Assembly (NCBI GenBank): GCA_964360635.1 | Contig: CAYHXO010000008.1 | Span: forward strand, 2,772-66,771 | DNA from: an uncultured Candidatus Peribacteria bacterium | Lineage (GTDB): Bacteria; Patescibacteriota; Gracilibacteria; UBA1369; 2-02-FULL-48-14 | DNA: 64,000 nt | Direction of reading: 5' to 3' | Part shown: positions 1-64,000 of the stretch, piece after piece | How positions within the stretch are numbered: position 1 is the stretch's first letter | Layout of the letters: every line of letters starts with the position of its first letter | The notes under the pieces: generated by a model | Seen by the model: the letters and a program-made list of their open reading frames with translations, nothing else | What the model was told of the DNA's origin: nothing | Database searches by the model: none | Position numbers and translations under genes: made by a program

Positions 1-177
1 TGTATCAAGTAAATTTACAATTATTCCTACCATTGCCATAACACCATAATGGGATGGCTCTAATAATCTTGCAATGGTTAAAAATGACAATATCCCAAAA
101 ACTCTTTGTATAACAATTCCAAGAGTAAGCCATTGGCTTGCACGTAGTGCTTTTTTTAAGATGTCTTCATTTGCCAT
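1..177 (-). CDS. Wzx-like (MOP family) polysaccharide flippase, N-terminal 59 codons only; gene continues beyond the window start
   Basis: Not in the ORF track because it runs off the window. Hand translation from ATG (complement of 175-177) is open to position 1: MANEDILKKALRASQWLTLGIVIQRVFGILSFLTIARLLEPSHYGVMAMVGIIVNLLDT. The hydrophobic N-terminus with ARLL-x-P-x-x-(Y/F)G is typical of Polysacc_synt/Wzx proteins. The start overlaps the upstream stop (167-169) by 11 nt. Confidence 0.55.
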   Translation of the reverse strand, partial: MANEDILKKALRASQWLTLGIVIQRVFGILSFLTIARLLEPSHYGVMAMVGIIVNLLDT

Positions 178-1642
178 GGTCTTTTTTTATTATTTTCTCA
201 AAGAATACAACAAAGTCGGTAAATTCTTTCGATTTATTGATGTCTTCGGGCTTGGTTTCGTGCCATAGTTTAAATAAATCAAGAGAAGTTGATGTATCAA
301 TAATTGCAGATATAAAATCTATCAATTCATCTTCATTGTGTAAGTCTTGCGAGAATATATTTTGAAATAAATCTGCCAACTTCGTTAAATCTGTAATTTT
401 ATGAACAAAAGAAATTTCATTATAGAAAACTTTCCCAAAAGTAATAACAGGTTTGCCTAAATATAATGCTTCCAACCCGGCAGTGCCACTAACTGTTACC
501 AAAGCTTTGCAGTTTTGAAGAAGTTTTGCAGAAGAGAAATCTTGATGGATAACGACAATATTTGCCATTTCATTTAATCTTTTGTAATAAGATTTTGGCC
601 TTATGTATGCCATTCCAGGATGCTCTTTTATATAAAGCTTAAAACCGACAGGCAGTGCCTTTGCAATATTATGAGCCAATGCAACTTGATCTGTAAAGTA
701 TGGGCCAAGAACCATTGTCGATAACTCAGGATCTGTGTGCAAAGGAAAGTAGACATAATTATCTTCTTCATTAAATTTTTTAAATTCACTGTTGTAATTC
801 ATCAATCTTCTAAAGCCTCGGACTGAGCGATTTTTTAGATAATCAATTGGTTTCTGCTCCTGGTAGTCGAGGTAACGGCACTCTTTGTAATAAGCACGTA
901 AATATTTAAAGAACCCAAAGAACTCGAGCCATAAGATTTTTAGGAAAGAACTTCTTCGATACGCACCTTTCCATATTCTTGGTATCGGAATTTCTTTATA
1001 ATCAAGTATCAATTTTCTAGCCGCATCTTTATTTTTTGATACATAAGATCCGGCTCTTATCCTTTGAAATAAGGCATTCGCTATTGAGTATCCTTCATTG
1101 CCATTATCGGTTATCGTAACGAAATTTTTCACTCTAGTGTGCTCAATTGTATGGGTCTTAATGCCCATTTTTCTTGCCACTTGGTACATTATTAAAGTGC
1201 TCGTTGAAGCAATTGCCGAAAATACAACAAAATCCGGCTTCTCTTTCTTGTAAAAGTTAATAACTTCTCTAAAAGTTACCTGCATAATTTTAAGCATGTC
1301 TTCATACTTAAATAGTGCGTCGTTAGAATATTCCTTGATGGGATAGCTCATCATTAATAATCTATCCGCGAGAAAATATGGCCAAAGATTTGGTATCCCA
1401 TATTCTTTTTCCATTTGCTTCAAATATTCCAAATCCAATTTTTCTTCCTTTGCAGCTTTATAAATTCTAGCTTCATATATTAAGCTAGAAAAAATATTCT
1501 TATTCCCACTCAGAAAATCCTCAGCTTTTTTCGATTGAACAAAACCGCAAAATTGATTGATTTCGCCATCCGCTCTAAATTTCTCACACATGGCGTAGGC
1601 CAATTTCGCAAAATTTCTCTGCATGAAAAAACAAGCTTTCAT
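167..1642 (-). CDS. Capsule_synth (KpsS/KpsC-like) glycosyltransferase; candidate (non)ulosonic-acid transferase
   Basis: 491-aa ORF. FPLHTDPELS, KEHPGM and VTVSGTAGLEALYLGKPVITFG resemble the conserved blocks of KpsS/KpsC-type beta-Kdo transferases. It lies beside the Pse genes and the flippase. Confidence 0.55.
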   Translation of the reverse strand: MKACFFMQRNFAKLAYAMCEKFRADGEINQFCGFVQSKKAEDFLSGNKNIFSSLIYEARIYKAAKEEKLDLEYLKQMEKEYGIPNLWPYFLADRLLMMSYPIKEYSNDALFKYEDMLKIMQVTFREVINFYKKEKPDFVVFSAIASTSTLIMYQVARKMGIKTHTIEHTRVKNFVTITDNGNEGYSIANALFQRIRAGSYVSKNKDAARKLILDYKEIPIPRIWKGAYRRSSFLKILWLEFFGFFKYLRAYYKECRYLDYQEQKPIDYLKNRSVRGFRRLMNYNSEFKKFNEEDNYVYFPLHTDPELSTMVLGPYFTDQVALAHNIAKALPVGFKLYIKEHPGMAYIRPKSYYKRLNEMANIVVIHQDFSSAKLLQNCKALVTVSGTAGLEALYLGKPVITFGKVFYNEISFVHKITDLTKLADLFQNIFSQDLHNEDELIDFISAIIDTSTSLDLFKLWHETKPEDINKSKEFTDFVVFFEKIIKKDHGK

Positions 1643-1760
1643 TTCGTATTGATTAGCCTATAAATCGATTGCATATCAGGGGGATATTATATTTAACATT
1701 ATATCTTGACCAATGCATTGTAAATTAATGCTCGGAGTAGTCAAATTTCAGGTCAATCTG

Positions 1761-1788
1761 TTGACACATAGCTGGCCTCAGGTATAGT
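1761..1788 (+). promoter_or_regulatory. sigma70-like promoter candidate for pseB (TTGACA-16 nt-TATAGT), implying a near-leaderless transcript
   Basis: TTGACA at 1761-1766 and TATAGT at 1783-1788. The ATG at 1799 is only 10 nt past the -10 box, and no Shine-Dalgarno sequence is visible. Confidence 0.4.
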
Positions 1789-1798
1789 CATTCCACTT

Positions 1799-2788
1799 AT
1801 GTTTGAAAATACAGATTTCTCATTTTTTGACGGGAAAAGCATCTTAATCACAGGAGGAACTGGTACTTTCGGTAAAGCCTTCACAAAGTTATTGCTTGAA
1901 AACAGTAAAGCAAGAAGGTTGATTATTTTTAGCCGTGACGAGTTAAAGCAGTCGCAATTGATTGAAGATTATAAAGAATACAATGATAGAGTCAGGTTTT
2001 TCTTGGGTGATGTAAGAGATAAAGATCGTTTGCTGAGGGCATTCAAAAGTGTTGATATTATTGCGCATGCCGCAGCCCTAAAGCATGTTCCAATTTTGGA
2101 ATACAACCCTTTTGAAGCGGTTAAAACCAATGTTATTGGAACACAAAATATAATTGATGCCGCGATTGATTGCGGAGTGGAAAGGGTACTTTTCATTTCA
2201 ACTGATAAAGCGGTAAGCCCGATTAATTTATATGGAGGAACTAAGCTGGTAGCGGAAAAACTTGTAATAGCGGCAAATTCCTACGGGGCAGGGAAGACTT
2301 TATTCTCAGTTTTAAGATACGGTAATGTTCTTGGCAGTAGAGGTAGTCTTTTGGATAATTTAAAGAAACAAATAGAAACGGGTACAGTTAAACTTACTGA
2401 TGAAAGAATGACTCGTTTCTGGATAAGAATAGAGGATGCCGTTAAATTTGCAGCACATTCACTGGTGAATATGCAAGGTGGTGAGACCTTTATTCCACGA
2501 TTACCTTCCATGAGTATTAAAACTCTACTTGAAACTTTATCTGAAGGTTGCAAAATCGAGGTTGTTGGGATTAGACCGGGAGAGAAATTACATGAAACTC
2601 TTATTACTGAAGAAGAATCCGTTAGGGGCGAAGAATTTAATGAAATTTTTATAATTCACCCTGATGTTTCTGAAAATAGCCGTAGACCTCGTGGACAAGG
2701 CAAAGCACTGCCGGAAGCATTTAGATATTCAAGCGACACAAATGCGGATTGGCTCAGCGAAACAGAACTTAAAGATTTATTAGTTTAG
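1799..2788 (+). CDS. pseB: UDP-N-acetylglucosamine 4,6-dehydratase (inverting), PseB/FlaA1 type
   Basis: 329 aa. ILITGGTGTFGKAF Rossmann motif and FISTDKAVSPINLYGGTKLVAEK (Y-x3-K). The short CapD-like architecture is typical of PseB. Confidence 0.85.
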   Translation: MFENTDFSFFDGKSILITGGTGTFGKAFTKLLLENSKARRLIIFSRDELKQSQLIEDYKEYNDRVRFFLGDVRDKDRLLRAFKSVDIIAHAAALKHVPILEYNPFEAVKTNVIGTQNIIDAAIDCGVERVLFISTDKAVSPINLYGGTKLVAEKLVIAANSYGAGKTLFSVLRYGNVLGSRGSLLDNLKKQIETGTVKLTDERMTRFWIRIEDAVKFAAHSLVNMQGGETFIPRLPSMSIKTLLETLSEGCKIEVVGIRPGEKLHETLITEEESVRGEEFNEIFIIHPDVSENSRRPRGQGKALPEAFRYSSDTNADWLSETELKDLLV

Positions 2789-3366
2789 ATGCTGTTTAGA
2801 TTTGAAAATCTCTTTTTATGAGACTCGAAAAGTTCTTTGTAGTAGTCTTCGCAAATTAAGCCTAAATGTATTGCGTCATAATATTGGCTGTTTCTATAGA
2901 TGTCGTGTTTAGCCCTTCCTTCAAGTTTAAAACCGGCTTTTATATAAGCTCCTTCCGCCCGTTTATTATCAGCGGTACATCCAAGGTAAACCCGTTCAAG
3001 ATTTAACCTGTCAAATCCATAAAAAGTCATTAGTTCAATCACCTCCGTTCCATATCCTTTGCCCCAAACGGATTTATCGCCAAGCAAAATTCTCAATTCA
3101 CCTTTTCTGGCGGTGAAATGCAGACCGTAGTAGCCGGTAAAACCAATTGTTTCTCCGCTGACTTTATCGACAATCATCAAAATAATATTTTTTTCTGAGA
3201 TAAGATCTTCTTCAATCCATTCTTTAACTTGTCTCACACTTTGAGGTCTCTGCCCATAGAACATGTATGTTGTTACTTCACCATCGTTTAACCAAGAAGC
3301 TATTAATTCAAAATCAGTTTCCGTAAGAGGTCTAAGCTCAATTCTTTCAGATTGTAAAAAAGCCAT
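2785..3366 (-). CDS. GNAT N-acetyltransferase (RimJ/RimL-like)
   Basis: 193 aa. IELRPLTETDFELIASWLND and WGKGYGTE acetyl-CoA-site-like motif. Overlaps the pseB 3' end convergently by 4 nt. Confidence 0.75.
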   Translation of the reverse strand: MAFLQSERIELRPLTETDFELIASWLNDGEVTTYMFYGQRPQSVRQVKEWIEEDLISEKNIILMIVDKVSGETIGFTGYYGLHFTARKGELRILLGDKSVWGKGYGTEVIELMTFYGFDRLNLERVYLGCTADNKRAEGAYIKAGFKLEGRAKHDIYRNSQYYDAIHLGLICEDYYKELFESHKKRFSNLNSI

Positions 3367-3371
3367 TTTTA

Positions 3372-4745
3372 TTAATTACGCTTAGGATTATGATGAAAAT
3401 CATCTACTTTGTCAATCGCAGGTTTTTCGTAATATAAAATTCCGTTCTCTTCGCGTTGAAGTTTGAATCCTGAGTAATCGGCAATATATTTGGAGGCATA
3501 GTTCTCGATTTTTATTTCTGCGCGAAGCGGTTCCGTAATAATCAGTGATAAGAGAAAAAGCATCTGTTTGCCTATGCCATGCCCTCTTGCCTCTCTTGCT
3601 ATCGCCCAGGTTAATAGATAAGCATCTTTGGAAAAGTCTGCCCGAATTGAGCCAACAGGTCGGCCCATGCACATTACTATAAATAATTTTCTATCTTTGT
3701 CATTCAATACTTTATTCAGCCACGAAATATGATTTTCAATCTCAATTATTTCAGTAGTATGGCAGAATTTTCTGACCTCTGGGTCATTCCGCCACTTTAG
3801 CAGTACATCAGCATCTTCGATTGTCGCCGGTCTAAGTTGTATACTGTTTTTTACTAATGCATTTAAGGAATCGATAACATTATCTCTTGCATTTTTCACT
3901 AATTTATAATCATTAATTACATGCTTTTCATCCATTAAATCAATGATGCTTTTTTCAAGGTCGGTTTTTTTATAAACGGCTTTGGTCAAACCTAATCGAT
4001 TTGTTACAAGTGGATCTTTCACGTTCAGACCCGGTTGATAGCTCAAAACTTTTCTACCTGACATAGTTGCCTCAAAAAGAGCCATTGAATTCATACCAAT
4101 AACAAGCTTGGCTTCTCGAATCAAGTCTGTTGTGTCAGATGTTGTAATCTCAATGTCCAAGTTTTCGAACTTGTTAAGATTTTTTGTTCGCGGATGCATT
4201 TTAACTTTAATTTTCTTCTCAATTCCAAGATTTTTAAAAGCATCAACAAAGTCGTTTAAAATTTCAATTTCATTAAGACCTATGTTATTTTCAAGCTCGG
4301 TAAAGGGTTGGCAAAAAAATACAATCGAGTTTCCTTCATCCTCAATTTTTTTAAATTTATCAAAATAGGGATTTCCAGTCACGGAAATTTTTTCAGGGTC
4401 AAAGCCGGCCTCCATCAAATCAATTTTGGCAATGTCGTCCATTACAAAAATATAATCCGGCACTGCGTCTTTGAAGCGCACTTCATAGTTTACCCATGAG
4501 TCCAGAACCGCCACACTTTTAATCCCGATTTTTTTCGCTGCTCTAACAAATCTTTTATCTAAACTTTCATACGATGCACTTGTTCCAACTACGACGATAA
4601 AAGCGTTTTTTATGGCATTTTCAATCTCATCGTCACTTAAATGATTTTTAAAAACCTCACAATTTAACTTGGCCGCAACAGCTGCGATTGCATTGTATCC
4701 GCCAAGATCTTCCGCGGAAAAAATAAACTTATTATTTTCTTTCAT
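3372..4745 (-). CDS. Two-domain protein: N-terminal GT-B/Rossmann-like domain (tentatively PseG-like UDP-sugar hydrolase) fused to a PseH-like GNAT acetyltransferase
   Basis: 457 aa. Residues about 305-457 carry IQLRPATIEDADVLLKWRNDPEVRKF and ARGHGIGKQM (GNAT, PseH-like). Residues 1-300 carry MHPRTKN and LVIGMNSMALFEATMSGRKVLSY, which look GT-B-like. The N-terminal assignment is weak. Confidence 0.55.
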   Translation of the reverse strand: MKENNKFIFSAEDLGGYNAIAAVAAKLNCEVFKNHLSDDEIENAIKNAFIVVVGTSASYESLDKRFVRAAKKIGIKSVAVLDSWVNYEVRFKDAVPDYIFVMDDIAKIDLMEAGFDPEKISVTGNPYFDKFKKIEDEGNSIVFFCQPFTELENNIGLNEIEILNDFVDAFKNLGIEKKIKVKMHPRTKNLNKFENLDIEITTSDTTDLIREAKLVIGMNSMALFEATMSGRKVLSYQPGLNVKDPLVTNRLGLTKAVYKKTDLEKSIIDLMDEKHVINDYKLVKNARDNVIDSLNALVKNSIQLRPATIEDADVLLKWRNDPEVRKFCHTTEIIEIENHISWLNKVLNDKDRKLFIVMCMGRPVGSIRADFSKDAYLLTWAIAREARGHGIGKQMLFLLSLIITEPLRAEIKIENYASKYIADYSGFKLQREENGILYYEKPAIDKVDDFHHNPKRN

Positions 4746-6027
4746 ATTCTTTTAATTCCTCAATGTTCCTCTCAATTTTTTTCACCGCATCAACGAATAA
4801 ATCAATATCGGATTTTGACTGTGGCCTCTGGCACATGCTAGTATGCATGACTTCTTCAAAATACATTTTTTCTACGACGGGACAAATACCTTTTTCATAA
4901 GAGATATTCTGAGGATACTCCGTAGAAACGAATGGAAATTGTGAATTTGGGAACATTTTTTTTTGTTGATAGACCGGAAGCAAATACAAGGGTTTTTGAT
5001 AACCCTCCGCGATAGCAAAATTTTCAGCGCGCATTGCCTCAACAAAAGTTTTGCGCGTAATACCGATTTTCTCACTAATAATTTTGAACGGATAAATGTA
5101 ATAGACGTGTTTTGAATTTTCTAATGCCGGCGAAGGAACAAGCCAGTCAATTTCTTTCAGTCTTTCAGTAAAATGATCTGCCAAGGTAATCCTTTCGCAA
5201 TTCAGAACATCAAGCTTTTTAAATTGTTCCAGAGCTACAACAGCATGTAGTTCGCTCATTCTGTAATTACTCCCAACTATTGCTTCAAACTCTCCGCCTT
5301 CCACAATCATATCATTAACGACAGCTTCTCCATGATTCCTCACCAGCTGCGCGCGTAGTGCATAATTGTCATTGTTGGTGATTAAAACTCCTCCTTCCCC
5401 ACACTGCACGACTTTGTGAATGTTAAAACTGAAGACTCCAATGTCACCAATGGTTCCGGCAAGCTTGCCTTTATAACTTGCTCCCATTGCCTGAGCACAG
5501 TCTTCAATAATTTTCAAATTATACTTTTTAGCGATTTCCAAAATACGGTCAAACTTCGGGGTCCCGCCCATCAAATCTACAACAAAAATAGCCTTTGTTT
5601 GTGCGTTAATGTTTTTTTCTACCGATTCAGGGTCAAGACAAAAAGTCTCATCAACATCTGCAAAAACAGGAACGGCATTATTTAATAATACAGCACTTGC
5701 TGTCGCGCTCATTGTGTAGGGAGGAACGATAACTTGATCACCCGGTCCGATTCCTAGAGCTGTTACTGCAGCTTGTAAGCCAGTAGTCGCAGAATTAAAA
5801 CTCACGGCATGTTTGGTTCCAAAATATTCCGTGAACGCTTTTTCAAGTACTTTTACGTGTCTTCCGCCCAAAAATTTAGAACCGGCTCTTCCCAAAAAAT
5901 CTGACAAAAGTTCCTTGTTTGCAAAAATTGAATCTACGGCAGTTTTTTCTTCAGTATTAACTGTGTAATATGCAGGAAAAGTTTGATTTAAGATTGGTTT
6001 TCCGCCAAATAGTGCAAGCTCAGACAT
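4732..6027 (-). CDS. DegT/DnrJ/EryC1/StrS-family sugar aminotransferase
   Basis: 431 aa. GDQVIVPPYTMSATASAV, IIEDCAQAMGASYKGK and FSFNIHKVVQCGEGGVLITN (PLP lysine present). Confidence 0.8.
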   Translation of the reverse strand: MSELALFGGKPILNQTFPAYYTVNTEEKTAVDSIFANKELLSDFLGRAGSKFLGGRHVKVLEKAFTEYFGTKHAVSFNSATTGLQAAVTALGIGPGDQVIVPPYTMSATASAVLLNNAVPVFADVDETFCLDPESVEKNINAQTKAIFVVDLMGGTPKFDRILEIAKKYNLKIIEDCAQAMGASYKGKLAGTIGDIGVFSFNIHKVVQCGEGGVLITNNDNYALRAQLVRNHGEAVVNDMIVEGGEFEAIVGSNYRMSELHAVVALEQFKKLDVLNCERITLADHFTERLKEIDWLVPSPALENSKHVYYIYPFKIISEKIGITRKTFVEAMRAENFAIAEGYQKPLYLLPVYQQKKMFPNSQFPFVSTEYPQNISYEKGICPVVEKMYFEEVMHTSMCQRPQSKSDIDLFVDAVKKIERNIEELKEYERK

Positions 6028-6029
6028 TC

Positions 6030-7004
6030 TTAATTATTATTGCTACAAACACCCACGAATTCTAATGTTTTAAGCGCGTCTTCACCAGAGCAAATGGGTT
6101 TGGAATTGTTTTCTATAGCGCCAATTAATTCCTCCAATCCTTCTTTCATGAATTCTCCACTCAATTTATTTTTGAAAGGGGGGGCTTGTTCAACAAGTTC
6201 TTTGTATCCGCCAAATAGTTCATGATCTTTTACCTCAAAATATTTAATTTCAAATCCACTTCTTGTTAAGAATATAGCGCCTTTTTCACCAAAAATCTGC
6301 AATTCAACATGCAAATAATTTTCATTATTTTGTGGTATTAAACTGAATAAAATCCCGGTATCGCTTTCAGCAACAAACGCATAATTTGCGTCGTTTTCGT
6401 ACCGGCATTTTAAAGAGCTTTTTAAGGCTTTTATTCTCGTAAATTCTTCATCAACAAAAAATTGAACCAAATTAATTAAGTGTGAAGCGTTCGTAATTAA
6501 TCCATCTCCATAGTGTCCTGTTATTTTTTGAATTTTTCCTATTCTGCCACTCTTGATAAAATGAGATATCTCTTGATAAAGTGGGCTGAATCTTCGTAAA
6601 TAATTTACTTGTAATTTAATTCCATTTTCTTCGCAAATGCCAATCATTTTTTTTGCCACCTCAACACTATTTGCGATCGGCTTTTCACACCAAATTGCAC
6701 GAGGTTTATGGGTGGCACATTTTGTTAAAATTTCCGCGTGACTTTCTTCCCAAGTACATATGCTAACAATATCCGGTTTTTCCTCATCAAGCATTTCTTC
6801 AATATCACAGTAAGCTTTTGTCTTCCATTTCGCTGCAGCTTTTTCAGCCTTTTCCAGGCTTAAATCACAAACCCCGACAAGTTCAATTTTATCATTGTTG
6901 AAATATGCACCTGCATGACTTGAAATGACTTTTCTTTTGGAATCTTCATCATACTCACTTCCAATTCTACCACAGCCAATCACAACCGCTTTAAACTTAT
7001 TCAT
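6030..7004 (-). CDS. Gfo/Idh/MocA-family NAD(P)-dependent sugar oxidoreductase
   Basis: 324 aa. N-terminal KAVVIGCGRIGSEY Rossmann motif. Length and layout are typical of the family. Confidence 0.75.
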   Translation of the reverse strand: MNKFKAVVIGCGRIGSEYDEDSKRKVISSHAGAYFNNDKIELVGVCDLSLEKAEKAAAKWKTKAYCDIEEMLDEEKPDIVSICTWEESHAEILTKCATHKPRAIWCEKPIANSVEVAKKMIGICEENGIKLQVNYLRRFSPLYQEISHFIKSGRIGKIQKITGHYGDGLITNASHLINLVQFFVDEEFTRIKALKSSLKCRYENDANYAFVAESDTGILFSLIPQNNENYLHVELQIFGEKGAIFLTRSGFEIKYFEVKDHELFGGYKELVEQAPPFKNKLSGEFMKEGLEELIGAIENNSKPICSGEDALKTLEFVGVCSNNN

Positions 7005-7683
7005 CGGATTTTTGATAAATTAATTCAAACGCCTCCGCCGCGTTATATCCACACTGCCCACCACGAACTTTTGATAAAGCTTCTATATACTCTAATGATC
7101 TTGGATGCGGGAAAGCTCTTAACTCATCTTTGTATGCAGACATTGCCTCGAGTTTTTTATTAATAGTTTCATTTACGTTTACAAAATAATTTGGAGAAAA
7201 AATATTCCTTTTGTCAAAACTCCATTCGGTTGAAGAAGGAACTTCAAAGCTCAAAACAAGTTTAACACTTGAACCTTTAATTGGTCTGCACGCGGTTTTA
7301 ACGGCTTCACATGTCAGTTGGTGGTCAAGGTTTCTATCAGTATTGCTATGTGTGAAAACTACATCAGGCTCAAATTCATTAATTATTTTTTCAATTTCTT
7401 TTATTATCTCGAGCAGAGCTACGCTGTCAAAAGAATTATCAGGAAATTTCCTCATCACAAGTTTTTTTGCACCCAAAATTTTAGCGGCTTTTTTTGCATT
7501 ACTTTCAAGTTCTTCAAACGCATTTTCAGAATGTTTCCCGCGTGCGTTTAAGCCTTGTCCCAAAATCAAAAACCAAACTTCAGCTCCATCAGTAATTTTT
7601 TTTGCTATTGTAGCACCGCATCCCAGTGTTTCATCGTCCGGATGCGCCGCGACTACAAGTATTTTTTTAAATTGGCTTTTCAT
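6997..7683 (-). CDS. PIG-L/LmbE-family de-N-acetylase
   Basis: 228 aa. ILVVAAHPDDETLGCGATI and VFTHSNTDRNLDH zinc-site motifs. Confidence 0.75.
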   Translation of the reverse strand: MKSQFKKILVVAAHPDDETLGCGATIAKKITDGAEVWFLILGQGLNARGKHSENAFEELESNAKKAAKILGAKKLVMRKFPDNSFDSVALLEIIKEIEKIINEFEPDVVFTHSNTDRNLDHQLTCEAVKTACRPIKGSSVKLVLSFEVPSSTEWSFDKRNIFSPNYFVNVNETINKKLEAMSAYKDELRAFPHPRSLEYIEALSKVRGGQCGYNAAEAFELIYQKSDE

Positions 7684-7735
7684 GAAGTTTTATAGAACCG
7701 AATTATATAGCTAACCTTATATTTGAGCAAGGCTC

Positions 7736-8524
7736 TCAAAACTTTAGATCAATTAGTTTATTTAAAAGTTCATTTGATGAGGCGGCAAAAAGACCATGGT
7801 AATGAATTTTTTTTAAATCGTATTCAATTTCTTCTCCGTTTATGGATAGATATTCTCCGCCGGCCTCTCTTAGAATCAAGCCACCTGGCGCAATATCCCA
7901 AGTCTTAAATTCTACAGGTTTGAAAAGCAAATCGGCCTTTCCTTCAGCGATAAAACAGAGTTTAACTCCAAAACTTCCACATTCTAAATAATTCTCAACT
8001 CCAATTTTATTTAATTTTTTAAGCGTTTCTTCATTAGCCTGGCTACTGTCGATATATGTGAATTTTTCTTTCAATTTTCCAAAGCCTAATTTTTTTATCA
8101 GCCCATTCTCTTCGACAAAAGAACCCTCGTTCAACTTCGCATAATAAATTTTATTGTAGGCGGGGACACTAACTACGCCAAATATAACCTGTCCATCCTC
8201 AATGTATGCCATTTGACTGCAAAAACCATCGTAACCTTTTACGAAGCTTGAAGTTCCGTCTATAGGGTCAAGAAGCCAGTAATTTTTATGCTGTTTTTTC
8301 TGTGGAGTAGTTTCAAATTCCTCTTCGGATATGATTTCATCTTCTGGAAAACTTTTACGGATTTCATCAATTAAAAACTTCTCAATAATTATATCCGCGT
8401 CAATCTTTACTTGAGTTCCCTTGTGTCTGACATCCCAATTTTGCAAGCGCAAGCCCATTATTTTCGAGCCTGCTAATTGACAAAGCCTCTTCGCGAATGT
8501 AAATTTTTGGTCTAATTCTTGCAT
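7736..8524 (-). CDS. Inositol monophosphatase/CysQ-family phosphatase
   Basis: The track ORF is 7736..8620. I moved the start to MQELDQKF because the upstream 32 residues look non-protein-like and overlap the divergent gene. Motifs: ISEEEF, WLLDPIDGTSSF, WDIAPG. Confidence 0.65.
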   Translation of the reverse strand: MQELDQKFTFAKRLCQLAGSKIMGLRLQNWDVRHKGTQVKIDADIIIEKFLIDEIRKSFPEDEIISEEEFETTPQKKQHKNYWLLDPIDGTSSFVKGYDGFCSQMAYIEDGQVIFGVVSVPAYNKIYYAKLNEGSFVEENGLIKKLGFGKLKEKFTYIDSSQANEETLKKLNKIGVENYLECGSFGVKLCFIAEGKADLLFKPVEFKTWDIAPGGLILREAGGEYLSINGEEIEYDLKKIHYHGLFAASSNELLNKLIDLKF

Positions 8525-8550
8525 TACAGGACACATTAAATCACATTTGC

Positions 8551-9165
8551 ATGGAAAAAGAACTAATTGTTGTGTTGGGTGGAATGATAGTTCGTGAAAA
8601 ATCAGGGCAATGGCGATCATCAGAAATTCATGACCCGGGTGATAGATATGGCATCTGTGATGATATATTACGAGTGAAGGCGGCAGGTTTTCTTTTTGAC
8701 CCTATGGCAAATCAGTTTTTTCTTGCTTCCGGAGGAAAAGGACAACTTGCCGACAATCCTGATGCACCTACAATTTCACGTGTAATTAAAGATGAGTTAA
8801 TTGTCCTTGGCATACCTGGCGATAGAATTTTACTTGAAGAAAATTCTAAAAATACGCTCTCTCAATTACATGAAATAATAAAAATGCCACTTTCCGATTA
8901 CAAACAAATATTGATAATTACGAATGAATGTCACTTGCCTCGCCTTGAGACTATGCTTCATAATGACAGCATGCTTAATGCAGTTTCCGATCGACACCAA
9001 ATCAAAATTAAAAGTGCTGAAGATATTCTACTTGCATATGCTCCGACCGAATGGTCTGATCGCATTATGGAAGCTCGCATAAATCCGGCTATGATTAAAC
9101 GGCGCGCAATGGAAGACCGAGGTATAAAAGATTTTTTGGCGGGAAAATATCATAGCTCCAACTAA
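8551..9165 (+). CDS. DUF218 (YdcF/SanA-like) protein
   Basis: 204 aa. VVLGG...ASGGKG...EENSKNTLSQ pattern resembles the DUF218 fold. Confidence 0.5.
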   Translation: MEKELIVVLGGMIVREKSGQWRSSEIHDPGDRYGICDDILRVKAAGFLFDPMANQFFLASGGKGQLADNPDAPTISRVIKDELIVLGIPGDRILLEENSKNTLSQLHEIIKMPLSDYKQILIITNECHLPRLETMLHNDSMLNAVSDRHQIKIKSAEDILLAYAPTEWSDRIMEARINPAMIKRRAMEDRGIKDFLAGKYHSSN

Positions 9166-10251
9166 ATGAAAAAGACAATCAAAATTGGTAAATATATTCT
9201 TGGACATGACCGGCCTGCTTTTATTGTCGCAGAGATTTCCTCAAATCATCAGCAAAATTTTACAGCCGCTGAAAACTTAATTAGAGCCGCAAAAAAAGCA
9301 GGGGCGGATGCTGTAAAAATGCAGACATTTACTCCGGATACGATTACTCTCGATTCAGACAAAAAATATTTTTGGGTGGATGGTGAAAATAATCCGGGCA
9401 TTTGGAAAGGCCAAACTTTTTACAATCTTTATAAAAAGGCATTTGCTCCATGGGAATGGCACGCACCTCTGCAAAAACTTTCTCAAGAACTGGGTCTTGA
9501 ATTTTTTTCATCACCGTTTGATATAACTGCCGTTGAATTTCTCAATCAACTGAATGTGCCATGTTTTAAAATTGCCGCATATGAAGCAACAGATATTATC
9601 CTCCTGCGTGCTGTTGCAAAAACAGGCAAGCCGATAATAATTTCAGTCGGATTTGCTAGCCTTGAAGAAATCGAATATTCAATAAAAATATTACGTGAAG
9701 AAGGTGCAAAAGATATTATTGTACTTCACTGCACGGCATCTTACAAAGACAAGGGATCTAATTCAACAACACATTTGCGAACCATGCTCGATATGGCTGA
9801 GCGTTTTGATGTGCTAACCGGGTTTTCCGACAACATGGGTGGTATGAAGATTCCAGCCCTGGCCGCCGCGATGGGTGCTGTAATCGTAGAGAAGCATTTA
9901 GTACTCAAGCATGACGAAGAAATCTTTGATGACCGCTTTTCACTGGATACGGAAGAATTTTCAGAAATGGTAGCTTTGATTCGTTCACAAGAAGAGGCGA
10001 TTGGGACTGTTGTATATGGACCACGTACTCCGGAAGAAGAGCATAACAAACGTTTTAGACGTTCATTATTTGCCTCAAAAAATATCAAATGTGGAGAAAA
10101 GTTTACAATGGATAATGTTCGCTCAATACGTCCGGCAGATGGACTGGAAACGAAATATATAGATGATGTTTTAGGTAAGTATGCCGCATCCGATATTGAA
10201 TTTGCTACACCACTTTCCTGGGAGCTATTGCGAGATCAAAGTGACATTTAA
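9166..10251 (+). CDS. pseI: Pseudaminic acid synthase (NeuB/PseI family)
   Basis: 361 aa. FIVAEISSNHQQNF, GADAVKMQTF and a C-terminal SAF-like domain (KCGEKFTMDNVRSIRP). The PseI rather than NeuB call rests on the presence of pseB and pseC. Confidence 0.75.
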   Translation: MKKTIKIGKYILGHDRPAFIVAEISSNHQQNFTAAENLIRAAKKAGADAVKMQTFTPDTITLDSDKKYFWVDGENNPGIWKGQTFYNLYKKAFAPWEWHAPLQKLSQELGLEFFSSPFDITAVEFLNQLNVPCFKIAAYEATDIILLRAVAKTGKPIIISVGFASLEEIEYSIKILREEGAKDIIVLHCTASYKDKGSNSTTHLRTMLDMAERFDVLTGFSDNMGGMKIPALAAAMGAVIVEKHLVLKHDEEIFDDRFSLDTEEFSEMVALIRSQEEAIGTVVYGPRTPEEEHNKRFRRSLFASKNIKCGEKFTMDNVRSIRPADGLETKYIDDVLGKYAASDIEFATPLSWELLRDQSDI

Positions 10252-10275
10252 ATTCTATTCTGTAAAATACGGATC

Positions 10276-11535
10276 ATGGAAACACTGCTCGAGGATGCCA
10301 AGTCAACCAATACACAATTTTCACTTAAAAGTTTGCCATTTGATTTTGGTTCCTATACAAGTCGTGCTGAAAATATACCTGAATCTTTACCTTTTTCACT
10401 TACGGTTGATCAAGATTCAGGGTTGATATGCCAAGTTCTGAGTGATGAATTGAGAGAGGCATTAAAACACTATTATCTTCTTGGTGGATATGGTTCAACC
10501 CCACTTGGAGAGGGTGAATATGGAATGGCTCAAGGAGAATATATGCTGAACGCGGTCCTTTATTTCTTGTCGATGAAACATAGAGATGTTTCCGATCTGA
10601 AATTTTTGGAAATTGGTGCGTCTTACGGATATCTTTTACACTCGCTGCATAAAATGGGTGCACGGGAAGTTTTGGGAGTTGAACCGGGTGAAGAAGGTAT
10701 CAACGGAAGCTCGCAATATTCCGTGCCAATGATTAGGGATTTTTTCCCGACCACAAAACTGAATAATAAAAAATTTGATGTAATTTTAAGTCACTGCATG
10801 CTCGAACATGTAGAAGATCCGCTTACTATGTTTTCCGAAATGTTTAAGGTGACAGAATTTGGTGGATATATATTTTTCGCGGTTCCGGATTGCGAACCAA
10901 AAATGTCTATTGCCGATCTTTCCATAATTTCTCATCAGCACATTAATTATTTCACAAAGGAATCGATAAGAAATTTACTGGAGGCAGCGGGTTTTACAGA
11001 TGTGGGAGTAATGACCTCCGCAAAAAGGGCTATTTTATTCGGATGGGGGACCCGACCACTAAAACCTGTAGAGACTTTTTCCACAAATCAAGGAAAAAAT
11101 CCATCAACATCAAACACACTTTTTTCTCAATTCTCAAAAAGCTGTATGGCAAATATTGCCGCGATACAAAAACTTGTCGATAAATTTGAGGCAGAGGGTA
11201 AAAGTATTGGCTTATATGCTCCTGATCCAAATGTGGCCGGTCTAATTAAGTACGCTAAACCACCTCGGATATTCAATAGGGACGTGATTAAACACGGAAA
11301 ATATGTTGTAAAATTTGCCGGTCCGTTTGAGTCACCTGAGGTATTAATTGAAAATCCTGTAGATGTCCTTTTTGTCGCCCCGGTTGACTATGATAGTGAG
11401 ATTAGAGAAGATTTGAAAATGAAAGGCATACCATCTTCAACATTGATAGTTTCATTGAAAGAAATATATGAGGAACAAAGTGGAATGAAATATCTTATTG
11501 ATAGCTTTTCCGGAAGTGATGAGTTTGTTTTATAA
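10276..11535 (+). CDS. Class I SAM methyltransferase with C-methyltransferase-type C-terminal domain (TylCIII-like NDP-sugar C-methyltransferase family)
   Basis: 419 aa. Motif I FLEIGASYGYLL and LEHVEDP. The C-terminal GKSIGLYAP...KHGKY...LFVAPVDY resembles the Methyltransf_14 domain. The N-terminal Zn-ribbon cysteines usual in this family are absent. Confidence 0.6.
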   Translation: METLLEDAKSTNTQFSLKSLPFDFGSYTSRAENIPESLPFSLTVDQDSGLICQVLSDELREALKHYYLLGGYGSTPLGEGEYGMAQGEYMLNAVLYFLSMKHRDVSDLKFLEIGASYGYLLHSLHKMGAREVLGVEPGEEGINGSSQYSVPMIRDFFPTTKLNNKKFDVILSHCMLEHVEDPLTMFSEMFKVTEFGGYIFFAVPDCEPKMSIADLSIISHQHINYFTKESIRNLLEAAGFTDVGVMTSAKRAILFGWGTRPLKPVETFSTNQGKNPSTSNTLFSQFSKSCMANIAAIQKLVDKFEAEGKSIGLYAPDPNVAGLIKYAKPPRIFNRDVIKHGKYVVKFAGPFESPEVLIENPVDVLFVAPVDYDSEIREDLKMKGIPSSTLIVSLKEIYEEQSGMKYLIDSFSGSDEFVL

Positions 11536-12474
11536 TCTTTTTTCTTCGTCAAAATATATTTGACTGATGTGTCTTAGCATTACAAGATTTTCTTTGAAAT
11601 CCGGCACTTCATATTTTTCACCTAAAATATCTTTAACCAGTATCTCTACTTCGTTAACTCCAGCTGCGATTGTAAGTGCTACTGTAGTTGAAAATCTTGG
11701 GTTAATTTCAAAAGTTTTCACAGTCTCACCGTCAAAAAATAACTGAACATTGGCTGGACCGTTAAAAGCAATTTTTGAAGCTATAGCCAGACAGGCATCA
11801 ATTACTTTTTTATTATTTCTAGTTACACCTATTTTTGTAATACCTTCTTTTAGAATTATCTCTTTTGGAACTACACAGAGTGCTTTATTCCCTCTATTTA
11901 TAACTAAAGAAACCGTATATTCAGTGCCGACAAGTTTTTCCTGAATCATAAGCTCTTCTTCTTGATACTGAGTTGTATCTATATAGTTTTTGAACTCGCT
12001 TTCATTATTTAAAATAGCAAAGCCTTTACTCCCTCGCCCTTCGCGAAGCTTTATAATACATGGATAAAAACTTTCATTTTTGAACTCTGCAATTGAGTAA
12101 GATTTTGGTGTGCCAAGACCAAGTTCGGAAAGTTTTTTTGATAAGACATGTTTGTCACGACAAAGTTTAATCGCTTCGATATTCGGGCATAATATTTTTG
12201 GCCACTCACCTTTGAAAATTTCAAATAATGGAAGGATTTCCTCATCAATCAGAGGAATAATAACGCTCACATTTTCTTCAAGAACTATTTTTTTCAATAC
12301 CTCCGCGTAATCAGAATTAAGACATGCAGGAACAATGAAACCTTTATCTGCCAAGTAGAGACCGGCTGAATTTTTATTCATGTCTACTGCAATAGTGCGG
12401 AATTTCCCCTTTAAACTTTTTATTATTTCTATTGTTCCGGCTCCACCGGCTCCGGTTAGCAGTATCGTTTTCAT
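11530..12474 (-). CDS. ATP-grasp ligase
   Basis: 314 aa. ILLTGAGGAG, KLREGRGSKGF, GTEYTV, EINPRFSTT. Confidence 0.65.
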   Translation of the reverse strand: MKTILLTGAGGAGTIEIIKSLKGKFRTIAVDMNKNSAGLYLADKGFIVPACLNSDYAEVLKKIVLEENVSVIIPLIDEEILPLFEIFKGEWPKILCPNIEAIKLCRDKHVLSKKLSELGLGTPKSYSIAEFKNESFYPCIIKLREGRGSKGFAILNNESEFKNYIDTTQYQEEELMIQEKLVGTEYTVSLVINRGNKALCVVPKEIILKEGITKIGVTRNNKKVIDACLAIASKIAFNGPANVQLFFDGETVKTFEINPRFSTTVALTIAAGVNEVEILVKDILGEKYEVPDFKENLVMLRHISQIYFDEEKRL

Positions 12475-14201
12475 TTTTTCAATTTAAGTAATATTTTTAA
12501 GACTTCAATACTTTCATATAAGTTCGAAGATGAGCTTTTATTTCCCGTGTTAATTTCCGTAAAAAAAGCATGCAGCTCATTCGTGTATGTTTCATTTACT
12601 TCTTGTTCATATTTTATCTCTTCAATACTGCCATCAATGTTTGAAATACGGATTTTTTTCTCAAAAAAATCCCAAAATAAACTGCCATTTGACCCGGTAA
12701 TCTCACAGGTTCTTTGATATGGCATTGTCAAAAAATCCAAGTGTAAATTTGCTATTATTCCATTCTTAAATTCTATTATCGCATCTAAATTATCTTCGGC
12801 ATCCATTTCGAGGTCCGAAATCTTTTTTGAATGTGATTTAACTTTTTTAACTTCACCGAACAACCAATATAAATAATCAACCTCATGGCTTACATCTAAA
12901 ACTACACCACCTCCAATTTTCTTACACACATACTCTTTCCTATAATCAGTACCCGGGTGTCTTACCGGTAAATAGGAAACAAATTTTGATCTTACAGAAA
13001 GAATCTTACCAAGTGCGCCGGTCTTTATTTTTTCTCTCATTATCAACATGCCTTTTTCAAATCGCATGTTGTATCCGATGTATACAACCTTATTAGATTT
13101 TTTCTGCAGCTTTATTAGTTTGTCAATTTTTTTCATAGAGTATGATACCGGTTTTTCTATGAACAAATGACAATCTGCGGCAAGGCTTTTCAATGCCAAT
13201 TCAATATGAGAATCTGTTCCCGTACAAATTAAAACAGCTTCGGAACTTTTTAAAGCGGCACTGAGATCAGACTCAGATGTAACTCCATATTTTTTTACAA
13301 TATAATTATTTCGTTCAGCATTTGACTCAAGAATTTTAATTTCGCCGGAATAAATTTCTTTTAAGTTTTTAATATGTCTTTCACCAATTGAACCTGTACC
13401 GATTATCAAAACACTTTTTGGCGAGTTAAATTTGACGATTCTTTTTGATTTCATACCCATAGATTGAAGCATCTCATGGTATGCCTTGTCTCTCGAATTA
13501 TGCTTCGCGTTAAGTGTTATTAATTCAGGATTTTTCTTCATAAGTTCCAATACATCTTGCATTTTGAAATCATTACCTAATGCTTTAAATATCTGCTCCA
13601 CAAAGTCAAAATCCTCTTGATAGTCTACAGTCCACCTTAAATGAGAAAGATCGGCACTGTGTTCAAGATTTGCAACTTTAAATTTGTCGGGATGTTCAAA
13701 GATATAAGAGTAAGCTAACTCTCTCCAAAAATCCTCCTGCACTTCTTTCCATACACTTTCCATTGTTGAAAACTTAATTATTTCTACATCAAGTCCGTCA
13801 GGCAGTGTTGGTTTAAGAGTGTTGCTAACGTAGTCATGCTCTTCGTTGTTATCAAAATAAAATTTCACGATCTTATCAATTTCAGCGGGTTCCACAAGCG
13901 GACAATCACCTGTAATTCTCACAATTGCACGTGCATCAAATTTTTTACCGGTTTGGTAAATTCTATCCATAAGATCATTTTCTGATCCCGCATAATACTC
14001 AATCCCATTTTTTTCGGCAAACTCTATAACTGATCTATTTTGCTCGTTGTTAACCGTTGTAATCACAAATTTATCCACCAAAGCAGACATCTTACATCTT
14101 TCAAAAAGTCTTAAAAGCATTGCTTTGCCATCAATATCTTTCAATATTTTCCCGGGAAGTCTTGTTGATCCTATTCTGACCTGAATTACACCAAGTATCA
14201 T
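12471..14201 (-). CDS. Fusion: SpsF/PseF-type cytidylyltransferase (N-terminal) plus Gfo/Idh/MocA oxidoreductase (C-terminal)
   Basis: 576 aa. N-terminal ILGVIQVRIGSTRLPGKILKDI, RITGDCPLVEP, HLRWTVDYQEDFDF. From about residue 260, VLIIGTGSIGERHIKNL and a full oxidoreductase-length domain. Confidence 0.65.
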   Translation of the reverse strand: MILGVIQVRIGSTRLPGKILKDIDGKAMLLRLFERCKMSALVDKFVITTVNNEQNRSVIEFAEKNGIEYYAGSENDLMDRIYQTGKKFDARAIVRITGDCPLVEPAEIDKIVKFYFDNNEEHDYVSNTLKPTLPDGLDVEIIKFSTMESVWKEVQEDFWRELAYSYIFEHPDKFKVANLEHSADLSHLRWTVDYQEDFDFVEQIFKALGNDFKMQDVLELMKKNPELITLNAKHNSRDKAYHEMLQSMGMKSKRIVKFNSPKSVLIIGTGSIGERHIKNLKEIYSGEIKILESNAERNNYIVKKYGVTSESDLSAALKSSEAVLICTGTDSHIELALKSLAADCHLFIEKPVSYSMKKIDKLIKLQKKSNKVVYIGYNMRFEKGMLIMREKIKTGALGKILSVRSKFVSYLPVRHPGTDYRKEYVCKKIGGGVVLDVSHEVDYLYWLFGEVKKVKSHSKKISDLEMDAEDNLDAIIEFKNGIIANLHLDFLTMPYQRTCEITGSNGSLFWDFFEKKIRISNIDGSIEEIKYEQEVNETYTNELHAFFTEINTGNKSSSSNLYESIEVLKILLKLKK

Positions 14202-14210
14202 TTGTAATAT

Positions 14211-14912
14211 TTATTGATGGGTAGATGATTTTTTTCCACTGGTGTCTAAATAAAAATTATTAAGAGATTTTTGTAATAGAGAACAAACACCTCTGTTGTC
14301 GGAATTTGTGTCTGCTTTGGACGTTTTGCTTGAAACTTCATATGTAAAACTTGATACAAGCCGATAAATACCGGTTTTTAAAAATATTTCCTTATAGTCT
14401 ATTTTGTATGTATAAACTTCATCATTCGATAGGTGGTGATACCAATTTTTTGAAGGAAAGTCAGGCATAAAATCCCCAATAATCAAATATCCTCCGTCCA
14501 GCACGGTTCTATCAACTTCATTAATCGATTTCAAAAGCAAATCCCTTGATGCCCAATGAAGCACATAGTTGACTATCGTTAGATCGAATTTCTCATCATC
14601 ATTTATTGGCAACTCAGATAATATACCTTCCCGAAATTCTAAATCGGGCCAAGTTTTTCTGCCGTCTTCTATGGCTTTTTTTGAGGGTTCAATCCCGAGG
14701 CAATAGGAATCATATCTGCTTTTTATTTCAGCAAGTCTATACCCGTTACTACAGCCAATTTCTAAAACTTTAGCCGGTTTCAGACCGTATTTTTCAATAA
14801 TAAATAATGGCCAATCTTTAGCTATTATACTACCGTCTTTCATCGGGTCCTTATTTCTTTCAAACCAATTATCGGCTTCCCCGGACGTAAATTTATTTTC
14901 TTGGTAATTCAT
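14211..14912 (-). CDS. Class I SAM methyltransferase (resembles the methylase that accompanies Pse clusters)
   Basis: 233 aa. Motif I VLEIGCSNGYRL and N-terminal FTSGEADNWFERNK. Confidence 0.6.
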   Translation of the reverse strand: MNYQENKFTSGEADNWFERNKDPMKDGSIIAKDWPLFIIEKYGLKPAKVLEIGCSNGYRLAEIKSRYDSYCLGIEPSKKAIEDGRKTWPDLEFREGILSELPINDDEKFDLTIVNYVLHWASRDLLLKSINEVDRTVLDGGYLIIGDFMPDFPSKNWYHHLSNDEVYTYKIDYKEIFLKTGIYRLVSSFTYEVSSKTSKADTNSDNRGVCSLLQKSLNNFYLDTSGKKSSTHQ

Positions 14913-14915
14913 TTT

Positions 14916-16211
14916 TTAAGCTTTTCTAAATACTGGAAGCAACATTGTGCCATTAATTGTCAGAGATCCTTTCTTTATCAATTTCATGATTTCATCATAT
15001 GCATTTAATGTTTTTAAAATATCATCCTCTGTAATTGAATACGACATATTGTGAGCGCTACCAAATAAGATTCCACGAATTGCGCACTGTTCCACGAAAA
15101 AAGTTTTTGCCAATAAATCCTCATTCCCATCCTCATCCTTAAAAATAAGAACATTTCGTGCTGGGTATCCTTTTATAAACAGGCTTTTTTCAAGTTGATG
15201 CTTTTTAATTAGACTGTTTACTCCATCCATGAGTTTCTGTCCTTTCACTTTTAAATTTTCGATAACATTATTTTTTTTCATAAAGTTAATCACTGCTTTT
15301 GTCGCGGCAAGTGAAAGTAGTTCGCCTCCAAAAGTAAATGAAAAGAAAATCTCTTCAAAGATTTTCATAAATTTTTTAGGTCCAACGACAGCGGAGATTG
15401 GGTATCCGTTTGCCATAGCTTTTCCAAAACACGCAAGATCCGGAATTACATTGAATTCCTTTTGTGCGCCGCCAAGATTCATTCGGAACCCAGTGATAAT
15501 TTCATCGAAGATTAAAAGAGCTGAGTGTTCATTCGCCAATTTTCTTACTCCCTCCAAAAATCCGGGCTGTGGATATTCCACGCCAATCGGTTCCATTATA
15601 ATTGCCGCAAATTTACCGGGATTTCCTTCAAGTAAACTCCTCAAACTCTCAAGATCGTTGTATTTAAAAGTTTTTGTAATTTCTTTTGTGGATTCAGGCA
15701 CGCCAAGGTTTCTAACAGTTGTTCCAATATACCAATCTTGCCATCCATGATAACCACAACATGCAACCATATCTTTTCCAGTGATAGCTCTAGCCGCTCT
15801 AACTGCACCCGCAGTTGCATCAGATCCGTTTTTTCCAAAACGAACCATTTCCGCACAGGGTATGAGTTCACAAAGCATTTCACTCACTTCCGCCTCAAGA
15901 CTATTTGGCAGTGAAAACAGGGAGCCTTTATCCATTTGTACTTTTACTTCATCATTTATTTCATCCATTGAATGACCGAGTACTATAGAACATAGACCAA
16001 ATGGCCAATCAATATATTCATTTCCATCTACATCCCAAGCATGACTCCCTTTCGCACGCTCAATAAATAGAGGTGACGCCCCAACAGAAAATTGGGTGTA
16101 ACATTTGCTGAAAGTTTGAGTTCCCAGTGGTATAACTTTCTTAGCTTTCTCCAACTGCTCTACTGATTTTTTGAAATTATGTATCATACTATTTTTGTTG
16201 AATATGTGCAT
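14916..16211 (-). CDS. Class-III aminotransferase (glutamate-1-semialdehyde aminomutase-like)
   Basis: 431 aa. GKNGSDATAGAVRAARAITGK, LLIFDEIITGFR and CFGKAMANGYPISAV (PLP lysine). Confidence 0.8.
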   Translation of the reverse strand: MHIFNKNSMIHNFKKSVEQLEKAKKVIPLGTQTFSKCYTQFSVGASPLFIERAKGSHAWDVDGNEYIDWPFGLCSIVLGHSMDEINDEVKVQMDKGSLFSLPNSLEAEVSEMLCELIPCAEMVRFGKNGSDATAGAVRAARAITGKDMVACCGYHGWQDWYIGTTVRNLGVPESTKEITKTFKYNDLESLRSLLEGNPGKFAAIIMEPIGVEYPQPGFLEGVRKLANEHSALLIFDEIITGFRMNLGGAQKEFNVIPDLACFGKAMANGYPISAVVGPKKFMKIFEEIFFSFTFGGELLSLAATKAVINFMKKNNVIENLKVKGQKLMDGVNSLIKKHQLEKSLFIKGYPARNVLIFKDEDGNEDLLAKTFFVEQCAIRGILFGSAHNMSYSITEDDILKTLNAYDEIMKLIKKGSLTINGTMLLPVFRKA

Positions 16212-16911
16212 TGATTTGAAACAATTCGGGTTCCTTCTTGAATAGATCTAATATGTCTTTTAACAGAAATTCTCGATTATTTGGCCAAAGTTTTTCATAA
16301 ATTTTTCGTATGAGAGTGTAATCCTCTTCCGTATCAAGTGTCCACCTATGTAGAGAATAGTCGTTAATGTTAGATATATTTACCGCAACATCTTTGGTTT
16401 TTTCTTTAATATATGGGGTTACATGTTCGCGTTCAACGGCTGTCTCTGCATTTTCAAAAGCATCTTTAAGCAATTGAAACGTAAACACTTCAGTATCAAA
16501 ACCTCGTGGGAAAGTTCTAAGGCCAACGTTTGAAGTGTAGGTTTGAGATTTTACGGCGGCTTCAATAATTCGGTCTGTAATTTCCGGATCAATTAATGGA
16601 CAATCTGAAGTTACTCTAATAATTAAGTCGGCATTTTCTCTTTCAGCCGCTTCAAAATATCTTGTAAGTACATCGTCTTCTGAGCCTCTATAAATTTTTA
16701 TTTTTTCATCATCAAGTGCTTTCACATACTCTTCTATTATATTATCTTGCTCATTTGTCGTTGTAGCAATGACTATTAAATCAATATTATTACATCTCTT
16801 GAGTCTATCGATAACATGCCAAATTACTGGTTTACCACAGAGGTCTTTCATGACTTTCCCTGAAAGTCTTGTAGAGCCCATTCTTGTTTGAACAATACAA
16901 ACTTTTTTCAT
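16189..16911 (-). CDS. SpsF/PseF-type cytidylyltransferase (stand-alone paralog)
   Basis: 240 aa. VCIVQTRMGSTRLSGKVMKDL, RVTSDCPLIDP, HRWTLDTEEDY. Clearly paralogous to the N-terminus of 12471..14201. Confidence 0.7.
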   Translation of the reverse strand: MKKVCIVQTRMGSTRLSGKVMKDLCGKPVIWHVIDRLKRCNNIDLIVIATTTNEQDNIIEEYVKALDDEKIKIYRGSEDDVLTRYFEAAERENADLIIRVTSDCPLIDPEITDRIIEAAVKSQTYTSNVGLRTFPRGFDTEVFTFQLLKDAFENAETAVEREHVTPYIKEKTKDVAVNISNINDYSLHRWTLDTEEDYTLIRKIYEKLWPNNREFLLKDILDLFKKEPELFQINAHIQQK

Positions 16912-18044
16912 AAATTTTGTAAAATTTCCATCAAAGAGGTCATTATATAATCTTGATCTTCCTCGCTCAAATCAGGATAAATAGGAAGGGAAATTTCTGA
17001 CTCGTAAAATTTCTCTGCACCTGGACAAAGACCTTTTTTATAACCAAGACTTGCGTAATAAGGATGTAAATAGACAGGAATATAATGAACCTGTAAATAT
17101 ATACTTCTCTCAGCCATTTTTTCAAAAATTTCCTTTTTTCGCCTCAGCAAATTTTCTTTCAAACGAATAGAATATAAATGCCAGGCAGGTTCGCTTACTT
17201 CTCTTATGTTTGGAATGTCAAAATATGAATTTCCTTCAAAAGCTTTAGAATATTTTTCTGCAATAAATCTTCTTTTTGAAATGAATTCATCTATGCGTTT
17301 TAGTTGGCTAATGCCTAGTGCACACTGAATATCAGTCAGTCTGAAGTTATGTCCTAAACTTTGCATTTCATGATACCAAGGCCCCTCACTTTCATTCATA
17401 AATTTATTCTGCTCTTTTGTCATTCCATGCTGTCTAAATTTCCTCATATATTTTGCCCAATCAGAGTCGTTTGTCAAAATTGCACCACCCTCACCGGTCG
17501 TTATTGATTTAACTGGGTGGAAACTAAAAACATTCATATCTGCAATTCCACCAATTTTTCTTCCATTATAACTACCGCCAAGCCCATGGCATGAATCGTC
17601 AAAAAAATGAATATTATGACGTCGAGCAAACTCAGAAATTTTATCAAAATCCACAGGGTGTCCAGCGTAATCCATACTAACAACTGCCAAGGTATTTTTA
17701 TTAACTAAACTATCATCTAAAATTATATGTCCATTCTCGTCACAGTCTAAAAAGACAGGCTTGAGACCTGCAAAAATAGCTGCATTGGCAGTCGCAGCAA
17801 ATGTCATGGCTGGGACGAGCACTTCAGTTCTTCCATCAGCGCATGCCATATACATTGCATGTAACGCAGTAGTTCCATTATTAAAAACAACGGCTTCTTT
17901 TACTCCACAATAATCAGCAAGAGCTTTTTCAAACTCCTCAACTTTAGGACCTTGAGTTAAAAAATTACTTTTTAGCACATCTTTCACTGCTTCAATATCC
18001 GATTCATCAATACTTTGTGCACCGTAATGAATTGGCTTGTGCAT
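16908..18044 (-). CDS. pseC: UDP-4-amino-4,6-dideoxy-N-acetyl-beta-L-altrosamine transaminase (PseC type, DegT family)
   Basis: The track ORF extends to 18083. I moved the start to MHKPIHYG. Motifs: IHYGAQSIDESDIEAVKDVLKSNFLTQGPKV and FSFHPVKSITTGEGGAILTND. Confidence 0.8.
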   Translation of the reverse strand: MHKPIHYGAQSIDESDIEAVKDVLKSNFLTQGPKVEEFEKALADYCGVKEAVVFNNGTTALHAMYMACADGRTEVLVPAMTFAATANAAIFAGLKPVFLDCDENGHIILDDSLVNKNTLAVVSMDYAGHPVDFDKISEFARRHNIHFFDDSCHGLGGSYNGRKIGGIADMNVFSFHPVKSITTGEGGAILTNDSDWAKYMRKFRQHGMTKEQNKFMNESEGPWYHEMQSLGHNFRLTDIQCALGISQLKRIDEFISKRRFIAEKYSKAFEGNSYFDIPNIREVSEPAWHLYSIRLKENLLRRKKEIFEKMAERSIYLQVHYIPVYLHPYYASLGYKKGLCPGAEKFYESEISLPIYPDLSEEDQDYIMTSLMEILQNL

Positions 18045-18054
18045 AGAAAATTTA

Positions 18055-18669
18055 TTATTTAACAAGAAACACATAATACCCACTAGTCTGCTTGGTCTTT
18101 GTTTTCTTCAAAAGTTTATCAAGCATTCGTGCGAAAGAATTTAATAGCCCAATTTTATTAAACACACTCAAATTCACCCAAGTTTCAAGTATTCCCCTCA
18201 CATTTTGAATCTCGATTGAACTAAAATCTTTACTCAAATGTCTTATGCAATCTTCGGTATATCTCCAGAAATCGCCGTAATATCCGGCTTGCGCATGATA
18301 ATGATATAAAAATGGTACATAGATAAAGCAATACCCATCTTTTCTTAATACACGATGCATTTCTTCAAAAGCTTTGAATGGATTCTCAATGTGTTCCAAA
18401 ACGGCAATGCAGACTATTGCATCTACCGATTCAGTTTCCATTGGAAGATTATGAATATCCCCAATGATATCAGGTGAATAATCAGGAACTGGGTCAAGAA
18501 CTTTATAGCTTACATCTTTGAGGTATTTTTTAAGCCATGCGCGTTTTGGATCGTATCTATTTCCGATTTTTTCTGAAATGCGCAAGCCACCACCAATATC
18601 AATAATCTCCTTTTTATTCTCAAAAATCTGCTTCATTTTATTGTCGAAGAAAATTTCCCATTCAGTCAT
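18055..18669 (-). CDS. Class I SAM methyltransferase (Methyltransf_11-like)
   Basis: 204 aa. IIDIGGGLR, VCIAVLEHIENP, YVPFLYHYHA. Confidence 0.7.
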   Translation of the reverse strand: MTEWEIFFDNKMKQIFENKKEIIDIGGGLRISEKIGNRYDPKRAWLKKYLKDVSYKVLDPVPDYSPDIIGDIHNLPMETESVDAIVCIAVLEHIENPFKAFEEMHRVLRKDGYCFIYVPFLYHYHAQAGYYGDFWRYTEDCIRHLSKDFSSIEIQNVRGILETWVNLSVFNKIGLLNSFARMLDKLLKKTKTKQTSGYYVFLVK

Positions 18670-18678
18670 AAAAGCTAT

Positions 18679-19611
18679 TTAAGATTTAAAATATTCAATC
18701 GTCTTTTTTAAGCCGCTTTCCAAATCTACTTTTGGTTCAAAACCCAATTCGCTTCGCGCTTTGCTAATATCAGGCTGACGAATTTTTGGGTCATCTTGTG
18801 GTAGTGCTTTATTTACTATAACACTTTTACTATCAGTGAGATCTATAATCAACTCTGCTAATTCTAAGATACTTGTCTCTTTTGGATTACCCAAATTCAC
18901 CGGGCCGGAAAATTTCTCAGCATTCATTACACTTAAAATTCCTTCCACCAAATCGTCGATATAACAGAAGGAGCGAGTTTGCTCTCCATCGCCATAAATT
19001 GTTATTTCCTCGCCAGAGATTGCCTGGCTTACAAAGTTTGGAATAACGCGACCGTCATTAACTCTCATGCGCGGGCCATAAGTGTTAAAAATTCTAAAAA
19101 TTCTAGCATTTACTCCATGAACTTTTTGGTAATTTATAATTAAACTTTCCGCAAATCTTTTCCCTTCATCATAACAACTTCTTGGACCATTTGGGTTCAC
19201 ATTTCCCCAATAATCCTCTTTTTGAGGATGTACTAGCGGATCTCCATAAACTTCTGAAGTCGATGCATGTAAAAACAAAGCTTTATTTTTTCTAGCTAAT
19301 TCAAGAAGATTTTTCGTTCCCATCGCGCTAACCCAAAGTGTTTCAAGTGGAATATTTTGATAATCTACAGGTGAGGCAGGACATGCCATATTGATGATAA
19401 TGTCGAAATTTCCAATTTCAGGAATTATTTCCACAATATCGTGCTCAACAAATTTAAATTTATTATTTCCTGATAAATGCTCAAAATTATTTCTTCGACC
19501 TGTTATCAGGTTATCAATGCCTGTAACATCCATATCTAAAGATAAAAGCTTATCCACTAAATGGCTCCCGATAAAACCTGCACTACCGGCAACTAATACT
19601 TTTTTACTCAT
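18679..19611 (-). CDS. UDP-glucuronate decarboxylase (UDP-xylose synthase-like SDR)
   Basis: 310 aa. VLVAGSAGFIGSHLVDKL, GIDNLITGRRNN, ASTSEVYGDP, YDEGKR. Confidence 0.8.
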   Translation of the reverse strand: MSKKVLVAGSAGFIGSHLVDKLLSLDMDVTGIDNLITGRRNNFEHLSGNNKFKFVEHDIVEIIPEIGNFDIIINMACPASPVDYQNIPLETLWVSAMGTKNLLELARKNKALFLHASTSEVYGDPLVHPQKEDYWGNVNPNGPRSCYDEGKRFAESLIINYQKVHGVNARIFRIFNTYGPRMRVNDGRVIPNFVSQAISGEEITIYGDGEQTRSFCYIDDLVEGILSVMNAEKFSGPVNLGNPKETSILELAELIIDLTDSKSVIVNKALPQDDPKIRQPDISKARSELGFEPKVDLESGLKKTIEYFKS

Positions 19612-19631
19612 TTGTTGTTTTATAACATGAA

Positions 19632-20015
19632 TTAGGCGCGATATACAAATTTCTTATTGAAAGAAAAAGTACAAAAAGTTGTCAAAACTGTAGAAATGAA
19701 AATTGATAACAAATAATAAATAGAGAATAGTGATGTCATTAGGTAAACAAGCGAAGCATTTAAAATGAAAATAACAATATATCCTTTGATAAAAACGAAA
19801 TACTTTTTTAACAAATTCAGTTTTGAGGATTCCTGAAAAGTGAAATATAAATTTCCAAAGAAAAGAAAAGTCCACGTAAACCAAGTCGCAATTAGAAATG
19901 ACCATAAATACCAAATGTTACAAAATTCTTTGAAGAAATAGGTGAATCCTATGTTAATCAAGTAAGCAAAACAGCCAACCAGAATAAATTTTATAAATTT
20001 TAAGTCGATTTGCAT
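19632..20015 (-). CDS. GtrA-family small membrane protein
   Basis: 127 aa with about 4 hydrophobic helices. FIKFILVGCFAYLINIGFTYFF is a GtrA-type N-terminus. Confidence 0.65.
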   Translation of the reverse strand: MQIDLKFIKFILVGCFAYLINIGFTYFFKEFCNIWYLWSFLIATWFTWTFLFFGNLYFTFQESSKLNLLKKYFVFIKGYIVIFILNASLVYLMTSLFSIYYLLSIFISTVLTTFCTFSFNKKFVYRA

Positions 20016-20018
20016 ATT

Positions 20019-20699
20019 TTATTTCTTTCTCACGACACAATACATTACCGCCGCCATTGTGTGAGAATTCGGCCAATGATTAAATATCAAATCCAATAAT
20101 TTAATTGGAAACAATAAGAACATTACAAGGTTTGTTATAAGTGAATTCAACCATAATGAACCAAATGAAAAAATCAGACCAAAGAGATGACAAAGGTAAA
20201 CAGTTAATGCTGAAAAAGGTCCGGCACGTGTGCCGATCTCGACCATCTCAAATTCATTGAATAAAAACTTCAAACCTTCCTTGCTATAACGCTGATAGTC
20301 GCTCGGCGACGAGTGAAATGGATACAAAAATGGAACCGCGATGTAAGCTACACCTCCTTTTTTTAAAATACGTAACATCTCAGCTACAGCTAATTTAGGA
20401 TCTTTAACATGCTCAAGAACATTGTCACAAACAATACGGTCAACACTATCCGATTCAAGTGGGGTTTTGCATATATCTGAAACAACATTTACTCCAGGAT
20501 AATTATATAAATCAACATTTTTTACAGCAGTCCCTAAGATACGAGGCCCTGAGCCAAGATTCACGATCTCACCATCAGACTTATATTTCTTCAAAAAACT
20601 TCTTGAAGATAATCCACAAAACATCATCGGTCCAAATACTTCTCCAATAAAAAAATATGTCTTCGGCCATCTCTTAAAATATTCTCTAACATCACTCAT
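20019..20699 (-). CDS. SAM methyltransferase with hydrophobic C-terminal tail
   Basis: 226 aa. IVNLGSGPR, VCDNVLEHVKDP, AVPFLYPFHSSPSDYQRYS. The last 70 aa or so are hydrophobic. Confidence 0.65.
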   Translation of the reverse strand: MSDVREYFKRWPKTYFFIGEVFGPMMFCGLSSRSFLKKYKSDGEIVNLGSGPRILGTAVKNVDLYNYPGVNVVSDICKTPLESDSVDRIVCDNVLEHVKDPKLAVAEMLRILKKGGVAYIAVPFLYPFHSSPSDYQRYSKEGLKFLFNEFEMVEIGTRAGPFSALTVYLCHLFGLIFSFGSLWLNSLITNLVMFLLFPIKLLDLIFNHWPNSHTMAAVMYCVVRKK

Positions 20700-21463
20700 G
20701 ATTTTATTGCAGTTAAAATCCAGCCAGATTGATTTTTTGGAGCAAGAACTTCGACATTGTGGACATCAAGTCCATTTAACAAAGCTTTAACTTCATCTTT
20801 TCTCCAGTAATTAGCAACCTCAGGAATCAGTTGATCAAATACAATGCTGTGAATGTGCCAAAAATCGAAAGTCGAAAGCTGTTTAAGATAAAGCGATGGC
20901 CCTTTAAAAATTTTTACAAATAAATAAAGTGGAGTTGAACAAAAGTAGCTTAAGAAATGTACCAAGCCAAGTGGCAGTTTCGAAGTGATATTCTTCCTAA
21001 TTGGATTAACAAATTTTACTATCCATTCATTTCCTTCATAGCCATAAACCCAAATCAAAATACGGCCATTTTGCTTAAGTGATTTCACAATATTTTTTAA
21101 AGCTAAAATCGGATCTTTTAAATGATGAATCACTCCAATACTAAAAGCTAAATCAAATTTATTTTCCCAATCAATCTCATAAATACTTTTTAAACTTACA
21201 TCAGAATTTTTGAATTCACTAAGAGTTTCTTTCGCTTTATCTACTGATCTTTTATCTAAGTCAAAGGCAGTCAAACTATTTGCTCCATATTTTAATGCCC
21301 AGTAACTATTTCTTCCCATTCCACAACCGGCATCAAGTATATCTTTATTTTTGAAATCAGATTCCAAAAGCGGTCCAGTCCAATTTTTGAACTGATCTTC
21401 ATACTTCGGGTCCATAAAAGAATATTTATCCCATTCGTAGCCAAATCTTTCGCTTGAAGCCAT
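20696..21463 (-). CDS. Class I SAM methyltransferase
   Basis: 255 aa. ILDAGCGMGRNS and FSIGVIHHLKDP. Confidence 0.75.
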   Translation of the reverse strand: MASSERFGYEWDKYSFMDPKYEDQFKNWTGPLLESDFKNKDILDAGCGMGRNSYWALKYGANSLTAFDLDKRSVDKAKETLSEFKNSDVSLKSIYEIDWENKFDLAFSIGVIHHLKDPILALKNIVKSLKQNGRILIWVYGYEGNEWIVKFVNPIRKNITSKLPLGLVHFLSYFCSTPLYLFVKIFKGPSLYLKQLSTFDFWHIHSIVFDQLIPEVANYWRKDEVKALLNGLDVHNVEVLAPKNQSGWILTAIKS

Positions 21464-21464
21464 T

Positions 21465-22031
21465 TTATTTTGTACATTTAAAATTAAATTCTATCTCCTC
21501 AAAACCTCCAACCCAGAATGCCCAAATTCTACTGCAGAAAGCAGGGCTTAAATTTGCAAAAAAAGATATAATTTTGTTCATTATATTAATTATGAAACGT
21601 GCAATTACACCATATCCAAGATATTTCAGAAGATGTACGTGTGCTGCCCAATGTAACTCCATTTTTTCTAGCTTATATCCAACTCCAAAATAGCCCGAAC
21701 TAGTGAAGGATTTATTGAAATAAAGTGGGAAAGTTACATCAAAACCATGTGCATGTTCGGCATGTGTGAATCCCCTAGTAAAATGTGGAACTTTAATTAA
21801 AAGCTTTCCATCCGGTTTCAAAATTCTATGCAATTCTTTCATAACAGAAAAAGGTCTATCAAGATGCTCAAGAACATGTACAGCTTCAACTAAATCAAAA
21901 GTATTATCTTCAAATGGATAAGGCATAACATTCAAATCATGCGCAACATCAGGATTCGAGAGTGGATTCCAATCAACATTCACATAGCCCTCTTTTCTAA
22001 ATTCACCCGACCCAAAGTTTAGTTTTTGCAT
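21465..22031 (-). CDS. SAM methyltransferase (Methyltransf_11-like)
   Basis: 188 aa. KLNFGSGEF, EAVHVLEHLDRP, hydrophobic tail. Confidence 0.65.
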   Translation of the reverse strand: MQKLNFGSGEFRKEGYVNVDWNPLSNPDVAHDLNVMPYPFEDNTFDLVEAVHVLEHLDRPFSVMKELHRILKPDGKLLIKVPHFTRGFTHAEHAHGFDVTFPLYFNKSFTSSGYFGVGYKLEKMELHWAAHVHLLKYLGYGVIARFIINIMNKIISFFANLSPAFCSRIWAFWVGGFEEIEFNFKCTK

Positions 22032-22049
22032 ATTTAATGTCTATATTGT

Positions 22050-22064
22050 AAGCTTTCAAAGCTT
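22050..22064. promoter_or_regulatory. Perfect inverted repeat AAGCTTT-C-AAAGCTT in a 72-nt divergent intergenic region
   Basis: Read directly from the sequence. It lies between the divergent methyltransferase (start 22031) and GT2 (start 22104) genes. Confidence 0.25.
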
Positions 22065-22103
22065 GAAAATCATACATATTCTACTTCTAATAAACAAATA
22101 GTT

Positions 22104-23045
22104 TTGAAATTATCGCTCATTACACCGATATATAATGAATCAAAAAATTTAAGACCATTATTTTCCGAATTAAAAAAGGTTTTAGGAGAACTTAAGTATG
22201 ATTATGAAATTATTGCCGTAAACGACGGATCTTCCGACGATTCTTTTGAAATATTAAAAGAATTATCTCATGACTCTCATGTGAAAGTAATAAATTTCTC
22301 AATGAATTATGGCCAAACTGCCGCACTTTTAGCTGGAATTGACAATGCACAAGGAGATATTATTGTAAGTATTGATAGTGATCTTGAAAATGATGCGAAT
22401 GATATTCCAAAAATGATTGAAAAAATTAATGAGGGTTATGATGTTGTTTCGGGTTGGAGAAGAAGGCGCTGGAAGGGGAAATGGATTACTAGAAAATTAC
22501 CTTCAATTTGCGCAAACTGGCTAATTTCTAAAATAACGGGCCTAAAATTGCATGATTATGGCTGCATTCTAAAAGCCTACAAAAGAGAGTCGATTTCAGG
22601 TGTAAAATTATACGGAGAGATGCACAGGTTTATAGCAAGTTATGCACTTTTATCCGGAGCAAAAATAACAGAAATCGAAGTGAACTACCGGACTAGATTA
22701 CACGGTAAAAGCAATTACGGACTTTCCAGGATTTTCAGAGTACTTTTGGACCTAGTTGTTGTTAAATTCTTACATAAATACATGGATAAACCCATGCATT
22801 TTTTTGGAGGCATCGGATTCCTCACCTTATTTTTTGGGATTTTAGCTGGAATGGCAGCCGTTGCTTTAAGGATTTTTGGAGTTGTTGATCTTGTTGAAAC
22901 TCCGCTCCCAATATTTTCCGCTCTGCTCATAATAGTTGGTGTGCAATTTATATTGATGGGAATTTTAGCAGAAATGCTTATGCGGATTTATTATGAATCT
23001 CAAGATAAAAAACCATATCGCATCAGAGAAAAAATTAACTGTTAA
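22104..23045 (+). CDS. GT2 polyprenyl-phosphate glycosyltransferase (ArnC/GtrB type, membrane-anchored)
   Basis: 313 aa, TTG start. LSLITPIYNE, IIAVNDGSSDDS, SIDSDLEND (DxD) and two C-terminal hydrophobic helices. Confidence 0.8.
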   Translation: MKLSLITPIYNESKNLRPLFSELKKVLGELKYDYEIIAVNDGSSDDSFEILKELSHDSHVKVINFSMNYGQTAALLAGIDNAQGDIIVSIDSDLENDANDIPKMIEKINEGYDVVSGWRRRRWKGKWITRKLPSICANWLISKITGLKLHDYGCILKAYKRESISGVKLYGEMHRFIASYALLSGAKITEIEVNYRTRLHGKSNYGLSRIFRVLLDLVVVKFLHKYMDKPMHFFGGIGFLTLFFGILAGMAAVALRIFGVVDLVETPLPIFSALLIIVGVQFILMGILAEMLMRIYYESQDKKPYRIREKINC

Positions 23046-23047
23046 AT

Positions 23048-24907
23048 ATGTGCGGCTTAGCAGGTTTTATCGGTGATGGAAATGAGGCAGATTTAAAAAA
23101 TATGATTGAGGCAATTCGTCACAGAGGACCTGATTCTCAAGGTATATTTTTTGAAAATAAAGTTGCCTTCGGACACGCAAGATTAAGTATTCTAGACACT
23201 AGCTCAGCCGGAAATCAGCCAATGTTTAGTGATGATAAAAGTATAGTCACTGTTTTTAATGGCGAAATTTATAATTTTTTACAATTACGAAAAGATCTCG
23301 AATTTATCGGCTACAAATTTAAAAGTGATTCAGATACTGAAGTGCTTTTGGCCGCTTATAAAGAATTCGGTGAATATTGTTTTGAAAAATTTGAAGGTAT
23401 GTTTGCAATCGCAATATATGATTTTAAAGAGGAAAAATTGATTTTAGCCAGAGATAGGATGGGTGAAAAACCACTTTATTGGACACTCATTAACAAAACT
23501 TTTATTTTTGGATCTGAACTAGCTGCGCTTATAAAACATCCGCTTTTTAAGAAAGAAATAAATTTGAATTCATTAAGCAAATATTTTTCTTTTGACTATA
23601 TCCCAACTCCTCATACGATTTACAAGAATACTTACAAACTTGAACCTGGAACTTGTTTGATTTTCAAAAATGCTGAAATATCAAAAAAAATATTTTATAA
23701 AATGAGCTTTGAAAATAATGGCCTTAATTTCACAGATGCAGTTAAACAACTCGATGAAAATTTCAATGAAATAACAAAAAGAACTTTATTATCAGATGTT
23801 CCACTTGGAGTTTTTCTAAGTGGTGGAATTGATAGCTCAACCGTTGCTTATTATGCTGCAAAAAATAGTAATTCTAAAATAAATACTTATTCAATTGGCT
23901 TTGAAGAGAAATCTTTTGACGAATCAAAATATGCACTAAAAGTGGCAAAATATCTTGGCACGAATCATCATGTAAAAATTGTGAAACAATCTGAAATAAT
24001 AGTCATCGCAAAAAATTTAGGCAATATTCTTGACGAGCCACTGGCAGATGCATCAATAATCCCTACTTATATTCTTTCAAAATTTGCACGTGAGGAGCTT
24101 ACTGTGGCGCTTGGTGGTGATGGCGGTGATGAACTTTTTGCAGGATATCCAACTTTTCAGGCGGAAAAGTTCGTGGACTTATATTTAAAGTTGCCATCTG
24201 TCATTAGAATTATTTTTGAAAAATTAATCAAAAAACTACCGGTGTCCGATAAAAATTTCAGCCTAGAATTTAAATTAAAAAAATTTATTGATGGAGTGAA
24301 ATCTGATAAAAAATATATGCACCAAAATTGGCTTGGAAATTTCACAAAAGAAGAAAAATCAGAATTATTTTTACCGCATATCTGGAATCAAATAAAAGAT
24401 TCTAATGATTTTGAAGATATTGATCGGCATATTAACGAAAATAAAATCACAGATATCCGTCAACAATCACTTTATCTTTACATGAAAACATATTTGACAG
24501 ATCAAGTACTGGTTAAAGTTGATCGCGCAAGTATGAAAAGTTCTTTAGAGGTAAGAGCGCCATTTTTAAATCACTCACTTGTGGATTTTGTGAACGCACT
24601 GCCATATAAATTTAAATTTCATGGCGTCACAGGAAAATATATTTTAAAAAAAATGATGAAAGGTAAGCTCCCATCTTCAATTATAAATAGAAAGAAAAAA
24701 GGCTTTGGTATCCCACTTGCAAAGTGGCTTAGAGAAGATCTTAAAGATTTTTGCGAAACGGTACTTTCAAAAGAGAATATTGAAATGGGAGGATTTTTTA
24801 ATTTCGAATTGATTAGTAAATTAAAAGAAGAACATTTTAATAAAGAAAAAGATCACCGCAGGAAGCTTTGGTCATTAATCATTTTCCAAATATGGTTGCA
24901 AAAATAA
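23048..24907 (+). CDS. AsnB-family glutamine-dependent amidotransferase (asparagine synthase fold), copy 1
   Basis: 619 aa. MCGLAGF (Ntn Cys2), GEIYNF, DSDTEVLL, PP-loop FLSGGIDSSTVA. Starts 3 nt after the GT2 stop. Confidence 0.85.
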   Translation: MCGLAGFIGDGNEADLKNMIEAIRHRGPDSQGIFFENKVAFGHARLSILDTSSAGNQPMFSDDKSIVTVFNGEIYNFLQLRKDLEFIGYKFKSDSDTEVLLAAYKEFGEYCFEKFEGMFAIAIYDFKEEKLILARDRMGEKPLYWTLINKTFIFGSELAALIKHPLFKKEINLNSLSKYFSFDYIPTPHTIYKNTYKLEPGTCLIFKNAEISKKIFYKMSFENNGLNFTDAVKQLDENFNEITKRTLLSDVPLGVFLSGGIDSSTVAYYAAKNSNSKINTYSIGFEEKSFDESKYALKVAKYLGTNHHVKIVKQSEIIVIAKNLGNILDEPLADASIIPTYILSKFAREELTVALGGDGGDELFAGYPTFQAEKFVDLYLKLPSVIRIIFEKLIKKLPVSDKNFSLEFKLKKFIDGVKSDKKYMHQNWLGNFTKEEKSELFLPHIWNQIKDSNDFEDIDRHINENKITDIRQQSLYLYMKTYLTDQVLVKVDRASMKSSLEVRAPFLNHSLVDFVNALPYKFKFHGVTGKYILKKMMKGKLPSSIINRKKKGFGIPLAKWLREDLKDFCETVLSKENIEMGGFFNFELISKLKEEHFNKEKDHRRKLWSLIIFQIWLQK

Positions 24908-26448
24908 AATCAGCTTTTACATGGGTCCAAGCAAATTATATGGCCTGTTTTTTCGCGATTTTTGTTGGAATCGTTATGCTTGCTCCACAAATTATTTTTA
25001 TTATAGAATCCGGCGATTTATATCAAGGAATTTATATTTTAGAGAGCGATGCTGAAGTACATTACCTTGCTAGAATCAAAGAATTTGTTGATGGCAACGG
25101 GCCTGGAAATCCATACATTTATGATTTTAAAAACAATGTCCCAACTACTTTTTTTACATATAGCGAGTGGATACTTGCACTTCCATCTATTGCATTAGGT
25201 GTATCTGTTCCAAATATGAATCTAATATACAAATTCATCCTGCCTGCTTTATTATCGCTCATTATTTATTGGTTTTTAATCCGACTTGAATTCAAGAAGG
25301 GATACGCATTGGCTGGTGTATCAATGATTATGTTTGGCAACGCGATGTTCTATCCGGAAAGTCTATCGGCATTTTTAAGATTAGATCCTATTTTCACTCA
25401 ATTTTCACTCTTCGCACGTCCTGTTAATCCCGAACTGAGTTCAATTTTTTTCTTTGTATATCTTCATATTCTTTTGTCATCGTTACAACAAAAAAGCTGG
25501 AAATGGATAATCGCGCTTGGAATCTTATTCGGAACTACATTTTATATATATTTCTATACTTTCACTTTTCTTATTGCATTAAATGTTACATTTATTGGGA
25601 TTCTATCGATTTCAAAACAGTACAGTCAAGCGCTTAAAATAAGCACGGCAACATTTATCGGATTTCTGATTGGAGTGCCTGTAATAAATGAGCTTATTCA
25701 GTTAAACAGCCATCCATATTTTATTGAACTAAGTCGAGCACTTTCAGTTACAAATTCACGTTTACCGGTTATTGGTATCACTCATATTATTTTGTATATT
25801 ATTTTTCTCATCTACTTCAAAAAAACCGAAAAAACACCTCAACTTTATTTATTACTGGCTGTATTCACTGCCGGATTTGTTGCGACAAATCAGCAAATTA
25901 TTACAGGAAGAGTGATGCATGAGGGACATTATCTTTGGTATTTTATTAGTCCTATTGTATGTGTAATTTTTCTAACAATCATACAAGCTTTTTTAAAAAA
26001 AAGATGGAAAATTATTAGTAATACATTAATATTTAGCTTAATCATTACACCTATTTTATTTAGTATATTTACTCAATATTCATCTTATAAATATTGGGTA
26101 AAAGAATATCAATCACATCAAGTATATGGGCCTATTCTTGCGTGGATAAATGAAAATACTCCTCAGGAATCCGTTATCATGGCAAACGATGCACTTTCAA
26201 ATTTAATACCAATTTATACGGGTGCAAATGTTGTATGGCAACGCTATGCTGATACTTATTTAATGGAATTCAATAGGTTATATCTAAATCCCGAACGTTT
26301 GCTGGAAAATGATCTAATAAGCGACTACCGCCTAGATTATTTAATTTGGGATAAAGAGATAAATGCAGATTGGACTATTCCTAAATCCGGATTAGATCTT
26401 CTCTTCAAAAATGATAGATTTGAGATATATTCAATTGCAAATAAATAG
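24868..26448 (+). CDS. Large polytopic membrane protein, putative GT-C-fold glycosyltransferase
   Basis: 526 aa with at least 10 hydrophobic segments. Acidic first-loop motif ESDAEVHYLARIKEF and a soluble C-terminal region of about 100 aa. The start may be 24892 (MVAKIK). Either start overlaps the AsnB-like gene end. The GT-C call is inference. Confidence 0.5.
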   Translation: MVINHFPNMVAKIKSAFTWVQANYMACFFAIFVGIVMLAPQIIFIIESGDLYQGIYILESDAEVHYLARIKEFVDGNGPGNPYIYDFKNNVPTTFFTYSEWILALPSIALGVSVPNMNLIYKFILPALLSLIIYWFLIRLEFKKGYALAGVSMIMFGNAMFYPESLSAFLRLDPIFTQFSLFARPVNPELSSIFFFVYLHILLSSLQQKSWKWIIALGILFGTTFYIYFYTFTFLIALNVTFIGILSISKQYSQALKISTATFIGFLIGVPVINELIQLNSHPYFIELSRALSVTNSRLPVIGITHIILYIIFLIYFKKTEKTPQLYLLLAVFTAGFVATNQQIITGRVMHEGHYLWYFISPIVCVIFLTIIQAFLKKRWKIISNTLIFSLIITPILFSIFTQYSSYKYWVKEYQSHQVYGPILAWINENTPQESVIMANDALSNLIPIYTGANVVWQRYADTYLMEFNRLYLNPERLLENDLISDYRLDYLIWDKEINADWTIPKSGLDLLFKNDRFEIYSIANK

Positions 26449-26509
26449 TTCTGTTTAAAGTTAAAGGAATTTATTTTGAAAATAATTAAAAGTCGTCTAC
26501 ACTCATCCC

Positions 26510-27727
26510 ATGAATCAAAAGGCTATCAAATACGATGTATGTATAATCGGCGGTGCTGGGCATGTTGGACTTCCATTGGCAGTTGCTTTTGCGTGTAGCG
26601 GATTGAAAACACTTATTCTAGACATAAATCGTGATACTCTCGAGAAAATATCATCAGGGGTATTTCCTTTCCAGGAAGAAAATGGAGATGAAAAACTTAG
26701 GGAAGCATTAAAAATGGGCAATATTTTTTGTTCAAGTTCTCCTGAAATGATTAGTGAAAGCAAAATTGTAATCTGTATCGTAGGGACGCCGATTGATGAG
26801 TATTTGAACCCTGATTTTAAGGCGATTACAAAAGTTGTAGATGATTATTTCGATCATTTTTTTGATGATCAAATATTTATTTTAAGAAGTACCGTATATC
26901 CACAAACCACCGAGAAAGTTAGAGATATTTTTAAAACACGCGGAAAAAATATAAGAATGGCTTACTGCCCTGAACGTATAGCAGAAGGAAAGGCTTTTAG
27001 TGAATTTGAAAATTTACCTCAAATTGTTTCTGCATTTGATGAAGAAACATTAAATGAAGTTTCAGGATTTTTTAGTAGGATAACTAAAAAAGAAGTTATA
27101 AAACTAAAGCCACTTGAAGCAGAACTTTCAAAGCTATTTACTAACGCATGGAGATACATAACTTTCGCAACTTCAAATCAATTTTACATGATGGCGGAAA
27201 ATTTAAACGCCGACTTTGCTTCAATTTATAAAGCAATTACAAAAGACTACCCAAGAACAAAGGCTATGCCTAGTCCTGGTTTTGCGGCGGGCCCATGCTT
27301 GTTGAAAGATACAATGCAATTGGCTGCCTATAGTAATAATACATTTAGTCTTGGTCAGGCCGCTATGTTGATAAACGAAGGAATGCCAAAATTTGTTATT
27401 GATCATATTAAGAATGAATTAAGGAAAAAAAATCCAAATGAAAGTTTTCATGGTTTGAATATTGGAATTTTGGGAATGTCATTTAAGGCAGGCTCTGATG
27501 ATGCAAGAGATAGTTTATCTTATAAATTAAGGAAAATTGCTAAATTTGAATTCAATAATGTTTTATGCCACGACCCTCTTATCAAAGATGATTCTTTCGT
27601 GGAACTTGAAGTATTACTTGAGCAATCTGATATAATTATTGTAGCGTCTCCTCATGAAGAATATAAACAAATTGAAAAACAAAAATATTCAAGCAAGACT
27701 TTTATTGATATTTGGAATATTTTATGA
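26510..27727 (+). CDS. NDP-sugar dehydrogenase (UDP-glucose/GDP-mannose dehydrogenase family)
   Basis: 405 aa. VCIIGGAGHVGLPLA, catalytic Cys context GFAAGPCLLKD, GMSFKAGSDDARDS. Confidence 0.8.
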   Translation: MNQKAIKYDVCIIGGAGHVGLPLAVAFACSGLKTLILDINRDTLEKISSGVFPFQEENGDEKLREALKMGNIFCSSSPEMISESKIVICIVGTPIDEYLNPDFKAITKVVDDYFDHFFDDQIFILRSTVYPQTTEKVRDIFKTRGKNIRMAYCPERIAEGKAFSEFENLPQIVSAFDEETLNEVSGFFSRITKKEVIKLKPLEAELSKLFTNAWRYITFATSNQFYMMAENLNADFASIYKAITKDYPRTKAMPSPGFAAGPCLLKDTMQLAAYSNNTFSLGQAAMLINEGMPKFVIDHIKNELRKKNPNESFHGLNIGILGMSFKAGSDDARDSLSYKLRKIAKFEFNNVLCHDPLIKDDSFVELEVLLEQSDIIIVASPHEEYKQIEKQKYSSKTFIDIWNIL

Positions 27728-28743
27728 AAATTTTAGTCACAGGATCATCGGGATTTGTTGCAGGTTATCTTATAGAGGAGCTTTTGAAAAATGGTCACCA
27801 AATAGTTGGTATAGATAATTTTAGTAAATACGGCCCTGTTGTAAAAAGTTATGATAAAAATCCAAATTATAAATTTGTTGAAGGCGATGCTAAGGATACT
27901 AATCTATTAAAAGAATTAATATCCGACTGTGATCAAGTGGTAGCATTAGCTGCCATGATTGGAGGAATATCCTATTTCCATGAATATGCCTATGATCTTT
28001 TGGCTGAAAATGAAAGAATTTGCGCGTCCACTTTCGATGCGGCAATTTGGGCTTTTCTAAATAAAAAATTAAAAAAAATCAACGTTATCTCTTCATCAAT
28101 GGTATTTGAAAGTACTGATAAATTTCCAAGTGGCGAGGGTGATCAGCTTTTATGTCCTCCTCCAAAGTCAACTTATGGTTTTCAAAAACTTTCGACAGAA
28201 TATTTTGCAAAAGGTGCTTATGAACAATATAAACTACCATATACAATAATCAGGCCATTTAATTGTGTCGGGATAGGGGAAAGAAAAGCAAAAGGTGATA
28301 AAGAAATTCTTTCCGGAAATGTAAAACTTGCGATGAGTCATGTTGTACCAGATTTGGTTCATAAAATTTTAAAAGGTCAGAATCCACTTCATATTCTTGG
28401 TGAAGGTACGCAAATCCGACACTACACATATGGTGGCGACCTAGCAGCAGGTATCCGGTTTTGTATAGAAAAAGAGGAGTCTATAAATCAGGATTTTAAT
28501 ATATCTACACCAGTTTCAACAACTGTAATTGAATTGGCAAAATTGATACACAAAAAAATTCACGGAGATAAAGAGTTTAATTTTATATCTGATGAACCGT
28601 TTAGCTATGACGTACAGAAGCGAGTGCCAAATACAGAAAAAGCAAAAAAAATTCTGGGTTATGAGGCAACAACAGATTTAAGCACGATGTTAGATGAAGT
28701 AATTCCTTGGATAGCGGAGCAGGTAAAATTGGGGAACATGTAA
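27724..28743 (+). CDS. NAD-dependent nucleotide-sugar epimerase/dehydratase (SDR)
   Basis: I moved the start to MKILVTGSSGFVAGYL, which gives an ATGA overlap with the upstream stop. YGFQKL is the Y-x3-K motif. Confidence 0.75.
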   Translation: MKILVTGSSGFVAGYLIEELLKNGHQIVGIDNFSKYGPVVKSYDKNPNYKFVEGDAKDTNLLKELISDCDQVVALAAMIGGISYFHEYAYDLLAENERICASTFDAAIWAFLNKKLKKINVISSSMVFESTDKFPSGEGDQLLCPPPKSTYGFQKLSTEYFAKGAYEQYKLPYTIIRPFNCVGIGERKAKGDKEILSGNVKLAMSHVVPDLVHKILKGQNPLHILGEGTQIRHYTYGGDLAAGIRFCIEKEESINQDFNISTPVSTTVIELAKLIHKKIHGDKEFNFISDEPFSYDVQKRVPNTEKAKKILGYEATTDLSTMLDEVIPWIAEQVKLGNM

Positions 28744-28747
28744 ATTT

Positions 28748-29911
28748 ATGAGGATTTTTTTCATTACATCAAAACTAAATTTCTTAAATGCCGGTGGATC
28801 GGTTACTGATTTAGATTTGAAGGCTGAGTCGATGGCAAAGGCAGGTCATGATGTTACAGTCTTAACCTTATTTTCAGGCAGGAATAGAATTAATAAAAAA
28901 TTATCATATGAATTAATTGAGGTAGACATAAATGTTTTCAACCAAATCTCAATTCAAAAGAAAATCTATGATATTTTAAAAAAATACGCAGCCTCTACAG
29001 ATAAAATACATATTGAGGGACAATATATGTATGGAGCTGGTATTTATAAGTTTTTAGGAGGGAAAGTGCCTATAATTGCCTTTTTCAATAGAGAGTTGGT
29101 GACTTGGCCGAATGATTCCGGAGATTTTTTGAATTGCAATTCATTCCTTCAAAAAATGAAAAGCAAATTTGCTTTTATATTTGAAAAATATATCGGTATA
29201 AGATTTGCAAATAAAATAGATTTTTTTATATTCACAACTCCATCTCTACGAAATGCATATTATAAATTTGGATTAAATAAAAAAGTTCCACACAAAATCA
29301 TGCCTGATTTTGTTGACTCTGAAAAAGTTATAAAAGTGATAAAAACATCTATTTCGGACGCAATTCAGAGCAGGGTAAAGAATGAAAAATTTCAAATTTA
29401 TACATCCGGAAGGCTAATTCCTGAAAAGGGTTTTGATATCATGATTAGAGCATTTGCATTGCTTGTGGGGCCTTATCATCTTGTTATTGGCGGAGATGGT
29501 CCGGAGCGAGAACACTTAATTAATTTAGTTAAAGAATTACATCTTGAAGAAAAGGTTACTTTCCCGGGCTGGCTGAGTTATGATGAAATGATTTCTTGTC
29601 TAAACCAATCAAATATTTTTGTCTTACCTAGATGGAGGGTTGAACTCTCCTCAGTAATTTTATTTGAAGCAATGTCACTCGGTCTACCATGCCTTGTTCA
29701 GAGTGGAGGCGGGCTCGCATGGCTTGTTGATAATGAGAAATTGATTTTTGAGGATAAAAATGAAATTGACCTGGCAAAAAAAATAGAATATTTGCATGCA
29801 CAAAAAGATCAATGCTCTAAACTTGGTGAATATTGTTATAACAGAATAAATGAAGAATTTGGTATAGAAAAATTAGCTAGTGAATTGGAGTCAATATTCA
29901 TAAGGATTTAG
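28748..29911 (+). CDS. GT4 glycosyltransferase
   Basis: 387 aa. C-terminal FVLPRWRVELSSVILFEAMSLGLPCLV (GT4 E-x7-E region). Confidence 0.75.
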   Translation: MRIFFITSKLNFLNAGGSVTDLDLKAESMAKAGHDVTVLTLFSGRNRINKKLSYELIEVDINVFNQISIQKKIYDILKKYAASTDKIHIEGQYMYGAGIYKFLGGKVPIIAFFNRELVTWPNDSGDFLNCNSFLQKMKSKFAFIFEKYIGIRFANKIDFFIFTTPSLRNAYYKFGLNKKVPHKIMPDFVDSEKVIKVIKTSISDAIQSRVKNEKFQIYTSGRLIPEKGFDIMIRAFALLVGPYHLVIGGDGPEREHLINLVKELHLEEKVTFPGWLSYDEMISCLNQSNIFVLPRWRVELSSVILFEAMSLGLPCLVQSGGGLAWLVDNEKLIFEDKNEIDLAKKIEYLHAQKDQCSKLGEYCYNRINEEFGIEKLASELESIFIRI

Positions 29912-30588
29912 GATTTTACTGCCTCAAACAAATATAACAAGCAAAAGTTCCCCGCATATTTTTTGTAATAAAAATTACAAATTAAATCCATCAAAAATAA
30001 TCCTGATTGAAAAATCGCCCGCAAAAATTTTGGTGCAGGAGTAGTTTGAAATCCCAAAACAAAAGGCCCAGTTCCAACAGAAACAATTCTTTTCATTTTC
30101 AAACCATGTTTTTCAAAAATCTTTTCAAGAGCTGAATGTGTATATCTGTGATAATCATCAGGATCGGCATGATAAGGGTATAAAAAGGGTACACATCCGA
30201 TAAACTTCCCACCTTTTTTCATTATACGAGCACTTTCACCAATTAAATTATCAGTATCAAAAATATGTTCTATTGTGTTGAAACAAAGTACGCTATCAAA
30301 ATTGCTCAAACTATTCGGGAATGGTTTTTCCAGATCAATCTTCATCAAATTCGGGCCTTCAGTAAAGTAGTCACAAAAAAACATTTCTGCGCCAGGATCT
30401 TTCTTAAGAAATCGAAAATAACTTGAACCGTCACTTTTTGCTCCCAAATCTATAATCTTTCCTGTTAATCTATCGAATGGATATTTTTTCAAACTTAAAT
30501 TAAGCAGTGCTCTTGGTAAACTTTTGCCTCGCATCGACTCAGCCCAAACGAATCCTAAATCTGAAAATGAAAATTTTGAATAATGCAC
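29908..30588 (-). CDS. SAM methyltransferase paralog with hydrophobic tail
   Basis: 226 aa. CFNTIEHIFD and CVPFLYPYHADPDDYHRYT. Motif I is degenerate (IIDLGAKSDG). Confidence 0.6.
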   Translation of the reverse strand: MHYSKFSFSDLGFVWAESMRGKSLPRALLNLSLKKYPFDRLTGKIIDLGAKSDGSSYFRFLKKDPGAEMFFCDYFTEGPNLMKIDLEKPFPNSLSNFDSVLCFNTIEHIFDTDNLIGESARIMKKGGKFIGCVPFLYPYHADPDDYHRYTHSALEKIFEKHGLKMKRIVSVGTGPFVLGFQTTPAPKFLRAIFQSGLFLMDLICNFYYKKYAGNFCLLYLFEAVKS

Positions 30589-30684
30589 GGCGCAAGCCTA
30601 CCGTAAAAGCTCGACTTTTTCCAATCCCTCATTTATTGTTTAGTCCCGCAGGGAGCATTAGGCCGAAGGCCGCATAATATCAAC

Positions 30685-31983
30685 ATGAAAATAACAGTCG
30701 TTGGAACCGGATACGTTGGATTGGTCACAGGAACCTGCTTTGCGGAGCTAGGCAATGATGTCATTTGTGTTGATATCGACGCTGCAAAAATCGAAAGATT
30801 AAAAAAGGGAGAAATTCCAATTTACGAACCTGGGCTTGAAGAGCTTGTTTTACGAAATTACAAAGAAGGACGTTTGAATTTTTCTACAGATTTAAAAACT
30901 GCAATTGAGGCTTGTGAAATTATTTTCAGCGCAGTTGGTACGCCTCAAGGTGGTGACGATCGTGCCGATCTTTCTGCAGTACGTGCCGTTGCTAAATCAG
31001 TTGGCCAAAATTTAAACGGATACAAAGTTTTTGTTAATAAATCTACAGTCCCTGTAGGTACTAGCAATGAAGTGAAAGATATAATCGCCTCACAAACCAC
31101 ACACCCTTTTGACGTAGTAGACAATCCTGAATTCCTTCGTGAAGGCTCAGCAGTTAAGGACTTTTTGAACCCTGACAGAATTGTTTGTGGTGTGGAAAGT
31201 GACAAAGCTCGCGAAGCGATGGAAAAACTCTATTCACCACTTGTGCGTGCCGGTAGACCTCTACTTTTCACAGACATTCATTCTGCGGAAATTATTAAAT
31301 ATGCTTCGAATGCTTTCCTTGCCACAAAAATTTCCTTCATAAACGAAATAGCAAATTTCTGTGAAGCTGCCGGTGGAGATGTAACAATGGTTGCGAAGGG
31401 AATGGGCCTCGACGATAGAATCGGTCCTCGGTTTTTGCACGCCGGAATTGGATACGGCGGAAGTTGCTTTCCAAAAGATGTAAACGCATTCATTCAAACC
31501 GGCCGTGATAAAGGTTACGAATTCAAAATTATCAAAGCTGCAAATGAAGTAAATCAAATTCAAAAGAAAATAATCATCGAAAAAATCCGCAAAGAGTTTC
31601 CTGATCTGAATGGCATAACAATTGCAGTTTGGGGACTCGCGTTCAAACCAAAAACTGACGATATGCGTGAAGCGCCTTCATTAGAAATTCTTCCTGAGCT
31701 GTTGAAATCCGGCGCAAGCCTCCGTGTTTTTGATCCTGTCGCGGCTGAAAATGCAAAAAAGATTCTTGGAACAACTAATATTGAATATCTTCCTTCACCT
31801 TATGATGCTGCCACCGGTGCAGATATCCTTCTAATAGTAACTGAATGGGATGAATTCCGTGCAATCGACCTCACACGCATTTCAAGCCTGATGAAAGGCA
31901 AATCAGTATTTGACGGAAGAAATATCTACCAGCCAGCTGAAATGGAAAAACTTGGATTTAAGTATGTGTCAGTGGGTAGATAA
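30685..31983 (+). CDS. ugd: UDP-glucose 6-dehydrogenase
   Basis: 432 aa. MKITVVGTGYVGLVTG, GGSCFPKD, GLAFKPKTDDMREAPS. Confidence 0.9.
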   Translation: MKITVVGTGYVGLVTGTCFAELGNDVICVDIDAAKIERLKKGEIPIYEPGLEELVLRNYKEGRLNFSTDLKTAIEACEIIFSAVGTPQGGDDRADLSAVRAVAKSVGQNLNGYKVFVNKSTVPVGTSNEVKDIIASQTTHPFDVVDNPEFLREGSAVKDFLNPDRIVCGVESDKAREAMEKLYSPLVRAGRPLLFTDIHSAEIIKYASNAFLATKISFINEIANFCEAAGGDVTMVAKGMGLDDRIGPRFLHAGIGYGGSCFPKDVNAFIQTGRDKGYEFKIIKAANEVNQIQKKIIIEKIRKEFPDLNGITIAVWGLAFKPKTDDMREAPSLEILPELLKSGASLRVFDPVAAENAKKILGTTNIEYLPSPYDAATGADILLIVTEWDEFRAIDLTRISSLMKGKSVFDGRNIYQPAEMEKLGFKYVSVGR

Positions 31984-32016
31984 TTGAACTCGCGTGCACT
32001 TTTTAAACTATAGCTC

Positions 32017-32559
32017 ATGTCCAACATCTTCATCATCCACGGCGTTGGCGGAACACCTGATGAAAACTGGTTTCCTTGGCTTAAATCAGAACTTGAAAAG
32101 GCCGGCCACAACGTAATCATTCCGCAATTTCCAACACCTGAAGGTCAAACTCTTGAAAACTGGCTCGCAGTTTTGAAAAACTACGAAGAATTTATCACAC
32201 CGGAAACTATTTTTGTTGGTCACAGTTTAGGCGTGCCTTTTGTATTAAACGTGCTTGAGAAACACCAAATCAAAGCTGCATTTCTTGTTGCCGGATTCAT
32301 TGGGCTTGCAGGAAATAAATTCGATGAATCAATGAAAACTTTTGCCCAAAAAGAATTCAACTGGGAAAAAATAAAACAAAATTGCAAAAATTTCACAATT
32401 TTCCACTCGGACAACGATCCTTACATTAAGTTTGAAAAGGCTGAAGAACTTGCAGCATTACTTAACGCGAAAGTGACGCTCGTGCCTGGTGCCGGCCATA
32501 TTAATCAATCAGCCGGTTACACAAAATTCTATCTGCTTCTTGAGAGAATTCTTGGGTAG
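32017..32559 (+). CDS. Small alpha/beta serine hydrolase (YdeN/RBBP9-like)
   Basis: 180 aa. IIHGVGGTPDENWFPWL and the GHSLG nucleophile elbow. Confidence 0.6.
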   Translation: MSNIFIIHGVGGTPDENWFPWLKSELEKAGHNVIIPQFPTPEGQTLENWLAVLKNYEEFITPETIFVGHSLGVPFVLNVLEKHQIKAAFLVAGFIGLAGNKFDESMKTFAQKEFNWEKIKQNCKNFTIFHSDNDPYIKFEKAEELAALLNAKVTLVPGAGHINQSAGYTKFYLLLERILG

Positions 32560-32612
32560 AATTTATCTTGGAGAATTGTGACTAGCCTGGTTTCATGCTA
32601 ACTTACACGAGC

Positions 32613-33536
32613 ATGAAAATTTTAGTCACAGGCGCGGCGGGTTTTATTGGATCGCATAGTGCGAAGGCACTTCTCTCGCGTGGCGATACTGTCTACGGTA
32701 TTGACAATTTTAATGATTACTATGAGGTTGAACAAAAAGAGAAAAATGCAGAAAATTTAAATGTCTTTCGTGTCGATATTTGCGACGAAGCAGCAATAGA
32801 TAAAATCTTCGCTGAACTTAAACCTGATGTACTTTTACATCTCGCCGCACGTGCCGGCGTTCGCGCCTCGATTGCAGATCCTGTGCTTTATCATAATGTG
32901 AATGTTCTTGGCACAAATATTCTGCTTGGAGCTTGCAGAAAACATGGAGTAGCTAGAATTGTTTCAGCCTCCAGTTCATCAGTTTACGGAAACCAAAAAA
33001 AGACCCCATTTTCAGAAACTGACGAAACAGAAAATCCAATAAGTCCTTATGCCGCAACAAAAAGAGCAGGAGAAAATCTATGTTACGCATATTCAAAAAT
33101 GTACGGACTTAGCATAACTTGCCTAAGATTTTTCACTGTTTACGGTCCAAGTGGCAGGCCAGACATGGCTCCATTAATGTTTACAAAAGCAATTGATGCA
33201 GGTGCAACAATAAAGCGTTTTGGCGACGGCAGTTCTATGCGTGATTATACTTTTATTGATGATATCGTTTCAGGAATCGTATCAGCCATTGATGAGCCTT
33301 TCGATTTTGAAATTATAAATCTTGGTAATAATAAACCTGAAAAATTGCATGTTTTAATTTCGACTATTGAAAAAAGCCTCGGAAAAAATGCCATCATTGA
33401 AGAGCTTCCAATGCAACCAGGCGATGTTGAAATGACTTATGCGGATATCACAAAAGCCCAAAAACTTCTTGGCTACAATCCTCAAACAACTCTTGAGCAA
33501 GGAATAGAAAAATTAGTTAACTGGTATAAAAAATGA
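32613..33536 (+). CDS. NAD-dependent epimerase, UDP-glucuronate 4-epimerase-like
   Basis: I moved the start to MKILVTGAAGFIGSH. SSSSVYG and YAATKRAGE. Lies in the same transcription unit as ugd. Confidence 0.7.
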   Translation: MKILVTGAAGFIGSHSAKALLSRGDTVYGIDNFNDYYEVEQKEKNAENLNVFRVDICDEAAIDKIFAELKPDVLLHLAARAGVRASIADPVLYHNVNVLGTNILLGACRKHGVARIVSASSSSVYGNQKKTPFSETDETENPISPYAATKRAGENLCYAYSKMYGLSITCLRFFTVYGPSGRPDMAPLMFTKAIDAGATIKRFGDGSSMRDYTFIDDIVSGIVSAIDEPFDFEIINLGNNKPEKLHVLISTIEKSLGKNAIIEELPMQPGDVEMTYADITKAQKLLGYNPQTTLEQGIEKLVNWYKK

Positions 33537-34432
33537 AATATTTAGTAACAGGCGGGGCAGGATTCATTGGCTCTCACATTGCGCGAGAGTTACTGAAACA
33601 AGGCCACCAAGTAACAATTATCGATGATCTTTCAAACTCGAAAAAAGAGAATGTCCCGGTTGGTGCAGAATTTTTTGAAGGATCAATTACAGATGCAAAC
33701 TTAGTTCGCGAATCAATGCAAAATTGCGATGGAGTTTTCCATTTGGCTGCTCTAGTTTCAGTTCCAAAATCAATGGCTGATCCAAAATACACACTCGAAG
33801 TTAATGCACTCGGCACTCTGCGAATACTCGAAGCCATGCGAGAATTAAAAATCAAAAAAATTGTCTATTCCAGTACATCCGCGGTTTACGGCGATCAAGG
33901 CTCGGCAAAAAATACGGAAGACATGACTCCACAAACACTTTCTCCATATGCTTACGCAAAACTCGAAAGCGAATATTTGATAAAAACATACAGCCATCTT
34001 TACGGAATTCAATCTGTTATTTTCCGATATTTCAATGTTTTTGGTCCTGGCCAAGATCCATCCTCACCATACTCCGCAGTAATCGCACTTTTCACGGACA
34101 AAATTCAAAAAAGCGAAAAAATTTCAGTCTACGGAAACGGTTCACAAACCCGCGATTTCATTTTTGTTGACGATGTGGTTAATGCAAATTTACTGGCAAT
34201 GAATTCTTCAGTTACTGCTGAAGTTATGAATATCGGCCGTGGTGAATCAATCTCAATTCTTGATTTAATTTCAACTCTCGGCAAAATTTTCGACCGAAAA
34301 ATTGAGCCTCAGTTCAAATCACCTCGAGTCGGCGACATTGTTCATTCCTGTGCAGATATCTCAAAAGCCAGAAATTTGCTTGGATTTGATCCAAAAGTCA
34401 CCTTGGACGAGGGTTTACGCAAATGTTTGTAA
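33533..34432 (+). CDS. NAD-dependent epimerase (GalE/WbpP-like)
   Basis: 299 aa. YLVTGGAGFIGSH, SSTSAVYG, YAYAKL. 4-nt overlap with the upstream gene. Confidence 0.7.
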   Translation: MKYLVTGGAGFIGSHIARELLKQGHQVTIIDDLSNSKKENVPVGAEFFEGSITDANLVRESMQNCDGVFHLAALVSVPKSMADPKYTLEVNALGTLRILEAMRELKIKKIVYSSTSAVYGDQGSAKNTEDMTPQTLSPYAYAKLESEYLIKTYSHLYGIQSVIFRYFNVFGPGQDPSSPYSAVIALFTDKIQKSEKISVYGNGSQTRDFIFVDDVVNANLLAMNSSVTAEVMNIGRGESISILDLISTLGKIFDRKIEPQFKSPRVGDIVHSCADISKARNLLGFDPKVTLDEGLRKCL

Positions 34433-34482
34433 AAAAAATCCTGAGATGATACAGTCGCTCACTAATAATAACCACAAATGAT

Positions 34483-34761
34483 ATGTTTGCATCAGAAGTA
34501 CCAGTCAAAGAACTTACACAGGATGAGTTGGTAAGATCAATACAATCGGATTCACGACGTGCTGCCGATCCTTTACGTAGAATTAATTATGAACATGCTA
34601 AATTAGATGCAGAACACGCGATTTTAAGTCCTGAAGATGCAGACATATTAAGCAGAGCAGCTGCAATCGTTAAAAAAATTCGTGATACAGTACCTTCTGT
34701 TTTTGATAAATCAACTACACCTGTAAGTAGAGAAGGTCTTGGCCCAGATGGTGGACGGTAA
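34483..34761 (+). CDS. Hypothetical small protein (92 aa), no recognisable family
   Basis: ATG-initiated ORF standing alone between two sugar operons and followed by strong hairpins. Coding status is unproven. Confidence 0.4.
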   Translation: MFASEVPVKELTQDELVRSIQSDSRRAADPLRRINYEHAKLDAEHAILSPEDADILSRAAAIVKKIRDTVPSVFDKSTTPVSREGLGPDGGR

Positions 34762-34839
34762 TTGTTTAAGAAGGCTTGTGTGACTGTTTTAATGTTGTCA
34801 TATATAAAATATACACATTTCTTAAATTCTCGTCACCAA

Positions 34840-34897
34840 AAGTGTTCCCGGGAACACTTCTCAACCTGTAAATCCCCCGCCGGCGGGAGTTTTACAG
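34840..34897 (+). terminator. Two adjacent hairpins (possible terminator or structured RNA)
   Basis: Perfect 20-nt palindrome AAGTGTTCCCGGGAACACTT (34840-34859). It is followed by CTGTAAA...CCCGCCGGCGGG...TTTACAG (34866-34897). Neither has a clear trailing U-tract. Confidence 0.35.
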
Positions 34898-34951
34898 AGC
34901 AAAGCCACTTTATATTGCAAAAACCTGTTAAAGTCATTAACCTTCACGAGT

Positions 34952-35911
34952 ATGAAAACAGCTTTAATCACAGGTATAACAGGTCAGGATGGTTCTTATT
35001 TGGCAGAACACCTGCTAACACTCGGCTATAAAGTATATGGCTTAGTACGCAGATCAAGCGGAAATAATCTGGGAAGAGTCTCTCATTTGCTCGACAAAGT
35101 AGAAATTGTCTACGGTGATCTTCAAGACATGTCTTCTTTGATTACGGCTATAGAAAAATGCAAACCTGATGAAATTTACAACTTAGCAGCTCAATCTTTC
35201 GTGGGAAGTTCTTTCACAATGCCGGTTTTAACAAGTTCTGTTACCGGTCTGGGTGCACTAAATCTTTTTGAAGCGGCAAGACTAACAAAAAAAGACGCAA
35301 GAATTTACCAAGCTTCTTCAAGCGAAATGTTTGGAAAAGTTCGAGAAACGCCACAAACTGAAATGACTCCATTTCATCCTCGCAGCCCTTATGGATTTGC
35401 GAAAGTTTTTGCTCATTTTGCAGCGATGAATTATCGAGAAAGTTATGGAATGTATATTTGTAGCGGAATTTTGTTTAATCATGAATCACCAAGACGTGGT
35501 GAAGAATTTGTGACCAGAAAAATCAGCATGGGTGTTGCAAAAATCAAACTCGGCCTCTCAAAAGAAATTCAATTGGGAAATCTAGATGCCAAGCGCGATT
35601 GGGGTTTCGCAGGTGACTATGTAAAGGTAATGCACTTGATGCTTCAACAAAATGAGCCAGAAGATTTTGTAATTGGAATGGGTCAAACCCACAGTATTAA
35701 AGAGTTTTTAGATGCGGCATTTGCCGAAATTGGAATCACAGATTGGACTCCATATGTAAAAATTAACCCTGATTTTATTCGACCTGCAGAAGTAGACCTT
35801 CTGATTGCTGATGCCACTAACGCAAGAAAAAAATTAAACTGGGCTCCCGAATTCAACTTCGGCGATTTGGTTAAAATGATGGTAAAGTCAGATATTGAAC
35901 TTTTATCTTGA
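34952..35911 (+). CDS. gmd: GDP-mannose 4,6-dehydratase
   Basis: 319 aa. ALITGITGQDGSYLAEHLL, VRRSS, SSSEMFG, YGFAKV, NHESPRRG. Confidence 0.9.
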   Translation: MKTALITGITGQDGSYLAEHLLTLGYKVYGLVRRSSGNNLGRVSHLLDKVEIVYGDLQDMSSLITAIEKCKPDEIYNLAAQSFVGSSFTMPVLTSSVTGLGALNLFEAARLTKKDARIYQASSSEMFGKVRETPQTEMTPFHPRSPYGFAKVFAHFAAMNYRESYGMYICSGILFNHESPRRGEEFVTRKISMGVAKIKLGLSKEIQLGNLDAKRDWGFAGDYVKVMHLMLQQNEPEDFVIGMGQTHSIKEFLDAAFAEIGITDWTPYVKINPDFIRPAEVDLLIADATNARKKLNWAPEFNFGDLVKMMVKSDIELLS

Positions 35912-35912
35912 T

Positions 35913-37109
35913 ATGAAATATCCAGTTCAAATTGGCGTTGGCTGCGCTGACATTACCGATTTAGAGAAAAAATATGTGAACGAAGTTTTAGATTCTGGCC
36001 GACTTTCTTATGGAAAGTTTTCTCAAGCATTCGAAGGCAAATTTGCTGCAGCGCACGATAGAAAATTCGCCGTTCTTAGTAACAGTGGAACCAGTTCTTT
36101 ACAGGTTGCACTAGCTGCCATGAAGGAAAAATGGAAATGGAAAGATGGAGATGAAGTGATTGTTCCTGCCTTAACATTTATTGCAACTTCAAACATAGTT
36201 TTGCAAAATAATATGAAGGTCATTTTCGTAGATATTGATCCTATTACTTATAATATCGATCCATCAAAAATCGAAGCTGCAATCTCGCCAAAAACTCGAG
36301 CAATTATTCCGGTTCATCTTTTTGGACTTCCATGTGATATGAACGCAATCTGCAAGATTGCGCAAAAGTACAATCTAAAAATTCTTGAGGATTCATGTGA
36401 GACAATGCTGGTTTCTGCGCAAGGTCATAAAGTCGGCTCACGTGGTGATATTGCTTGTTTTTCAACATACATGGCGCATTTAATTGTCACAGGAGTTGGC
36501 GGACTTTCACTCACAAATGACGACGAGCTGGCGATTATGATGAAGAGTTATTTAAATCACGGACGCGACTCAATTTATCTAAAAATAGATGATGATAAAA
36601 ATACAAACTCAAGTGAATCACTTTTTCAAATTGTAGATCGCAGGTTCAGTTTTATTAGAATGGGTTACAGTTATAGAGTAACTGAGATGGAAGCCGCTCT
36701 CGGGCTTGCTCAAATTGAAAGAAAAGATGAAGTTATTGAGACTAGAAAAAAGAATGCCGAAAAACTTACAGAAGGTCTGCTTGAACTTGAGAAATATTTA
36801 CAATTGCCAAGTACTCCTGAGGGTTATGAACATGCTTTTATGATGTATCCAATTGTATTGAAAAATTCTGCAGCACGCGATCCGCTAATTATATTTTTGG
36901 AAGAAAAAAATATTGAAACAAGATATATGGTTCCACTTATCAACCAACCTTATTATTTAGACTTATTTGGTGATCTAGCAGCACAATTTCCAAACGCTGA
37001 TTATGTGAATAAACATGGTTTTTACATTGGCTGTCATAAAGCTATAGGCGATGCCGAAATAAAGTTTATTATCGATTCTTTTATAGAATATTTTTCAAAA
37101 AATGCCTAA
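35913..37109 (+). CDS. colD: DegT-family PLP/PMP enzyme with His in place of the Schiff-base Lys: GDP-4-keto-6-deoxy-D-mannose 3-dehydratase (ColD-like)
   Basis: I moved the start to MKYPVQ, 1 nt after the gmd stop. SNSGTSSLQVAL and ILEDSCET. The PLP-lysine position reads FSTYMAHLIVTGVGGLSLTNDDEL, with a His codon at 36477-36479 (residue about 189). It sits directly downstream of gmd. Confidence 0.6.
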   Translation: MKYPVQIGVGCADITDLEKKYVNEVLDSGRLSYGKFSQAFEGKFAAAHDRKFAVLSNSGTSSLQVALAAMKEKWKWKDGDEVIVPALTFIATSNIVLQNNMKVIFVDIDPITYNIDPSKIEAAISPKTRAIIPVHLFGLPCDMNAICKIAQKYNLKILEDSCETMLVSAQGHKVGSRGDIACFSTYMAHLIVTGVGGLSLTNDDELAIMMKSYLNHGRDSIYLKIDDDKNTNSSESLFQIVDRRFSFIRMGYSYRVTEMEAALGLAQIERKDEVIETRKKNAEKLTEGLLELEKYLQLPSTPEGYEHAFMMYPIVLKNSAARDPLIIFLEEKNIETRYMVPLINQPYYLDLFGDLAAQFPNADYVNKHGFYIGCHKAIGDAEIKFIIDSFIEYFSKNA

Positions 37110-38010
37110 AGTTTTAATCACAGGTGGCAACGGATTTCTTGGAAAAAATATTATCCCAATACTTCTAGATGCAGGTTTTGACATCACAAATCTATCATTG
37201 CATCCGTATGAGAATACTAACGTAAAAAATATTCATTTTGATGCTTTCAAAGATGAGCCATCAGAAGTTTTAAGAAGCACGGATTTTGATTTTGTGATTC
37301 ATTTGGCTGCATATGCCAGTCCTAAACTTGCTGATGATTTTGATAAAACAATTGAATTAAATGTTCTTCTCACTGAAAAACTTTTGAAAGTTGCAAGTAC
37401 ATTTATATCACTCAAAAAATTCCTATTTTTCTCTTCAGCAACGACATATTCAGATGAAGCAGCTCGTCCATTAAAAGAAGATTCCGAGCAAAAAGCACAT
37501 GAAGGTGACAATTATGCATATTCAAAAATTGAAGCAGAAAAAACCTGTAAAATCTATATGTCACATGGAGTACCGGTGAAGATACTTCGTATAACTAACT
37601 GTTTTGGCCCCAATCAAAATTGGAAGGATAGGCCCAATTTAATCCCACAAATTATTAAAGAGGCAATTTTAGATAAGAAAATCACAATTTTGAACGGAAA
37701 TCACACACGGGATTTTTTATATGCCAAAGATTTAGCAAGAATTATAAGATTATGCCTTGAAGATAAGCAAAATTTCGATATCCTAAACATTGCTAGTGGC
37801 AATTTACATGAAGTAGGTCAGATTGCGGAAATAATTGCAAAAGAACTGAATGTGCAGGTTGAAGATCAAAAAAAAGAAATTAACAGGTCAAAAGATCTAA
37901 CCCTAGATACGACTCAATTTAAAAAATTATTTCCTGGATTCATGTTTACACCATTAGAAAAAGCGCTTAAAGAAACTCTGGAATCATATATCACTGAAAT
38001 TGGCGAATGA
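37102..38010 (+). CDS. SDR epimerase/reductase (ColC / GDP-fucose-synthase-like)
   Basis: 302 aa. VLITGGNGFLGKN and YAYSKIEAEK. 8-nt overlap with the ColD-like gene. Confidence 0.5.
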   Translation: MPKVLITGGNGFLGKNIIPILLDAGFDITNLSLHPYENTNVKNIHFDAFKDEPSEVLRSTDFDFVIHLAAYASPKLADDFDKTIELNVLLTEKLLKVASTFISLKKFLFFSSATTYSDEAARPLKEDSEQKAHEGDNYAYSKIEAEKTCKIYMSHGVPVKILRITNCFGPNQNWKDRPNLIPQIIKEAILDKKITILNGNHTRDFLYAKDLARIIRLCLEDKQNFDILNIASGNLHEVGQIAEIIAKELNVQVEDQKKEINRSKDLTLDTTQFKKLFPGFMFTPLEKALKETLESYITEIGE

Positions 38011-38726
38011 AAAAATCTTTGATAGTTATACCAACCAAAAATGAGAAGGATAATATAGCTTTAATGATTAAAAGTGTGCTTAAAAATATGCCTCAAGCTA
38101 CGGTTCTTATTGTCGACGATAACTCCAAAGATAAAACCGCAGACGAAGTAAGAAAATTTGCAAAAGACAAACGCGTAAAATTAATTATAAGGAAAGGAAG
38201 GAAAGGGAGAGGTGGAGCAGTTTTAGAAGGTTTTAGATGGGGACTTTTAAAAGGCGACTTCAATTATTTTTTTGAAATGGACGCAGATTTTTCACATGAT
38301 CCAAAGGATCTTCCAAGACTTCTTGAGGAAGTTCAGAAAGGGTATGACATGGTTATTGGGTCACGTTATTTGCCTAAAAGCGAAATACAAAACTGGGGCG
38401 TCAAACGCACCATATTCAGTAAATTGGCAAATATATATGCAAGGTGTTTTTTGGGCATACCAATCAGTGATTATACAAATGGATATAGAATATTTACAAA
38501 AGAAGCAGTGGAATCAATCAATTTGAAACAAATAGATGCAAAGGGATATATCGTTTTGAGTCATGTGTCTTATCAACTGCATCTTAAAAGGAAAAAAATT
38601 GGTGAAATCCCAATTATTTTTGTAAATAGAGTTCGTGGCACTTCCAATTTACATCTCAAGGAGATATTATCAGCCTTTTCAGGTATACTTATTTTAAGAT
38701 TAAAAAAACATAAATTATTAAAATAA
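38007..38726 (+). CDS. GT2 polyprenyl-phosphate sugar synthase (DPM1/Ppm1-like, soluble form)
   Basis: 239 aa. LIVIPTKNEKDNI, LIVDDNSKDKT, EMDADFSHDP, IGSRY. No TM helices. Confidence 0.8.
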   Translation: MKKSLIVIPTKNEKDNIALMIKSVLKNMPQATVLIVDDNSKDKTADEVRKFAKDKRVKLIIRKGRKGRGGAVLEGFRWGLLKGDFNYFFEMDADFSHDPKDLPRLLEEVQKGYDMVIGSRYLPKSEIQNWGVKRTIFSKLANIYARCFLGIPISDYTNGYRIFTKEAVESINLKQIDAKGYIVLSHVSYQLHLKRKKIGEIPIIFVNRVRGTSNLHLKEILSAFSGILILRLKKHKLLK

Positions 38727-38733
38727 TTAGAAT

Positions 38734-40563
38734 ATGTGTGGCATAAACGGATTTAATTTTAATGATAAAGACCTCATACTCAAGATGATAGATGCAACCC
38801 ATCATCGGGGGCCTGATCAGGAAGGCTATTGTTTGTATGATGAAATGTCAATTGGGCACACGAGGCTATCAATTATTGATTTATCTGAAAATGGTAAACA
38901 ACCTATGTATAGTGAGGATAAATCTTTAAGTATTGTATTCAATGGTGAAATTTATAATTACATCAAGCTCCGAGAAATTTTAAAAAATAAAGGTCATAGC
39001 TTTAGAACAAAAACTGATACTGAAGTAATTTTAAAGGCATTCATGGAATACGGTGAGGATTGTGTTAATCATTTTAATGGAATATTTGCATTTGCAATCT
39101 ATGATAGGAATGATAATTCTCTTTTTCTTGCCAGGGATCATATTGGAGTAAAGCCACTATATTTTTTTTGGGATGGCAAAAAATTCATTTTTTCATCCGA
39201 AATTAAAGCAATTTTATGTCATGAAATTACAAGAAAGGTTAATAAGCATGCACTTCCATTGTACTTTGACATGAATTATATCCCAGCGCCTCATACAATT
39301 TGGGAGAATATTTATAAACTACCCGCAGCCAGTACATTAAAGTTGAAGAATAATACTCTTTCTCAACGTAAATACTGGCAATTAAGCGAAGGATCAATGA
39401 TTCATTCAAAAACTGAAATAAAAACTGAAATCTTAGATCTATTCAAAGATTCAGTTAAAGGCCAAATGATTTCAGATAGACCAATAGGTATTTTTTTAAG
39501 TGGTGGTATTGACTCTACTGCAATGCTAGCTGTAGCAAGTCAATTTTCAAATGGAAAAATCACAACATTTTCATCAGGCTATGGTGGGACTAATATACAA
39601 AAAAAATATAATGTTGACTTGGACATTGCAAAACAAGTATCAAAGTATTTTGATACTGATCATCATGAACTGATAATCACTGGCAAGATGGCATTAGCAA
39701 ATTTAGAAAGGGTAATTTTTCAAATGGATGAACCAAATTCAAATCCTACACAAATATCAACCTACCTATTATCTGAATTTGCAAAAAAAAAGGTCGCTGT
39801 TTCTCTTACAGGAGATGGTGGAGATGAGATATTTGGAGGATACGAACACTATTACTCAATCCGTAGATTGAGATACCTCAGTTACATGCCAGAAATATTA
39901 CATCCAATGATTACTAACTACATTAATAAAAATTCAATTTCAACTTTATCAGATTTAAAGAGTCCAACAGATCGTTATTTGCACTTTTGGAAAAACTCTC
40001 AATCAGAGTTAAAGAAGATTCTTAATCCATGTATTTTGAATACAAATATGACCAATAATTTCTTTTATAATCAAAATTTGTTTGAACACAACATAAAGGA
40101 TTCTGAAAATGAAGTAATGCGTGCTGATATAAAAACATGGCTTGTGGATGAGTCATTGATGAGGGCAGATAAAATGTCTATGGCATTTGGCCTAGAGCTA
40201 AGACTGCCATTCCTAGACTATAAATTAGTTGAATTTGCACAGAAGATACCTTCCAAATTTAAACTAAGAAACAAGACACAGGGCAAATCAATTTTTATTC
40301 AAGCTATTAGAGATATCATTCCATCTTATGTATTAGATAAGCCAAAACATGGGTGGGTCTCTCCAGCAGCAAAATGGATTAGTAGTGATTTAAAGGAGTT
40401 TTTCTATGATACATTATCTTATGCTAATTTAGATCGGGAAGTGTTTAATCCAGAGGAAGTTATGAAAATGCTAGATGACCATGTTAGTGGGAAAAAATAC
40501 AATCTAACATTATTATGGGCAATAATGACTTACCAAGTATGGAAAAAAACAAACAAAGTATAG
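38734..40563 (+). CDS. AsnB-family glutamine-dependent amidotransferase, copy 2
   Basis: 609 aa. MCGINGF, GEIYNY, KTDTEVIL, PP-loop FLSGGIDSTAML. Confidence 0.85.
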   Translation: MCGINGFNFNDKDLILKMIDATHHRGPDQEGYCLYDEMSIGHTRLSIIDLSENGKQPMYSEDKSLSIVFNGEIYNYIKLREILKNKGHSFRTKTDTEVILKAFMEYGEDCVNHFNGIFAFAIYDRNDNSLFLARDHIGVKPLYFFWDGKKFIFSSEIKAILCHEITRKVNKHALPLYFDMNYIPAPHTIWENIYKLPAASTLKLKNNTLSQRKYWQLSEGSMIHSKTEIKTEILDLFKDSVKGQMISDRPIGIFLSGGIDSTAMLAVASQFSNGKITTFSSGYGGTNIQKKYNVDLDIAKQVSKYFDTDHHELIITGKMALANLERVIFQMDEPNSNPTQISTYLLSEFAKKKVAVSLTGDGGDEIFGGYEHYYSIRRLRYLSYMPEILHPMITNYINKNSISTLSDLKSPTDRYLHFWKNSQSELKKILNPCILNTNMTNNFFYNQNLFEHNIKDSENEVMRADIKTWLVDESLMRADKMSMAFGLELRLPFLDYKLVEFAQKIPSKFKLRNKTQGKSIFIQAIRDIIPSYVLDKPKHGWVSPAAKWISSDLKEFFYDTLSYANLDREVFNPEEVMKMLDDHVSGKKYNLTLLWAIMTYQVWKKTNKV

Positions 40564-40565
40564 TC

Positions 40566-42551
40566 ATGGCAGGTGGTTTTTTTCTATGGCTAATGGCAGC
40601 TATACTTTGGAACATTGACTCCATTTTTGTCTCTTTTGTTTTTCTACCTTTTTTTGTTTTTGTACCGGGGTATTTTTTTTTAAAACTACTGTGGCATGGT
40701 AGTGAAAAGTTGACTCAACTTGAAGGAATTATATTAAGTATAGGATTGAGCTTTATACTTTCATATCCAGCAGGGTTAATTAATAACCTGTTTGAATTTT
40801 TAATGAATCAGGAGCCTTTCCAGGTACATAGAGACTCTCTAATCTTGATATATGGGGTTTTTACTATGCTACTAATTCTGCTTACTAAAAAAAAACAAGC
40901 TCCTTTTGAAATTATTATAAATAAAAAGAATAGAAGAGAAATCAGCATTGTATCTTGTCTTTTAATTTTAGCTTTTATTTTTTCAATAATTGGTTTAAAA
41001 CTCCAAAATATTAATACAGATGAACAGCAATTATCATTGTATTCATATCACTTAATAGACGGAATATTTGCAGGTAGGAAAGCTTTTTTCATTAGCACTT
41101 CAATTCATTCTCCACTCGGATTTTTCATTGCACATGTTATTTATCAAATTTTTGAACCTTTCGGCTATCAAAACATGAATGAGTTAGTATTAAGGCTACC
41201 GATGATATTTTTTGGTCTTTTTGAATTGATGATGTTTTATATGTTTGCAAAAAAAATCAGACTACCATCGATCATTACTTATTTGGCATTTTTAATTATT
41301 GCTATTAATTCTTATCATATTTTTGGAAGTCGACTTATGATTCCTCAGGACGGAAGCATATTGTCATCATATATTTTAATATTTTCATATTTTTTAATTG
41401 TGTTTCTGGAGGGAAATAATAGTAAAGTGAATTATTCTCGGCTAAGCATATTAGGGTTATTACTAGCTGCAATTTTTTATATTAAACTCACTGCCATATT
41501 ATTAATTCCAGTCATTTTTATTTTTTGGTTATTTAAAAAGAAATCAGTACTACAGCTAATAAATTTAAATATACTGGTATTTGTAATATTTTCTCCTGTA
41601 ATTTTATTCAACTTAATAGCTTATTTTAAAATAGGTTATATGGATGTCGCATTTTCTAAATTAGCAAACATTGTAGGAATTCCTGCAAGATCCATAATGA
41701 GTGAGAATGGTACGATATATTCAGATCAATTGAATTCATTTTCAGATACTTCATTAGGATATTTAAGTATACTAATCGATCAGTGGTCGTTTAGCTTTAG
41801 CATTTTTGCTTTCTTTGGAATAATCTGTTTCCTAGTATCAAATCAATCTGACAAAAAAAATGATCAATATGGATATTATTTCCTTAGTCTTTTCTCGATT
41901 TCAGTTTTATTTTTTTCATTAAATGGATATAGAGCTTACTATAGTGAATTTCTTACTGTACCAATTATGCTTGTATCAATTATGGGATTAATGAAACATA
42001 TAGATATAAACAAAAAATTAGGATATTTGTTTACTATATCCTTACTTGCGATTTCTTTATTAGGATCAACATTGTCTACCATAAATACACATTGGTTTGT
42101 TATAGAAATACCACCTGGATTAAGTCGTGATGATATCAATACTAGATATCTACTGAATGAGTTAAGCTGGAATCAGTCTTTATCATCTACAAGTTTTCTT
42201 TCTGACGAGGGATTCTCTATTCTTAAAGAAAGGCTAAAAGATGAGAATCAATCATTGATTATTGAAAATGTTTTATTGGATGATTATCTACACCATTTTC
42301 GTTGGTATCTACATATCAATAGAGATGTAGAAAAGTATTACTTAGGCAGTGATTATAAAGATGATTATAAATATATTCGCCTATCTGAAGCTAATGGAGT
42401 GAATGGCATTTATATTTATAAATACAATGAAAATATTCTTCAAGTTGGAGATGAATTGCTTAAGAATCATAACGGCGAGCCAAAAATGATTATTAGATAT
42501 CTAAAAAGGCAAGAATCTCTTTTGCCCGCTCCTTCCATGAATACTTTTTAG
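40566..42551 (+). CDS. Large polytopic membrane protein, putative GT-C-fold (ArnT/PMT-like) glycosyltransferase
   Basis: 661 aa from MAGGFF. The track ORF starts at 40515, inside the upstream gene. Many hydrophobic segments, loop motif NINTDEQQLSLYSYHLIDG, and a soluble C-terminal domain. The GT-C call is inference. Confidence 0.5.
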   Translation: MAGGFFLWLMAAILWNIDSIFVSFVFLPFFVFVPGYFFLKLLWHGSEKLTQLEGIILSIGLSFILSYPAGLINNLFEFLMNQEPFQVHRDSLILIYGVFTMLLILLTKKKQAPFEIIINKKNRREISIVSCLLILAFIFSIIGLKLQNINTDEQQLSLYSYHLIDGIFAGRKAFFISTSIHSPLGFFIAHVIYQIFEPFGYQNMNELVLRLPMIFFGLFELMMFYMFAKKIRLPSIITYLAFLIIAINSYHIFGSRLMIPQDGSILSSYILIFSYFLIVFLEGNNSKVNYSRLSILGLLLAAIFYIKLTAILLIPVIFIFWLFKKKSVLQLINLNILVFVIFSPVILFNLIAYFKIGYMDVAFSKLANIVGIPARSIMSENGTIYSDQLNSFSDTSLGYLSILIDQWSFSFSIFAFFGIICFLVSNQSDKKNDQYGYYFLSLFSISVLFFSLNGYRAYYSEFLTVPIMLVSIMGLMKHIDINKKLGYLFTISLLAISLLGSTLSTINTHWFVIEIPPGLSRDDINTRYLLNELSWNQSLSSTSFLSDEGFSILKERLKDENQSLIIENVLLDDYLHHFRWYLHINRDVEKYYLGSDYKDDYKYIRLSEANGVNGIYIYKYNENILQVGDELLKNHNGEPKMIIRYLKRQESLLPAPSMNTF

Positions 42552-43572
42552 CTACACGCGCAGCGTGCTGTCCCCTTTCTTCCTTTGAATTCAATGCTTC
42601 AATTATTTTTTTACGTAAATCCTTCACATCATCCGCTTTAAAAAACCACGCCATTTTTTCATTTAAAATTGCTTTTATTGCTGGGACATCACTTGCCAGT
42701 ATTTTCTTTCCACTGGCCATATATTCAAATAATTTTAATGGGGAAGTATCTTCGGAAAATGCTTTATCTTTTGCACTATTTGGAATCACTAAAAGATCAG
42801 CATTAGCAATATATTTAGGTACATCTGAATGTTTTACATAAGATATAACCTTAGAGTTTTGAGCAATTTTTTCTAGATGTTTAAAGTCAGGCTCATTTTT
42901 ATTCCCACCCAAAAAAATACAATTTACACCCTTAAGATCTTCACATGCTTTTGCCAAAGTAAAAACACCTTTTTCTTTATATGGTGAACCGGTGTAAAGG
43001 ACATTTTTATGAGCACTACTCTTTTTTAAATTACTAAATAATTCAATATCAACTCCATCATTTGCAATCAAAATTTCACCACTATAAATTCGTTCATATT
43101 TTTTTGCTAAAGCCTGACTAATACAAACTAAACCTCTTGCCCGTCTCAGGAAAATTTGTTGAATTAACCTGCCAATTAAGGTTTTTGGAAATGTATGTGC
43201 TTCAAAAAACCATTTTCCTCTATATCCTATTAATGGCATAAAAGTTCTCGAGTAAATCACATAATTTTTATATTTCAAACGTCTTAGTATAAATGAAACT
43301 GCAAAAGTAAAACTTTGTAAAAAATATGCAAAAGTTCTAGGCACAAAATGACTAAGCAGCAAATCTACATTCCAAATTCTTTTAACACTAATTTCCTGCT
43401 TCAAGCCATAAAATTCTTTCGCTCCATCAATTTTCACAGGTTGTTTGCGATTTGGTACAATAAGTAAAACATCTGCTCTTTCTTGCATAAAAGCCTCACA
43501 CATTTTCGCAATTTGCAGTCCATGTGCCTTTTCTGTTGGAAATCTATTGTTGCTTAAATAAAGAATTTTCAT
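42493..43572 (-). CDS. GT4 glycosyltransferase
   Basis: I moved the start to MKILYLSNNRFP, which gives an ATGA overlap with the upstream stop. SPLKLFEYMASGKKILASDVP. Confidence 0.75.
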   Translation of the reverse strand: MKILYLSNNRFPTEKAHGLQIAKMCEAFMQERADVLLIVPNRKQPVKIDGAKEFYGLKQEISVKRIWNVDLLLSHFVPRTFAYFLQSFTFAVSFILRRLKYKNYVIYSRTFMPLIGYRGKWFFEAHTFPKTLIGRLIQQIFLRRARGLVCISQALAKKYERIYSGEILIANDGVDIELFSNLKKSSAHKNVLYTGSPYKEKGVFTLAKACEDLKGVNCIFLGGNKNEPDFKHLEKIAQNSKVISYVKHSDVPKYIANADLLVIPNSAKDKAFSEDTSPLKLFEYMASGKKILASDVPAIKAILNEKMAWFFKADDVKDLRKKIIEALNSKEERGQHAARVAKKYSWKERAKEILAFLDI

Positions 43573-44288
43573 TGTTTTTCTGCAACAATGCAAATGTAAG
43601 TTCCCATTTTTGTAAATGGCCAAAAATGCAAAGGTGGATTTTTAAATGCTTGAGGAATATATGGCAGAGCCAAGTTTCTTGTCGTCATCTCTGTAACTTT
43701 CAAATTATTCATAGCCAAAATATTGCATAGTGAGAGTGGTTCCCAAAACATCTTATGGTCATCATTTCCCAAAAAACTCCTATAATTGCTTCTCGCATGT
43801 GCCTCACCTGAAAACATCCAATGTTTCAACCAGTGTAGGTAACCATAACAGCAGGGCGTTGTAATGATAAATTTACCACCTTTTTGCAATACTCTGGAGA
43901 TTTCAGCAAAACCTTTCACGGAATCTAGAACATGCTCAATTACTTCAAGTAGAATCACAGTATCAAAAGATTCATTCTCATAGGGCATTTCGAGAAATGA
44001 ACCAACTGTTGAATTAGGAAAATTATATTTCTTTAACAATTCTTCATTTGTATCAATCCCTGCCATGAAAGAATCCGGATACTTTGCCCTAAGCAACCTA
44101 TGTAAATCAGCATCCTTTTCTTCTTCTCCAACGAAACCAATATCAAGAATTCGCTTTCCTAAGCCTTTTTCTAGCACCCATTCAATTCTTCTGTTTGGCA
44201 TAAACTTATATAGAATCACGCCGATTATATATGTATAATCGGCAACATGAAACAGCATTGGGAAAAGATTCCGCTTAGCTTTAGACAA
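43569..44288 (-). CDS. SAM methyltransferase
   Basis: 239 aa. ILDIGFVGEE and VILLEVIEHV. The true start may be an internal Met (about 44201) because the track ORF overlaps the divergent GtrA-family gene. Confidence 0.6.
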   Translation of the reverse strand: MSKAKRNLFPMLFHVADYTYIIGVILYKFMPNRRIEWVLEKGLGKRILDIGFVGEEEKDADLHRLLRAKYPDSFMAGIDTNEELLKKYNFPNSTVGSFLEMPYENESFDTVILLEVIEHVLDSVKGFAEISRVLQKGGKFIITTPCCYGYLHWLKHWMFSGEAHARSNYRSFLGNDDHKMFWEPLSLCNILAMNNLKVTEMTTRNLALPYIPQAFKNPPLHFWPFTKMGTYICIVAEKQ

Positions 44289-44660
44289 TTCATAAAATTT
44301 TGTATTGTTGGTGTTATTAATACCGCAATAGATACACTTACTTATTATTTCTTCACGAGATTTTTAAATGTATTTTATCTGACGGCAAATGTTTTTGCCT
44401 TTATCATTTCAACCGCAAATAGCTACTATCTAAATAGAAATTTTACTTTTCAAAGTGTTCATGAAAAGAAGAAGCTTGAGTACGGTAAATTTATTGGCAT
44501 CCAACTCGTAGGCTTGGCAATAACAGAAGTAATATTGTATCTTTTCGTTACTTATTTCGGCCAAGAACACGATATAATTGGCAAGCTTTCAGCAGTAGTC
44601 GTAGTACTTTTCTGGAACTTTTTCGGCAGTAAATTTTTTGTCTTTAAAATAAAGAAATAA
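44247..44660 (+). CDS. GtrA-family small membrane protein
   Basis: 137 aa. FIKFCIVGVINTAIDTLTYYFF and about 4 TM helices. Confidence 0.7.
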   Translation: MKQHWEKIPLSFRQFIKFCIVGVINTAIDTLTYYFFTRFLNVFYLTANVFAFIISTANSYYLNRNFTFQSVHEKKKLEYGKFIGIQLVGLAITEVILYLFVTYFGQEHDIIGKLSAVVVVLFWNFFGSKFFVFKIKK

Positions 44661-45720
44661 ACTGTTTTAATACCCGTTCTTTACTAAAAAACTCCACCCT
44701 TTTAAGGCCATCTTTTTTCAAATCCTCAAAAATTCGCACTGAACTTAAAATTTCTAAACATTTCTCTGCACCTTCTTTAGGATTTTCATACTCAAAACTA
44801 AATTTTTTCTGCTTCGGACTTAAAATCGCCTCTGCTCCCAAAGTTTTTGTTGAAACTACAGGTAATCCTGCTGCCATTGCCTCAATTATTACCCTACCGA
44901 ACTCTTCTTCCCTAGAGGGATTTATAAATATATCAGCACGCTTAAAATATGAAGAAATATCTTTATTTGGAACCGCTCCAGGCATTTCAACGATTAATTT
45001 TCTACGCTTAAATTCATTCTTTAATAGTATAGAGTCCGGGCCTTCACCTACAACAATAAATTTTGCGTCTTTCATTTTACTCGAAATTTCAGAAAATATT
45101 TCAGGTAAAATTCGTGTTCCCTTCCTTTCTGAAAGCCAATGTAAAAATAAAATAGTTTTACCTGGTTTCCTATTTTCAACCCTTAATTTTTCAGTATTAA
45201 CCCAATTTGGCATGACAGAAATTTTTCCAGATCGAATTGCAAATTCTTTAGAATAATATTTACTCATTTGTTCAGAGCAGGTAACTAGCCTTGAACAAAT
45301 TTTCAAAACAATTCTGAACGGCCAGTCTTTACTTAACTTTGCAGGTAAATTACAAAGACTACAGGCAACTTCATATTCTTTCCGCATTTCACAATGCCAA
45401 AAATAAAGTTTGCCAAAACTCAACCTGCAAATGAAAGCTGCAATCATTGCGCTCAAATATGCATAATGAGAATAGAAATTTCTATAGCCAGAAATTCTAG
45501 CAAAAGAAAAAATAAAAAACCGTTCAACTATTCTCAATGGCAAAAAATTAAATTTTCCAACATAAATATTCTGTATATTCGATTTAAATTTTTCACCCTT
45601 TTCAATAAATAAAAAAACCTCCATTTCTTTAGAAACCTCTTCTAAAAGTTCAATATTATACCTGAAGTGAGTCGAGGTATTCTTTGAATATTCAGGCAAG
45701 ATATAGAATAGTTTTTTCAT
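44644..45720 (-). CDS. GT4 glycosyltransferase
   Basis: 358 aa. EEFGRVIIEAMAAGLPVVST. ATGA overlap with the upstream gene. Confidence 0.7.
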   Translation of the reverse strand: MKKLFYILPEYSKNTSTHFRYNIELLEEVSKEMEVFLFIEKGEKFKSNIQNIYVGKFNFLPLRIVERFFIFSFARISGYRNFYSHYAYLSAMIAAFICRLSFGKLYFWHCEMRKEYEVACSLCNLPAKLSKDWPFRIVLKICSRLVTCSEQMSKYYSKEFAIRSGKISVMPNWVNTEKLRVENRKPGKTILFLHWLSERKGTRILPEIFSEISSKMKDAKFIVVGEGPDSILLKNEFKRRKLIVEMPGAVPNKDISSYFKRADIFINPSREEEFGRVIIEAMAAGLPVVSTKTLGAEAILSPKQKKFSFEYENPKEGAEKCLEILSSVRIFEDLKKDGLKRVEFFSKERVLKQFISLF

Positions 45721-46838
45721 AGGCTTAAGTAAGTTTTCGCATAATTTTTAATCGCCTTATGATATTCAAAAACTTGCACTGTGTGGGAGCCTTCAAGTCC
45801 TATTTTTCCCATCTTAGCCGGGTTCTTCAACACAATCTCCATTTTTTCTGCAATCTCCTCTGCAGTCCATCCAATTTCAATTGAATTCTTTCCGTTCATA
45901 ACTTCCTTCATGATACCAACCGGAGTTGATAAAACCGCTGTCTCACATGCCATTGCTTCAAGTGTCACTCTTGGCCCACCTTCAGAGAAGGAAGGCATAA
46001 TTAAGGCTGCTGATTCACAATAAATCTTTGCTAAATCTTCATGTTTTGCTAACCATCCCAATATTTCAACATTCAAGTTCTTAGTCATTTTCTTAACTTT
46101 ATTCAATAATGTACCGTCACCAATCATTTTTAATTTTGCATCAGGAAATTTTGCAGAAATTTTCTTAAAAGCATCAAGCAATGCAAAAATATTTTTATTT
46201 GTTTCAAAGCGTCCGGAGTAAACAAACTGCGCAGGATTACGCTTAATTTTTCTTGCTTTGAAAATTTCAAAATTAACATAAAAGGCAGGAATATAAATTA
46301 ATTTATTCTCTGAAACTCCTAAATCTAAAATAAACTTTTTAGTCTCCCCAGAATTAATAATACGAATTTTATCAAATTGCTGCCAGTTTTTCTTTAAGAA
46401 ATTTCCCATAATTTTCTTCTCCAAAAATTCACGCCCTCCACTTGCTTTTGGGTACCCTGGGATATGCATCACTTCGGCATAGTGCGGAATACCGAGCTTA
46501 CTTGCAATCTTAATCCCAGCTTTGGTTCCAGGAAAAAATGGTGGAATCACATGCGAAATAACAAAATCCAATTTATGCTTTTTATTTATTTCCATCGCGC
46601 GTTTTACGGCGAATTCTTGATGTCTAAAAAAATCCCCCCTTAAAACCCTACTCAAATTATTCGGATGTATATGCACATTGCCATGAATAGTAAAACTTTT
46701 ACCTATTCCATTTGAACCTGTAATTATATCTATATTTTTAAAATACTTTGAAAATTCCTTTAGCATTTCGAAAAAAATATTATGCTTGCCATGAGCGATT
46801 CCACTATCGCCACTAATCATCAAAATATTTTTTTTCAT
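45717..46838 (-). CDS. GT4 glycosyltransferase
   Basis: I moved the start to MKKNILMISG, which gives an ATGA overlap. EGGPRVTLEAMACETAVLSTPVG. Confidence 0.75.
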   Translation of the reverse strand: MKKNILMISGDSGIAHGKHNIFFEMLKEFSKYFKNIDIITGSNGIGKSFTIHGNVHIHPNNLSRVLRGDFFRHQEFAVKRAMEINKKHKLDFVISHVIPPFFPGTKAGIKIASKLGIPHYAEVMHIPGYPKASGGREFLEKKIMGNFLKKNWQQFDKIRIINSGETKKFILDLGVSENKLIYIPAFYVNFEIFKARKIKRNPAQFVYSGRFETNKNIFALLDAFKKISAKFPDAKLKMIGDGTLLNKVKKMTKNLNVEILGWLAKHEDLAKIYCESAALIMPSFSEGGPRVTLEAMACETAVLSTPVGIMKEVMNGKNSIEIGWTAEEIAEKMEIVLKNPAKMGKIGLEGSHTVQVFEYHKAIKNYAKTYLSL

Positions 46839-47974
46839 ATTAATTTTTTGAGCTTCTCTAGATGAGTATTCCATGAAAACTCAGTCTTGAGTAGCTTGAC
46901 ACCATTGATGCAATGTCTTTCTCTTCTTTTCTTGTCCCAAGATAAATTTCGTATAGCTTCAGCCAATCTTTTTGGATTTTCTGATTCTGCCAAAACGGCA
47001 TTTTCATCATCAATAGCCACTTCATTCGTGCCTAAAATATTTGATGCCACAATAGGACATCTTGCAGCAAAAGCCTCTAAAATCACGTGAGGAAGCCCTT
47101 CATAGCTAGAATATAATATAAACATTTCATGTTTTTCCATTTCACGAGAAAGTTCAGCATGGGAAACATTCCCAAAAAACTTTACACGTCCACCGAGTTC
47201 CTTCGCAATATCCACCAACTTTACTTTTTCAGATCCATTTCCATAAATGTCTAAAGTATATTTTTCCGGTAGTAATTTCATTGCTTCGATTATCAAATCT
47301 ACATTTTTATGCCTCTCTAATCTTCCAGCGCACATCAATGAATATGCGCGTTCGCTCTTTTTACTGTCTACACTTCTATACTCAAATGCATTATAAATCA
47401 TTTCAATTTTCGATTCAGGTACTTCATAATATTTCACCAATAAATTCTTCAGATATTCAGACGGCACGATTATTTTATCAACATTCTTAAAACTTTTTTT
47501 CTGTACCCATTGTAAAATTTTAGACTTAAAATCTTTCTTTGGAATTTTCAGCCAATTATTCAAATCTAAATCAGTTTTCCCATGTCTTGATGCCTCTTCC
47601 CAAGCAATATCACCAACAAATTTCAGCATAGATTTAATTCCACGATTTTTTGCAAAAAATGATGACAGAAAGCCAACAACCACAGGCCCCTGAATATAAA
47701 TGCAATCAGCATCTCGTGAAAATCTAATCAAGTTTCTAAGCAATCTTAACTGTCTACCCAAAAATCCATGTCGACTTGGATCAATCGAATGTATAGAAAC
47801 ACCCTTCATCAAATTTGCCTTGCCTTCACAAAAGGTAATCACAGTAATATCAAAATCACTTTTTAAACGTTGTCCTAGCTCATAAACATAAGAAGCAGGC
47901 CCTCCAATATCAGGAGGAAAAATAGGGCTTACAATAGTCAATTTAGACAATTTTTTGTTTTTCCAGTTGTTCAT
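46835..47974 (-). CDS. GT4 glycosyltransferase
   Basis: The track ORF begins with TTG at 48055, deep inside the upstream gene. I prefer ATG (MNNWKN) at about 47974. EGLPHVILEAFAARCPIVASNILG. Confidence 0.7.
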   Translation of the reverse strand: MNNWKNKKLSKLTIVSPIFPPDIGGPASYVYELGQRLKSDFDITVITFCEGKANLMKGVSIHSIDPSRHGFLGRQLRLLRNLIRFSRDADCIYIQGPVVVGFLSSFFAKNRGIKSMLKFVGDIAWEEASRHGKTDLDLNNWLKIPKKDFKSKILQWVQKKSFKNVDKIIVPSEYLKNLLVKYYEVPESKIEMIYNAFEYRSVDSKKSERAYSLMCAGRLERHKNVDLIIEAMKLLPEKYTLDIYGNGSEKVKLVDIAKELGGRVKFFGNVSHAELSREMEKHEMFILYSSYEGLPHVILEAFAARCPIVASNILGTNEVAIDDENAVLAESENPKRLAEAIRNLSWDKKRRERHCINGVKLLKTEFSWNTHLEKLKKLI

Positions 47975-49034
47975 TTTCTTGTCGAATATTTTTTTGTTCA
48001 CGAAGCTTTCCGCTAAAATTTTGAAATAAACTTTCATTTTTAGAAATCCAATCAATCAATTTATTCAATCCATCTGCAGGTGTAAATGCAGGTTCCCATC
48101 CAAATTCAGCCTTAGCTTTTCGAATATCTGAAATATAAACTTGTTGATCTCCCGGCCTCCAATCTGTAAATTTTCGCTCCACTTTTTTCTTGAAGAATTT
48201 TTCTAAATAATCTAATAACTCCAAAAGCGATAGTGTTTTATCAACACCACCACCGATGTTGTAAACCTGACCAGCAGTCTTTTCAATATTTTCAATTGCC
48301 ATGTCATAAGCCCTTACCAAATCTTCAATAAAAAGTACATCTCTAACCTGCTTCCCGTCACCAAAAATTGTCAGTTCTTTTCCAAACATCGCCGCAATTG
48401 CAAACCACGCAACCCAACCCTGGTCTTCAACTCCAAATTGACGATATCCGTATATGCAAGACTGTCTTAACACCACAGTTTTCAAACCATAAATTCTGAA
48501 ATAATCACGGAAGTATTGATCAGCACAGCCTTTTGAACAACCGTATGGTGAGTGAAAGTCCAAGCCGCGTTCTTCAGAAACACCTGTAGCCAAATTCTCG
48601 TAGCCATATCGCCCATCTCTTTCGACTATCTTTGCATCTTCCATTCCACCATAAACTTTATTTGTTGAAGCATATAAAACAATCGGCATCGGATTTAATT
48701 TTCTGCAAGCCTCAACAACATTGAAACTACCCAAAGCGTTTACTTCAAAATCATTTTTTGGGTCCGTAACAGAAGTAGTTACTGCAACTTGTGCAGCCAA
48801 ATGTATAACAAGTTCAGCTCCTGAAATAGCATTTTCAAGTGCAGTAGCATCTCTAATATCTCCTTCAATAACTTTCACATTTGGACACTCTGAAATCAAC
48901 CATTCGGCATTTTCTCTTGTTCCGTCTCTAGAAAAATTATCGAAAATTGTAACTTCATCGCCCTTTTTACTGAAATAAGCTGCAGTATTGCAACCAATGA
49001 ATCCGGCACCACCAGTAATAAAAACTTTTCTCAT
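47943..49034 (-). CDS. SDR nucleotide-sugar epimerase (CDP-paratose 2-epimerase-like)
   Basis: 363 aa. VFITGGAGFIGCN, FDNFSRDGTRENAEWL, YGCSKGCADQY. Confidence 0.65.
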   Translation of the reverse strand: MRKVFITGGAGFIGCNTAAYFSKKGDEVTIFDNFSRDGTRENAEWLISECPNVKVIEGDIRDATALENAISGAELVIHLAAQVAVTTSVTDPKNDFEVNALGSFNVVEACRKLNPMPIVLYASTNKVYGGMEDAKIVERDGRYGYENLATGVSEERGLDFHSPYGCSKGCADQYFRDYFRIYGLKTVVLRQSCIYGYRQFGVEDQGWVAWFAIAAMFGKELTIFGDGKQVRDVLFIEDLVRAYDMAIENIEKTAGQVYNIGGGVDKTLSLLELLDYLEKFFKKKVERKFTDWRPGDQQVYISDIRKAKAEFGWEPAFTPADGLNKLIDWISKNESLFQNFSGKLREQKNIRQENEQLEKQKIV

Positions 49035-49080
49035 AGCTAAGAATCTACCAGATCAGATTGGCTTAAGCAAGCCCGTTCAC

Positions 49081-50121
49081 TTAAATTATGAACTCGGCCA
49101 ATGCTGATAATTCTCCCATTTGTTTTTCACTCATATCAAATGGAATTGCATGTGAAAATTCCATCAGTTTTTTATATTCACACTTCACCCCATTTCTATT
49201 CAAAAATAGTATTTCATTTCTACCCATATATTTTGGCAAAAGTTTATCATTTTTTGACCATAAAATATTTACATCAACATCAGCTAGTTTATCCAAGGGT
49301 AGTTCTTTCCTCTCTGGATTAAAAACCCAATCCAAAAAAACTCGTGCGGAATCAGGTACGCTTCTAACATAATTATGAAAATCTGCATGATCCTGATCTC
49401 CATACATCAAGCCATTATATTCTTCATGGCTTACAGCTAAACTTTCTTTTGTTGCATACCTCAAAATTGCAAGAGCAACATCATTTTTGACCGCCCATAA
49501 AAATTCTGGCTTGAATGGGCCGAATGCTTCATCAGTACCAGGCATCATTCCGGTAATTTTTTTTAAATTAAAATCTCCTTGTTCTTCCATCAGTCCACGA
49601 ACAAATTCCCATGCGGCAATATATCCCATAGAATGCCCCATCACTGTAACATCGCCATTTAAGTCACCATTTGATACAAATCTATTTGCCAGACGCTTTG
49701 CATCGCCAATTGCATCTCTAAAACCTGTAGTGGAGGCAGAATTTTTCATTGCATAATCTCTAGTGCCACGCCCTTGTATATTTGGGAAAATTATTGATGG
49801 ATTCTTCGCTCCATTTTCTTTCAAACCTTTTATCAAAATATCTAAAAAATCCCCACCTAACATTGCAGAGGTTTCTCCCCAGCCAGGGAAACAAACAATT
49901 GTTCGATCAGGTCCTATTGTAAAATCATTTCTCAAAATTAAATCCACTCGATCTCTAGTAGAAAACTTAGTCGCCTCAACATCATTTTCAATTTGATACT
50001 GGTCAATTACAAATTGGATTGGGCCATTGGCTCTATATTCAAGACCTGAACCGGGACTATAATATCCACTCGGTGATTTTGATGAAGGGTCGTAAGCTGT
50101 CCAGTGCTGATCTAAATTCAT
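49081..50121 (-). CDS. Alpha/beta hydrolase (lipase/esterase-like)
   Basis: The track ORF starts with TTG at 50271. The first 50 residues look non-protein-like, so I moved the start to MNLDQHW. GxSxG nucleophile motif VTVMGHSMGY. Confidence 0.55.
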   Translation of the reverse strand: MNLDQHWTAYDPSSKSPSGYYSPGSGLEYRANGPIQFVIDQYQIENDVEATKFSTRDRVDLILRNDFTIGPDRTIVCFPGWGETSAMLGGDFLDILIKGLKENGAKNPSIIFPNIQGRGTRDYAMKNSASTTGFRDAIGDAKRLANRFVSNGDLNGDVTVMGHSMGYIAAWEFVRGLMEEQGDFNLKKITGMMPGTDEAFGPFKPEFLWAVKNDVALAILRYATKESLAVSHEEYNGLMYGDQDHADFHNYVRSVPDSARVFLDWVFNPERKELPLDKLADVDVNILWSKNDKLLPKYMGRNEILFLNRNGVKCEYKKLMEFSHAIPFDMSEKQMGELSALAEFII

Positions 50122-50216
50122 TTTTATGTTTAAGTATTGCTTTGTAACAAAAATTAGGCGCACTGTCAACGTCCTATTGTGTAAATATCTACGAAATGAG
50201 TATTTATTAGATTTAA

Positions 50217-50251
50217 TGTTGTCAACACTCTGACAACGCAATTTTGATCTG
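50217..50251 (+). promoter_or_regulatory. Composite motif TGTTGTCA-N7-GACAAC-N6-TTGATCTG, copy A (upstream of the RHH gene)
   Basis: Read directly: TGTTGTCAacactctGACAACgcaattTTGATCTG. It contains the inverted repeat TGTTGTC/GACAAC(g). The same blocks occur with the same spacing at 59243-59277. Confidence 0.45.
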
Positions 50252-50298
50252 GAAACACAAGTTACTTTCAAAAGATCTAATCATTCCTATCCACAATA

Positions 50299-50646
50299 AT
50301 GACTGTAAAATCTTCTACAAAAAATATGCAAAAAAAATCCTTAAATCACTTCATAACATTGAACAATAAGAAATATATTTATTCAATGAAAAAAATAGAT
50401 ATGAAATCTACTCATTTTGAATGTGACGCCGCAAATATTTCTCAACCATTTTTGAATGAGGGTATTCCCAATCTTTTAATAGACCTTCCAAATTTGATTC
50501 TAGCCGAGAAAGAATATAAGGAAAAACAAGAAGCAGTAATTAGATTTAGGGTTACACTTGAGGATAAAAAACTAATCGAAGAAAAAGCAGGGAAGTGTGG
50601 ATTTAAAACTGTTTCAGATTACTTAAGAGAAGTTGCGCTTAAATAA
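50299..50646 (+). CDS. Small protein with C-terminal ribbon-helix-helix (CopG/Arc/MetJ-like) DNA-binding domain
   Basis: 115 aa. The C-terminus AVIRFRVTLEDKKLIEEKAGKCGFKTVSDYLREVAL fits the strand-helix-helix pattern. The N-terminal 75 aa or so are unrecognised. Confidence 0.5.
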   Translation: MTVKSSTKNMQKKSLNHFITLNNKKYIYSMKKIDMKSTHFECDAANISQPFLNEGIPNLLIDLPNLILAEKEYKEKQEAVIRFRVTLEDKKLIEEKAGKCGFKTVSDYLREVALK

Positions 50647-51764
50647 GCCTCCTCAACACTCTTTGCAATATTCTGCCAGTCGTAACGTTCTTCCACCAAT
50701 TTCCTCGCATTCGCAGTAATAATTTTCATTTCTTCAGGCTCTTCAAAAACCCGAATAATCGCCTTTGAAAGTTCAGCTACATTTCCGCTCGGAACAAGAA
50801 ATCCGGTCTCGCCATTAGTTAAAAAATCCACAATCCCACCAACAGGGCAGGTGATTACAGGAGTTCCGAGAGCCATTGCTTCAATAAAAGAAACACCGAA
50901 TCCTTCAAATCGAGATGGTCTAACAAAAACATGAGACTTCCTAACTAATTCTGGTATAGCATCATGATTTATTGTTCCTAAAAAATCCACACAATTCTCA
51001 ATTTTTAATTCTACAATCCTTGCTTTCAGCGAGTGCTCCATTGGCCCCTCACCTGCAATTTTCAATTTTGCCTCAGGAAATTTTAGCAAGACAGCCGGCA
51101 TGGCCTCGATGAGAATATCAATTCCATTTCTTGGAATTAATGTTGAAGTCGTTGTAATCTCAAACTTATTTCTTTCCCCCTCATAAAGTCTGAACTTTTC
51201 TAAATCAATTCCGTTTGGCACAAGTACACATTTTTTTGCGCCCATTTTTTTTGCCCCCTCAAGAGAATACGAGCTTACACATGCGCATATATCTGCCACT
51301 TTCAACGCATTTCGAATCTGCATTTCTAAAGCCCATAGACCGTGTGAAAACATCAATCCCCAAAAGCCTTTCAATACCATTTCTTCTTTATAAGCAAAAG
51401 GATTTTGCACCGTCACATACAAAGGAATGCCCAACTTTTTCTTCAATTTTGCAGCGACAATTGCCTGTGGATAAACCTGTTTTGCATGAATAATATCAAA
51501 TTTTATTCCGCAATTTAAAACCTCTTTATAGACTGCACGACTAAAAAAAATGGAATTCAAATTTCTGATTTTCCAATATTTCACAGCATGAACAAAAACC
51601 TTCTCACTAAAAAGTGACTTTGCAGAATCATCATTCCCAACAAATAAGTGAATTTCATAATCTTTTTTTGAAAGCTCTCGTACAATCTCAACAATATGCA
51701 CTTCTGCCCCACCCAAATCATTTGGATTCAAGTCCGCACAAATTATGGCAACTTTGACACTCAT
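50619..51764 (-). CDS. GT4 glycosyltransferase
   Basis: 381 aa. GGAEVHIVEIVRELSKK and EGFGVSFIEAMALGTPVITCPVGG. Confidence 0.8.
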   Translation of the reverse strand: MSVKVAIICADLNPNDLGGAEVHIVEIVRELSKKDYEIHLFVGNDDSAKSLFSEKVFVHAVKYWKIRNLNSIFFSRAVYKEVLNCGIKFDIIHAKQVYPQAIVAAKLKKKLGIPLYVTVQNPFAYKEEMVLKGFWGLMFSHGLWALEMQIRNALKVADICACVSSYSLEGAKKMGAKKCVLVPNGIDLEKFRLYEGERNKFEITTTSTLIPRNGIDILIEAMPAVLLKFPEAKLKIAGEGPMEHSLKARIVELKIENCVDFLGTINHDAIPELVRKSHVFVRPSRFEGFGVSFIEAMALGTPVITCPVGGIVDFLTNGETGFLVPSGNVAELSKAIIRVFEEPEEMKIITANARKLVEERYDWQNIAKSVEEAYLSATSLK

Positions 51765-52600
51765 CTTAGATATTTAAATAAAATCCTTGACGCCATTGAT
51801 AGCACGGAAACAGGTAAGAAAGCGAGCATTTTAGCTGGTACTTTACTCCTTTTCCCATGTCGAATTTGTCCTTTTTGAACTGTCCATATCGGGATTTTTT
51901 TTGCCCCGAATCTTGATTTGAAAAATGCCAAGGAAGAACCTTCTTCGCAGTTTCCAAAATCGACTTCTAAATTATTTTCACAGGCAAATTTGATAAGATC
52001 AGCATAGGTTTTCATATTTGCCGCCGTCACGCGCGCAAGCGCGCTTTGTCCATTACTCCAAATATGTAATCTTGCGTCATCTCTCAATGCCACAATCCCA
52101 GAAGTATATTTCCCGTCACACTCGCTCATAAATAAAATAAAATCTTTTCCAAATTCTTTTCTTGCTAATGAAAAAAGGTCGTAACTTTGGGGAATGGCTC
52201 CAATTCCGCACATAGTGCGAACATACATTTTATAAAAGATCCAAAGTGATTCTTCATCATCTGCAATTTTTGTTCTTACACCATTTTTCTCTGCTTTATA
52301 AATTAAATTCCTAGTTTTTTGATGTATGCTCTCTTTCAAAATCTTATCGAAACTTTTGTCACATTTTAACCTGTAAGTTTCCAATCCAGATTCAAAATTC
52401 CAATGATTTGGTTTTGAATCAACACGAATACTTGCATTTGCTTTTGAAAAAAAATCTTCACTTGGCATTTCAAGATAATCACCTACAAAATTCATCTCCA
52501 TTCCTGCACGAGTTTCATAAAGCCAGACACCGCAAACTTTTTCAGAGCGTATACCGTATGCTTCTTTCAAAATTTTTGACCACTCATCACGATTAAACAT
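51761..52600 (-). CDS. FemAB-like / GNAT-fold (Acetyltransf_6-like) acyl- or aminoacyl-transferase
   Basis: 279 aa. The layout (KTRNLIYKAEKNGV, IFYKMYVRTM, GIVALRDDARLHIW, LAFFKSRFGAK) resembles FemAB/CelD-type proteins found in EPS loci. Recognised by eye only. Confidence 0.5.
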   Translation of the reverse strand: MFNRDEWSKILKEAYGIRSEKVCGVWLYETRAGMEMNFVGDYLEMPSEDFFSKANASIRVDSKPNHWNFESGLETYRLKCDKSFDKILKESIHQKTRNLIYKAEKNGVRTKIADDEESLWIFYKMYVRTMCGIGAIPQSYDLFSLARKEFGKDFILFMSECDGKYTSGIVALRDDARLHIWSNGQSALARVTAANMKTYADLIKFACENNLEVDFGNCEEGSSLAFFKSRFGAKKIPIWTVQKGQIRHGKRSKVPAKMLAFLPVSVLSMASRILFKYLR

Positions 52601-53633
52601 TTTTAAGTAGGTTACAAATCATTTTGACATCTTTCTCTCTCATAAATTTATTCACCGGTAGAATTAAAACTCTCTTCGCAAAACTACATGAAGAATTGTA
52701 CCAGATCCTATCTGCAAATACGCCAAATACTCTTAATTTAGCTAAAATCTCATCACGATTTTTATCTTTTGGTACGAGAATAGGAAAGTTGAAAAAGTCA
52801 TAAATTGGCTCACTTAATACAGCCCTATATTCGACGGGTAAACTTTCAAAATAAGCTCTATAAATATCTGCACAATTATCAATCATTCGAAGCCGTCTCA
52901 TGAAAAGCCTTTTTGAGCCCTCGCTTGCGGCTAGAAAAGTAGAGTATTTTTTATCATTATTTACATCATTGTCAAGCGCCAATTTTTTTGTTGACCGATA
53001 TAAATTCAATAAAGGTCGGATAAGACCAATCTTTAAAATAACAGGTATCAACCCATCAAAAAAAACCACCCGGTTCTTTATTTTAGGAAAATCAATATCT
53101 TCGGAAATTAAAATCCCGCCAAGTGAATTTGCAAGTCTTTTTGCAAAATGAAAGAGTACAAAATCACCAAAAGTTTTTTGAGAACTGAAACAATGTGCAC
53201 AATCTTCAATCAAAAAAAGTTTATTTTGTTTGCAAAGTGTTGAGATTTTTTCCACTTCACCTTTGTTCCCAAATGTACGAACAAAGAACACTCCTCCAAA
53301 ATCTTTCAAAGGCATTTCTTTCAATTTTTCAAAATCTAACAATCCCTCTGAATTGACCTCACAATAATCCACTTTTATACCTGCACGCTCGGCCGCCCGA
53401 GTAACCGAACTACAAATATATTTTGGAAAAATTACCCGTCGTTTTTCCATCACCAAATTTTTAAAAAGAAACTCAATAGCACCGCGTAAATGCATAAAAC
53501 TTTGAGCATATTTAAATTTTCTACCGGTCATTAATTTCTCAGCGACATCAAAGTCGGGAAAGTTTTTTGACTTAACCATCAGGCATTGAATGTCGCGCCA
53601 GTCAGATACCGGCATTACATCAGGAATTGGCAT
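52593..53633 (-). CDS. Divergent DegT/DnrJ-like PLP-fold protein
   Basis: 346 aa. FLIEDCAHCF and FHFAKRLANSLGGILISED align with the DegT blocks IEDxAxAxG and FSFxxxKxxxxGEGG, but both are degenerate. Confidence 0.45.
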   Translation of the reverse strand: MPIPDVMPVSDWRDIQCLMVKSKNFPDFDVAEKLMTGRKFKYAQSFMHLRGAIEFLFKNLVMEKRRVIFPKYICSSVTRAAERAGIKVDYCEVNSEGLLDFEKLKEMPLKDFGGVFFVRTFGNKGEVEKISTLCKQNKLFLIEDCAHCFSSQKTFGDFVLFHFAKRLANSLGGILISEDIDFPKIKNRVVFFDGLIPVILKIGLIRPLLNLYRSTKKLALDNDVNNDKKYSTFLAASEGSKRLFMRRLRMIDNCADIYRAYFESLPVEYRAVLSEPIYDFFNFPILVPKDKNRDEILAKLRVFGVFADRIWYNSSCSFAKRVLILPVNKFMREKDVKMICNLLKNV

Positions 53634-55752
53634 ATATTGAGGTACAAAGCTCTGTTAACGTCATGAATTCAAGATCCATGTGTCCTTTAAGCATAGCAAT
53701 CTTTTTCGACATTTCTGTGAAGTTTTCCCCGCTCGGATATTTCATATCCTCGCGTGATTGGAACTCCCAACTATGGCACAAAAACACAATATGCGGAGCC
53801 ACCTTATTCTTGCGGTGATATTCACGCAAACGTTCAATTGCAATTAAAATTTCACCGTCTGAGAGTTTTAAGAAATTAAACAAATTCATCACAATATAAT
53901 TTCCAAACGGCACAAAATATTTCCATTGAATATGTGGCATTGGGTCACGACTCACAGGAACACGACAAATTCCGTCCTTCAATTTTGGCATTGGTTTCCG
54001 ACCAAGCATCGCCGGCGAAGATGAGTCGATTTCAAATCCATATTCACGAATCAATGCCAAGGTAGTTAAATCAATAACCAAGTTAGGTGCACGGAATGCA
54101 CGTACTGCTTTTAATCCACACGAATCCACAATCTCTCGAATTTTTTTTAATAATTTTTTCCTTTCAATTGGAGAGACCCATGAGTCTTTTAGAAACCATT
54201 TTTCACGACCCCAAAGTTCATGATGCAAACCATGAATTCCAATCTCATGGCCATCCGCCTCATATCCTCGCAATTTCTCTTGAAATGTTTCAATTAAATC
54301 AGCCTGACAAAACAATGTACTCTTTATTTCAAGTGTTTGGCACATCTCTCTAAACCTATCTAGAAAAACCGGGATATGATCAATTTCATGTGGCAAATCA
54401 GCAGATCCATAAGCCTGTTCAACATCCACAGTTAAACAAAACTTCAATGGTAATCTCCCCTTATAAGTTTCTTTATGTAATTTTCTTTCAACTAAAACTT
54501 GTGGCAAAAACCAAGGCATTCTACCATCCTGAAAAATTGAAATAAATCGCATATAATTAAATCTTCCCTCTACATTTTTTGTTTTTAAAAGTTCCTCGTA
54601 AATTTCAGCAGTTCTCGCCGCAACTTTTTCCCATGAATATTCATTTTTCACTAGCTCATAGCCATTTTCACCCATATGTCTTAATCCGGGATTCAATGCA
54701 AAGTGTTCCAAATAATACGCCAATTCTTCTACATCTTCTGGCGCTACAAGGTGTCCGTTAACCTTCTCAATAACTAGCTTTTTATTGTCACCGACATTAG
54801 TTGCCAAAACAGGTAATTTTGCTGCGCTTGCCTCCAGTAAAGTAAGAGGGAAGCCTTCTGACCTTGATGGCAAAACGAATAAATCGGAGCTCTTATAAAG
54901 TTGAACAAGGGCTTCGCCGGAAACTTTTCCGTGAAACTTTACATGTTTACCCAAATCAACTTTTTCACACATTTTTTTAAGAGTTTTTTCCTCTGTACCT
55001 TCACCTACGATATGTAATAAAAAATCTTTGTGTGACTGAATAAATTCATTTGATTCAATAACTTTTTTCACGGCTGAGATCAGAACATCAACTCCTTTTA
55101 TATGATCAAGTCTGCCAACAAAAATCGCATCAAAAGTTGTATCAGTTTTTTGATCTGGAACTGCATCAAAATTATCCAAGCGAATTCCGTTAGGAATAAT
55201 TGCAACATTTTTATTAACATTTTCAGCTTTCAAAAAATTTTCTGCCACACTTATTTCTCTCGCATATCTTGTTTCTAAAAGCGTAACTCTTTCTATTAAT
55301 TTTTTAACAGAAAATCCTTTTTGAAAAATCGTTGTTCCATGAACTGTCAAAACCGCAGGAACTCCGGTTATTAATGAAGCAAGTTTCATTGGAACAGAAC
55401 TTGAAACTGCATGTGCATGATATAAATCATATTTTTTACCAAAAAAATGTGCATGAATTAATACAAAAAAACTCGCAATCATATACCAAATCCTCATTGC
55501 AGGATTTCCGAATGACGACTTCCAGCCCAATTCTTTAACGGACAACAGGGGGGAAGCAGCAAGTTGTTTTTCATAATGACTCATCCTTCCACTTATAGCC
55601 CTTGTAATAATGTCAATTTCATAATGATGACTTTCAATTAAAGCTCTCGAAACCTCTGCAACGTGCACTTGCCCTCCTCCAAAAAGCGGAAACCAAGCGT
55701 CTACTAAAAGTGCTATTCTTGGCTTATTTTTCTCAATTTTTCTTATTTCCAT
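53620..55752 (-). CDS. Fusion: GT4 glycosyltransferase (N-terminal) plus CE4/NodB-type polysaccharide deacetylase (C-terminal)
   Basis: 710 aa. GT4 part: LVDAWFPLFGGGQVHV and EGFPLTLLEASAAKLPVLATNVG. From about residue 400: CLTVDVEQAYG, GIHGLHHE and AFRAPNL, which correspond to NodB motifs 1-3. Confidence 0.7.
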   Translation of the reverse strand: MEIRKIEKNKPRIALLVDAWFPLFGGGQVHVAEVSRALIESHHYEIDIITRAISGRMSHYEKQLAASPLLSVKELGWKSSFGNPAMRIWYMIASFFVLIHAHFFGKKYDLYHAHAVSSSVPMKLASLITGVPAVLTVHGTTIFQKGFSVKKLIERVTLLETRYAREISVAENFLKAENVNKNVAIIPNGIRLDNFDAVPDQKTDTTFDAIFVGRLDHIKGVDVLISAVKKVIESNEFIQSHKDFLLHIVGEGTEEKTLKKMCEKVDLGKHVKFHGKVSGEALVQLYKSSDLFVLPSRSEGFPLTLLEASAAKLPVLATNVGDNKKLVIEKVNGHLVAPEDVEELAYYLEHFALNPGLRHMGENGYELVKNEYSWEKVAARTAEIYEELLKTKNVEGRFNYMRFISIFQDGRMPWFLPQVLVERKLHKETYKGRLPLKFCLTVDVEQAYGSADLPHEIDHIPVFLDRFREMCQTLEIKSTLFCQADLIETFQEKLRGYEADGHEIGIHGLHHELWGREKWFLKDSWVSPIERKKLLKKIREIVDSCGLKAVRAFRAPNLVIDLTTLALIREYGFEIDSSSPAMLGRKPMPKLKDGICRVPVSRDPMPHIQWKYFVPFGNYIVMNLFNFLKLSDGEILIAIERLREYHRKNKVAPHIVFLCHSWEFQSREDMKYPSGENFTEMSKKIAMLKGHMDLEFMTLTELCTSIYANS

Positions 55753-55772
55753 TTGTCTATAGTTAGCAGCAC

Positions 55773-56717
55773 TTACTGTGCTGTGAATGCCGCTCCGGCT
55801 TTGCCTTCGCGCTGTTCAATCTTTAATGATTCTTTCAGTGAGTTTAGCGCAATTTCCAATTGTTTGTCATCGGGTTCTTTAGTTGTAAGCCTTTGAATTA
55901 AAAGCCCAGGTAAAACGAATAATTTTATACAAACATTTTTTCCGTATTTCGCGCTGAATTTTAAAAACTCATAGCTTATGCCGGCAATTAGTGGCAGTGA
56001 AGCAATTCTCGAAAAGAAGTTCACCGCAAAACTCTCGGATTTTGGTAGAAAAGTATAAACCATAACGCTCATTATAATCACAATAAAAATAAAACTTGTT
56101 CCGCAACGTGGGTGGAAGCGAGTTTGTTTCCGGGCATTTTCAACAGTCAGAGGAAGGCCTTTTTCATATGTCCAAACTGATTTATGTTCAGCGCCGTGAT
56201 ATTGAAAAACTCTTCGAATATCTTTTAAGATTGAAATCCCCAGAATGTATCCAAGAAAGATCGCAATTTTTGTTAGGCCGTCAATTGCATTAAAAAGAAT
56301 GTAGTAATTTTTTACTAGAGGCAAAGCCTCAGAAACTTTCTCTGCGACCCAAAGTGGAATAAATTTAAGCATGAAAAGTGTCAAACCCAATGTCACCGCA
56401 ACGTACAAAATTCCAAAAAAACCATAAACATATTTCTTCCAGCCTTTTTGTTCCACCTTTACTTCGCCTGTATAAACATCACTTGAATAATCTAAAGCCC
56501 TAAAACCAATTATCATTGATTCCACCAACTGAACTCCTCCACGAATAATCGGGAGACTAAAAAATCCCTTTTTCGTACGGGAAGAAAACTTAGCTTGCAT
56601 CATTTTTATACTACCGTCTTCATGCCGAACTGAAACGGTGTAGTAATTTGGAGATCGCATCATAACTCCTTCGAGTACGGCCTGCCCTCCAATAGCGAAA
56701 TCAATTTTTTCAGTCAT
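55773..56717 (-). CDS. DUF1385-family membrane protein
   Basis: 314 aa. IGGQAVLEGVMMRSP, YHGAEHK, several TM segments. Confidence 0.7.
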   Translation of the reverse strand: MTEKIDFAIGGQAVLEGVMMRSPNYYTVSVRHEDGSIKMMQAKFSSRTKKGFFSLPIIRGGVQLVESMIIGFRALDYSSDVYTGEVKVEQKGWKKYVYGFFGILYVAVTLGLTLFMLKFIPLWVAEKVSEALPLVKNYYILFNAIDGLTKIAIFLGYILGISILKDIRRVFQYHGAEHKSVWTYEKGLPLTVENARKQTRFHPRCGTSFIFIVIIMSVMVYTFLPKSESFAVNFFSRIASLPLIAGISYEFLKFSAKYGKNVCIKLFVLPGLLIQRLTTKEPDDKQLEIALNSLKESLKIEQREGKAGAAFTAQ

Positions 56718-57361
56718 ATATTTTTAGCAAATGTGATAATTGTACCAAAACGTTGTTTACACCCATTCCTTCTAAAAGAAAACCACCCTTCGTCACATTT
56801 CGTACATATATTCATATGATCGATATTTTCATTTTTGATTCCCAAATCCGCCAGTTGTTTCAAAGCTATGGCATTTAAATCAACTTTTTTCCCATGAATT
56901 GCCCAATGAAATTTCTTTGGTATCTCATTCTCAGGATCAGAAAACTCGCTGCATTCAAACCCTAATGACGGGCCAATTCCAACGCGCATTCCCTCCGCCG
57001 TACAGCCCATTTCAATCATTTTCTCGAGAGTTTTTGGAATTATATCTTGTGTAAGGCTCCTCCAACCCGCATGCACCACAGCGACAATCCCTCTGCCGGC
57101 AAAAACTAAAGGAATACAATCTGCAGTTTTCACCATAAGAGTAACTCCTGGCTTATTGCAGATTATTGCATCATGACCGATTTCATCTTCATGATAATCC
57201 TCAAAAATCATAATATCACTACCGTGAACCTGTTTCATTGTTTGCACTGGAAAAGGCAGACCTTGTAAAACATCTTCTTGGATTACCGCCGCATTTATTC
57301 CTGAACCTAAATCTAAGTCATGAATCTGCATTTTTTTGACAATAGGCAATGTAAAAGTCAT
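56714..57361 (-). CDS. YfiH/PgeF-family (laccase-domain) protein
   Basis: 215 aa. QVHGSDI, TADCIPLVF, VHAGWRS. Confidence 0.75.
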   Translation of the reverse strand: MTFTLPIVKKMQIHDLDLGSGINAAVIQEDVLQGLPFPVQTMKQVHGSDIMIFEDYHEDEIGHDAIICNKPGVTLMVKTADCIPLVFAGRGIVAVVHAGWRSLTQDIIPKTLEKMIEMGCTAEGMRVGIGPSLGFECSEFSDPENEIPKKFHWAIHGKKVDLNAIALKQLADLGIKNENIDHMNICTKCDEGWFSFRRNGCKQRFGTIITFAKNI

Positions 57362-57387
57362 ACTGACTATACCAATTTTTAAACTTT

Positions 57388-58344
57388 ATGAATAAGAAAA
57401 AACACGTCCTTGCAGTTTACCTTTGTGTTGCTGTGGCTCTTTTGGTTGGAGGTTTATTCTACCTAAGAGAAGCGAGTACTATAATCAATACTCATGAATC
57501 TATTGAAAACGCTGAACAGATAGATAAATTACAAAAAGTAATGTTTTGGTCTGGCATGAGTAGAGTGGTTCTTGCTGGAATTCCATATGAAATGCTTCAT
57601 TTTACAGCTGAAAATGAGCCTACTTACAGTAAACTTGATGAAAATAACGAACTTTTGAAGACAACTTTTGAAAACTATCCCGGGCAATTTCCTTATTTTT
57701 GTGGAATTGATCCTCATGATTTCTCTGCACTTGAAAAAATTGAAACTTGCATGAAGGAAGGGGCACTAGGAATTAAAATTTACGATGGATATAAGGCATA
57801 TCACACACTAGCATTGGACAATGCGGACATGTTGAAAATTTTCGCAAAAATTCAAGAACTCGGTGGAATTTTGTTGATGCCTGTGAGTACTGAAAATTTC
57901 AGAACAGAATTTGAGAATATGTTGAAATTAAACCCAGATTTGCCGGTTATTTGCTCTCATTATTGCCTTTCTTCAAAGAATTTGGACAGGCTTACTGAAT
58001 TAATGGGAACTTATCCAAATCTCTATATCGATACAAGTTTTGGATTTATTGATTATGCCATTGCAGGATTCCAAACCATTACAGCAAATCACGATCAATT
58101 CTTATCTTTCTTCACTGATTATCAAGACAGGATATTTTTTGCAACCGACAATGTGATTACAGGTTTTGAAAGCAAAGATCGTGATTGGATTACTGCTCTT
58201 TATTCTGATTATATTTCCATTCTTACTGAAGGAGAGTTTGAGTCAAAATCACAAGATGACACAATATATAAAGGACTTGGCTTGTCATCTTCAATTCAAC
58301 ACAAAGTTTTCTCCGAAAACTGGAATAAACTGACCGAAAAATGA
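57388..58344 (+). CDS. Membrane-anchored metal-dependent hydrolase-like protein (amidohydrolase/TIM-barrel-like)
   Basis: 318 aa. N-terminal TM helix. ICSHYC, YIDTSF and FATDN are reminiscent of Amidohydro_2 proteins. This is a weak call. Confidence 0.35.
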   Translation: MNKKKHVLAVYLCVAVALLVGGLFYLREASTIINTHESIENAEQIDKLQKVMFWSGMSRVVLAGIPYEMLHFTAENEPTYSKLDENNELLKTTFENYPGQFPYFCGIDPHDFSALEKIETCMKEGALGIKIYDGYKAYHTLALDNADMLKIFAKIQELGGILLMPVSTENFRTEFENMLKLNPDLPVICSHYCLSSKNLDRLTELMGTYPNLYIDTSFGFIDYAIAGFQTITANHDQFLSFFTDYQDRIFFATDNVITGFESKDRDWITALYSDYISILTEGEFESKSQDDTIYKGLGLSSSIQHKVFSENWNKLTEK

Positions 58345-59171
58345 AAAAATTTTGGATCGTAGGGCATCCACTTTCTTTCTGTCTCTGTACACCTGTTTCT
58401 AACGGTGCATTTAAAGAACTTGCTTTCGATGCTGAGTTCGAAACTCACGATGTCGCTCCGGATGACCTACATCTCGTGATGGAAAAAATTCGCTCAGGTG
58501 AGCTTGCTGGTGCAGTTACAACCATGCCACATAAAACTCCCGCACTAGAATTGTTGGATGAAAGTACTGATGAGGCAAAAGCAATTAACGCGGTTAATCT
58601 TGTGCTGGGTCACTCACCGAATGGTGAGCTTCCCTATAAGTTAAAAGGTTACAACACAGATTGGCTTGGTGCTCTCGGCGCAGTTAAATCTCTAATTCCA
58701 GAGCTTAAAGGAAAACACATTTTAGTACTTGGAGCTGGTGGAGCAGCTCGAGCAGCGGCTTACGCTTTTCACAAAGAAGGTGCGAATGTTTCAATTTGGA
58801 ATCGAACGTCTGAACGAGCAAAAGCTTTTGCCGAAAAAATGCAAATTACACAGATTCCGGACATGCGAAAATGGGACGGAGAACCAGATATAATTATTAA
58901 CGCAACTTCAGCCAGTTATCAGCCAAGCCAATCAACTCTTGTACCATTTCCACTCTGGAAAAATGTACAATTGGCAATGGATGCGGTTTACGGTAAAACC
59001 AGCCTTTTCCTTGAAGAAGCAAATGCTGCCAAAGTAAAACATATCATTTCCGGAGATGTTTGGTTCTTAAATCAAGCGGCACCACTTTTGGAAATAATTA
59101 CGGGAAAGAAAGCGCCCTTGGAGCTGATGAAAAAACTCACAGACGAGGCCGTGGATATTATAAAATCCTAG
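58341..59171 (+). CDS. aroE: Shikimate dehydrogenase
   Basis: 276 aa. GAVTTMPHKT, GYNTDWLG, VLGAGGAARAAAYA. Confidence 0.75.
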   Translation: MKKFWIVGHPLSFCLCTPVSNGAFKELAFDAEFETHDVAPDDLHLVMEKIRSGELAGAVTTMPHKTPALELLDESTDEAKAINAVNLVLGHSPNGELPYKLKGYNTDWLGALGAVKSLIPELKGKHILVLGAGGAARAAAYAFHKEGANVSIWNRTSERAKAFAEKMQITQIPDMRKWDGEPDIIINATSASYQPSQSTLVPFPLWKNVQLAMDAVYGKTSLFLEEANAAKVKHIISGDVWFLNQAAPLLEIITGKKAPLELMKKLTDEAVDIIKS

Positions 59172-59242
59172 CTAGTTTTTTGTAGTTGAGTTGGTGACAA
59201 AATGTCACGAGTTGAACCTACTAAGTTTTTGATAGAGATAAC

Positions 59243-59277
59243 TGTTGTCAGCCCTTCGACAACAGGAAATTGATCTG
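59243..59277 (+). promoter_or_regulatory. Composite motif TGTTGTCA-N7-GACAAC-N6-TTGATCTG, copy B (upstream of the Bro-N gene)
   Basis: Read directly: (C)TGTTGTCAgcccttcGACAACaggaaaTTGATCTG. Here the inverted repeat is a perfect 8+8 bp, CTGTTGTC-N8-GACAACAG. Confidence 0.45.
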
Positions 59278-59348
59278 TTAAATGGAATCCTTATTTGTCA
59301 TATTCCAATTTGGAAATCAAAATCTCAACGTATTTTATAAAAATTATT

Positions 59349-60206
59349 ATGACAACAAAAATTGCTTTGTTCGGCGGGAAGAAAATTAGAAAAACTATGC
59401 ATCAAGATGAGTGGTGGTTCTCGATTGTTGATGTTATCGAAGTATTAACAGATAGCGCAAAACCGAGTGTTTATTGGAGTGTCATGAAGGCTCGTGTTAA
59501 AAATGAAGAGGGATCCCAGTTGTTTACAATTTGTAAACAACTCAAACTTGAAGCTTTGGATGGCAAAAAATATGAAACCGACTGTGCCAACACCGAAGGC
59601 ATCTTCCGCATTATTCAATCAATTCCTTCTCCAAAAGCTGAACCTTTCAAACGTTGGCTGGCTAAAGTTGGATATGAGCGTGTGCAAGAAATAGAAAATC
59701 CTGAACTTAGCGCAAATCGAACTCGAGCCATCTACAAAGCCAAAGGATACAGCGATGACTGGATAGAAAAAAGAATTCGCGGAATCGCCATCAGAGAAGA
59801 ATTAACAGATGAATGGAGAAATCGTGGAGCCGCATTCGACGATTACGAAATTCTAACTGCAGAGATTTCCAAAGCGACTTTTGGAGTAACTCCTCGTTCA
59901 TACAAAAAAATGAAAGGCCTCAAGCGCGAAAATCTTAGAGATCACATGAATGATTTTGAACTAATTTTCAATATGCTTGGTGAGCGTTCCACAACAGAAA
60001 TTCATCGAAGTGAAAATTCGAAAGGTGTACCAAAATTACAAGAAGACGCAAAATTCGGAGGTGACATTGCCGGCGGTGCAAGAAAAAAGCTTGAACAAAG
60101 ACTCGGGCGATCAATAATATCGACAGAAAATTTCCTTAAAGGTCTTCAAAAGCATTCTCCCGAATCAAAAATTCCCAAGCAAATAAAGCCACAGCGGAAA
60201 CAATAA
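59349..60206 (+). CDS. Bro-N-domain protein (phage antirepressor / DinD-like)
   Basis: The track ORF begins with TTG at 59295. I moved the start to ATG (MTTKIALFGG). IRKTMHQDEWWFSIVDVIEVL is Bro-N-like. KAEPFKRWLAKVGYERVQE and the following helical region resemble DinD/antirepressor C-termini. Confidence 0.5.
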   Translation: MTTKIALFGGKKIRKTMHQDEWWFSIVDVIEVLTDSAKPSVYWSVMKARVKNEEGSQLFTICKQLKLEALDGKKYETDCANTEGIFRIIQSIPSPKAEPFKRWLAKVGYERVQEIENPELSANRTRAIYKAKGYSDDWIEKRIRGIAIREELTDEWRNRGAAFDDYEILTAEISKATFGVTPRSYKKMKGLKRENLRDHMNDFELIFNMLGERSTTEIHRSENSKGVPKLQEDAKFGGDIAGGARKKLEQRLGRSIISTENFLKGLQKHSPESKIPKQIKPQRKQ

Positions 60207-60609
60207 ATACGTCGGCTAAATTGAATGTTGGCCACCAATAAACTTTCAAAAAATCAACAACATATCCAAGTCGGAATCTATCAATTGTATTTCCAATTGC
60301 GCCAGCCAAAAGCAAAGCTAAACCTGTTAAATGCCAGTGATCACGCCATAATTTATTTTCAATTACAAGCCAAACTCCAAGCCCAAAAACCGCGATAGTT
60401 AAAACCCATATCATCCAAATTGGTAAGTTTAATCCAAACACAATTCCGTCATTGTAAGACAAAGCCATTCCAATATTTTGATCATTTATTGAGTCCAAAT
60501 TTTTAACTGCCCACCATTTTGAAATTTGATCTGCACCAAATAAAACCAAAAAAAGCGGACCGAAAAATTTCCAAATTCTATCCAATTCCGGCGACCTCGC
60601 AAATTTCAT
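60136..60609 (-). CDS. lspA: Lipoprotein signal peptidase II
   Basis: I moved the start to MKFARSPELD. The track ORF extends to 60894 with a TTG start through low-complexity sequence antisense to the giant ORF. Motifs: NDGIVFGLNL, GAIGNTIDRFRLGYVVDFL, WPTFNLADVFI. Confidence 0.8.
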   Translation of the reverse strand: MKFARSPELDRIWKFFGPLFLVLFGADQISKWWAVKNLDSINDQNIGMALSYNDGIVFGLNLPIWMIWVLTIAVFGLGVWLVIENKLWRDHWHLTGLALLLAGAIGNTIDRFRLGYVVDFLKVYWWPTFNLADVFIVSAVALFAWEFLIRENAFEDL

Positions 60610-60667
60610 AATATTTCGTTTACATTCCCACCATATAAGACCCATAAAATTTCGCAAACTTTCAGGG

Positions 60668-60696
60668 TTGACCAAAACGCCATAATACTGTATACT
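60668..60696 (+). promoter_or_regulatory. sigma70-like promoter candidate (TTGACC-17 nt-TATACT) for the giant ORF
   Basis: TTGACC at 60668-60673 and TATACT at 60691-60696. A second perfect TATAAT lies at 60709-60714, just 5 nt before the ATG at 60719. No obvious Shine-Dalgarno sequence. Confidence 0.35.
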
Positions 60697-60718
60697 TTTA
60701 TATTGAAATATAATCACT

Positions 60719-63700
60719 ATGGCAAATCCTATAACAGCATCAGATATCGACGACGTAAAGCCTGATCCAGCCGACGCTGGAACTGACTCTGGTTCCGAAC
60801 CAGAGTCTGAGGCTGGCTTCGAAGACGAAGAGCCAACTTTAGCTGGTGACAAAGGTGAAAAACCAGAATCAAAAAAACCATCATTGTTGGACAACGCTCG
60901 TGATGCTGTTAAATCAGGTGTTAAGAATGTTTATTCAAAAGTTAAAGATGCAAACGATGGAAGAGTAAAAGAGAATGAGAGAATAAAGAAAGAATATGAT
61001 GCAAGGCGTGCAGCAATTGAGGAAGCAAATAAGTTGGTTAATGACGGTGAAATTAATAATGAGCCTAATGAATACAGAAGAAAAGAAAAAATGAGAGAAA
61101 TTATAAGCCGTAGATTAAGTTCGACAGGCGTTAATGTAAAATTTATTGATGAAGCGATTGAATCAGCTATAAAAGCAAAAAAAATTAGAGATGATAAAGA
61201 AAAGAAAGAAAGTGACATTGCGATTGATAAGGAACAATCAGAGTTTATAAAATCTGTTTTAGATCTACCCGAAATAAAGGATATAAAAGATAAGCAGAAG
61301 AAAAGAGAAAAAATAAAAGAGAAGGTAAAGGCTAAAACAAAAAAAGTTTTTCGTGATAGAATGGGAAATGGGATTTCATCAGATTTTAATGAAAAAAGAT
61401 TTAACCAAGCTTTTGATAGAGCTTACGAACAACAGGAATCAAATTTTGATGGCCTTATTGACAAGGGTTTGAAGGATGAAGATGAGAAAGAAAAAATAAA
61501 AGCCAGAAAAGCCGAAGCCGCAAAAAAACGTTCAGAATCAAAACCAATAATCACAACTGAAAAATTTCTACTCGCTACTACTCTCGCTATCCACACAGGA
61601 GCATCTCTTGGTGGAATGGCTGTTGACGGTACTGTTGCAGTTGCAAAAGGCACAGGACGATTAGTTAGAGAAGAAGTTGTTGGAATTGCAAACAGTGGAG
61701 TCGAATTAGGAAAACAGGTTGGAAAGACTGTAGTTTATCCATTTGGACGAATTGGATTCGGAGCAAAAAATCGATTCAGTCGTGGCTTAGATTGGGCATT
61801 AAATTGGCCAACTGATCACAGTGATGTTGTAAAAAAATCTCATGCACCAGTACATCCAGAAGAACCAAAAGCAGATCATGGAGGACACGCAACTCCAGCC
61901 GCAGCAGCTGCCGGCCCATCAAAGCCAAACATCCTTTCAAGAGGTATAGATTATGTCGGTGGTGGACTTTCTTCAATTGCCGGAGGCATGTGGAATTTAA
62001 CAAAAAAAGCTTGGTACAGAACTCAGCAGGCAGTCTTAGCGACTGTTGTTGCTCCAGCAGGATTAGTTCTGGGTGCACTTGAAGGTGCCGCACTCGCAAT
62101 TCCACACGATATCATTGGTGTTCACTGGGAAGGCGAGGCATCAGTTAGCGAAACAGGCGCAGCTGCAAGAAAAACTACTGACAAAAAATTCCACGTTGAT
62201 GGTGGTGCACTTGGCATTTTACTTGCCGGCGGAAACACAGTGAAAGATATAGTTTGGGACGCGCCAATTCGTGCATTCGAAGAACAATTAACTACTATAA
62301 AGGAGACACCTATTGAAGATAAACCTGCAGCAAAAGCTGCCGACAAAGCTCATCCTAAACCTGCAGAGGCTCCAAAAGCTGAAGCATCAGCCGGAGGTGG
62401 ACATGCTAAACCAGAAGAAAAGCATCCTAAGCCTGAGGAAAAAGCACATGATAAAGAACATGAAAAGCCGGCCGAGAAACCTGCAGAAAAAATAGCTGAA
62501 ACTGATTCAGCTGGTCCTGGCGAGCACCCTAAAGAGGACCACGACGACCACCACAAAAAGTCGGTAGTGCCTGTGCATACTGATAAAAAGACAGGATTTA
62601 CAGCAAGAGTTAAAGGAATTGGAAATGCAATAAAGGCTTTTAGTGAATATGTTCGAGAAGATGAACCTACACAAGCTGACTTTGAAAAAGCTATTGATGC
62701 AATGGATGAAGCCGTTGGCAGTGAAGATGGTAGCGTGATTGGTGCTCTAGCGAAATCAGGCCGAAATATATTAGGGCGACCCGACAATATTGAAGTGCAT
62801 TACGACGAACTCGGAAAACAAATGTTCAAACTTAAGACCAAGGATCGTGAAGCATTTTTCCGATCACTTAATATGGTTGATTTTAGAAAGAAGTTTAGGG
62901 TTTTAATTGAAAATCCTGGAGCAACCAGATTTACTGCCGGAATGAAAACAGACCCAGGAAAGCAAGATATAAAGGATCAAATTGCTAATTTATTTAACCA
63001 CAAAGGAGCATTAGATGCTGCTGAATTGGGAGCTATGATTGATGCTCTTGAAGATAAACTTGGAATTAGAGCTGCAGTAGCAGGCAGACCGGGAGAATTA
63101 AGAAGAGAACTTGAGAATATAAGGACGCTTTTGGCACCACAAACTTTAACACCACCTCTTGCAGCTAATACAAGATTGAATGATCTATTCCATAGTGCGG
63201 AAACTACAACTATTGATATTAATTACAAGGCACTTGGAGAACAGATTTTTAATTTGAAAACAGCTGATCAAACTAAGTTCTTTAGCTCATTTGACGAGGC
63301 AAAGTTTAATATAGAATTTCCATTAATCTCGTCATCACCAGTAACATCTGCGGCGGCAGATCTTGCCACGATGTTGGATAACGATGATGACGGTTCGCTG
63401 AGAAAAGGTGCTAAATTAGAAATTAATAATATACTTAAGTCAGATAGAAAATTAACAGTCAATGAAGTACTTGCAAGAGTGAATATTTTAAGAACAAAAC
63501 TTTCTTTACCTCAGCCGGCAGTTGCGAGGACTCCAACTGCATTTCCAGCAACTACACCACCTAGTACGCCTCCTCCAGCTCAAGTAACAGTATCCAGATT
63601 GTTAGATAATGTGCTGGCAGCGTTAGACAAAGATAACCTTGATAAGGTCTTTGCCCCTGAAATAGCTCCAAATTTAAATTACGCAAAATTTGGAGAAACA

Positions 63701-64000
63701 ATAAGTAAAATTAAAACAACACCACAAAGAGATGCATTTGTAAAAAATTACAGTAAGAGCGATTTCGAAATTTACTTCAGATCAATGCTGACGACTTCTA
63801 GTTTTGCTGAAAACACGAAAACACCAGACGGAAGGAAAATATTAAAAGGTAAAATCGCTTCATTATTAGGATATCCGGATGAAAGCGAGGTGCTTCCAGA
63901 TGAATTTAAAAATAGAATTGACGACTTAGTAAAAGCATTGAATACCCCAGCACTTACACCTACCACTCCAAGACCAGATGTCTTAGCAGGAATGGAAAAA
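60719..64000 (+). CDS. Very large protein of unknown function, at least 1,094 codons, 3' end outside the window
   Basis: Absent from the ORF track because no stop occurs before the window end. Hand translation from ATG 60719 is open for all 1,094 codons and ends exactly in frame at 64000. It begins MANPITASDIDDVKPDPADAGTDSGSEPESEAGFEDEEPT. Only short antisense shadow ORFs are listed in this region. Confidence 0.8.
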   Translation, partial: MANPITASDIDDVKPDPADAGTDSGSEPESEAGFEDEEPTLAGDKGEKPESKKPSLLDNARDAVKSGVKNVYSKVKDANDGRVKENERIKKEYDARRAAIEEANKLVNDGEINNEPNEYRRKEKMREIISRRLSSTGVNVKFIDEAIESAIKAKKIRDDKEKKESDIAIDKEQSEFIKSVLDLPEIKDIKDKQKKREKIKEKVKAKTKKVFRDRMGNGISSDFNEKRFNQAFDRAYEQQESNFDGLIDKGLKDEDEKEKIKARKAEAAKKRSESKPIITTEKFLLATTLAIHTGASLGGMAVDGTVAVAKGTGRLVREEVVGIANSGVELGKQVGKTVVYPFGRIGFGAKNRFSRGLDWALNWPTDHSDVVKKSHAPVHPEEPKADHGGHATPAAAAAGPSKPNILSRGIDYVGGGLSSIAGGMWNLTKKAWYRTQQAVLATVVAPAGLVLGALEGAALAIPHDIIGVHWEGEASVSETGAAARKTTDKKFHVDGGALGILLAGGNTVKDIVWDAPIRAFEEQLTTIKETPIEDKPAAKAADKAHPKPAEAPKAEASAGGGHAKPEEKHPKPEEKAHDKEHEKPAEKPAEKIAETDSAGPGEHPKEDHDDHHKKSVVPVHTDKKTGFTARVKGIGNAIKAFSEYVREDEPTQADFEKAIDAMDEAVGSEDGSVIGALAKSGRNILGRPDNIEVHYDELGKQMFKLKTKDREAFFRSLNMVDFRKKFRVLIENPGATRFTAGMKTDPGKQDIKDQIANLFNHKGALDAAELGAMIDALEDKLGIRAAVAGRPGELRRELENIRTLLAPQTLTPPLAANTRLNDLFHSAETTTIDINYKALGEQIFNLKTADQTKFFSSFDEAKFNIEFPLISSSPVTSAAADLATMLDNDDDGSLRKGAKLEINNILKSDRKLTVNEVLARVNILRTKLSLPQPAVARTPTAFPATTPPSTPPPAQVTVSRLLDNVLAALDKDNLDKVFAPEIAPNLNYAKFGETISKIKTTPQRDAFVKNYSKSDFEIYFRSMLTTSSFAENTKTPDGRKILKGKIASLLGYPDESEVLPDEFKNRIDDLVKALNTPALTPTTPRPDVLAGMEK
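62786..64000 (+). repeat. At least 3 diverged tandem protein modules (about 141-152 aa) inside the giant ORF
   Basis: Module heads: NIEVHYDELGKQMFKLKTKDREAFF, TIDINYKALGEQIFNLKTADQTKFF, PNLNYAKFGETISKIKTTPQRDAF. The conserved Tyr codons are at 62801, 63224 and 63680, spaced 423 and 456 nt apart. Each module ends in a Pro/Thr-rich linker. Confidence 0.6.

Follow-up and report, generated by a model that had tools for sequence, protein, structure and literature searches.

Organization of the two cassettes

The window, a stretch of 64,000 nucleotides from an uncultured Candidatus Peribacteria bacterium, is a surface-glycan island of ~55 kb. The organism is most likely an ultra-small groundwater member of the Patescibacteria (Hainich aquifer, 0.2-µm fraction). 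Among the ~60 genes of the window, GT2, AsnB, GT-C and GtrA are each represented exactly twice. As the sequence-only reading had noticed, the order GT2–AsnB–polytopic membrane protein is present twice in tight packing, at 22104-26448 and 38007-42551, and all six open reading frames lie where it had placed them. Cassette 1 consists of GT2-1 (22104-23045), AsnB1 (23048-24907) and MP1 (24868 or 24892-26448), and cassette 2 of GT2-2 (38007-38726), AsnB2 (38734-40563) and MP2 (40566-42551), all on the forward strand. The GT2-1 stop codon is separated from the AsnB1 ATG by 2 nt, and MP1 overlaps AsnB1 by 40 nt if it starts at TTG 24868 or by 16 nt if it starts at ATG 24892, the latter start agreeing with homologue N-termini and with a 518-aa database entry. 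The gaps in cassette 2 are 7 nt between GT2-2 and AsnB2 and, if MP2 starts at ATG 40566, 2 nt between AsnB2 and MP2. The cassettes are not duplicates of one another, as had also been proposed: the AsnB proteins are 36% and the GT2 proteins 27% identical, and the membrane proteins are related at the profile level only.

GT2-1 (313 aa, TTG start; Pfam Glycos_transf_2, E 4e-31) is a polyprenyl-phosphate glycosyltransferase of the ArnC/GtrB type with two predicted hydrophobic C-terminal TM helices, at ~230 and ~257. It matches the NCBIfam models of ArnC (196 bits) and PgfS (151 bits) over the full length, both under the equivalog cut-offs. GT2-2 (239 aa; Pfam GT2, E 7.5e-32), in which no TM helix is predicted, is a soluble enzyme similar to PpgS, AglJ and DPM1, with NCBIfam matches to AglJ (85 bits) and PpgS (59.5 bits against an equivalog cut-off of 370). 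The profile matches bear out the earlier assignment of the two enzymes as ArnC/GtrB-like and DPM1-like.

AsnB1 (619 aa) is a class-II glutamine amidotransferase with a PP-loop synthetase domain, and AsnB2 (609 aa) is a second glutamine amidotransferase; Pfam domains GATase_7 and Asn_synthase were found in both. The best NCBIfam match of AsnB1 is TIGR03108 (583 bits, under its cut-off of 816.9), and its best solved relative is the hydroxyamidotransferase 7YLZ, ranking above E. coli AsnB. Cys2, R45, N71-G-E73, D96 and SGGIDS are retained in AsnB1. As claimed for both proteins, Cys2 and SGGIDS are kept, and the glutaminase R, N-G-E and D align with those of E. coli AsnB, so that by sequence the catalytic residues are intact. 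Relative to E. coli AsnB, an insertion of ~80 residues lies beside the synthetase site. The aspartate-binding D is retained, and the aspartate-binding R is retained in AsnB2 and replaced by K in AsnB1; aspartate activity is therefore possible.

MP1 (518 aa from ATG 24892, 526 aa from TTG 24868) gave no match to Pfam or NCBIfam and represents a large family outside Pfam, with 1,487 clusters at E≤1e-30. Its AF2 model has a pLDDT of 93, and the top 27 Foldseek matches in the PDB are all GT-C enzymes (STT3, DPY19, AftA, ArnT, PglB; E 1e-7). D61/E63 are invariant among closer homologues. For MP2 the start is ambiguous: the reading frame opens at 40515, with candidate ATGs at 40515, 40539, 40566 and 40593, and 40566 gives the 661 aa reported initially. 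A conserved four-helix N-terminal extension of ~130 aa precedes its GT-C core. The top Foldseek matches of the MP2 model (AF2, pLDDT 77.6) are also GT-C enzymes (STT3, Pmt4, AftB), Pfam PMT/PMT_2 is found in MP2 homologues, and hhalign relates MP2 to the MP1 family with a probability of 95%. Accordingly, the suspected GT-C fold was recovered for both membrane proteins. The acidic motif described for MP2 is present and D169/E170 are invariant, but it comes after predicted helix five instead of helix one.

Neighboring genes of the island

Near each cassette a GtrA gene lies beside a class-I methyltransferase gene, as the earlier reading had it. For cassette 1 this is the gene at 19632-20015 (-), encoding a small membrane protein of 127 aa (Pfam GtrA_DPMS_TM, E 2.5e-13); in the relatives L006 and L110, GtrA is located within the module itself. 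It is followed by genes of three class-I SAM methyltransferases of 226, 255 and 188 aa (20019-22031, -; Pfam Methyltransf_11/23/25), divergent from GT2-1 and kept as a group in the relative L108. Downstream of MP1, genes at 26510-29911 (+) encode an NDP-sugar 6-dehydrogenase (405 aa), an SDR epimerase/dehydratase (343 aa) and a GT4 glycosyltransferase (387 aa), assigned by Pfam and NCBIfam. Window positions 24910-30669, with MP1 and this block, have no counterpart in L108, where the GT2–AsnB pair is not followed by MP1. Genes at 30685-34432 (+), encoding a TuaD-like UDP-glucose 6-dehydrogenase (432 aa; NCBIfam TuaD, 572 bits), a serine hydrolase and two GalE/TviC-like SDRs, are likely to supply uronic acid; orthologues of the TuaD-like and GalE/TviC-like genes come right after GT2–AsnB in L108 and are found near the pair in L114.

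The left flank of cassette 2 (34952-38010, +) contains genes of GDP-mannose 4,6-dehydratase (gmd, 430 bits, above the NCBIfam cut-off), a DegT aminotransferase (404 aa) and an SDR (302 aa), the proteins being 83-98% identical to those of the related locus L113. This pathway, immediately upstream of cassette 2, yields a GDP-6-deoxy-amino sugar and no uronic acid, which counts against uronamide formation by AsnB2. The right flank (42493-44660) includes genes of a GT4 (-), a methyltransferase (-) and a GtrA protein of 137 aa (44247-44660, +; Pfam); these proteins are 85-98% identical to those of L113, and their order is common to L008-L010 and L111-L113.

Exchange of the cassette and conservation of gene pairs

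The locus L113 of a near-identical relative contains a 3,638-bp GT2–DegT–GT-C cassette at the site of GT2-2–AsnB2–MP2. Comparison by blastn aligned L113 971-4196 with window 34787-38012 (88.4%) and L113 7835-13920 with window 42466-48551 (90.5%). The sequences lying between these two aligned segments share no nucleotide similarity, and the break falls exactly at the cassette borders, so that the exchanged segment, 38013-42465, is exactly the cassette. The GT2 proteins of the two alleles are 32% and the GT-C proteins 44% identical, and the middle genes, DegT and AsnB, are unrelated, while flanking proteins are 83-98% identical. Near-identical flanks around different triplets indicate that the triplet was exchanged as one unit.

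The gene order of copy 1 was found again in the relatives L114, L110, L091, L109 and L006; that of copy 2 is not conserved, as DegT is the middle gene in all six MP2-family relatives. Contrary to what had been supposed, the AsnB gene is therefore not obligatory, and it is also absent from many MP1-family loci, including eight more distant ones. In the MP1 family, fusions with GT2 (P0176, P0213, P0279) and with GtrA (P0224, P0189) were found, which places the family in three-component glycosylation of the GtrA/GtrB/GT-C type. The view of the triplet as a functional unit is supported by block exchange between near-identical flanks, by these fusions and by the order of copy 1 in relatives. That the repeated order is a mere coincidence, GT2, AsnB-like and membrane protein genes all being common in polysaccharide loci, is effectively refuted by the fusions and the block exchange; besides, the order recurs in independent genomes, and two ordered triplets have a probability of ~1e-6 under random gene order, a crude null.

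The pairing of GT2 with AsnB extends across phyla. An orthologue of GT2-1 (286-377 bits, 44-57% identical) directly precedes AsnB in 28 of 76 loci, belonging to Acidobacteriota, Verrucomicrobiota, Bacteroidota, Chloroflexota, delta- and alphaproteobacteria and other groups, and does so in 13 of the 20 loci with the highest similarity. Pairwise identities of GT2 and AsnB correlate (r 0.62, Mantel p ≤ 2e-4). Within Patescibacteria, GT2 precedes AsnB in all seven contexts, and a GT-C of the MP1 family follows within three genes in six, the sample being small and partly selected through AsnB itself. What comes after AsnB varies in the cross-phylum loci, and only in a minority can a GT-C neighbor be demonstrated: L015 and L020 gave PMT_2 matches, and for other loci hhalign gave weak signals. 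In Acidobacteria the pair has SDR epimerases as neighbors, which fits a uronic-acid substrate; of the 80 cross-phylum loci, however, only 2 have a UDP-sugar dehydrogenase within 5 kb, which counts against it. The exchange of the triplet as a unit, with AsnB or DegT in the middle, and the adjacency of GT2-1 and AsnB1 far beyond Patescibacteria are new findings.

Proposed function and known systems

The GtrA protein, the GtrB-like GT2 and the GT-C had been read as a three-component module of extracytoplasmic glycosylation, and the GT2 profiles, GtrA neighbors, GT-C folds and fusions agree with this. On balance, we favor the view that each triplet is the core of such a system with a fourth, sugar-defining and swappable enzyme, here an amidotransferase most likely making a uronamide. 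The UDP-sugar 6-dehydrogenases and 4-epimerases of the locus would form UDP-hexuronic acid. A uronic acid is a plausible substrate of AsnB, fitting the context; glutamine would be hydrolyzed at the N-terminal Cys, and the sugar carboxylate, adenylated at the PP-loop domain, would be converted to the carboxamide. We infer that amidation may take place on the nucleotide sugar, as with WbpS, or on the lipid-linked sugar just after the GT2 step, with ArnD-like timing. On the inner side of the membrane, GT2 would load the sugar onto polyprenyl phosphate, the GtrA-family protein would aid passage of the lipid-linked sugar across the membrane, and MP1 or MP2 would hand it to an acceptor, probably a glycan or protein, outside. 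The delivered sugar would be set by the middle gene, with which GT2 and GT-C co-vary, and the three genes would therefore be inherited and exchanged as one cassette.

Alternatively, AsnB may act like WbpS, providing a uronamide nucleotide sugar for cytoplasmic GT4s of the main chain, or may amidate a repeat unit linked to polyprenyl-PP; its gene would then lie between GT2 and GT-C through operon packaging and not through shared substrate flow. The island contains at least seven GT4 genes besides nucleotide-sugar pathways, WbpS itself acts on a main-chain sugar (PMC6025236), and GT4 instead of GT2 precedes AsnB in L011 and several cross-phylum loci. This explanation is nevertheless rather unlikely: GT2, the middle enzyme and GT-C change together in the exchange while the GT4s remain 85-97% identical, and the GT2 orthologue keeps its place beside AsnB in different phyla, also where no other gene is conserved, as in L013, where SRP54 comes next.

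It is still less probable that the AsnBs are true asparagine synthetases or amidate mDAP of the peptidoglycan stem peptide and were placed in the island by co-regulation or chance. AsnB/LtsA are responsible for mDAP amidation in Gram-positives. Both proteins pass TIGR01536, the broad NCBIfam asparagine-synthase model, sources label the clade asparagine synthase, the aspartate-binding D is conserved, and AsnB homologues, some of them promiscuous, amidate mDAP in several monoderm bacteria (PMC8554201). Against this, two divergent paralogues lie in one glycan locus, each between GT2 and GT-C, one is interchangeable with a sugar aminotransferase, one GT2 orthologue adjoins AsnB across phyla, the ~80-residue insertion lies beside the synthetase site, and the nearest relative of known structure is not an asparagine enzyme.

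The favored uronamide module shares features with several systems. In the Arn operon (PmrHFIJKLM), responsible for lipid A aminoarabinose, enzymes that tailor the sugar, among them a DegT-type aminotransferase, are similarly encoded with an ArnC-type GT2, small flippase subunits and the GT-C ArnT; the ArnD tailoring step acts on the lipid-linked sugar. ArnC is the best named match of GT2-1, and the DegT-bearing sister cassettes closely resemble the Arn layout. However, GT2-1 is not an ArnC equivalog (cut-off 529 bits), formyltransferase/decarboxylase and deformylase are both missing here, tailoring falls to an amidotransferase, and the organism most likely lacks lipid A. Mycobacterial PpgS (Rv3631), the GtrA-like Rv3632 and the GT-C Rv3779 perform galactosamine modification of arabinogalactan and resemble cassette 2 in that a soluble GT2 of ~240 aa works together with a GtrA-like protein and a GT-C, but no amidotransferase takes part; GT2-2 scores well below the PpgS cut-off.

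In the Gtr-type systems GtrA/GtrB/GtrC of Shigella and Salmonella O-antigen glucosylation and in CsbB/GtcA/YfhO of Gram-positives, as in the window, a GT2 polyprenyl-P transferase, a GtrA-family protein and a GT-C are encoded together, variability resides in the acceptor-specific GT-C, and cassettes are horizontally exchanged. These systems use an unmodified UDP-sugar without a tailoring enzyme, whereas AsnB, or DegT in relatives, lies between GT2 and GT-C here. GtrA and GtrB are reported to be interchangeable between serotypes (PMC3259042); in the window, by contrast, GT2 co-varies with the cassette.

Uronamide-forming amidotransferases of the AsnB type, which the sequence-only reading had overlooked, are known from glycan loci: WbpS-type homologues are genetically required for HexNAcAN (PMC6025236), and Bordetella has candidates (PMC2615507). 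WbpS/WbqG-type genes of O-antigen and N-glycan loci resemble those of the window by family and context, with an AsnB-family gene next to genes of a UDP-sugar 6-dehydrogenase and a C4 epimerase. The enzymes feed main-chain Leloir glycosyltransferases and, unlike here, no GT2 polyprenyl-P transferase or GT-C is reported next to them. A uronic acid donor on a lipid carrier, as proposed, is known from rhizobial LPS, where the GT2 RgtE makes bactoprenyl-P-galacturonic acid, the GT-C donor outside the membrane (PMC7663294), but the RgtE/RgtA-D,F system lacks amidation and has lipid A or the LPS core as acceptor. In the widespread, modular pentofuranose systems of Citrobacter youngae O1/O2 (GT136), an auxiliary enzyme dictates the delivered sugar (PMC11127046); a lipid-linked donor synthase, a flippase, a GT-C and an auxiliary enzyme are combined as proposed here, although the synthase uses PRPP, the flippase is of the MATE type and the auxiliary enzyme is an epimerase rather than an amidotransferase. 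Since related genomes show the triplet swapped whole, the "asparagine synthase" genes of this locus most likely tailor a surface sugar.

Gene composition of the cassettes and the GT-C fold of the membrane proteins

Two triplets consisting of a GT2 gene, an AsnB-family amidotransferase gene and a gene for a large polytopic membrane protein (MP), proposed in a sequence-only reading of the window, were confirmed by the ORF map. In cassette 1 (22104-26448), GT2-1 (22104-23045, 313 aa) is followed, 2 nt past its stop codon, by AsnB1 (23048-24907, 619 aa), the end of which is overlapped by MP1, starting at 24868 (TTG) or 24892 (ATG), with an overlap of 40 or 16 nt, respectively, and ending at 26448. 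Cassette 2 (38007-42551) comprises GT2-2 (38007-38726, 239 aa), AsnB2 (38734-40563, 609 aa), located after a 7-nt gap, and MP2, the ORF of which opens at 40515; with the ATG at 40566 as the start, MP2 has 661 aa and is separated from AsnB2 by a 2-nt gap. According to Pfam, both GT2s contain Glycos_transf_2, both AsnBs contain GATase_7 and Asn_synthase, and GtrA (PF04138) is encoded at 19632-20015 and 44247-44660, in each case adjoining a methyltransferase gene (19632-20699 and 43569-44660). Exactly two of each cassette component are present among the approximately 60 genes of the window; no proteins with at least seven TM helices, besides MP1 and MP2, are encoded within its 64 kb. The chance of two ordered triplets is about 1e-6 under a crude random-order null.

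AsnB1 and AsnB2 are 36% identical, GT2-1 and GT2-2 are 27% identical, and the relation between MP1 and MP2 is seen at the profile level only (hhalign 95%, E 3e-8). This low similarity rules out recent duplication as the source of both cassettes, and the copies are old.

Both GT2s belong to the polyisoprenyl-phosphate glycosyltransferase type (GtrB/ArnC/DPMS-like); two C-terminal hydrophobic helices are present in GT2-1 and none in GT2-2. The nearest NCBIfam models are ArnC and PgfS for GT2-1 and AglJ and PpgS for GT2-2, every score being below the equivalog cut-off; particularly, GT2-1, with 196 bits against the ArnC equivalog NF007986 (cut-off 529), is not a member of it. The alignment of GT2-1 with ArnC is full-length (residues 2-310 vs 7-311 of 316), as is that with PgfS. 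A GtrA-family protein is encoded together with the system in the window, and in two loci from other genomes, L006 and L110, GtrA lies within the module.

No match to Pfam or NCBIfam was found for MP1. Its structure model, built with 29 homologues, has a pLDDT of 93, and the top 27 Foldseek matches in the PDB are all GT-C enzymes (STT3/OST, DPY19, AftA, ArnT, PglB, ALG9), with E down to 1e-7 and TM of about 0.5. The model of MP2 is less confident (pLDDT 77.6), and its top 16 Foldseek PDB matches are GT-C enzymes; in Pfam, MP2 itself has only a weak match to DUF1616, and PMT or PMT_2 was found in five MP2 homologues. The best matches of both models are thus in agreement with the GT-C fold that the sequence-only reading had suggested for the membrane proteins. 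The acidic motif, which it had placed just after the first TM helix in both of them, is found there in MP1, where D61 and E63 directly follow the first helix and are invariant among closer homologues. In MP2, a conserved N-terminal extension of four helices lies ahead of the GT-C core, and the invariant D169/E170 come after the first core helix; the placement therefore needs correction.

At E<=1e-3, a full HMMER search for the MP1 family yielded 3,819 representatives, and at E<=1e-30 there were still 1,487. Pfam GT-C models are present in essentially none of 73 representatives (a weak PMT_2 match in 1/73). MP1 represents a large GT-C family without Pfam coverage. GT2 is fused N-terminally to the MP1 domain in the family members P0176, P0213 and P0279, and GtrA is fused in the same way in P0224 and P0189; these fusions provide strong independent evidence that the MP1 family works with a polyprenyl-phosphate GT2 and a GtrA protein. 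A metagenome scan with a reduced MP1 alignment gave 17 loci, many of which were too short to judge. Interpretation of the cassettes as three-component systems (GtrA, polyprenyl-phosphate GT2 and GT-C enzyme) is well supported and, in our estimation, very probably correct.

Conservation of gene order and replacement of cassette 2

Conservation of the triplet order in relatives holds for cassette 1 and fails for cassette 2. The order of cassette 1, or a near variant of it, recurs in Patescibacteria: exactly in L114 (GT2-AsnB-MP1; AsnB 74%, MP1 58% identical), and as near variants in L110 (GT2-GtrA-AsnB-MP1 family), L109 (GT2-AsnB-MT-(MT)-MT-MP1 family), L091 (GT2-AsnB-MT-MP1) and L006 (GT2-AsnB-GtrA-MT-MP1-MT-MP1). 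In locus L108 (AsnB 71% identical), the GT2-AsnB pair is directly followed by genes of TuaD-like UDP-glucose dehydrogenase and two SDRs; MP1 is absent, a PMT_2 protein is encoded 3.5 kb from the pair, and positions 24910-30669 of the window represent an insertion relative to L108. Locus L109 also encodes, at 1-745, an AsnB2-like amidotransferase (611 aa, truncated where the locus ends) 6 kb upstream of its AsnB1-like pair, and the presence of several AsnB paralogues in one glycan island seems to be common.

The most similar AsnB outside Patescibacteria among the matches listed (52%) is encoded in L011 (CAYFPM010000003.1), labelled as a Gammaproteobacteria MAG, where it is accompanied by an MP1-family protein (506 bits) and by two further large polytopic proteins; misbinning or horizontal transfer could account for this locus.

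In all six MP2-family relatives (L008-L010, L111-L113), the operon is otherwise syntenic and the order is GT2-DegT aminotransferase-GT-C; since DegT occupies the middle slot in each of them, the order of cassette 2 is not conserved. AsnB is also absent from eight more distant MP1-family loci (<=32% identical), two of which contain DegT instead. Given these eight loci and the six with DegT, the amidotransferase was wrongly described as obligatory in the sequence-only reading.

The nature of the replacement is seen in L113, which originates from a very close relative and the flanking proteins of which are 83-98% identical to those of the window (GMD 98%, DegT 94%, methyltransferase 98%, GtrA 96%, GT4s 85-97%). 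Within the cassette, GT2 and GT-C are only 32% and 44% identical, respectively, and the middle genes are unrelated. Nucleotide homology ends at 38012, six bases inside GT2-2, and is restored at 42466, with 86 nt left to the stop codon of MP2; no nucleotide sequence can be aligned between these positions; the breaks coincide with the cassette borders, and thus the three genes were replaced as one block. An aminotransferase allele is exchanged for an amidotransferase allele, the triplet behaving as a genetic unit. Since both GT2 and GT-C are exchanged along with the middle enzyme, it is most plausibly the middle enzyme that defines the sugar handled by both transferases; at least two sugar-defining enzymes are interchangeable in this slot, AsnB being one of them.

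Predicted function of AsnB and distribution of the GT2-AsnB pair

Both AsnBs begin with MCG (Cys2) and contain the PP-loop motif FLSGGIDS, as had been noted from the sequence; SGGxDS is invariant in the alignment of the AsnB1 clade, and the residues R45, N71-G72-E73 and D96, aligned with the glutamine site of E. coli AsnB, are also invariant in the clade. The catalytic machinery needed to hydrolyse glutamine and to adenylate a carboxylate is intact. An insertion of about 80 residues relative to E. coli AsnB is present in the clade after GGDGGDELFAGY, next to the synthetase site. The best-scoring named family for AsnB1 is TIGR03108 (XrtA/PEP-CTERM amidotransferase), and for AsnB2 a higher score than that of TIGR03108 is given by TIGR01536, at 470 bits; with 583 and 450 bits against the TIGR03108 cut-off of 816.9, neither AsnB1 nor AsnB2 is a member of that family.

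At the positions that we take to be the aspartate-binding D and R, the D is kept, the R is replaced by K in the AsnB1 clade and retained in AsnB2, and a two-residue insertion lies between them; among solved structures, the nearest relative is a hydroxyamidotransferase (7YLZ) rather than an asparagine synthetase. By sequence, therefore, the enzymes may or may not be active on aspartate. The D/R pair, along with a compact synthetase site of the E. coli type, serves as a criterion for asparagine-forming enzymes, and some AsnB homologues amidate mDAP rather than make asparagine (PMC8554201).

Genes for UDP-glucose/NDP-sugar 6-dehydrogenases and GalE/TviC-like epimerases adjoin the GT2-AsnB pair in the window as well as in L108 and L114, and this gene context favours a sugar carboxylate as the putative substrate of AsnB. 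Formation of HexNAcAN requires AsnB homologues of the WbpS type (PMC6025236), and candidate amidotransferases for GalNAc3NAcAN were proposed in Bordetella (PMC2615507). In the window, L108 and L114, the gene context of AsnB, with a UDP-sugar 6-dehydrogenase and a C4 epimerase, is that of WbpS-type uronamide amidotransferases. In three-component systems the sugar can be set by auxiliary enzymes (PMC11127046), and bactoprenyl-P-GalA is a known donor of a GT-C enzyme (PMC7663294). No paper linking AsnB-like or asparagine synthase-like genes with GtrB, ArnC, YfhO or GT-C was found in the open-access literature. Amidation by AsnB of a uronic acid destined for the GT-C enzyme, either as the nucleotide sugar or in the lipid-linked form, is the best explanation, and we consider it, overall, somewhat more probable than not, the putative substrate being more tentative for AsnB2.

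A genome scan with AsnB1 alone as a query gave no match. An AsnB profile scan of species-representative genomes gave at least 80 loci from many phyla, all outside Patescibacteria and not a random sample; the AsnBs of the listed loci are 35-52% identical to AsnB1. A same-strand GT2 gene lies immediately upstream of AsnB (gaps -16 to 211 nt) in 28 of the 76 listed loci with enough upstream sequence, and in 13 of the 20 most similar AsnB loci among the matches listed. These upstream GT2s all possess C-terminal helices and are 44-57% identical to GT2-1, against which they score 286-377 bits, compared with only 37-77 bits for GT2-2; pairwise identities of GT2 and AsnB correlate (r 0.62). The gene after the pair varies outside Patescibacteria (SRP54, hydrolase, ABC/GGDEF protein, hypotheticals), and this heterogeneity rules out a conserved third gene in the listed loci from other phyla. 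Polytopic proteins near the pairs are diverse, two matching PMT_2 and a few giving weak GT-C profile signals; when these neighbours were compared by single-sequence hhalign with the profiles of MP1 and MP2, most signals were weak, and a GT-C partner is therefore not established outside Patescibacteria. Clear conservation there is, among the loci listed, confined to the GT2-AsnB pair.

A bolder and rather doubtful proposal is that the conserved GT2-AsnB pair forms a membrane-associated two-enzyme unit, in which GT2 would produce polyprenyl-P-hexuronic acid and AsnB would amidate it in the lipid-linked form, yielding a polyprenyl-P-uronamide donor for GT-C enzymes of at least eight bacterial phyla.

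Glycan island and surface diversification

By its gene content, the window is a glycan island, and an identical locus was found on contigs from the 0.2-µm fraction of Hainich groundwater, well H52. All named homologues belong to Patescibacteria (Paceibacterota, Minisyncoccia, Vogelbacteria, Parcubacteria), and it is on these homologues and on the groundwater sample that the assignment of the window to Patescibacteria is based. The island contains nonulosonic-acid genes (1.8-17 kb), two nucleotide-sugar 6-dehydrogenase genes, genes for several SDR epimerases, GDP-mannose dehydratase and aminotransferases, and at least seven GT4 genes. The nonulosonic-acid (pseudaminic/legionaminic-like) biosynthesis block at 167-16911 encodes a PseB-like dehydratase, DegT, NeuB, a CMP-transferase fused to a GFO oxidoreductase, an ATP-grasp protein, a GNAT/polysialyltransferase-like protein and a Capsule_synth protein. 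Despite at least seven GT4 genes, neither Wzx, Wzy nor an ABC exporter was found within the 64-kb window, and export of the main glycan is not encoded in it.

The neighbours that recur most constantly are class-I SAM methyltransferases, encoded in the window at 20019-22031, 29908-30588 and 43569-44288 and also in L006, L007, L091, L092, L094, L096, L098, L102 and L109; in about ten loci, MP1-family genes are immediately preceded by a methyltransferase gene, and methyltransferases flank the GT2-AsnB pair in Acidobacteria and Alphaproteobacteria too. Sugar O-methylation and formation of carboxyl methyl esters are possible roles. The region 30001-36000, covering the TuaD-like dehydrogenase/SDR block conserved with L108 and L114, has a GC content of 0.39-0.40 vs 0.29-0.34 in the surrounding island. 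A 710-aa fusion of GT4 and polysaccharide deacetylase domains is encoded at 53620-55752 (-), and an ORF exceeding 1,094 aa at 60719-64000 (+), where the AT skew is strongly positive, runs off the window end.

Three-component GT2/flippase/GT-C systems provide a general route by which bacterial surfaces are decorated, and an amidotransferase built in as the sugar-defining enzyme would extend the sugars known on this route to uronamides, as well as give a concrete function to the widespread cross-phylum GT2-AsnB pair. This pair and a GT-C family outside Pfam are by-products of the analysis. 'Asparagine synthase' in Patescibacteria should not be read automatically as amino-acid biosynthesis. Polyprenyl-P-uronamide, if formed, would represent a hitherto undescribed class of lipid-linked sugar donors; if amidation does occur at the lipid level, most 'asparagine synthases' of Patescibacteria would be enzymes of surface-glycan tailoring, and whole-cassette exchange between amidotransferase and aminotransferase alleles would represent serotype conversion in ultra-small bacteria. 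The swap between near-identical genomes illustrates the way in which ultra-small, possibly host-attached bacteria diversify their surface glycans, the cell surface of these bacteria being likely the key interface with hosts and phages.

Follow-up and report, generated by a model that had tools for sequence, protein, structure and literature searches.

A candidate operator palindrome shared by a small set of transcription units in uncultivated Peribacteria

Two intergenic regions in a 64,000-nt stretch of DNA from a groundwater Candidatus Peribacteria genome (hereafter the window) carry the same composite motif, one upstream of a gene for a ribbon-helix-helix (RHH) protein and the other upstream of a Bro-N/DinD-like gene. 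What is this motif for: the control of the genes that it precedes, the recombination of the DNA around it, or a function as RNA? The window has ~35% G+C and consists mostly of a single very large glycosylation/polysaccharide gene cluster; its intergenic gaps of more than 100 nt number ~7, and the two copies occupy two of these, in line with the initial annotation, which placed them in scarce non-coding DNA.

The motif in the window and in related genomes

Each copy is composed of two inverted arms separated by a short centre and followed, after a spacer, by a third conserved block (box 3):

50217-50251, plus strand: motif copy A, 35 nt, TGTTGTCAACACTCTGACAACGCAATTTTGATCTG
50217-50224, plus strand: left arm of copy A, TGTTGTCA, followed by the 6-nt centre
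50231-50238, plus strand: right arm of copy A, TGACAACG, followed by a 5-nt A/T-rich spacer
50244-50251, plus strand: box 3 of copy A, TTGATCTG
50217..50255, plus strand: copy A with its trailing bases, GAAA
59243-59277, plus strand: motif copy B, 35 nt, TGTTGTCAGCCCTTCGACAACAGGAAATTGATCTG
59243-59250, plus strand: left arm of copy B, followed by the centre
59257-59264, plus strand: right arm of copy B, CGACAACA, followed by the spacer GGAAA
59270-59277, plus strand: box 3 of copy B, TTGATCTG
59243..59281, plus strand: copy B with its trailing bases, TTAA

The composite motif had been described as occurring twice with identical spacing and as too specific to be expected by chance, and both statements held. 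The spacing is exact in both copies; with up to three mismatches allowed, the 22-base pattern matched only copies A and B in the 64-kb window, and none of 100 dinucleotide-preserving shuffles of the window contained any match. A covariance/sequence model built from 16 copies of the family described below scored the two copies at 48.7 and 48.0 bits, the runner-up reaching 21.9 bits at 25454-25496, inside a coding region; a motif spread generically over the genome, coding regions included, was thus not seen in the window scan. Together with the scans of sequence collections, these results rule out a chance match. The inverted repeat is also present, with a correction: it had been given as a perfect 8+8 bp in copy B, where we find 7 bp (TGTTGTC/GACAACA), or nine pairs if the flanking C/G is counted; in copy A it is 7-8 bp long, and the centre of the inverted repeat is 6-8 nt. 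Local alignments of the left and of the right flanks of copies A and B scored within the range of shuffled sequences, so that the shared unit is only ~35-39 nt long and a larger shared repeat or MITE is ruled out. The attributes of a generic dispersed repeat (REP/MITE) were not found either, with two copies in 64 kb, ~1-2 strict matches per MAG and unrelated flanks.

On comparison with related genomes, copies A and B are members of a small conserved family of 22-bp palindromes with a downstream box in uncultivated Peribacteria. The family motif reads TGTTGTCA-N6-TGACAACA-N5-TKNAYCTG, and its fuller consensus TGTTGTCA-N6-YGACAACA-RRWWW-TKNAYCTG-(T/G)(T/A)AA. Six core pairs of the arms are almost invariant, and the innermost and outermost pairs and the centre vary. 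Box 3 is retained in the subgroup of the window and is missing from the distant L028 and L029. A degenerate version of the pattern gave five matches in the genome collection, four of them in Candidatus Peribacteria MAGs (Patescibacteria/CPR), and two matches in the metagenome collection, where by our own estimate ~0.5 chance matches are expected per collection. The Synergistales match (L013) lies inside coding sequence, the metagenome match L017 has no coherent ORFs under genetic codes 11, 4 or 25, and four matches in viral contigs, which would have pointed to a viral origin, all lie in coding sequence without the box 3 context; we judged all of these to be chance. Note that the collections were scanned with a strict pattern, so that copy numbers per genome are lower bounds. 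Further copies were found independently of the pattern, some by synteny and others by the model; those of L019, L021, L024, L025, L027, L028, L029 and L030 were found by synteny and have kept the arms. The total comes to 18 distinct copies at five loci:

Locus (i), upstream of hicAB: copy A of the window and its orthologues in L014 and L005/L006, with variants in L021 and L030 and a decayed copy in L007
Locus (ii), upstream of Bro-N: copy B of the window, L019, L006 and L021
Locus (iii), upstream of a HerA/TraD/CedD-like ATPase (DUF87): L012, where the motif follows a weakly PilT-like ORF
Locus (iv), upstream of a ComEC-type metallo-beta-lactamase (MBL; PF00753): L015, L024, L025, L027 and the distant L028 and L029
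Locus (v), upstream of a HEPN gene: L018

All copies are directed at a downstream gene of their own strand, at a distance of 43-105 nt from its start codon. The motif is kept at orthologous positions in related MAGs, as the initial annotation had proposed to check, and upstream of the MBL gene the palindrome persists down to ~60% protein identity (L028, L029). Known copies amount to only ~3 per genome; since L024 and L003, the latter carrying the sequence of the window, stem from one sequencing run, the organism of the window probably has at least three. We found no paper describing the motif. A separate occurrence of the palindrome lies inside murA of L025, where it encodes AVVTGPTTL; it is not conserved in L015 or L027, and we take it as a coincidence, for which we have no explanation.

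Sequence turnover around the motif

The intergenic DNA around orthologous copies turns over, but the motif itself stays: to its left and right, indels end 0-11 nt away and leave it intact, a pattern that would fit purifying selection acting in a streamlined genome. Extra genes lie directly 3' of the motif in L021, L029, L024 and L027, and in L015 the 22-bp palindrome is duplicated, with an identical centre (acgcgc) and in direct orientation, around a 1-kb two-ORF module. In two lineages (L028, L029 and L024), canonical terminators (a GC-rich stem followed by T6-7) stand immediately upstream of the motif, which therefore belongs to the downstream unit; a role as terminator of the upstream gene is thereby ruled out. 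The features adjoining the two copies in the window are as follows:

49081..50121, minus strand: 346-aa gene, strain-specific, with weak alpha/beta-hydrolase similarity
50253..50369, plus strand: 3' remnant of hicA, its last 38 codons (KHKLLSKDLIIPIHNNDCKIFYKKYAKKILKSLHNIEQ*), the frame being compared with the intact HicA of L014/L005
50299..50646, plus strand: RHH ORF, an orphan HicB-type antitoxin with a C-terminal ribbon-helix-helix (NikA-like, PF21983, 40 bits)
59173..59242, no strand assigned: 70-nt insertion between the aroE stop and copy B, strain-specific in the comparison of the window with L019/L020
59295..59323, plus strand: candidate Bro-N promoter, sigma70-like (TTGTCA-17-CAAAAT), 18 nt downstream of copy B
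59349..60206, plus strand: Bro-N/DinD-like gene downstream of copy B, its last 71 nt overlapping lspA in antisense

At the copy A locus, hicA precedes the RHH gene in the syntenic L005/L006, L007 and L014 and, in a different context, in L030, which identifies the RHH protein as a HicB-type antitoxin; the HicA of L005 matches PF07927. In the window, a deletion that starts 1-4 nt after copy A, with AAA microhomology at its junction, removed the 5' half of hicA together with the native hicAB promoter/operator. The ORF taken for a 115-aa RHH protein starts inside the 3' remnant of the deleted hicA, and the real start is likely at 50326, the usual start of the family, giving 106 aa. An identical RHH protein is present on groundwater contigs (Hainich H52). 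Immediately to the left of copy A, the divergent 346-aa gene represents a 1.1-kb insertion that is absent in L005, L006, L007 and L014.

The native hicAB promoter, as preserved in L005, L007, L014, L021 and L030, is sigma70-like and has its own conserved repeats next to the start codon (...TTG...(T)GTAGCC(A/C)T-N7-TATATAAT(G/A)TAGCTA...), which differ in sequence from the motif and were not found in the window. In these relatives ~100 nt separate the motif from hicA, which lies downstream, and ~60 nt from the -35 element of the promoter, so positioned that it neither overlaps nor abuts the promoter of the antitoxin's own operon. The canonical position for the operator of an autoregulating antitoxin is the promoter next to the start codon. 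The proximal promoter-embedded repeats, and not the motif, fit such a putative autoregulatory operator of hicAB.

At the copy B locus, the Bro-N gene of Peribacteria sits between the converging aroE and lspA genes and is present in the window, L019/L020, L006 and L021; the orthologous copies of B start 0-2 nt after the aroE stop in L006, L019/L020 and L021, and L005 and L007 have neither the gene nor the motif. Homologues of the Bro-N protein are 75-82% identical across very different phyla. The insert that carries the gene is flanked by AGAT and begins 0-2 nt before the motif, and the 70-nt insertion of the window contains another palindrome, GTGACAaaaTGTCAC, at 59194-59208. Sequence comparison indicates that the -35 block of the candidate Bro-N promoter is conserved in L019, L006 and L021; statements on promoters, here and below, derive from simple consensus scans and reading by eye.

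A candidate operator of a dimeric regulator

The reading that we favour, tentatively, is that the motif is the binding site or operator of a dimeric host regulator with a CRP/FNR-like 22-bp geometry. The 18 aligned copies share a 22-bp dyad with a TGTCA-N6-TGACA core. Their arms are conserved as sequence and show no significant covariation, whereas the 6-nt centre is variable, as expected for half-site recognition. Sites of the CRP/FNR family have the same 22-bp two-fold symmetry with 5-bp cores 6 bp apart, and CooA sites, TGTC(G/A)-N6-CGACA (PMC545781), contain half-sites identical to the TGTCA/TGACA core of the motif. By contrast, CRP/FNR sites have nothing that corresponds to the outer arm bases (TGT...ACA) or to the asymmetric box 3. 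The arrangement at hicAB also has a parallel, since E. coli hicAB is transcribed from a distal promoter P1, with a CRP-S site activated by Sxy (competence regulon), and from a proximal promoter P2 repressed by HicB (PMC11594946), the same layout of distal palindrome and proximal promoter as in Peribacteria. The CRP-S competence regulon likewise invites comparison with the motif upstream of a ComEC-type gene, but its host lineage is the gamma-proteobacteria, from which a CPR bacterium is distant.

If the motif is such a site, the palindrome would act in double-stranded DNA as an operator or upstream activating site for a dimeric transcription factor of the Peribacteria host, and would work together with an adjacent asymmetric promoter-side element formed by the A/T tract and TKNAYCTG. 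It would mark the 5' edge of a few units, namely hicAB, the DinD-like Bro-N gene, the ComEC-type MBL gene, the HerA/TraD-like ATPase gene and the HEPN gene, and would place them under one signal, plausibly in DNA-uptake, starvation or DNA-damage control. At hicAB, it would be a distal site upstream of a proximal promoter that is probably repressed by the antitoxin. We infer the binding of a protein, and with it a putative type of factor, signal and sign of regulation, from the observed sequence conservation, orientation, position and gene set and from the separate proximal hicAB operator.

The orientation of every copy towards its downstream gene makes a shared cis-regulatory element of a small regulon a reasonable proposal, and this part of the initial annotation stands: the element is non-random, conserved and gene-oriented. 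The assignment of the regulon to the RHH protein is not supported, as discussed below. The associated genes are DNA-related (PF00753/ComEC-like; DUF87/HerA, TraD, CedD-like; weakly PilT-like; Bro-N/DinD-like), and because the palindrome precedes both a ComEC-type gene and a DNA-translocase-like ATPase gene beside a PilT-like ORF, it is attractive, if speculative, to see in them a putative regulon for DNA uptake or stress.

Several observations fit a plain operator less well. The Pfam lists of the compared loci contain no CRP/FNR, LexA or XRE gene as a candidate for the regulator, and our consensus scans and reading by eye yielded no -35/-10 pair at a position relative to the motif that all copies share. 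A sigma70 promoter borne by the motif itself would have its -35 element in the right arm (nTGACA) and, 16-17 nt on, a TAAAAT-like hexamer downstream of box 3; the copies at Bro-N, MBL and HEPN agree with this layout, whereas those of the hicAB type and those of L012 and L025 do not, and sigma70 contacts do not account for box 3. At hicAB and at the MBL loci that contain toxin-antitoxin genes, separate proximal promoters are present, and the palindrome would have to act from ~-85 or beyond. The theme of the regulon is mixed with mobile toxin-antitoxin genes that possibly merely landed in these intergenic regions. Finally, the duplication of the palindrome around the two-gene insert of L015 is unexpected under a plain operator model.

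Alternative readings and biological meaning

This last observation leads to the reading of the motif as a recombination or insertion hotspot, which we consider unlikely. Here the 8-6-8 palindrome would be a tyrosine-recombinase-like core or an HUH hairpin site, with box 3 as HUH cleavage or accessory site, and accessory modules would be captured or lost beside it. The paired L015 palindromes would then flank a captured module, and breakpoints hug the motif elsewhere, with the border of the Bro-N insert and the 70-nt and 346-aa-gene insertions on its left and the hicA deletion and the extra genes of four relatives on its right; in L030, the motif also travels with hicAB into a different genomic context. 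Conserved arms, a variable centre and a 3' box at fixed distance are the layout of HUH substrates too. Like dif/pdif, attC and HUH sites (REP/RAYT, IS200/IS605 ends, oriT), the motif has short inverted arms, here around a 6-nt centre; it has a conserved box at a fixed 3' distance; and it adjoins toxin-antitoxin or accessory modules with presence/absence polymorphism, including one duplication around an insert.

Against these likenesses, only one of ~7 insertions is flanked by two copies: paired sites with an identical crossover region were seen once, in L015, and not at the Bro-N, 346-aa-gene, toxin-antitoxin, L021 or L029 insertions. On its right, the Bro-N insert ends within the 3' part of the gene; no second site is present there, and the junction resembles illegitimate recombination followed by trimming. 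Since the centres differ between loci, recombination between loci would be blocked. The Pfam lists show no recombinase, integrase, relaxase or Y1 transposase gene adjoining any copy. The arms are 8 bp long instead of 11-13 bp; REPs number hundreds per genome as opposed to ~3 copies of the motif; and the order of integron attC R boxes is the reverse of the GTT...AAC of the motif. Over deep divergence, moreover, the palindrome has kept its place in front of a core gene (MBL), and in a compact genome insertions survive only in the few intergenic regions. In a more specific version, the 8-6-8 palindrome would serve CPR bacteria as attachment or core site for the capture of cassettes; toxin-antitoxin pairs, DinD-like genes and ORFs of unknown function may then be gained and lost at a few fixed palindromes through site-specific or hairpin-directed recombination of a kind undescribed for Patescibacteria. 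This version draws on the L015 duplication with its identical centre and on the indel breakpoints a few nt from the motif. We regard it as distinctly unlikely.

Control by the RHH protein itself, as initially proposed, is in our estimation improbable. The orphan HicB-type antitoxin would bind the palindrome, regulate its own gene and control Bro-N and the other copies in trans. The motif does accompany hicAB in two different genomic contexts; the RHH gene has outlasted independent losses of hicA in the window and in L021, which would fit its domestication as a regulator; and in the window the motif is the sole conserved element left upstream of the gene after the deletion. Antitoxins that also regulate other promoters are known, for example MqsA. 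As at Arc/Mnt operators of the P22 immI region, the window has an inverted repeat upstream of an RHH gene and an antirepressor-like Bro-N gene with a second copy. However, the motif differs from Arc/Mnt and antitoxin operators in lying ~100 nt upstream of hicA and in occurring at loci unrelated to RHH proteins: the HerA-like and HEPN loci carry the palindrome with no RHH gene nearby. The comparison with P22 immI finds no support either, in that the RHH gene encodes the antitoxin member of hicAB, a pair with its own conserved operator in the relatives. It is this separate, strongly conserved promoter-embedded repeat that has the character of the canonical operator and co-varies with the RHH beta-strand, both the repeat and the strand (VIRFRV) being invariant across homologues, whereas the arms of the motif vary in L030 and L021A and the motif has decayed in L007. 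Other CPR groups commonly carry RHH homologues, but the motif was found only in Peribacteria-like genomes, and its link to hicAB is younger, and conserved less widely, than the palindrome in front of the MBL gene. The adjacent RHH protein is thus probably not the regulator of the motif, given the separate operator of its hicAB relatives, the variation and decay of the arms and the loci without RHH genes, although its binding in trans keeps some probability. Searches of PDB sequences with the RHH and Bro-N proteins returned nothing useful.

Of similarly low probability is a function as RNA or single-stranded hairpin, that is, a 5'-UTR or processing hairpin, an RNA operator, or a weak terminator or insulator before the downstream unit. 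A stable stem of 7-9 bp is predicted in all copies (-8.8 to -13.9 kcal/mol; z-scores -1.4 to -3.2), copy A is flagged by a simple terminator scan, several copies start 0-2 nt after the upstream stop codon, and the L021A variant has two compensatory pairs, several one-sided changes being G-T wobbles on the plus strand. Yet no compensatory pair was found among 16 copies, the two pairs changed on both sides among 18 copies do not exceed shuffles (175/500), and one-sided changes in the arms are left uncompensated; no Rfam family matches the motif at gathering or E-value thresholds. With intrinsic terminators the motif shares a hairpin straight after the stop codon at several loci and some T-rich tails, but the same stem, conserved as sequence, recurs at unrelated loci, which is not the case for ordinary terminators, and in about half of the copies the stem is not followed by a T-run (AGGAAATT...). 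Copy A and the first copy of L015 follow divergent genes, so that there is nothing to terminate, and L028, L029 and L024 already have their canonical terminators upstream of the motif.

Slightly less probable still, in our judgement, is that the palindrome is an SOS-type box of a LexA-like or XRE/COG2856-type damage-responsive repressor: the linked DinD-like, toxin-antitoxin, HerA-like helicase/ATPase and nuclease-type MBL genes are typical of damage regulons, and LexA motifs diverge strongly between phyla (PMC8565304), but no lexA, recA, uvr or polymerase gene is linked to any copy in the window or the compared loci, and a paper that cites the study of Patescibacteria LexA places this study with direct-repeat motifs and not with palindromes (PMC7739468). 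Comparison by eye with a sigma-54 promoter, a NifA-UAS with a -24/-12 promoter, a boxA/nut-like antiterminator, parS, the DnaA box, integron attC R boxes and the MOBP-type nic site (ATCCTG) revealed few shared bases or a failing spacing or context.

To our knowledge, almost nothing is known of transcriptional control in CPR bacteria, whose regulators are very few and which do not grow in culture on their own. In this lineage, where regulation is essentially uncharted, the motif behaves like a familiar kind of element, the operator of a transcription factor. If it is an operator, it would link a ComEC-type nuclease, a DNA-translocase-like ATPase, a DinD-like gene and toxin-antitoxin modules, and would offer a handle on a DNA-uptake or stress regulon of Peribacteria; the two-promoter layout of hicAB, which combines a host signal with control by the antitoxin, would then be older, or more convergent, than thought. 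Were the motif a recombination site instead, it would point to a way, so far unrecognised, in which streamlined genomes gain genes.

Sequences flanking the motif copies

In the window, two strain-specific insertions were observed, each lying directly to the left of one copy of the motif (the 22-bp inverted repeat with its downstream box 3). These inserts, which share no relationship, are listed below with the sigma70-like promoter of the epimerase gene.

Insertions beside the motif copies, and the epimerase promoter
49081-50121: insertion carrying a 346-aa gene, whose similarity to alpha/beta-hydrolases is only weak
59173-59242: 70-nt insertion, containing the palindrome GTGACAaaaTGTCAC at 59194-59208
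49035-49070, minus strand (9648-9676 in the related locus L005): sigma70-like promoter of the epimerase gene, TTGCTT or TTGTCA, 17 nt, TGgTAGATT

The -10 element of this promoter ends 7 nt before the ATG, implying that the epimerase mRNA would be leaderless or nearly so. Similar-looking promoters are found at hicAB of relatives and at the ComEC-type metallo-beta-lactamase (MBL) gene of locus L028.

Further palindromes and the MBL locus

A third match to the motif model in the window (25454-25496, minus strand; ttGTTGTAAcgaTGACAAAA) is weak (21.9 bits, E ~0.007), falls within a membrane-protein gene, has the wrong spacing, and is probably due to chance. Outside the window, the murA coding sequence of L025 (3318-3339), and also that of L026, contains a sequence that matches the palindrome almost perfectly, TGTTGTCGgaccggTGACAACA, and encodes AVVTGPTTL. 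Its DNA is conserved neither in L015 nor in L027, and a chance origin is unlikely.

In L015, one of the loci that carry the palindrome upstream of the MBL gene, the 22-bp palindrome occurs twice in direct orientation (2876-2897 and 3933-3954), with the identical centre acgcgc in both copies, the upstream one being degenerate and devoid of box 3. The ~1 kb enclosed by the two copies holds two unannotated ORFs, 115 and 179 aa long, both encoded on the opposite strand. In some lineages, a toxin-antitoxin pair of the RelB/DinJ-ParE/YafQ type is inserted so as to separate the conserved leader from the MBL gene (L024, 1474-1987; L027, 3488-4001), the toxin stop codon overlapping the MBL start codon; the pair is absent from L025 and L015.

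Gene content of the window

Positions 1-48000 hold ~45 consecutive genes for glycosyltransferases, sugar epimerases/dehydratases, aminotransferases, methyltransferases and asparagine-synthase-like enzymes, a surface-glycan cluster that is exceptionally large for a small CPR genome. The DinD-like Bro-N protein (59349-60206), encoded 3' of copy B, is unusually strongly conserved and patchily distributed: it has >8000 homologues, the top-ranking ones being 75-82% identical and found in Parcubacteria, Komeilibacteria, Nitrospinae, Nitrospirae and others, and its best PHROG match is one of no known function. In Peribacteria, its ORF has no 3' end of its own and runs 71 nt into lspA, antisense.

Retention of the antitoxin gene after loss of hicA

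The toxin gene hicA was lost twice independently, and the HicB-type RHH antitoxin gene was retained both times (window, 50253-50369 and 50299-50646; L021, 1024-1404). The deletion in the window took the 5' half of hicA together with the promoter; in L021, hicA is deleted and the promoter/operator is still present. That an orphan antitoxin is kept in a streamlined genome suggests that it has a role beyond toxin neutralisation.

Follow-up and report, generated by a model that had tools for sequence, protein, structure and literature searches.

The window, the whole 64,000-nucleotide stretch of DNA that was analysed, ends inside a large plus-strand gene, here called gene X. Its 5' part, 60719-64000, comprises 1,094 stop-free codons at approximately 39% G+C, and its 3' end lies beyond the window. 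The sequence-only reading had proposed one frame open from ATG 60719 to position 64000, and re-translation gave the same frame. Because an in-frame TGA is present at 60704-60706, just ahead of the ATG, ATG 60719 is the earliest possible start of the gene. Only short minus-strand ORFs were listed over this interval, in a list that leaves out ORFs running off the source, and these were confirmed to be shadows of gene X. The five regions distinguished by hand translation were recovered in place by translation, composition and the module HMM (Table 1). An alternative code in which UGA encodes glycine, as in some Gracilibacteria, was not needed: under table 11 the ORFs of the window are long and contiguous, and the start region is conserved. 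Rfam gave no match anywhere in the window, and no exact match to its last 54 bases was present in the metagenome contig collection.

Table 1 Features of gene X and of the adjacent lspA region.
Feature	Position	Strand	Basis
lspA, lipoprotein signal peptidase, 157 aa	60136..60609	-	ORF translation; start at 60609; divergent from gene X
lspA-X intergenic region	60610..60718	.	DNA alignment A7: strongly conserved across five genomes
Promoter-like TTGACC-17-TATACT	60668..60696	+	Consensus scan, 10/12 matches
Acidic N-terminus, residues 1-60, net charge -12, no signal peptide	60719..60898	+	Translation, composition
Lys/Glu-rich region, residues 61-264	60899..61510	+	Composition, protein identities
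Conserved core, residues 265-535	61511..62323	+	Alignments A1, A5; local jackhmmer
Hydrophobic segment S1, Gly/Ala-rich, residues 283-311	61565..61651	+	Conserved in all core-bearing members
Conserved loop motif GKTVVYPFGRIGFGAKNRFSRGLDWA	61721..61798	+	Invariant alignment columns
Short Gly-rich stretch S2, residues 414-427	61958..61999	+	Alignment; missing in P0002
AWYRTQQ motif and hydrophobic segment S3, conserved Glu-Gly, residues 431-467	62009..62119	+	Hydropathy, alignment
Segment S4, VDGGALGILLAGGNTVKDIVWDAP, residues 493-516	62195..62266	+	Core HMM
Low-complexity His/Pro/Lys/Glu/Ala linker, residues 536-640	62324..62638	+	Composition, blastn
Conserved pre-module segment, starts FEKAIDAMDEAVG, residues 641-690	62639..62788	+	Alignment, protein identities
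Helical module 1, residues 691-831	62789..63211	+	Module HMM E=4e-43; AlphaFold pLDDT mostly >90
Helical module 2, residues 832-983	63212..63667	+	Module HMM, AlphaFold, positional orthology
Helical module 3, residues 984-1094, cut by window end	63668..64000	+	Module HMM, identities, orthology

A Peptidase_A8 gene occupies the position of lspA in relatives, and a 252-aa ORF at 60136-60894 proved to be lspA over-extended from an upstream TTG. The intergenic DNA is conserved even though the adjoining N-terminal part of X has only 24-33% protein identity outside L004. Gene X had been described as divergent from lspA with promoter-like elements of its own, which agrees with the site found here: it ends 22 nt ahead of ATG 60719, and both of its hexamers are kept in L004, L002, L003 and L001 in the DNA alignment. 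No obvious Shine-Dalgarno sequence was seen upstream of the ATG. Both the window and L004 have a Bro-N ORF immediately ahead of lspA on its upstream side, and the other loci lack it.

Homologues of gene X are present in related genomes, and dN/dS was 0.12-0.27 in each of its regions. A chance open frame or a functionless pseudogene would be favoured by nothing more than missing annotation and the absence of a Shine-Dalgarno sequence. Set against this are 1,094 codons without a stop at this G+C, full-length homologues, the dN/dS values, conservation of the start codon and promoter-like site, and a module fold predicted by AlphaFold at high confidence. The probability of such a frame is negligible, and the reading is refuted by the present results. 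Gene X is real and under purifying selection.

No signal peptide or lipobox was found by translation and composition in the N-terminus of X, which is acidic and carries no hydrophobic stretch; the first hydrophobic peak occurs at residue 283. The Lys/Glu-rich region that follows (K 19%, E 12%, D 10% and I 9% over residues 61-270), a possible coiled coil over approximately residues 50-275 according to the sequence-only reading, is 93% identical to that of L004, with 24-33% identity in other close relatives. The core is the most conserved part of the family and contains four Gly/Ala-rich stretches, at residues 283-311, 414-427, 443-462 and 493-508 (bases 61565-62242). Two of these, S1 and S3, are the sole hydrophobic peaks and are retained across members that are approximately 25% identical. 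S2 appears dispensable, since P0002 lacks it. The Kyte-Doolittle value of S1 is 1.3-1.95 across members, with a Hessa-scale sum of +1.4 to +5.7 kcal/mol; that of S3, 1.94, is the maximum of the protein, and its residues G188, G192, D200 and G203 (A5 numbering) are invariant across distant members. The loop between S1 and S3 is net positive by charge count, and GKTVVYPFGRIGFGAKNRFSRGLDWA sits in this K/R-rich loop (16 K+R versus 10 D+E, residues 311-437). Trp/Lys/Arg motifs such as WNLTKKAWYR, of a kind typical of membrane interfaces, flank the hydrophobic segments.

The Gly/Ala-rich stretches had been likened to glycine-zipper or membrane-hairpin segments. This stands in part: such segments are present, the comparison is plausible, and S1 sequences of distant members, LGLGAVAGTGILAGGALVL and ALGVAIAGISTGALVVGGV among them, look like Gly-zipper transmembrane segments of the classical type. 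Their hydrophobicity is marginal by both the Kyte-Doolittle and Hessa scales, with crude Hessa-scale sums of +1.4 to +5.8 kcal/mol for S1 and S3 compared with -3.3 to +3.0 for the helices of that genome's own FtsW. S1 and S3 may stay out of the membrane altogether. An AlphaFold model of the core, built from a 9-sequence alignment, had a pLDDT of 34 and was unusable.

Within the linker, the His/Pro/Lys/Glu tract spans residues 543-614 (62345-62560). The linker is His-rich in most members; His richness was rejected as a universal trait because the linkers of five distant members contain 0-1% His. Beyond it, at least three diverged modules of approximately 141-152 aa had been predicted to run off the window, and these were confirmed. 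Intervals of 141 and 152 residues separate the anchors Y695, Y836 and Y988, the module HMM tiles residues 691-829, 832-983 and 984-1094 with E-values of 1e-29 to 1e-43 each, and the proposed module-head motif is real. Across the family, the module is approximately 136 residues long and all-helical, with about 8-9 helices, and a single protein carries 1-9 of them. Between species the modules are orthologous position by position, module 1 corresponding to m1 of the relatives, so each position is probably specialised.

A two-module AlphaFold model was all-helical with a mean pLDDT of 88.7, and a Foldseek search with the module model returned nothing significant in the PDB or BFVD. On this model, the module is a candidate new protein fold. 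A globin fold was rejected, the best Foldseek match (tandem haemoglobins) having E=0.38, probability 0.15 and TM 0.15; the modules contain no invariant His, and those of close relatives are 0.6-1.2% His. A 14-3-3/TPR/HEAT-like solenoid was also rejected, every Foldseek match having E>1.

Three close homologues of X were identified by search and two more in Peribacteria MAGs, and an exhaustive representative search among 1.84 billion added 24 distant cluster representatives. A second search, based on the 31-sequence alignment A3, recovered just those three proteins among its 8,000 candidates, a limit taken up by low-complexity words, and patterns derived from A2 matched no relatives in the JGI metagenomes. 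All relatives came from Candidatus Peribacteria/"Gracilibacteria" assemblies of the CPR, in agreement with the suggested origin in an uncultured small-genome bacterium. Full-length relatives are 1,112-1,599 aa, large rather than giant as first described.

The best Pfam match to X had E=0.22, and no Pfam family was matched by more than one of the 31 family members; Gly-zipper families were unmatched by X or by the 31 members, and no SLH, sortase or other surface-anchoring domain was found by the Pfam searches. The best NCBIfam match (E=0.0099) reached 15 bits where the cut-off is 280. X had no match in PHROGs, no family match among PDB sequences and no relative among 2.9 million viral contigs, and five members had no match in PADLOC. 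The judgement that no part could be placed in a known family was upheld in all of these collections and by Foldseek on the module model. The gene X protein is a previously undescribed, lineage-specific modular family of Candidatus Peribacteria.

Gene X is single-copy per locus and precedes ftsW-murG in all 12 relatives examined, directly in nine and past 1-4 inserted ORFs in three (L003, L006 and L009). Wherever the relative's contig reaches, lspA lies divergently upstream, with a GGDEF gene between lspA and X in L006. X and ftsW are on the same strand, with a spacer of 35-99 bp in the relatives where ftsW follows directly. The spacers of L002 and L004 yielded no intrinsic terminator call, the lone terminator-like site in L004 being inside ftsW. 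A conserved TATAAT-containing inverted repeat in the spacer suggests that ftsW may have its own promoter. The entire 20-kb neighbourhood is colinear in related genomes, unrelated genes such as aroE included, so that the conserved adjacency of X and ftsW may reflect a gene order passed down by descent and not a functional link.

Four lineages carry X as two neighbouring genes separated by 13-28 bp. In these split forms, the protein that bears the modules contains no hydrophobic segment or export signal, and S4 is its first conserved element; core HMM positions 213-274 lie at the N-terminus of P0004, P0008, P0010, P0012, P0014, P0017, P0019, P0020 and P0027. Where the gene has divided naturally, an anchor half is separated from a module half, and the break marks domain boundaries.

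Identity and dS form a mosaic along the gene. By blastn, similarity to the near-identical genome L004 ends abruptly at approximately 62595, within the linker, and the DNA upstream is 88-92% identical. Module 3 is 83% identical to module 3 of P0002, compared with 28-51% for the N-terminus and core. The module array varies in copy number and is swapped by recombination between close genomes. Genes in housekeeping loci do not usually evolve by such cassette-like turnover.

Cassette-like exchange of the array, and a composition superficially like that of phage tape-measure proteins (a charged helical region, Gly-rich hydrophobic stretches and internal repeats), could be taken to indicate that X derives from a phage or mobile element or serves in anti-phage defence. 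Two tape-measure proteins were among the non-significant BFVD matches, and the Bro-N ORF lies close by. Those matches had E-values of 0.5 or worse, the Bro-N ORF is not shared by the other loci, and X has neither a PHROGs or PADLOC match nor a viral relative; it keeps a fixed, single-copy chromosomal position between housekeeping genes across deep divergence. An identity as a tape-measure protein was rejected, with no PHROGs match, no viral contig and a fixed locus with aroE, lspA, ftsW and murG, as was one as a defence protein, given the PADLOC result and the conserved housekeeping context. A phage, mobile-element or defence origin is very improbable.

An array varying from 4 to 9 copies, the break at 62595, the mosaic of identity and dS, and the envelope genes alongside would also suit a protein exposed in the envelope or at the surface, perhaps an adhesin or part of a wall-associated layer. 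S1 would then anchor the protein with its N-terminus inside and the array outside, diversifying under phage or host-partner pressure, and genes for many large extracellular proteins have been reported from Peribacteria (PMC4736985). The sequence-only reading had noted that giant repeat proteins of this kind are often among the least understood surface or cell-organisation components. A surface role is disfavoured by the lack of a signal peptide in X and by the split-form module protein, devoid of export signal and hydrophobic segment. In addition, S3 would bring the chain back to the cytoplasm, a K/R-rich loop follows S1, no surface-anchoring domain was found, and dN/dS of 0.12-0.27 gives no sign of positive selection. 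We consider an exposed location unlikely.

The reading that we favour, at somewhat less than an even chance, is that X is a membrane-associated cytoplasmic scaffold, possibly for cell-wall synthesis or division. From the features above we infer membrane association, cytoplasmic modules, a scaffold role and a link to FtsW and MurG. The core, with its two marginal Gly/Ala-rich helices and Trp/Lys/Arg-rich interfacial motifs, would form a helical hairpin or two-pass anchor holding X at the cytoplasmic face of the membrane, and both ends of the protein would remain cytoplasmic. A cytoplasmic location of the modules is suggested by the absence of a signal peptide, the net positive S1-S3 loop and the split-form module protein without an export signal. 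The flexible, often His-rich linker would bear a chain of 4-9 positionally differentiated helical domains of approximately 136 residues, acting as a multivalent scaffold or tether; its likeliest clients would be FtsW and MurG, the products of the adjoining cell-wall and division genes. Counter to the scaffold run the marginal hydrophobicity of S1 and S3, the pLDDT of the core model, and the colinearity, possible ftsW promoter and insertions at the locus. Array replacement and copy-number change are also commoner in exposed or conflict-driven proteins than in housekeeping scaffolds, and the absence of any likeness to known scaffolds by Foldseek and Pfam weighs against the reading as well.

Several of these points would equally fit a soluble cytoplasmic protein, in which the Gly/Ala-rich segments are buried helices or flexible, the function is unrelated to the envelope, and the ftsW adjacency is inherited: marginal segments, colinearity throughout with unrelated genes, insertions between X and ftsW in three lineages, and an ftsW that may be transcribed from its own promoter. 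However, S1 and S3 keep their hydrophobicity while their surroundings diverge to approximately 25% identity, S1 of distant members is like a classical Gly-zipper transmembrane segment, and motifs of membrane-interface type flank the segments. We consider a soluble protein somewhat unlikely.

No sequence or structural likeness of X to known scaffolds was found with Foldseek or Pfam; resemblances are of architecture. EzrA of Firmicutes is a membrane-anchored, spectrin-like repeat regulator of the Z-ring. Like the arrangement proposed for X, it has a membrane-proximal anchor that leads into helical-bundle repeats arrayed in the cytoplasm, and it is large, fast-evolving, lineage-restricted and tied to division or cell-wall synthesis. 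X differs in having approximately 280 residues ahead of its hydrophobic region, two Gly/Ala-rich segments of marginal hydrophobicity where EzrA has a single N-terminal transmembrane helix, and a module of approximately 136 residues and about 8-9 helices rather than a triple-helical repeat of approximately 100 residues. Identity with EzrA was rejected, with no Pfam EzrA match and no EzrA structure among the Foldseek matches listed. Proteins of the ZipA or FtsK N-terminal type likewise place a long, charged and Pro-rich linker of low complexity between a membrane anchor and the folded part, but share no sequence match with X, whose linker is His-rich in most members and whose repeat array stands in place of a single FtsZ-binding or motor domain. 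Reticulon/caveolin hairpins and glycine-zipper segments share with X two Gly/Ala-rich hydrophobic stretches of approximately 27-33 residues separated by a hydrophilic loop, and in hairpins of the reticulon/caveolin type both protein ends are likewise predicted on the same side; X has no homology to them, no Gly-zipper Pfam match, marginal hydrophobicity and a predicted insertion only. Spectrin, plakin and talin-rod repeats, like the modules of X, are all-helical domains that follow one another across short linkers and vary in number, and they form an elongated scaffold as proposed for X, but they differ in module length and helix count, with no Pfam or Foldseek match.

More speculatively, and with a low probability, X would be a Peribacteria-specific, membrane-anchored cytoskeletal or divisome/elongasome scaffold of a previously unseen helical fold, replacing the canonical membrane tethers of the cell-wall machinery in ultrasmall cells. 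Its array would be swapped as cassettes between populations, and its halves would be workable as separate polypeptides, perhaps joined via His-rich ends.

Should X prove merely an uncharacterised cytoplasmic protein, it would be just another CPR orphan family. The CPR account for much of the diversity of bacteria, and how their very small cells build an envelope and divide is almost uncharted. Being conserved, single-copy, under purifying selection and, in this lineage, always located beside ftsW-murG, with a confidently modelled repeat domain that has no counterpart in Pfam, the PDB or BFVD, gene X is a definite candidate for a factor of envelope formation or division that is specific to the lineage.

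The plus-strand frame of gene X was translated from ATG 60719 to position 64000 and comprised 1,094 codons with zero stops, as the sequence-only reading had proposed. Because an in-frame TGA occupies 60704-60706, this ATG is the first possible start. Only short minus-strand ORFs were listed over X because the ORF listing skips ORFs that run off the source, and their description as antisense shadows was borne out: one of them, of 252 aa, is lspA prolonged upstream into sequence antisense to the acidic N-terminus of X. A first homologue search returned three full-length homologues of 1,160-1,324 aa (42-59% identity), and a search of one genome per GTDB species gave two more from Peribacteria-titled MAGs, at loci L003 (1,112 aa) and L004 (1,599 aa). 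When 1.84 billion cluster representatives were searched exhaustively with an HMM, 27 proteins matched at E <= 0.001; relatives deposited at NCBI are labelled 'hypothetical protein [Candidatus Gracilibacteria bacterium]'. X was single-copy at each locus fetched, and no paralogue was found in the 64-kb window. Compared with its relatives, the window gave Nei-Gojobori dN/dS values of 0.12-0.27 for each part of the protein, from N-terminus and core to linker and modules; purifying selection acts along all of X. Given these homologues and ratios, it is scarcely credible that the frame is an artefact, and X is a real gene.

X was also said to be divergent from lspA with promoter-like elements of its own. 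lspA does lie on the minus strand, and a promoter-like TTGACC-17-TATA(C/A)T site 22 nt 5' of the ATG was kept in four relatives, together with the X start codon. The lspA-X intergenic DNA (60610-60718, CCCACCATATAAGACCCATAAAATTTCGCAAACTTTCAGGGTTGACC...) was strongly conserved in five genomes. By contrast, the N-terminal part of X encoded next to it is variable and highly charged, and was only 24-33% identical at the protein level in close relatives other than L004. This suggests a regulatory region shared by the divergent pair.

All five regions assigned to the protein by the sequence-only reading were recovered when composition, coordinates and module anchors were checked.

Coordinates of features of X, its neighbours and the loci of its relatives
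Feature	Location	Strand	Detail
lspA, over-extended ORF	60136-60894	-	252 aa, TTG start, overlaps X start
lspA proper	start 60609	-	157 aa
X acidic N-terminus	residues 1-60	+	net charge -12
X Lys/Glu-rich region	residues 61-270	+	K 19%, E 12%, D 10%
X four Gly/Ala-rich stretches	residues 283-311, 414-427, 443-462, 493-508	+	located in translation
X His/Pro/Lys/Glu tract	residues 543-614	+	located in translation
X three modules	anchors Y695, Y836, Y988	+	translation
Split-form pairs	L005 7170-7900; L010 ~4800-5100; L011 ~4100-4400; L012 ~300-700
X-ftsW inverted repeat	L004 13976-14033; L002 13484-13543; L001 4884-4940		spacer
TPR protein inserts	L003 12974-16189; L009 7163-9769		1,071 aa; 868 aa

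The conserved core spans residues 265-535, and two of its four Gly/Ala-rich segments (S1-S4), S1 and S3, are the sole real hydrophobic peaks of X, retained even in members ~25% identical overall. The loop between them is K/R-rich and carries GKTVVYP.GRI..GAKNR..R.LDWA, near-invariant among close relatives, as well as Trp/Lys motifs such as WNLTKKAWYRTQQ. The Gly/Ala-rich stretches had been likened to membrane-hairpin or glycine-zipper segments; S1 and S3 stood as conserved hydrophobic peaks, but their predicted hydrophobicity is only marginal, with Hessa-scale sums of +1.4 to +5.8 kcal/mol, where FtsW helices give -3.3 to +3.0, in a crude calculation that ignores position effects. The scale values are reportedly those of Hessa and colleagues from 2005. 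Such marginal values favour a protein that is soluble in the cytoplasm and has an unrelated function, which we consider improbable, though the foremost of the rival explanations. The linker that follows the core is of low complexity, with 3-16% His in most members and 0-1% in five distant ones.

Tandem diverged modules were present as claimed: one HMM of ~136 positions, repeated 1-9 times, covers the entire C-terminal part of each member, with three up to the end of the window, four in P0001, P0002 and L003, five in P0003, seven in L004 and nine in P0010. Modules are positional orthologues across members (m1 with m1, m2 with m2 and so on), and the extra modules of P0003 and L004 derive from internal duplication. 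An AlphaFold model of two adjacent modules (residues 691-983), built from an alignment of module pairs, had a mean pLDDT of 88.7 and pTM of 0.60, with ~8-9 predicted helices per module and a low-confidence Pro-rich connector. Foldseek found no significant match to the modules in PDB (best E=0.38, TM 0.15) or BFVD (best E=0.5), and profile searches of PDB sequences with module or core alignments found nothing. The module is probably a new repeat domain, the novelty of its modelled fold relative to PDB and BFVD being provisional.

The view that no part of X can be placed in a known family was sustained by searches of Pfam and NCBIfam (zero matches), PDB sequences (zero at E up to 1), and PADLOC and PHROGs (nothing for five members checked). 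No Pfam family was common to at least two of 31 members, and literature searches on Peribacteria and on CPR division proteins gave no description of X. The family is undescribed and restricted to Peribacteria/"Gracilibacteria". Together with the absence of relatives on viral contigs, the empty PHROGs and PADLOC searches make a phage or defence origin most improbable.

Comparison between genomes revealed a mosaic. Over 51423-62595 the window runs colinear with L004 at 88-92% DNA identity, and similarity then ends within the linker; at the protein level the N-terminus is 93% and the core 89% identical to L004 but the modules only 26-33%, and dS along X rises from 0.12 through 0.41 to 1.75. The opposite pattern was seen with P0002 (N-terminus 28%, module 3 83% protein identity), whose module 3 DNA is 83.5% identical over a background of ~70%. 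These patterns indicate that the module array was exchanged between lineages by recombination, in addition to module duplication and loss. Such cassette-like variability would fit an exposed or conflict-driven protein better than a scaffold. A surface-exposed envelope protein is nonetheless an unlikely reading, ranking just below the soluble one.

About half of the distant representatives begin MS(A/G)..H..EHH...NGG.LG.....L.KG.TYDA, which aligns with core HMM positions 213-274, corresponding to S4 in the window protein, and continue with a His-rich stretch and then modules. Each of the four such contexts (L005, L010, L011 and L012) has a separate gene 13-28 bp upstream that encodes a variable N-terminus, S1, mostly also S3, and a His-rich tail. 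The family thus exists either as a fused polypeptide or as two proteins, one the anchor and the other carrying the modules. The anchor tail (18% His in the last 60 aa of the L005 upstream protein) and the module-protein N-terminus are both His-rich; either the break fell within a His-rich loop or the halves may re-associate through these ends, perhaps via metal. Neither a hydrophobic segment nor a signal-like N-terminus is present in the split module proteins, and this is the strongest argument at hand that the modules would work in the cytoplasm; S1 and S3 would then both cross the membrane or both merely dip into it. The split-form module protein P0010 bears an extra C-terminal domain (residues ~1391-1564; L005 ~11998-12519) whose match to DUF4256 is borderline (27.2 bits vs cut-off 27).

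In 12 of 12 relatives examined, the genes downstream of X on its strand are ftsW-murG, a GT1 gene, two small genes and a radical-SAM (MiaB-like) gene. In nine, ftsW comes directly after X (spacers 35-99 bp), and one to four ORFs intervene in L003, L006 and L009. lspA is divergent and upstream wherever the contig extends that far, with a GGDEF gene between lspA and X in L006. This constant place makes cell-wall synthesis or division the likeliest process. The entire neighbourhood is colinear, including aroE and an amidohydrolase, so X-ftsW adjacency alone is weak evidence of common function. A conserved inverted repeat, AGGCTATAATC...CAGCCT, in the X-ftsW spacer embeds a -10-like TATAAT box; ftsW may have its own promoter, and the repeat could be that promoter, a weak terminator/attenuator for X, or an operator.

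Insertions were also observed. A large protein with C-terminal TPR repeats lies between X and ftsW in two lineages, followed in L003 by three mutually similar ORFs (509, 219 and 306 aa). Directly after X in L006, a 194-aa ORF (10718-11302) is His/Lys/Ala-rich at the N-terminus and Gly-rich at the C-terminus, where it carries GGGYSLTKRFFRG, which resembles the X core motif GGMWNLTKKAWYR; it may have arisen from the core by detachment or duplication. Between aroE and lspA, a 303-aa Bro-N ORF (E=1.8e-13; window 59295-60206 (+), L004 7752-8663) occurs only in the window and in L004, its closest relative; it is absent at the same position in L001, L002, L003, L005, L006 and L009, and was probably inserted recently from a phage or mobile element. 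Window G+C is 0.39-0.40 at 30001-36000 against 0.29-0.34 in the flanks, and the sign changes of GC skew near 22 kb and near 42 kb match opposite-strand gene blocks.

The most economical reading, which we hold tentatively, is that X is a membrane-associated cytoplasmic scaffold or tether: the anchor region would associate with the membrane at its cytoplasmic side and present specialised helical domains strung on a flexible chain. Its weak points are the marginal S1/S3 hydrophobicity, an unusable AlphaFold model of the core (pLDDT 34) and the weak synteny argument; a specific link to FtsW/MurG is more doubtful still. In architecture X may be likened to EzrA, a membrane-anchored helical-repeat scaffold, and ZipA, an anchor-linker-domain protein. 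X matched none of the known-family models it was run against, EzrA included, and is not to be filed under either type. The sequence-only observation is thus confirmed and its interpretation partly supported. What is new in the family is a probable new repeat domain, a fused/split polymorphism and recombining module cassettes; should X turn out to be a divisome or envelope scaffold peculiar to this lineage, the interest of the family would grow.
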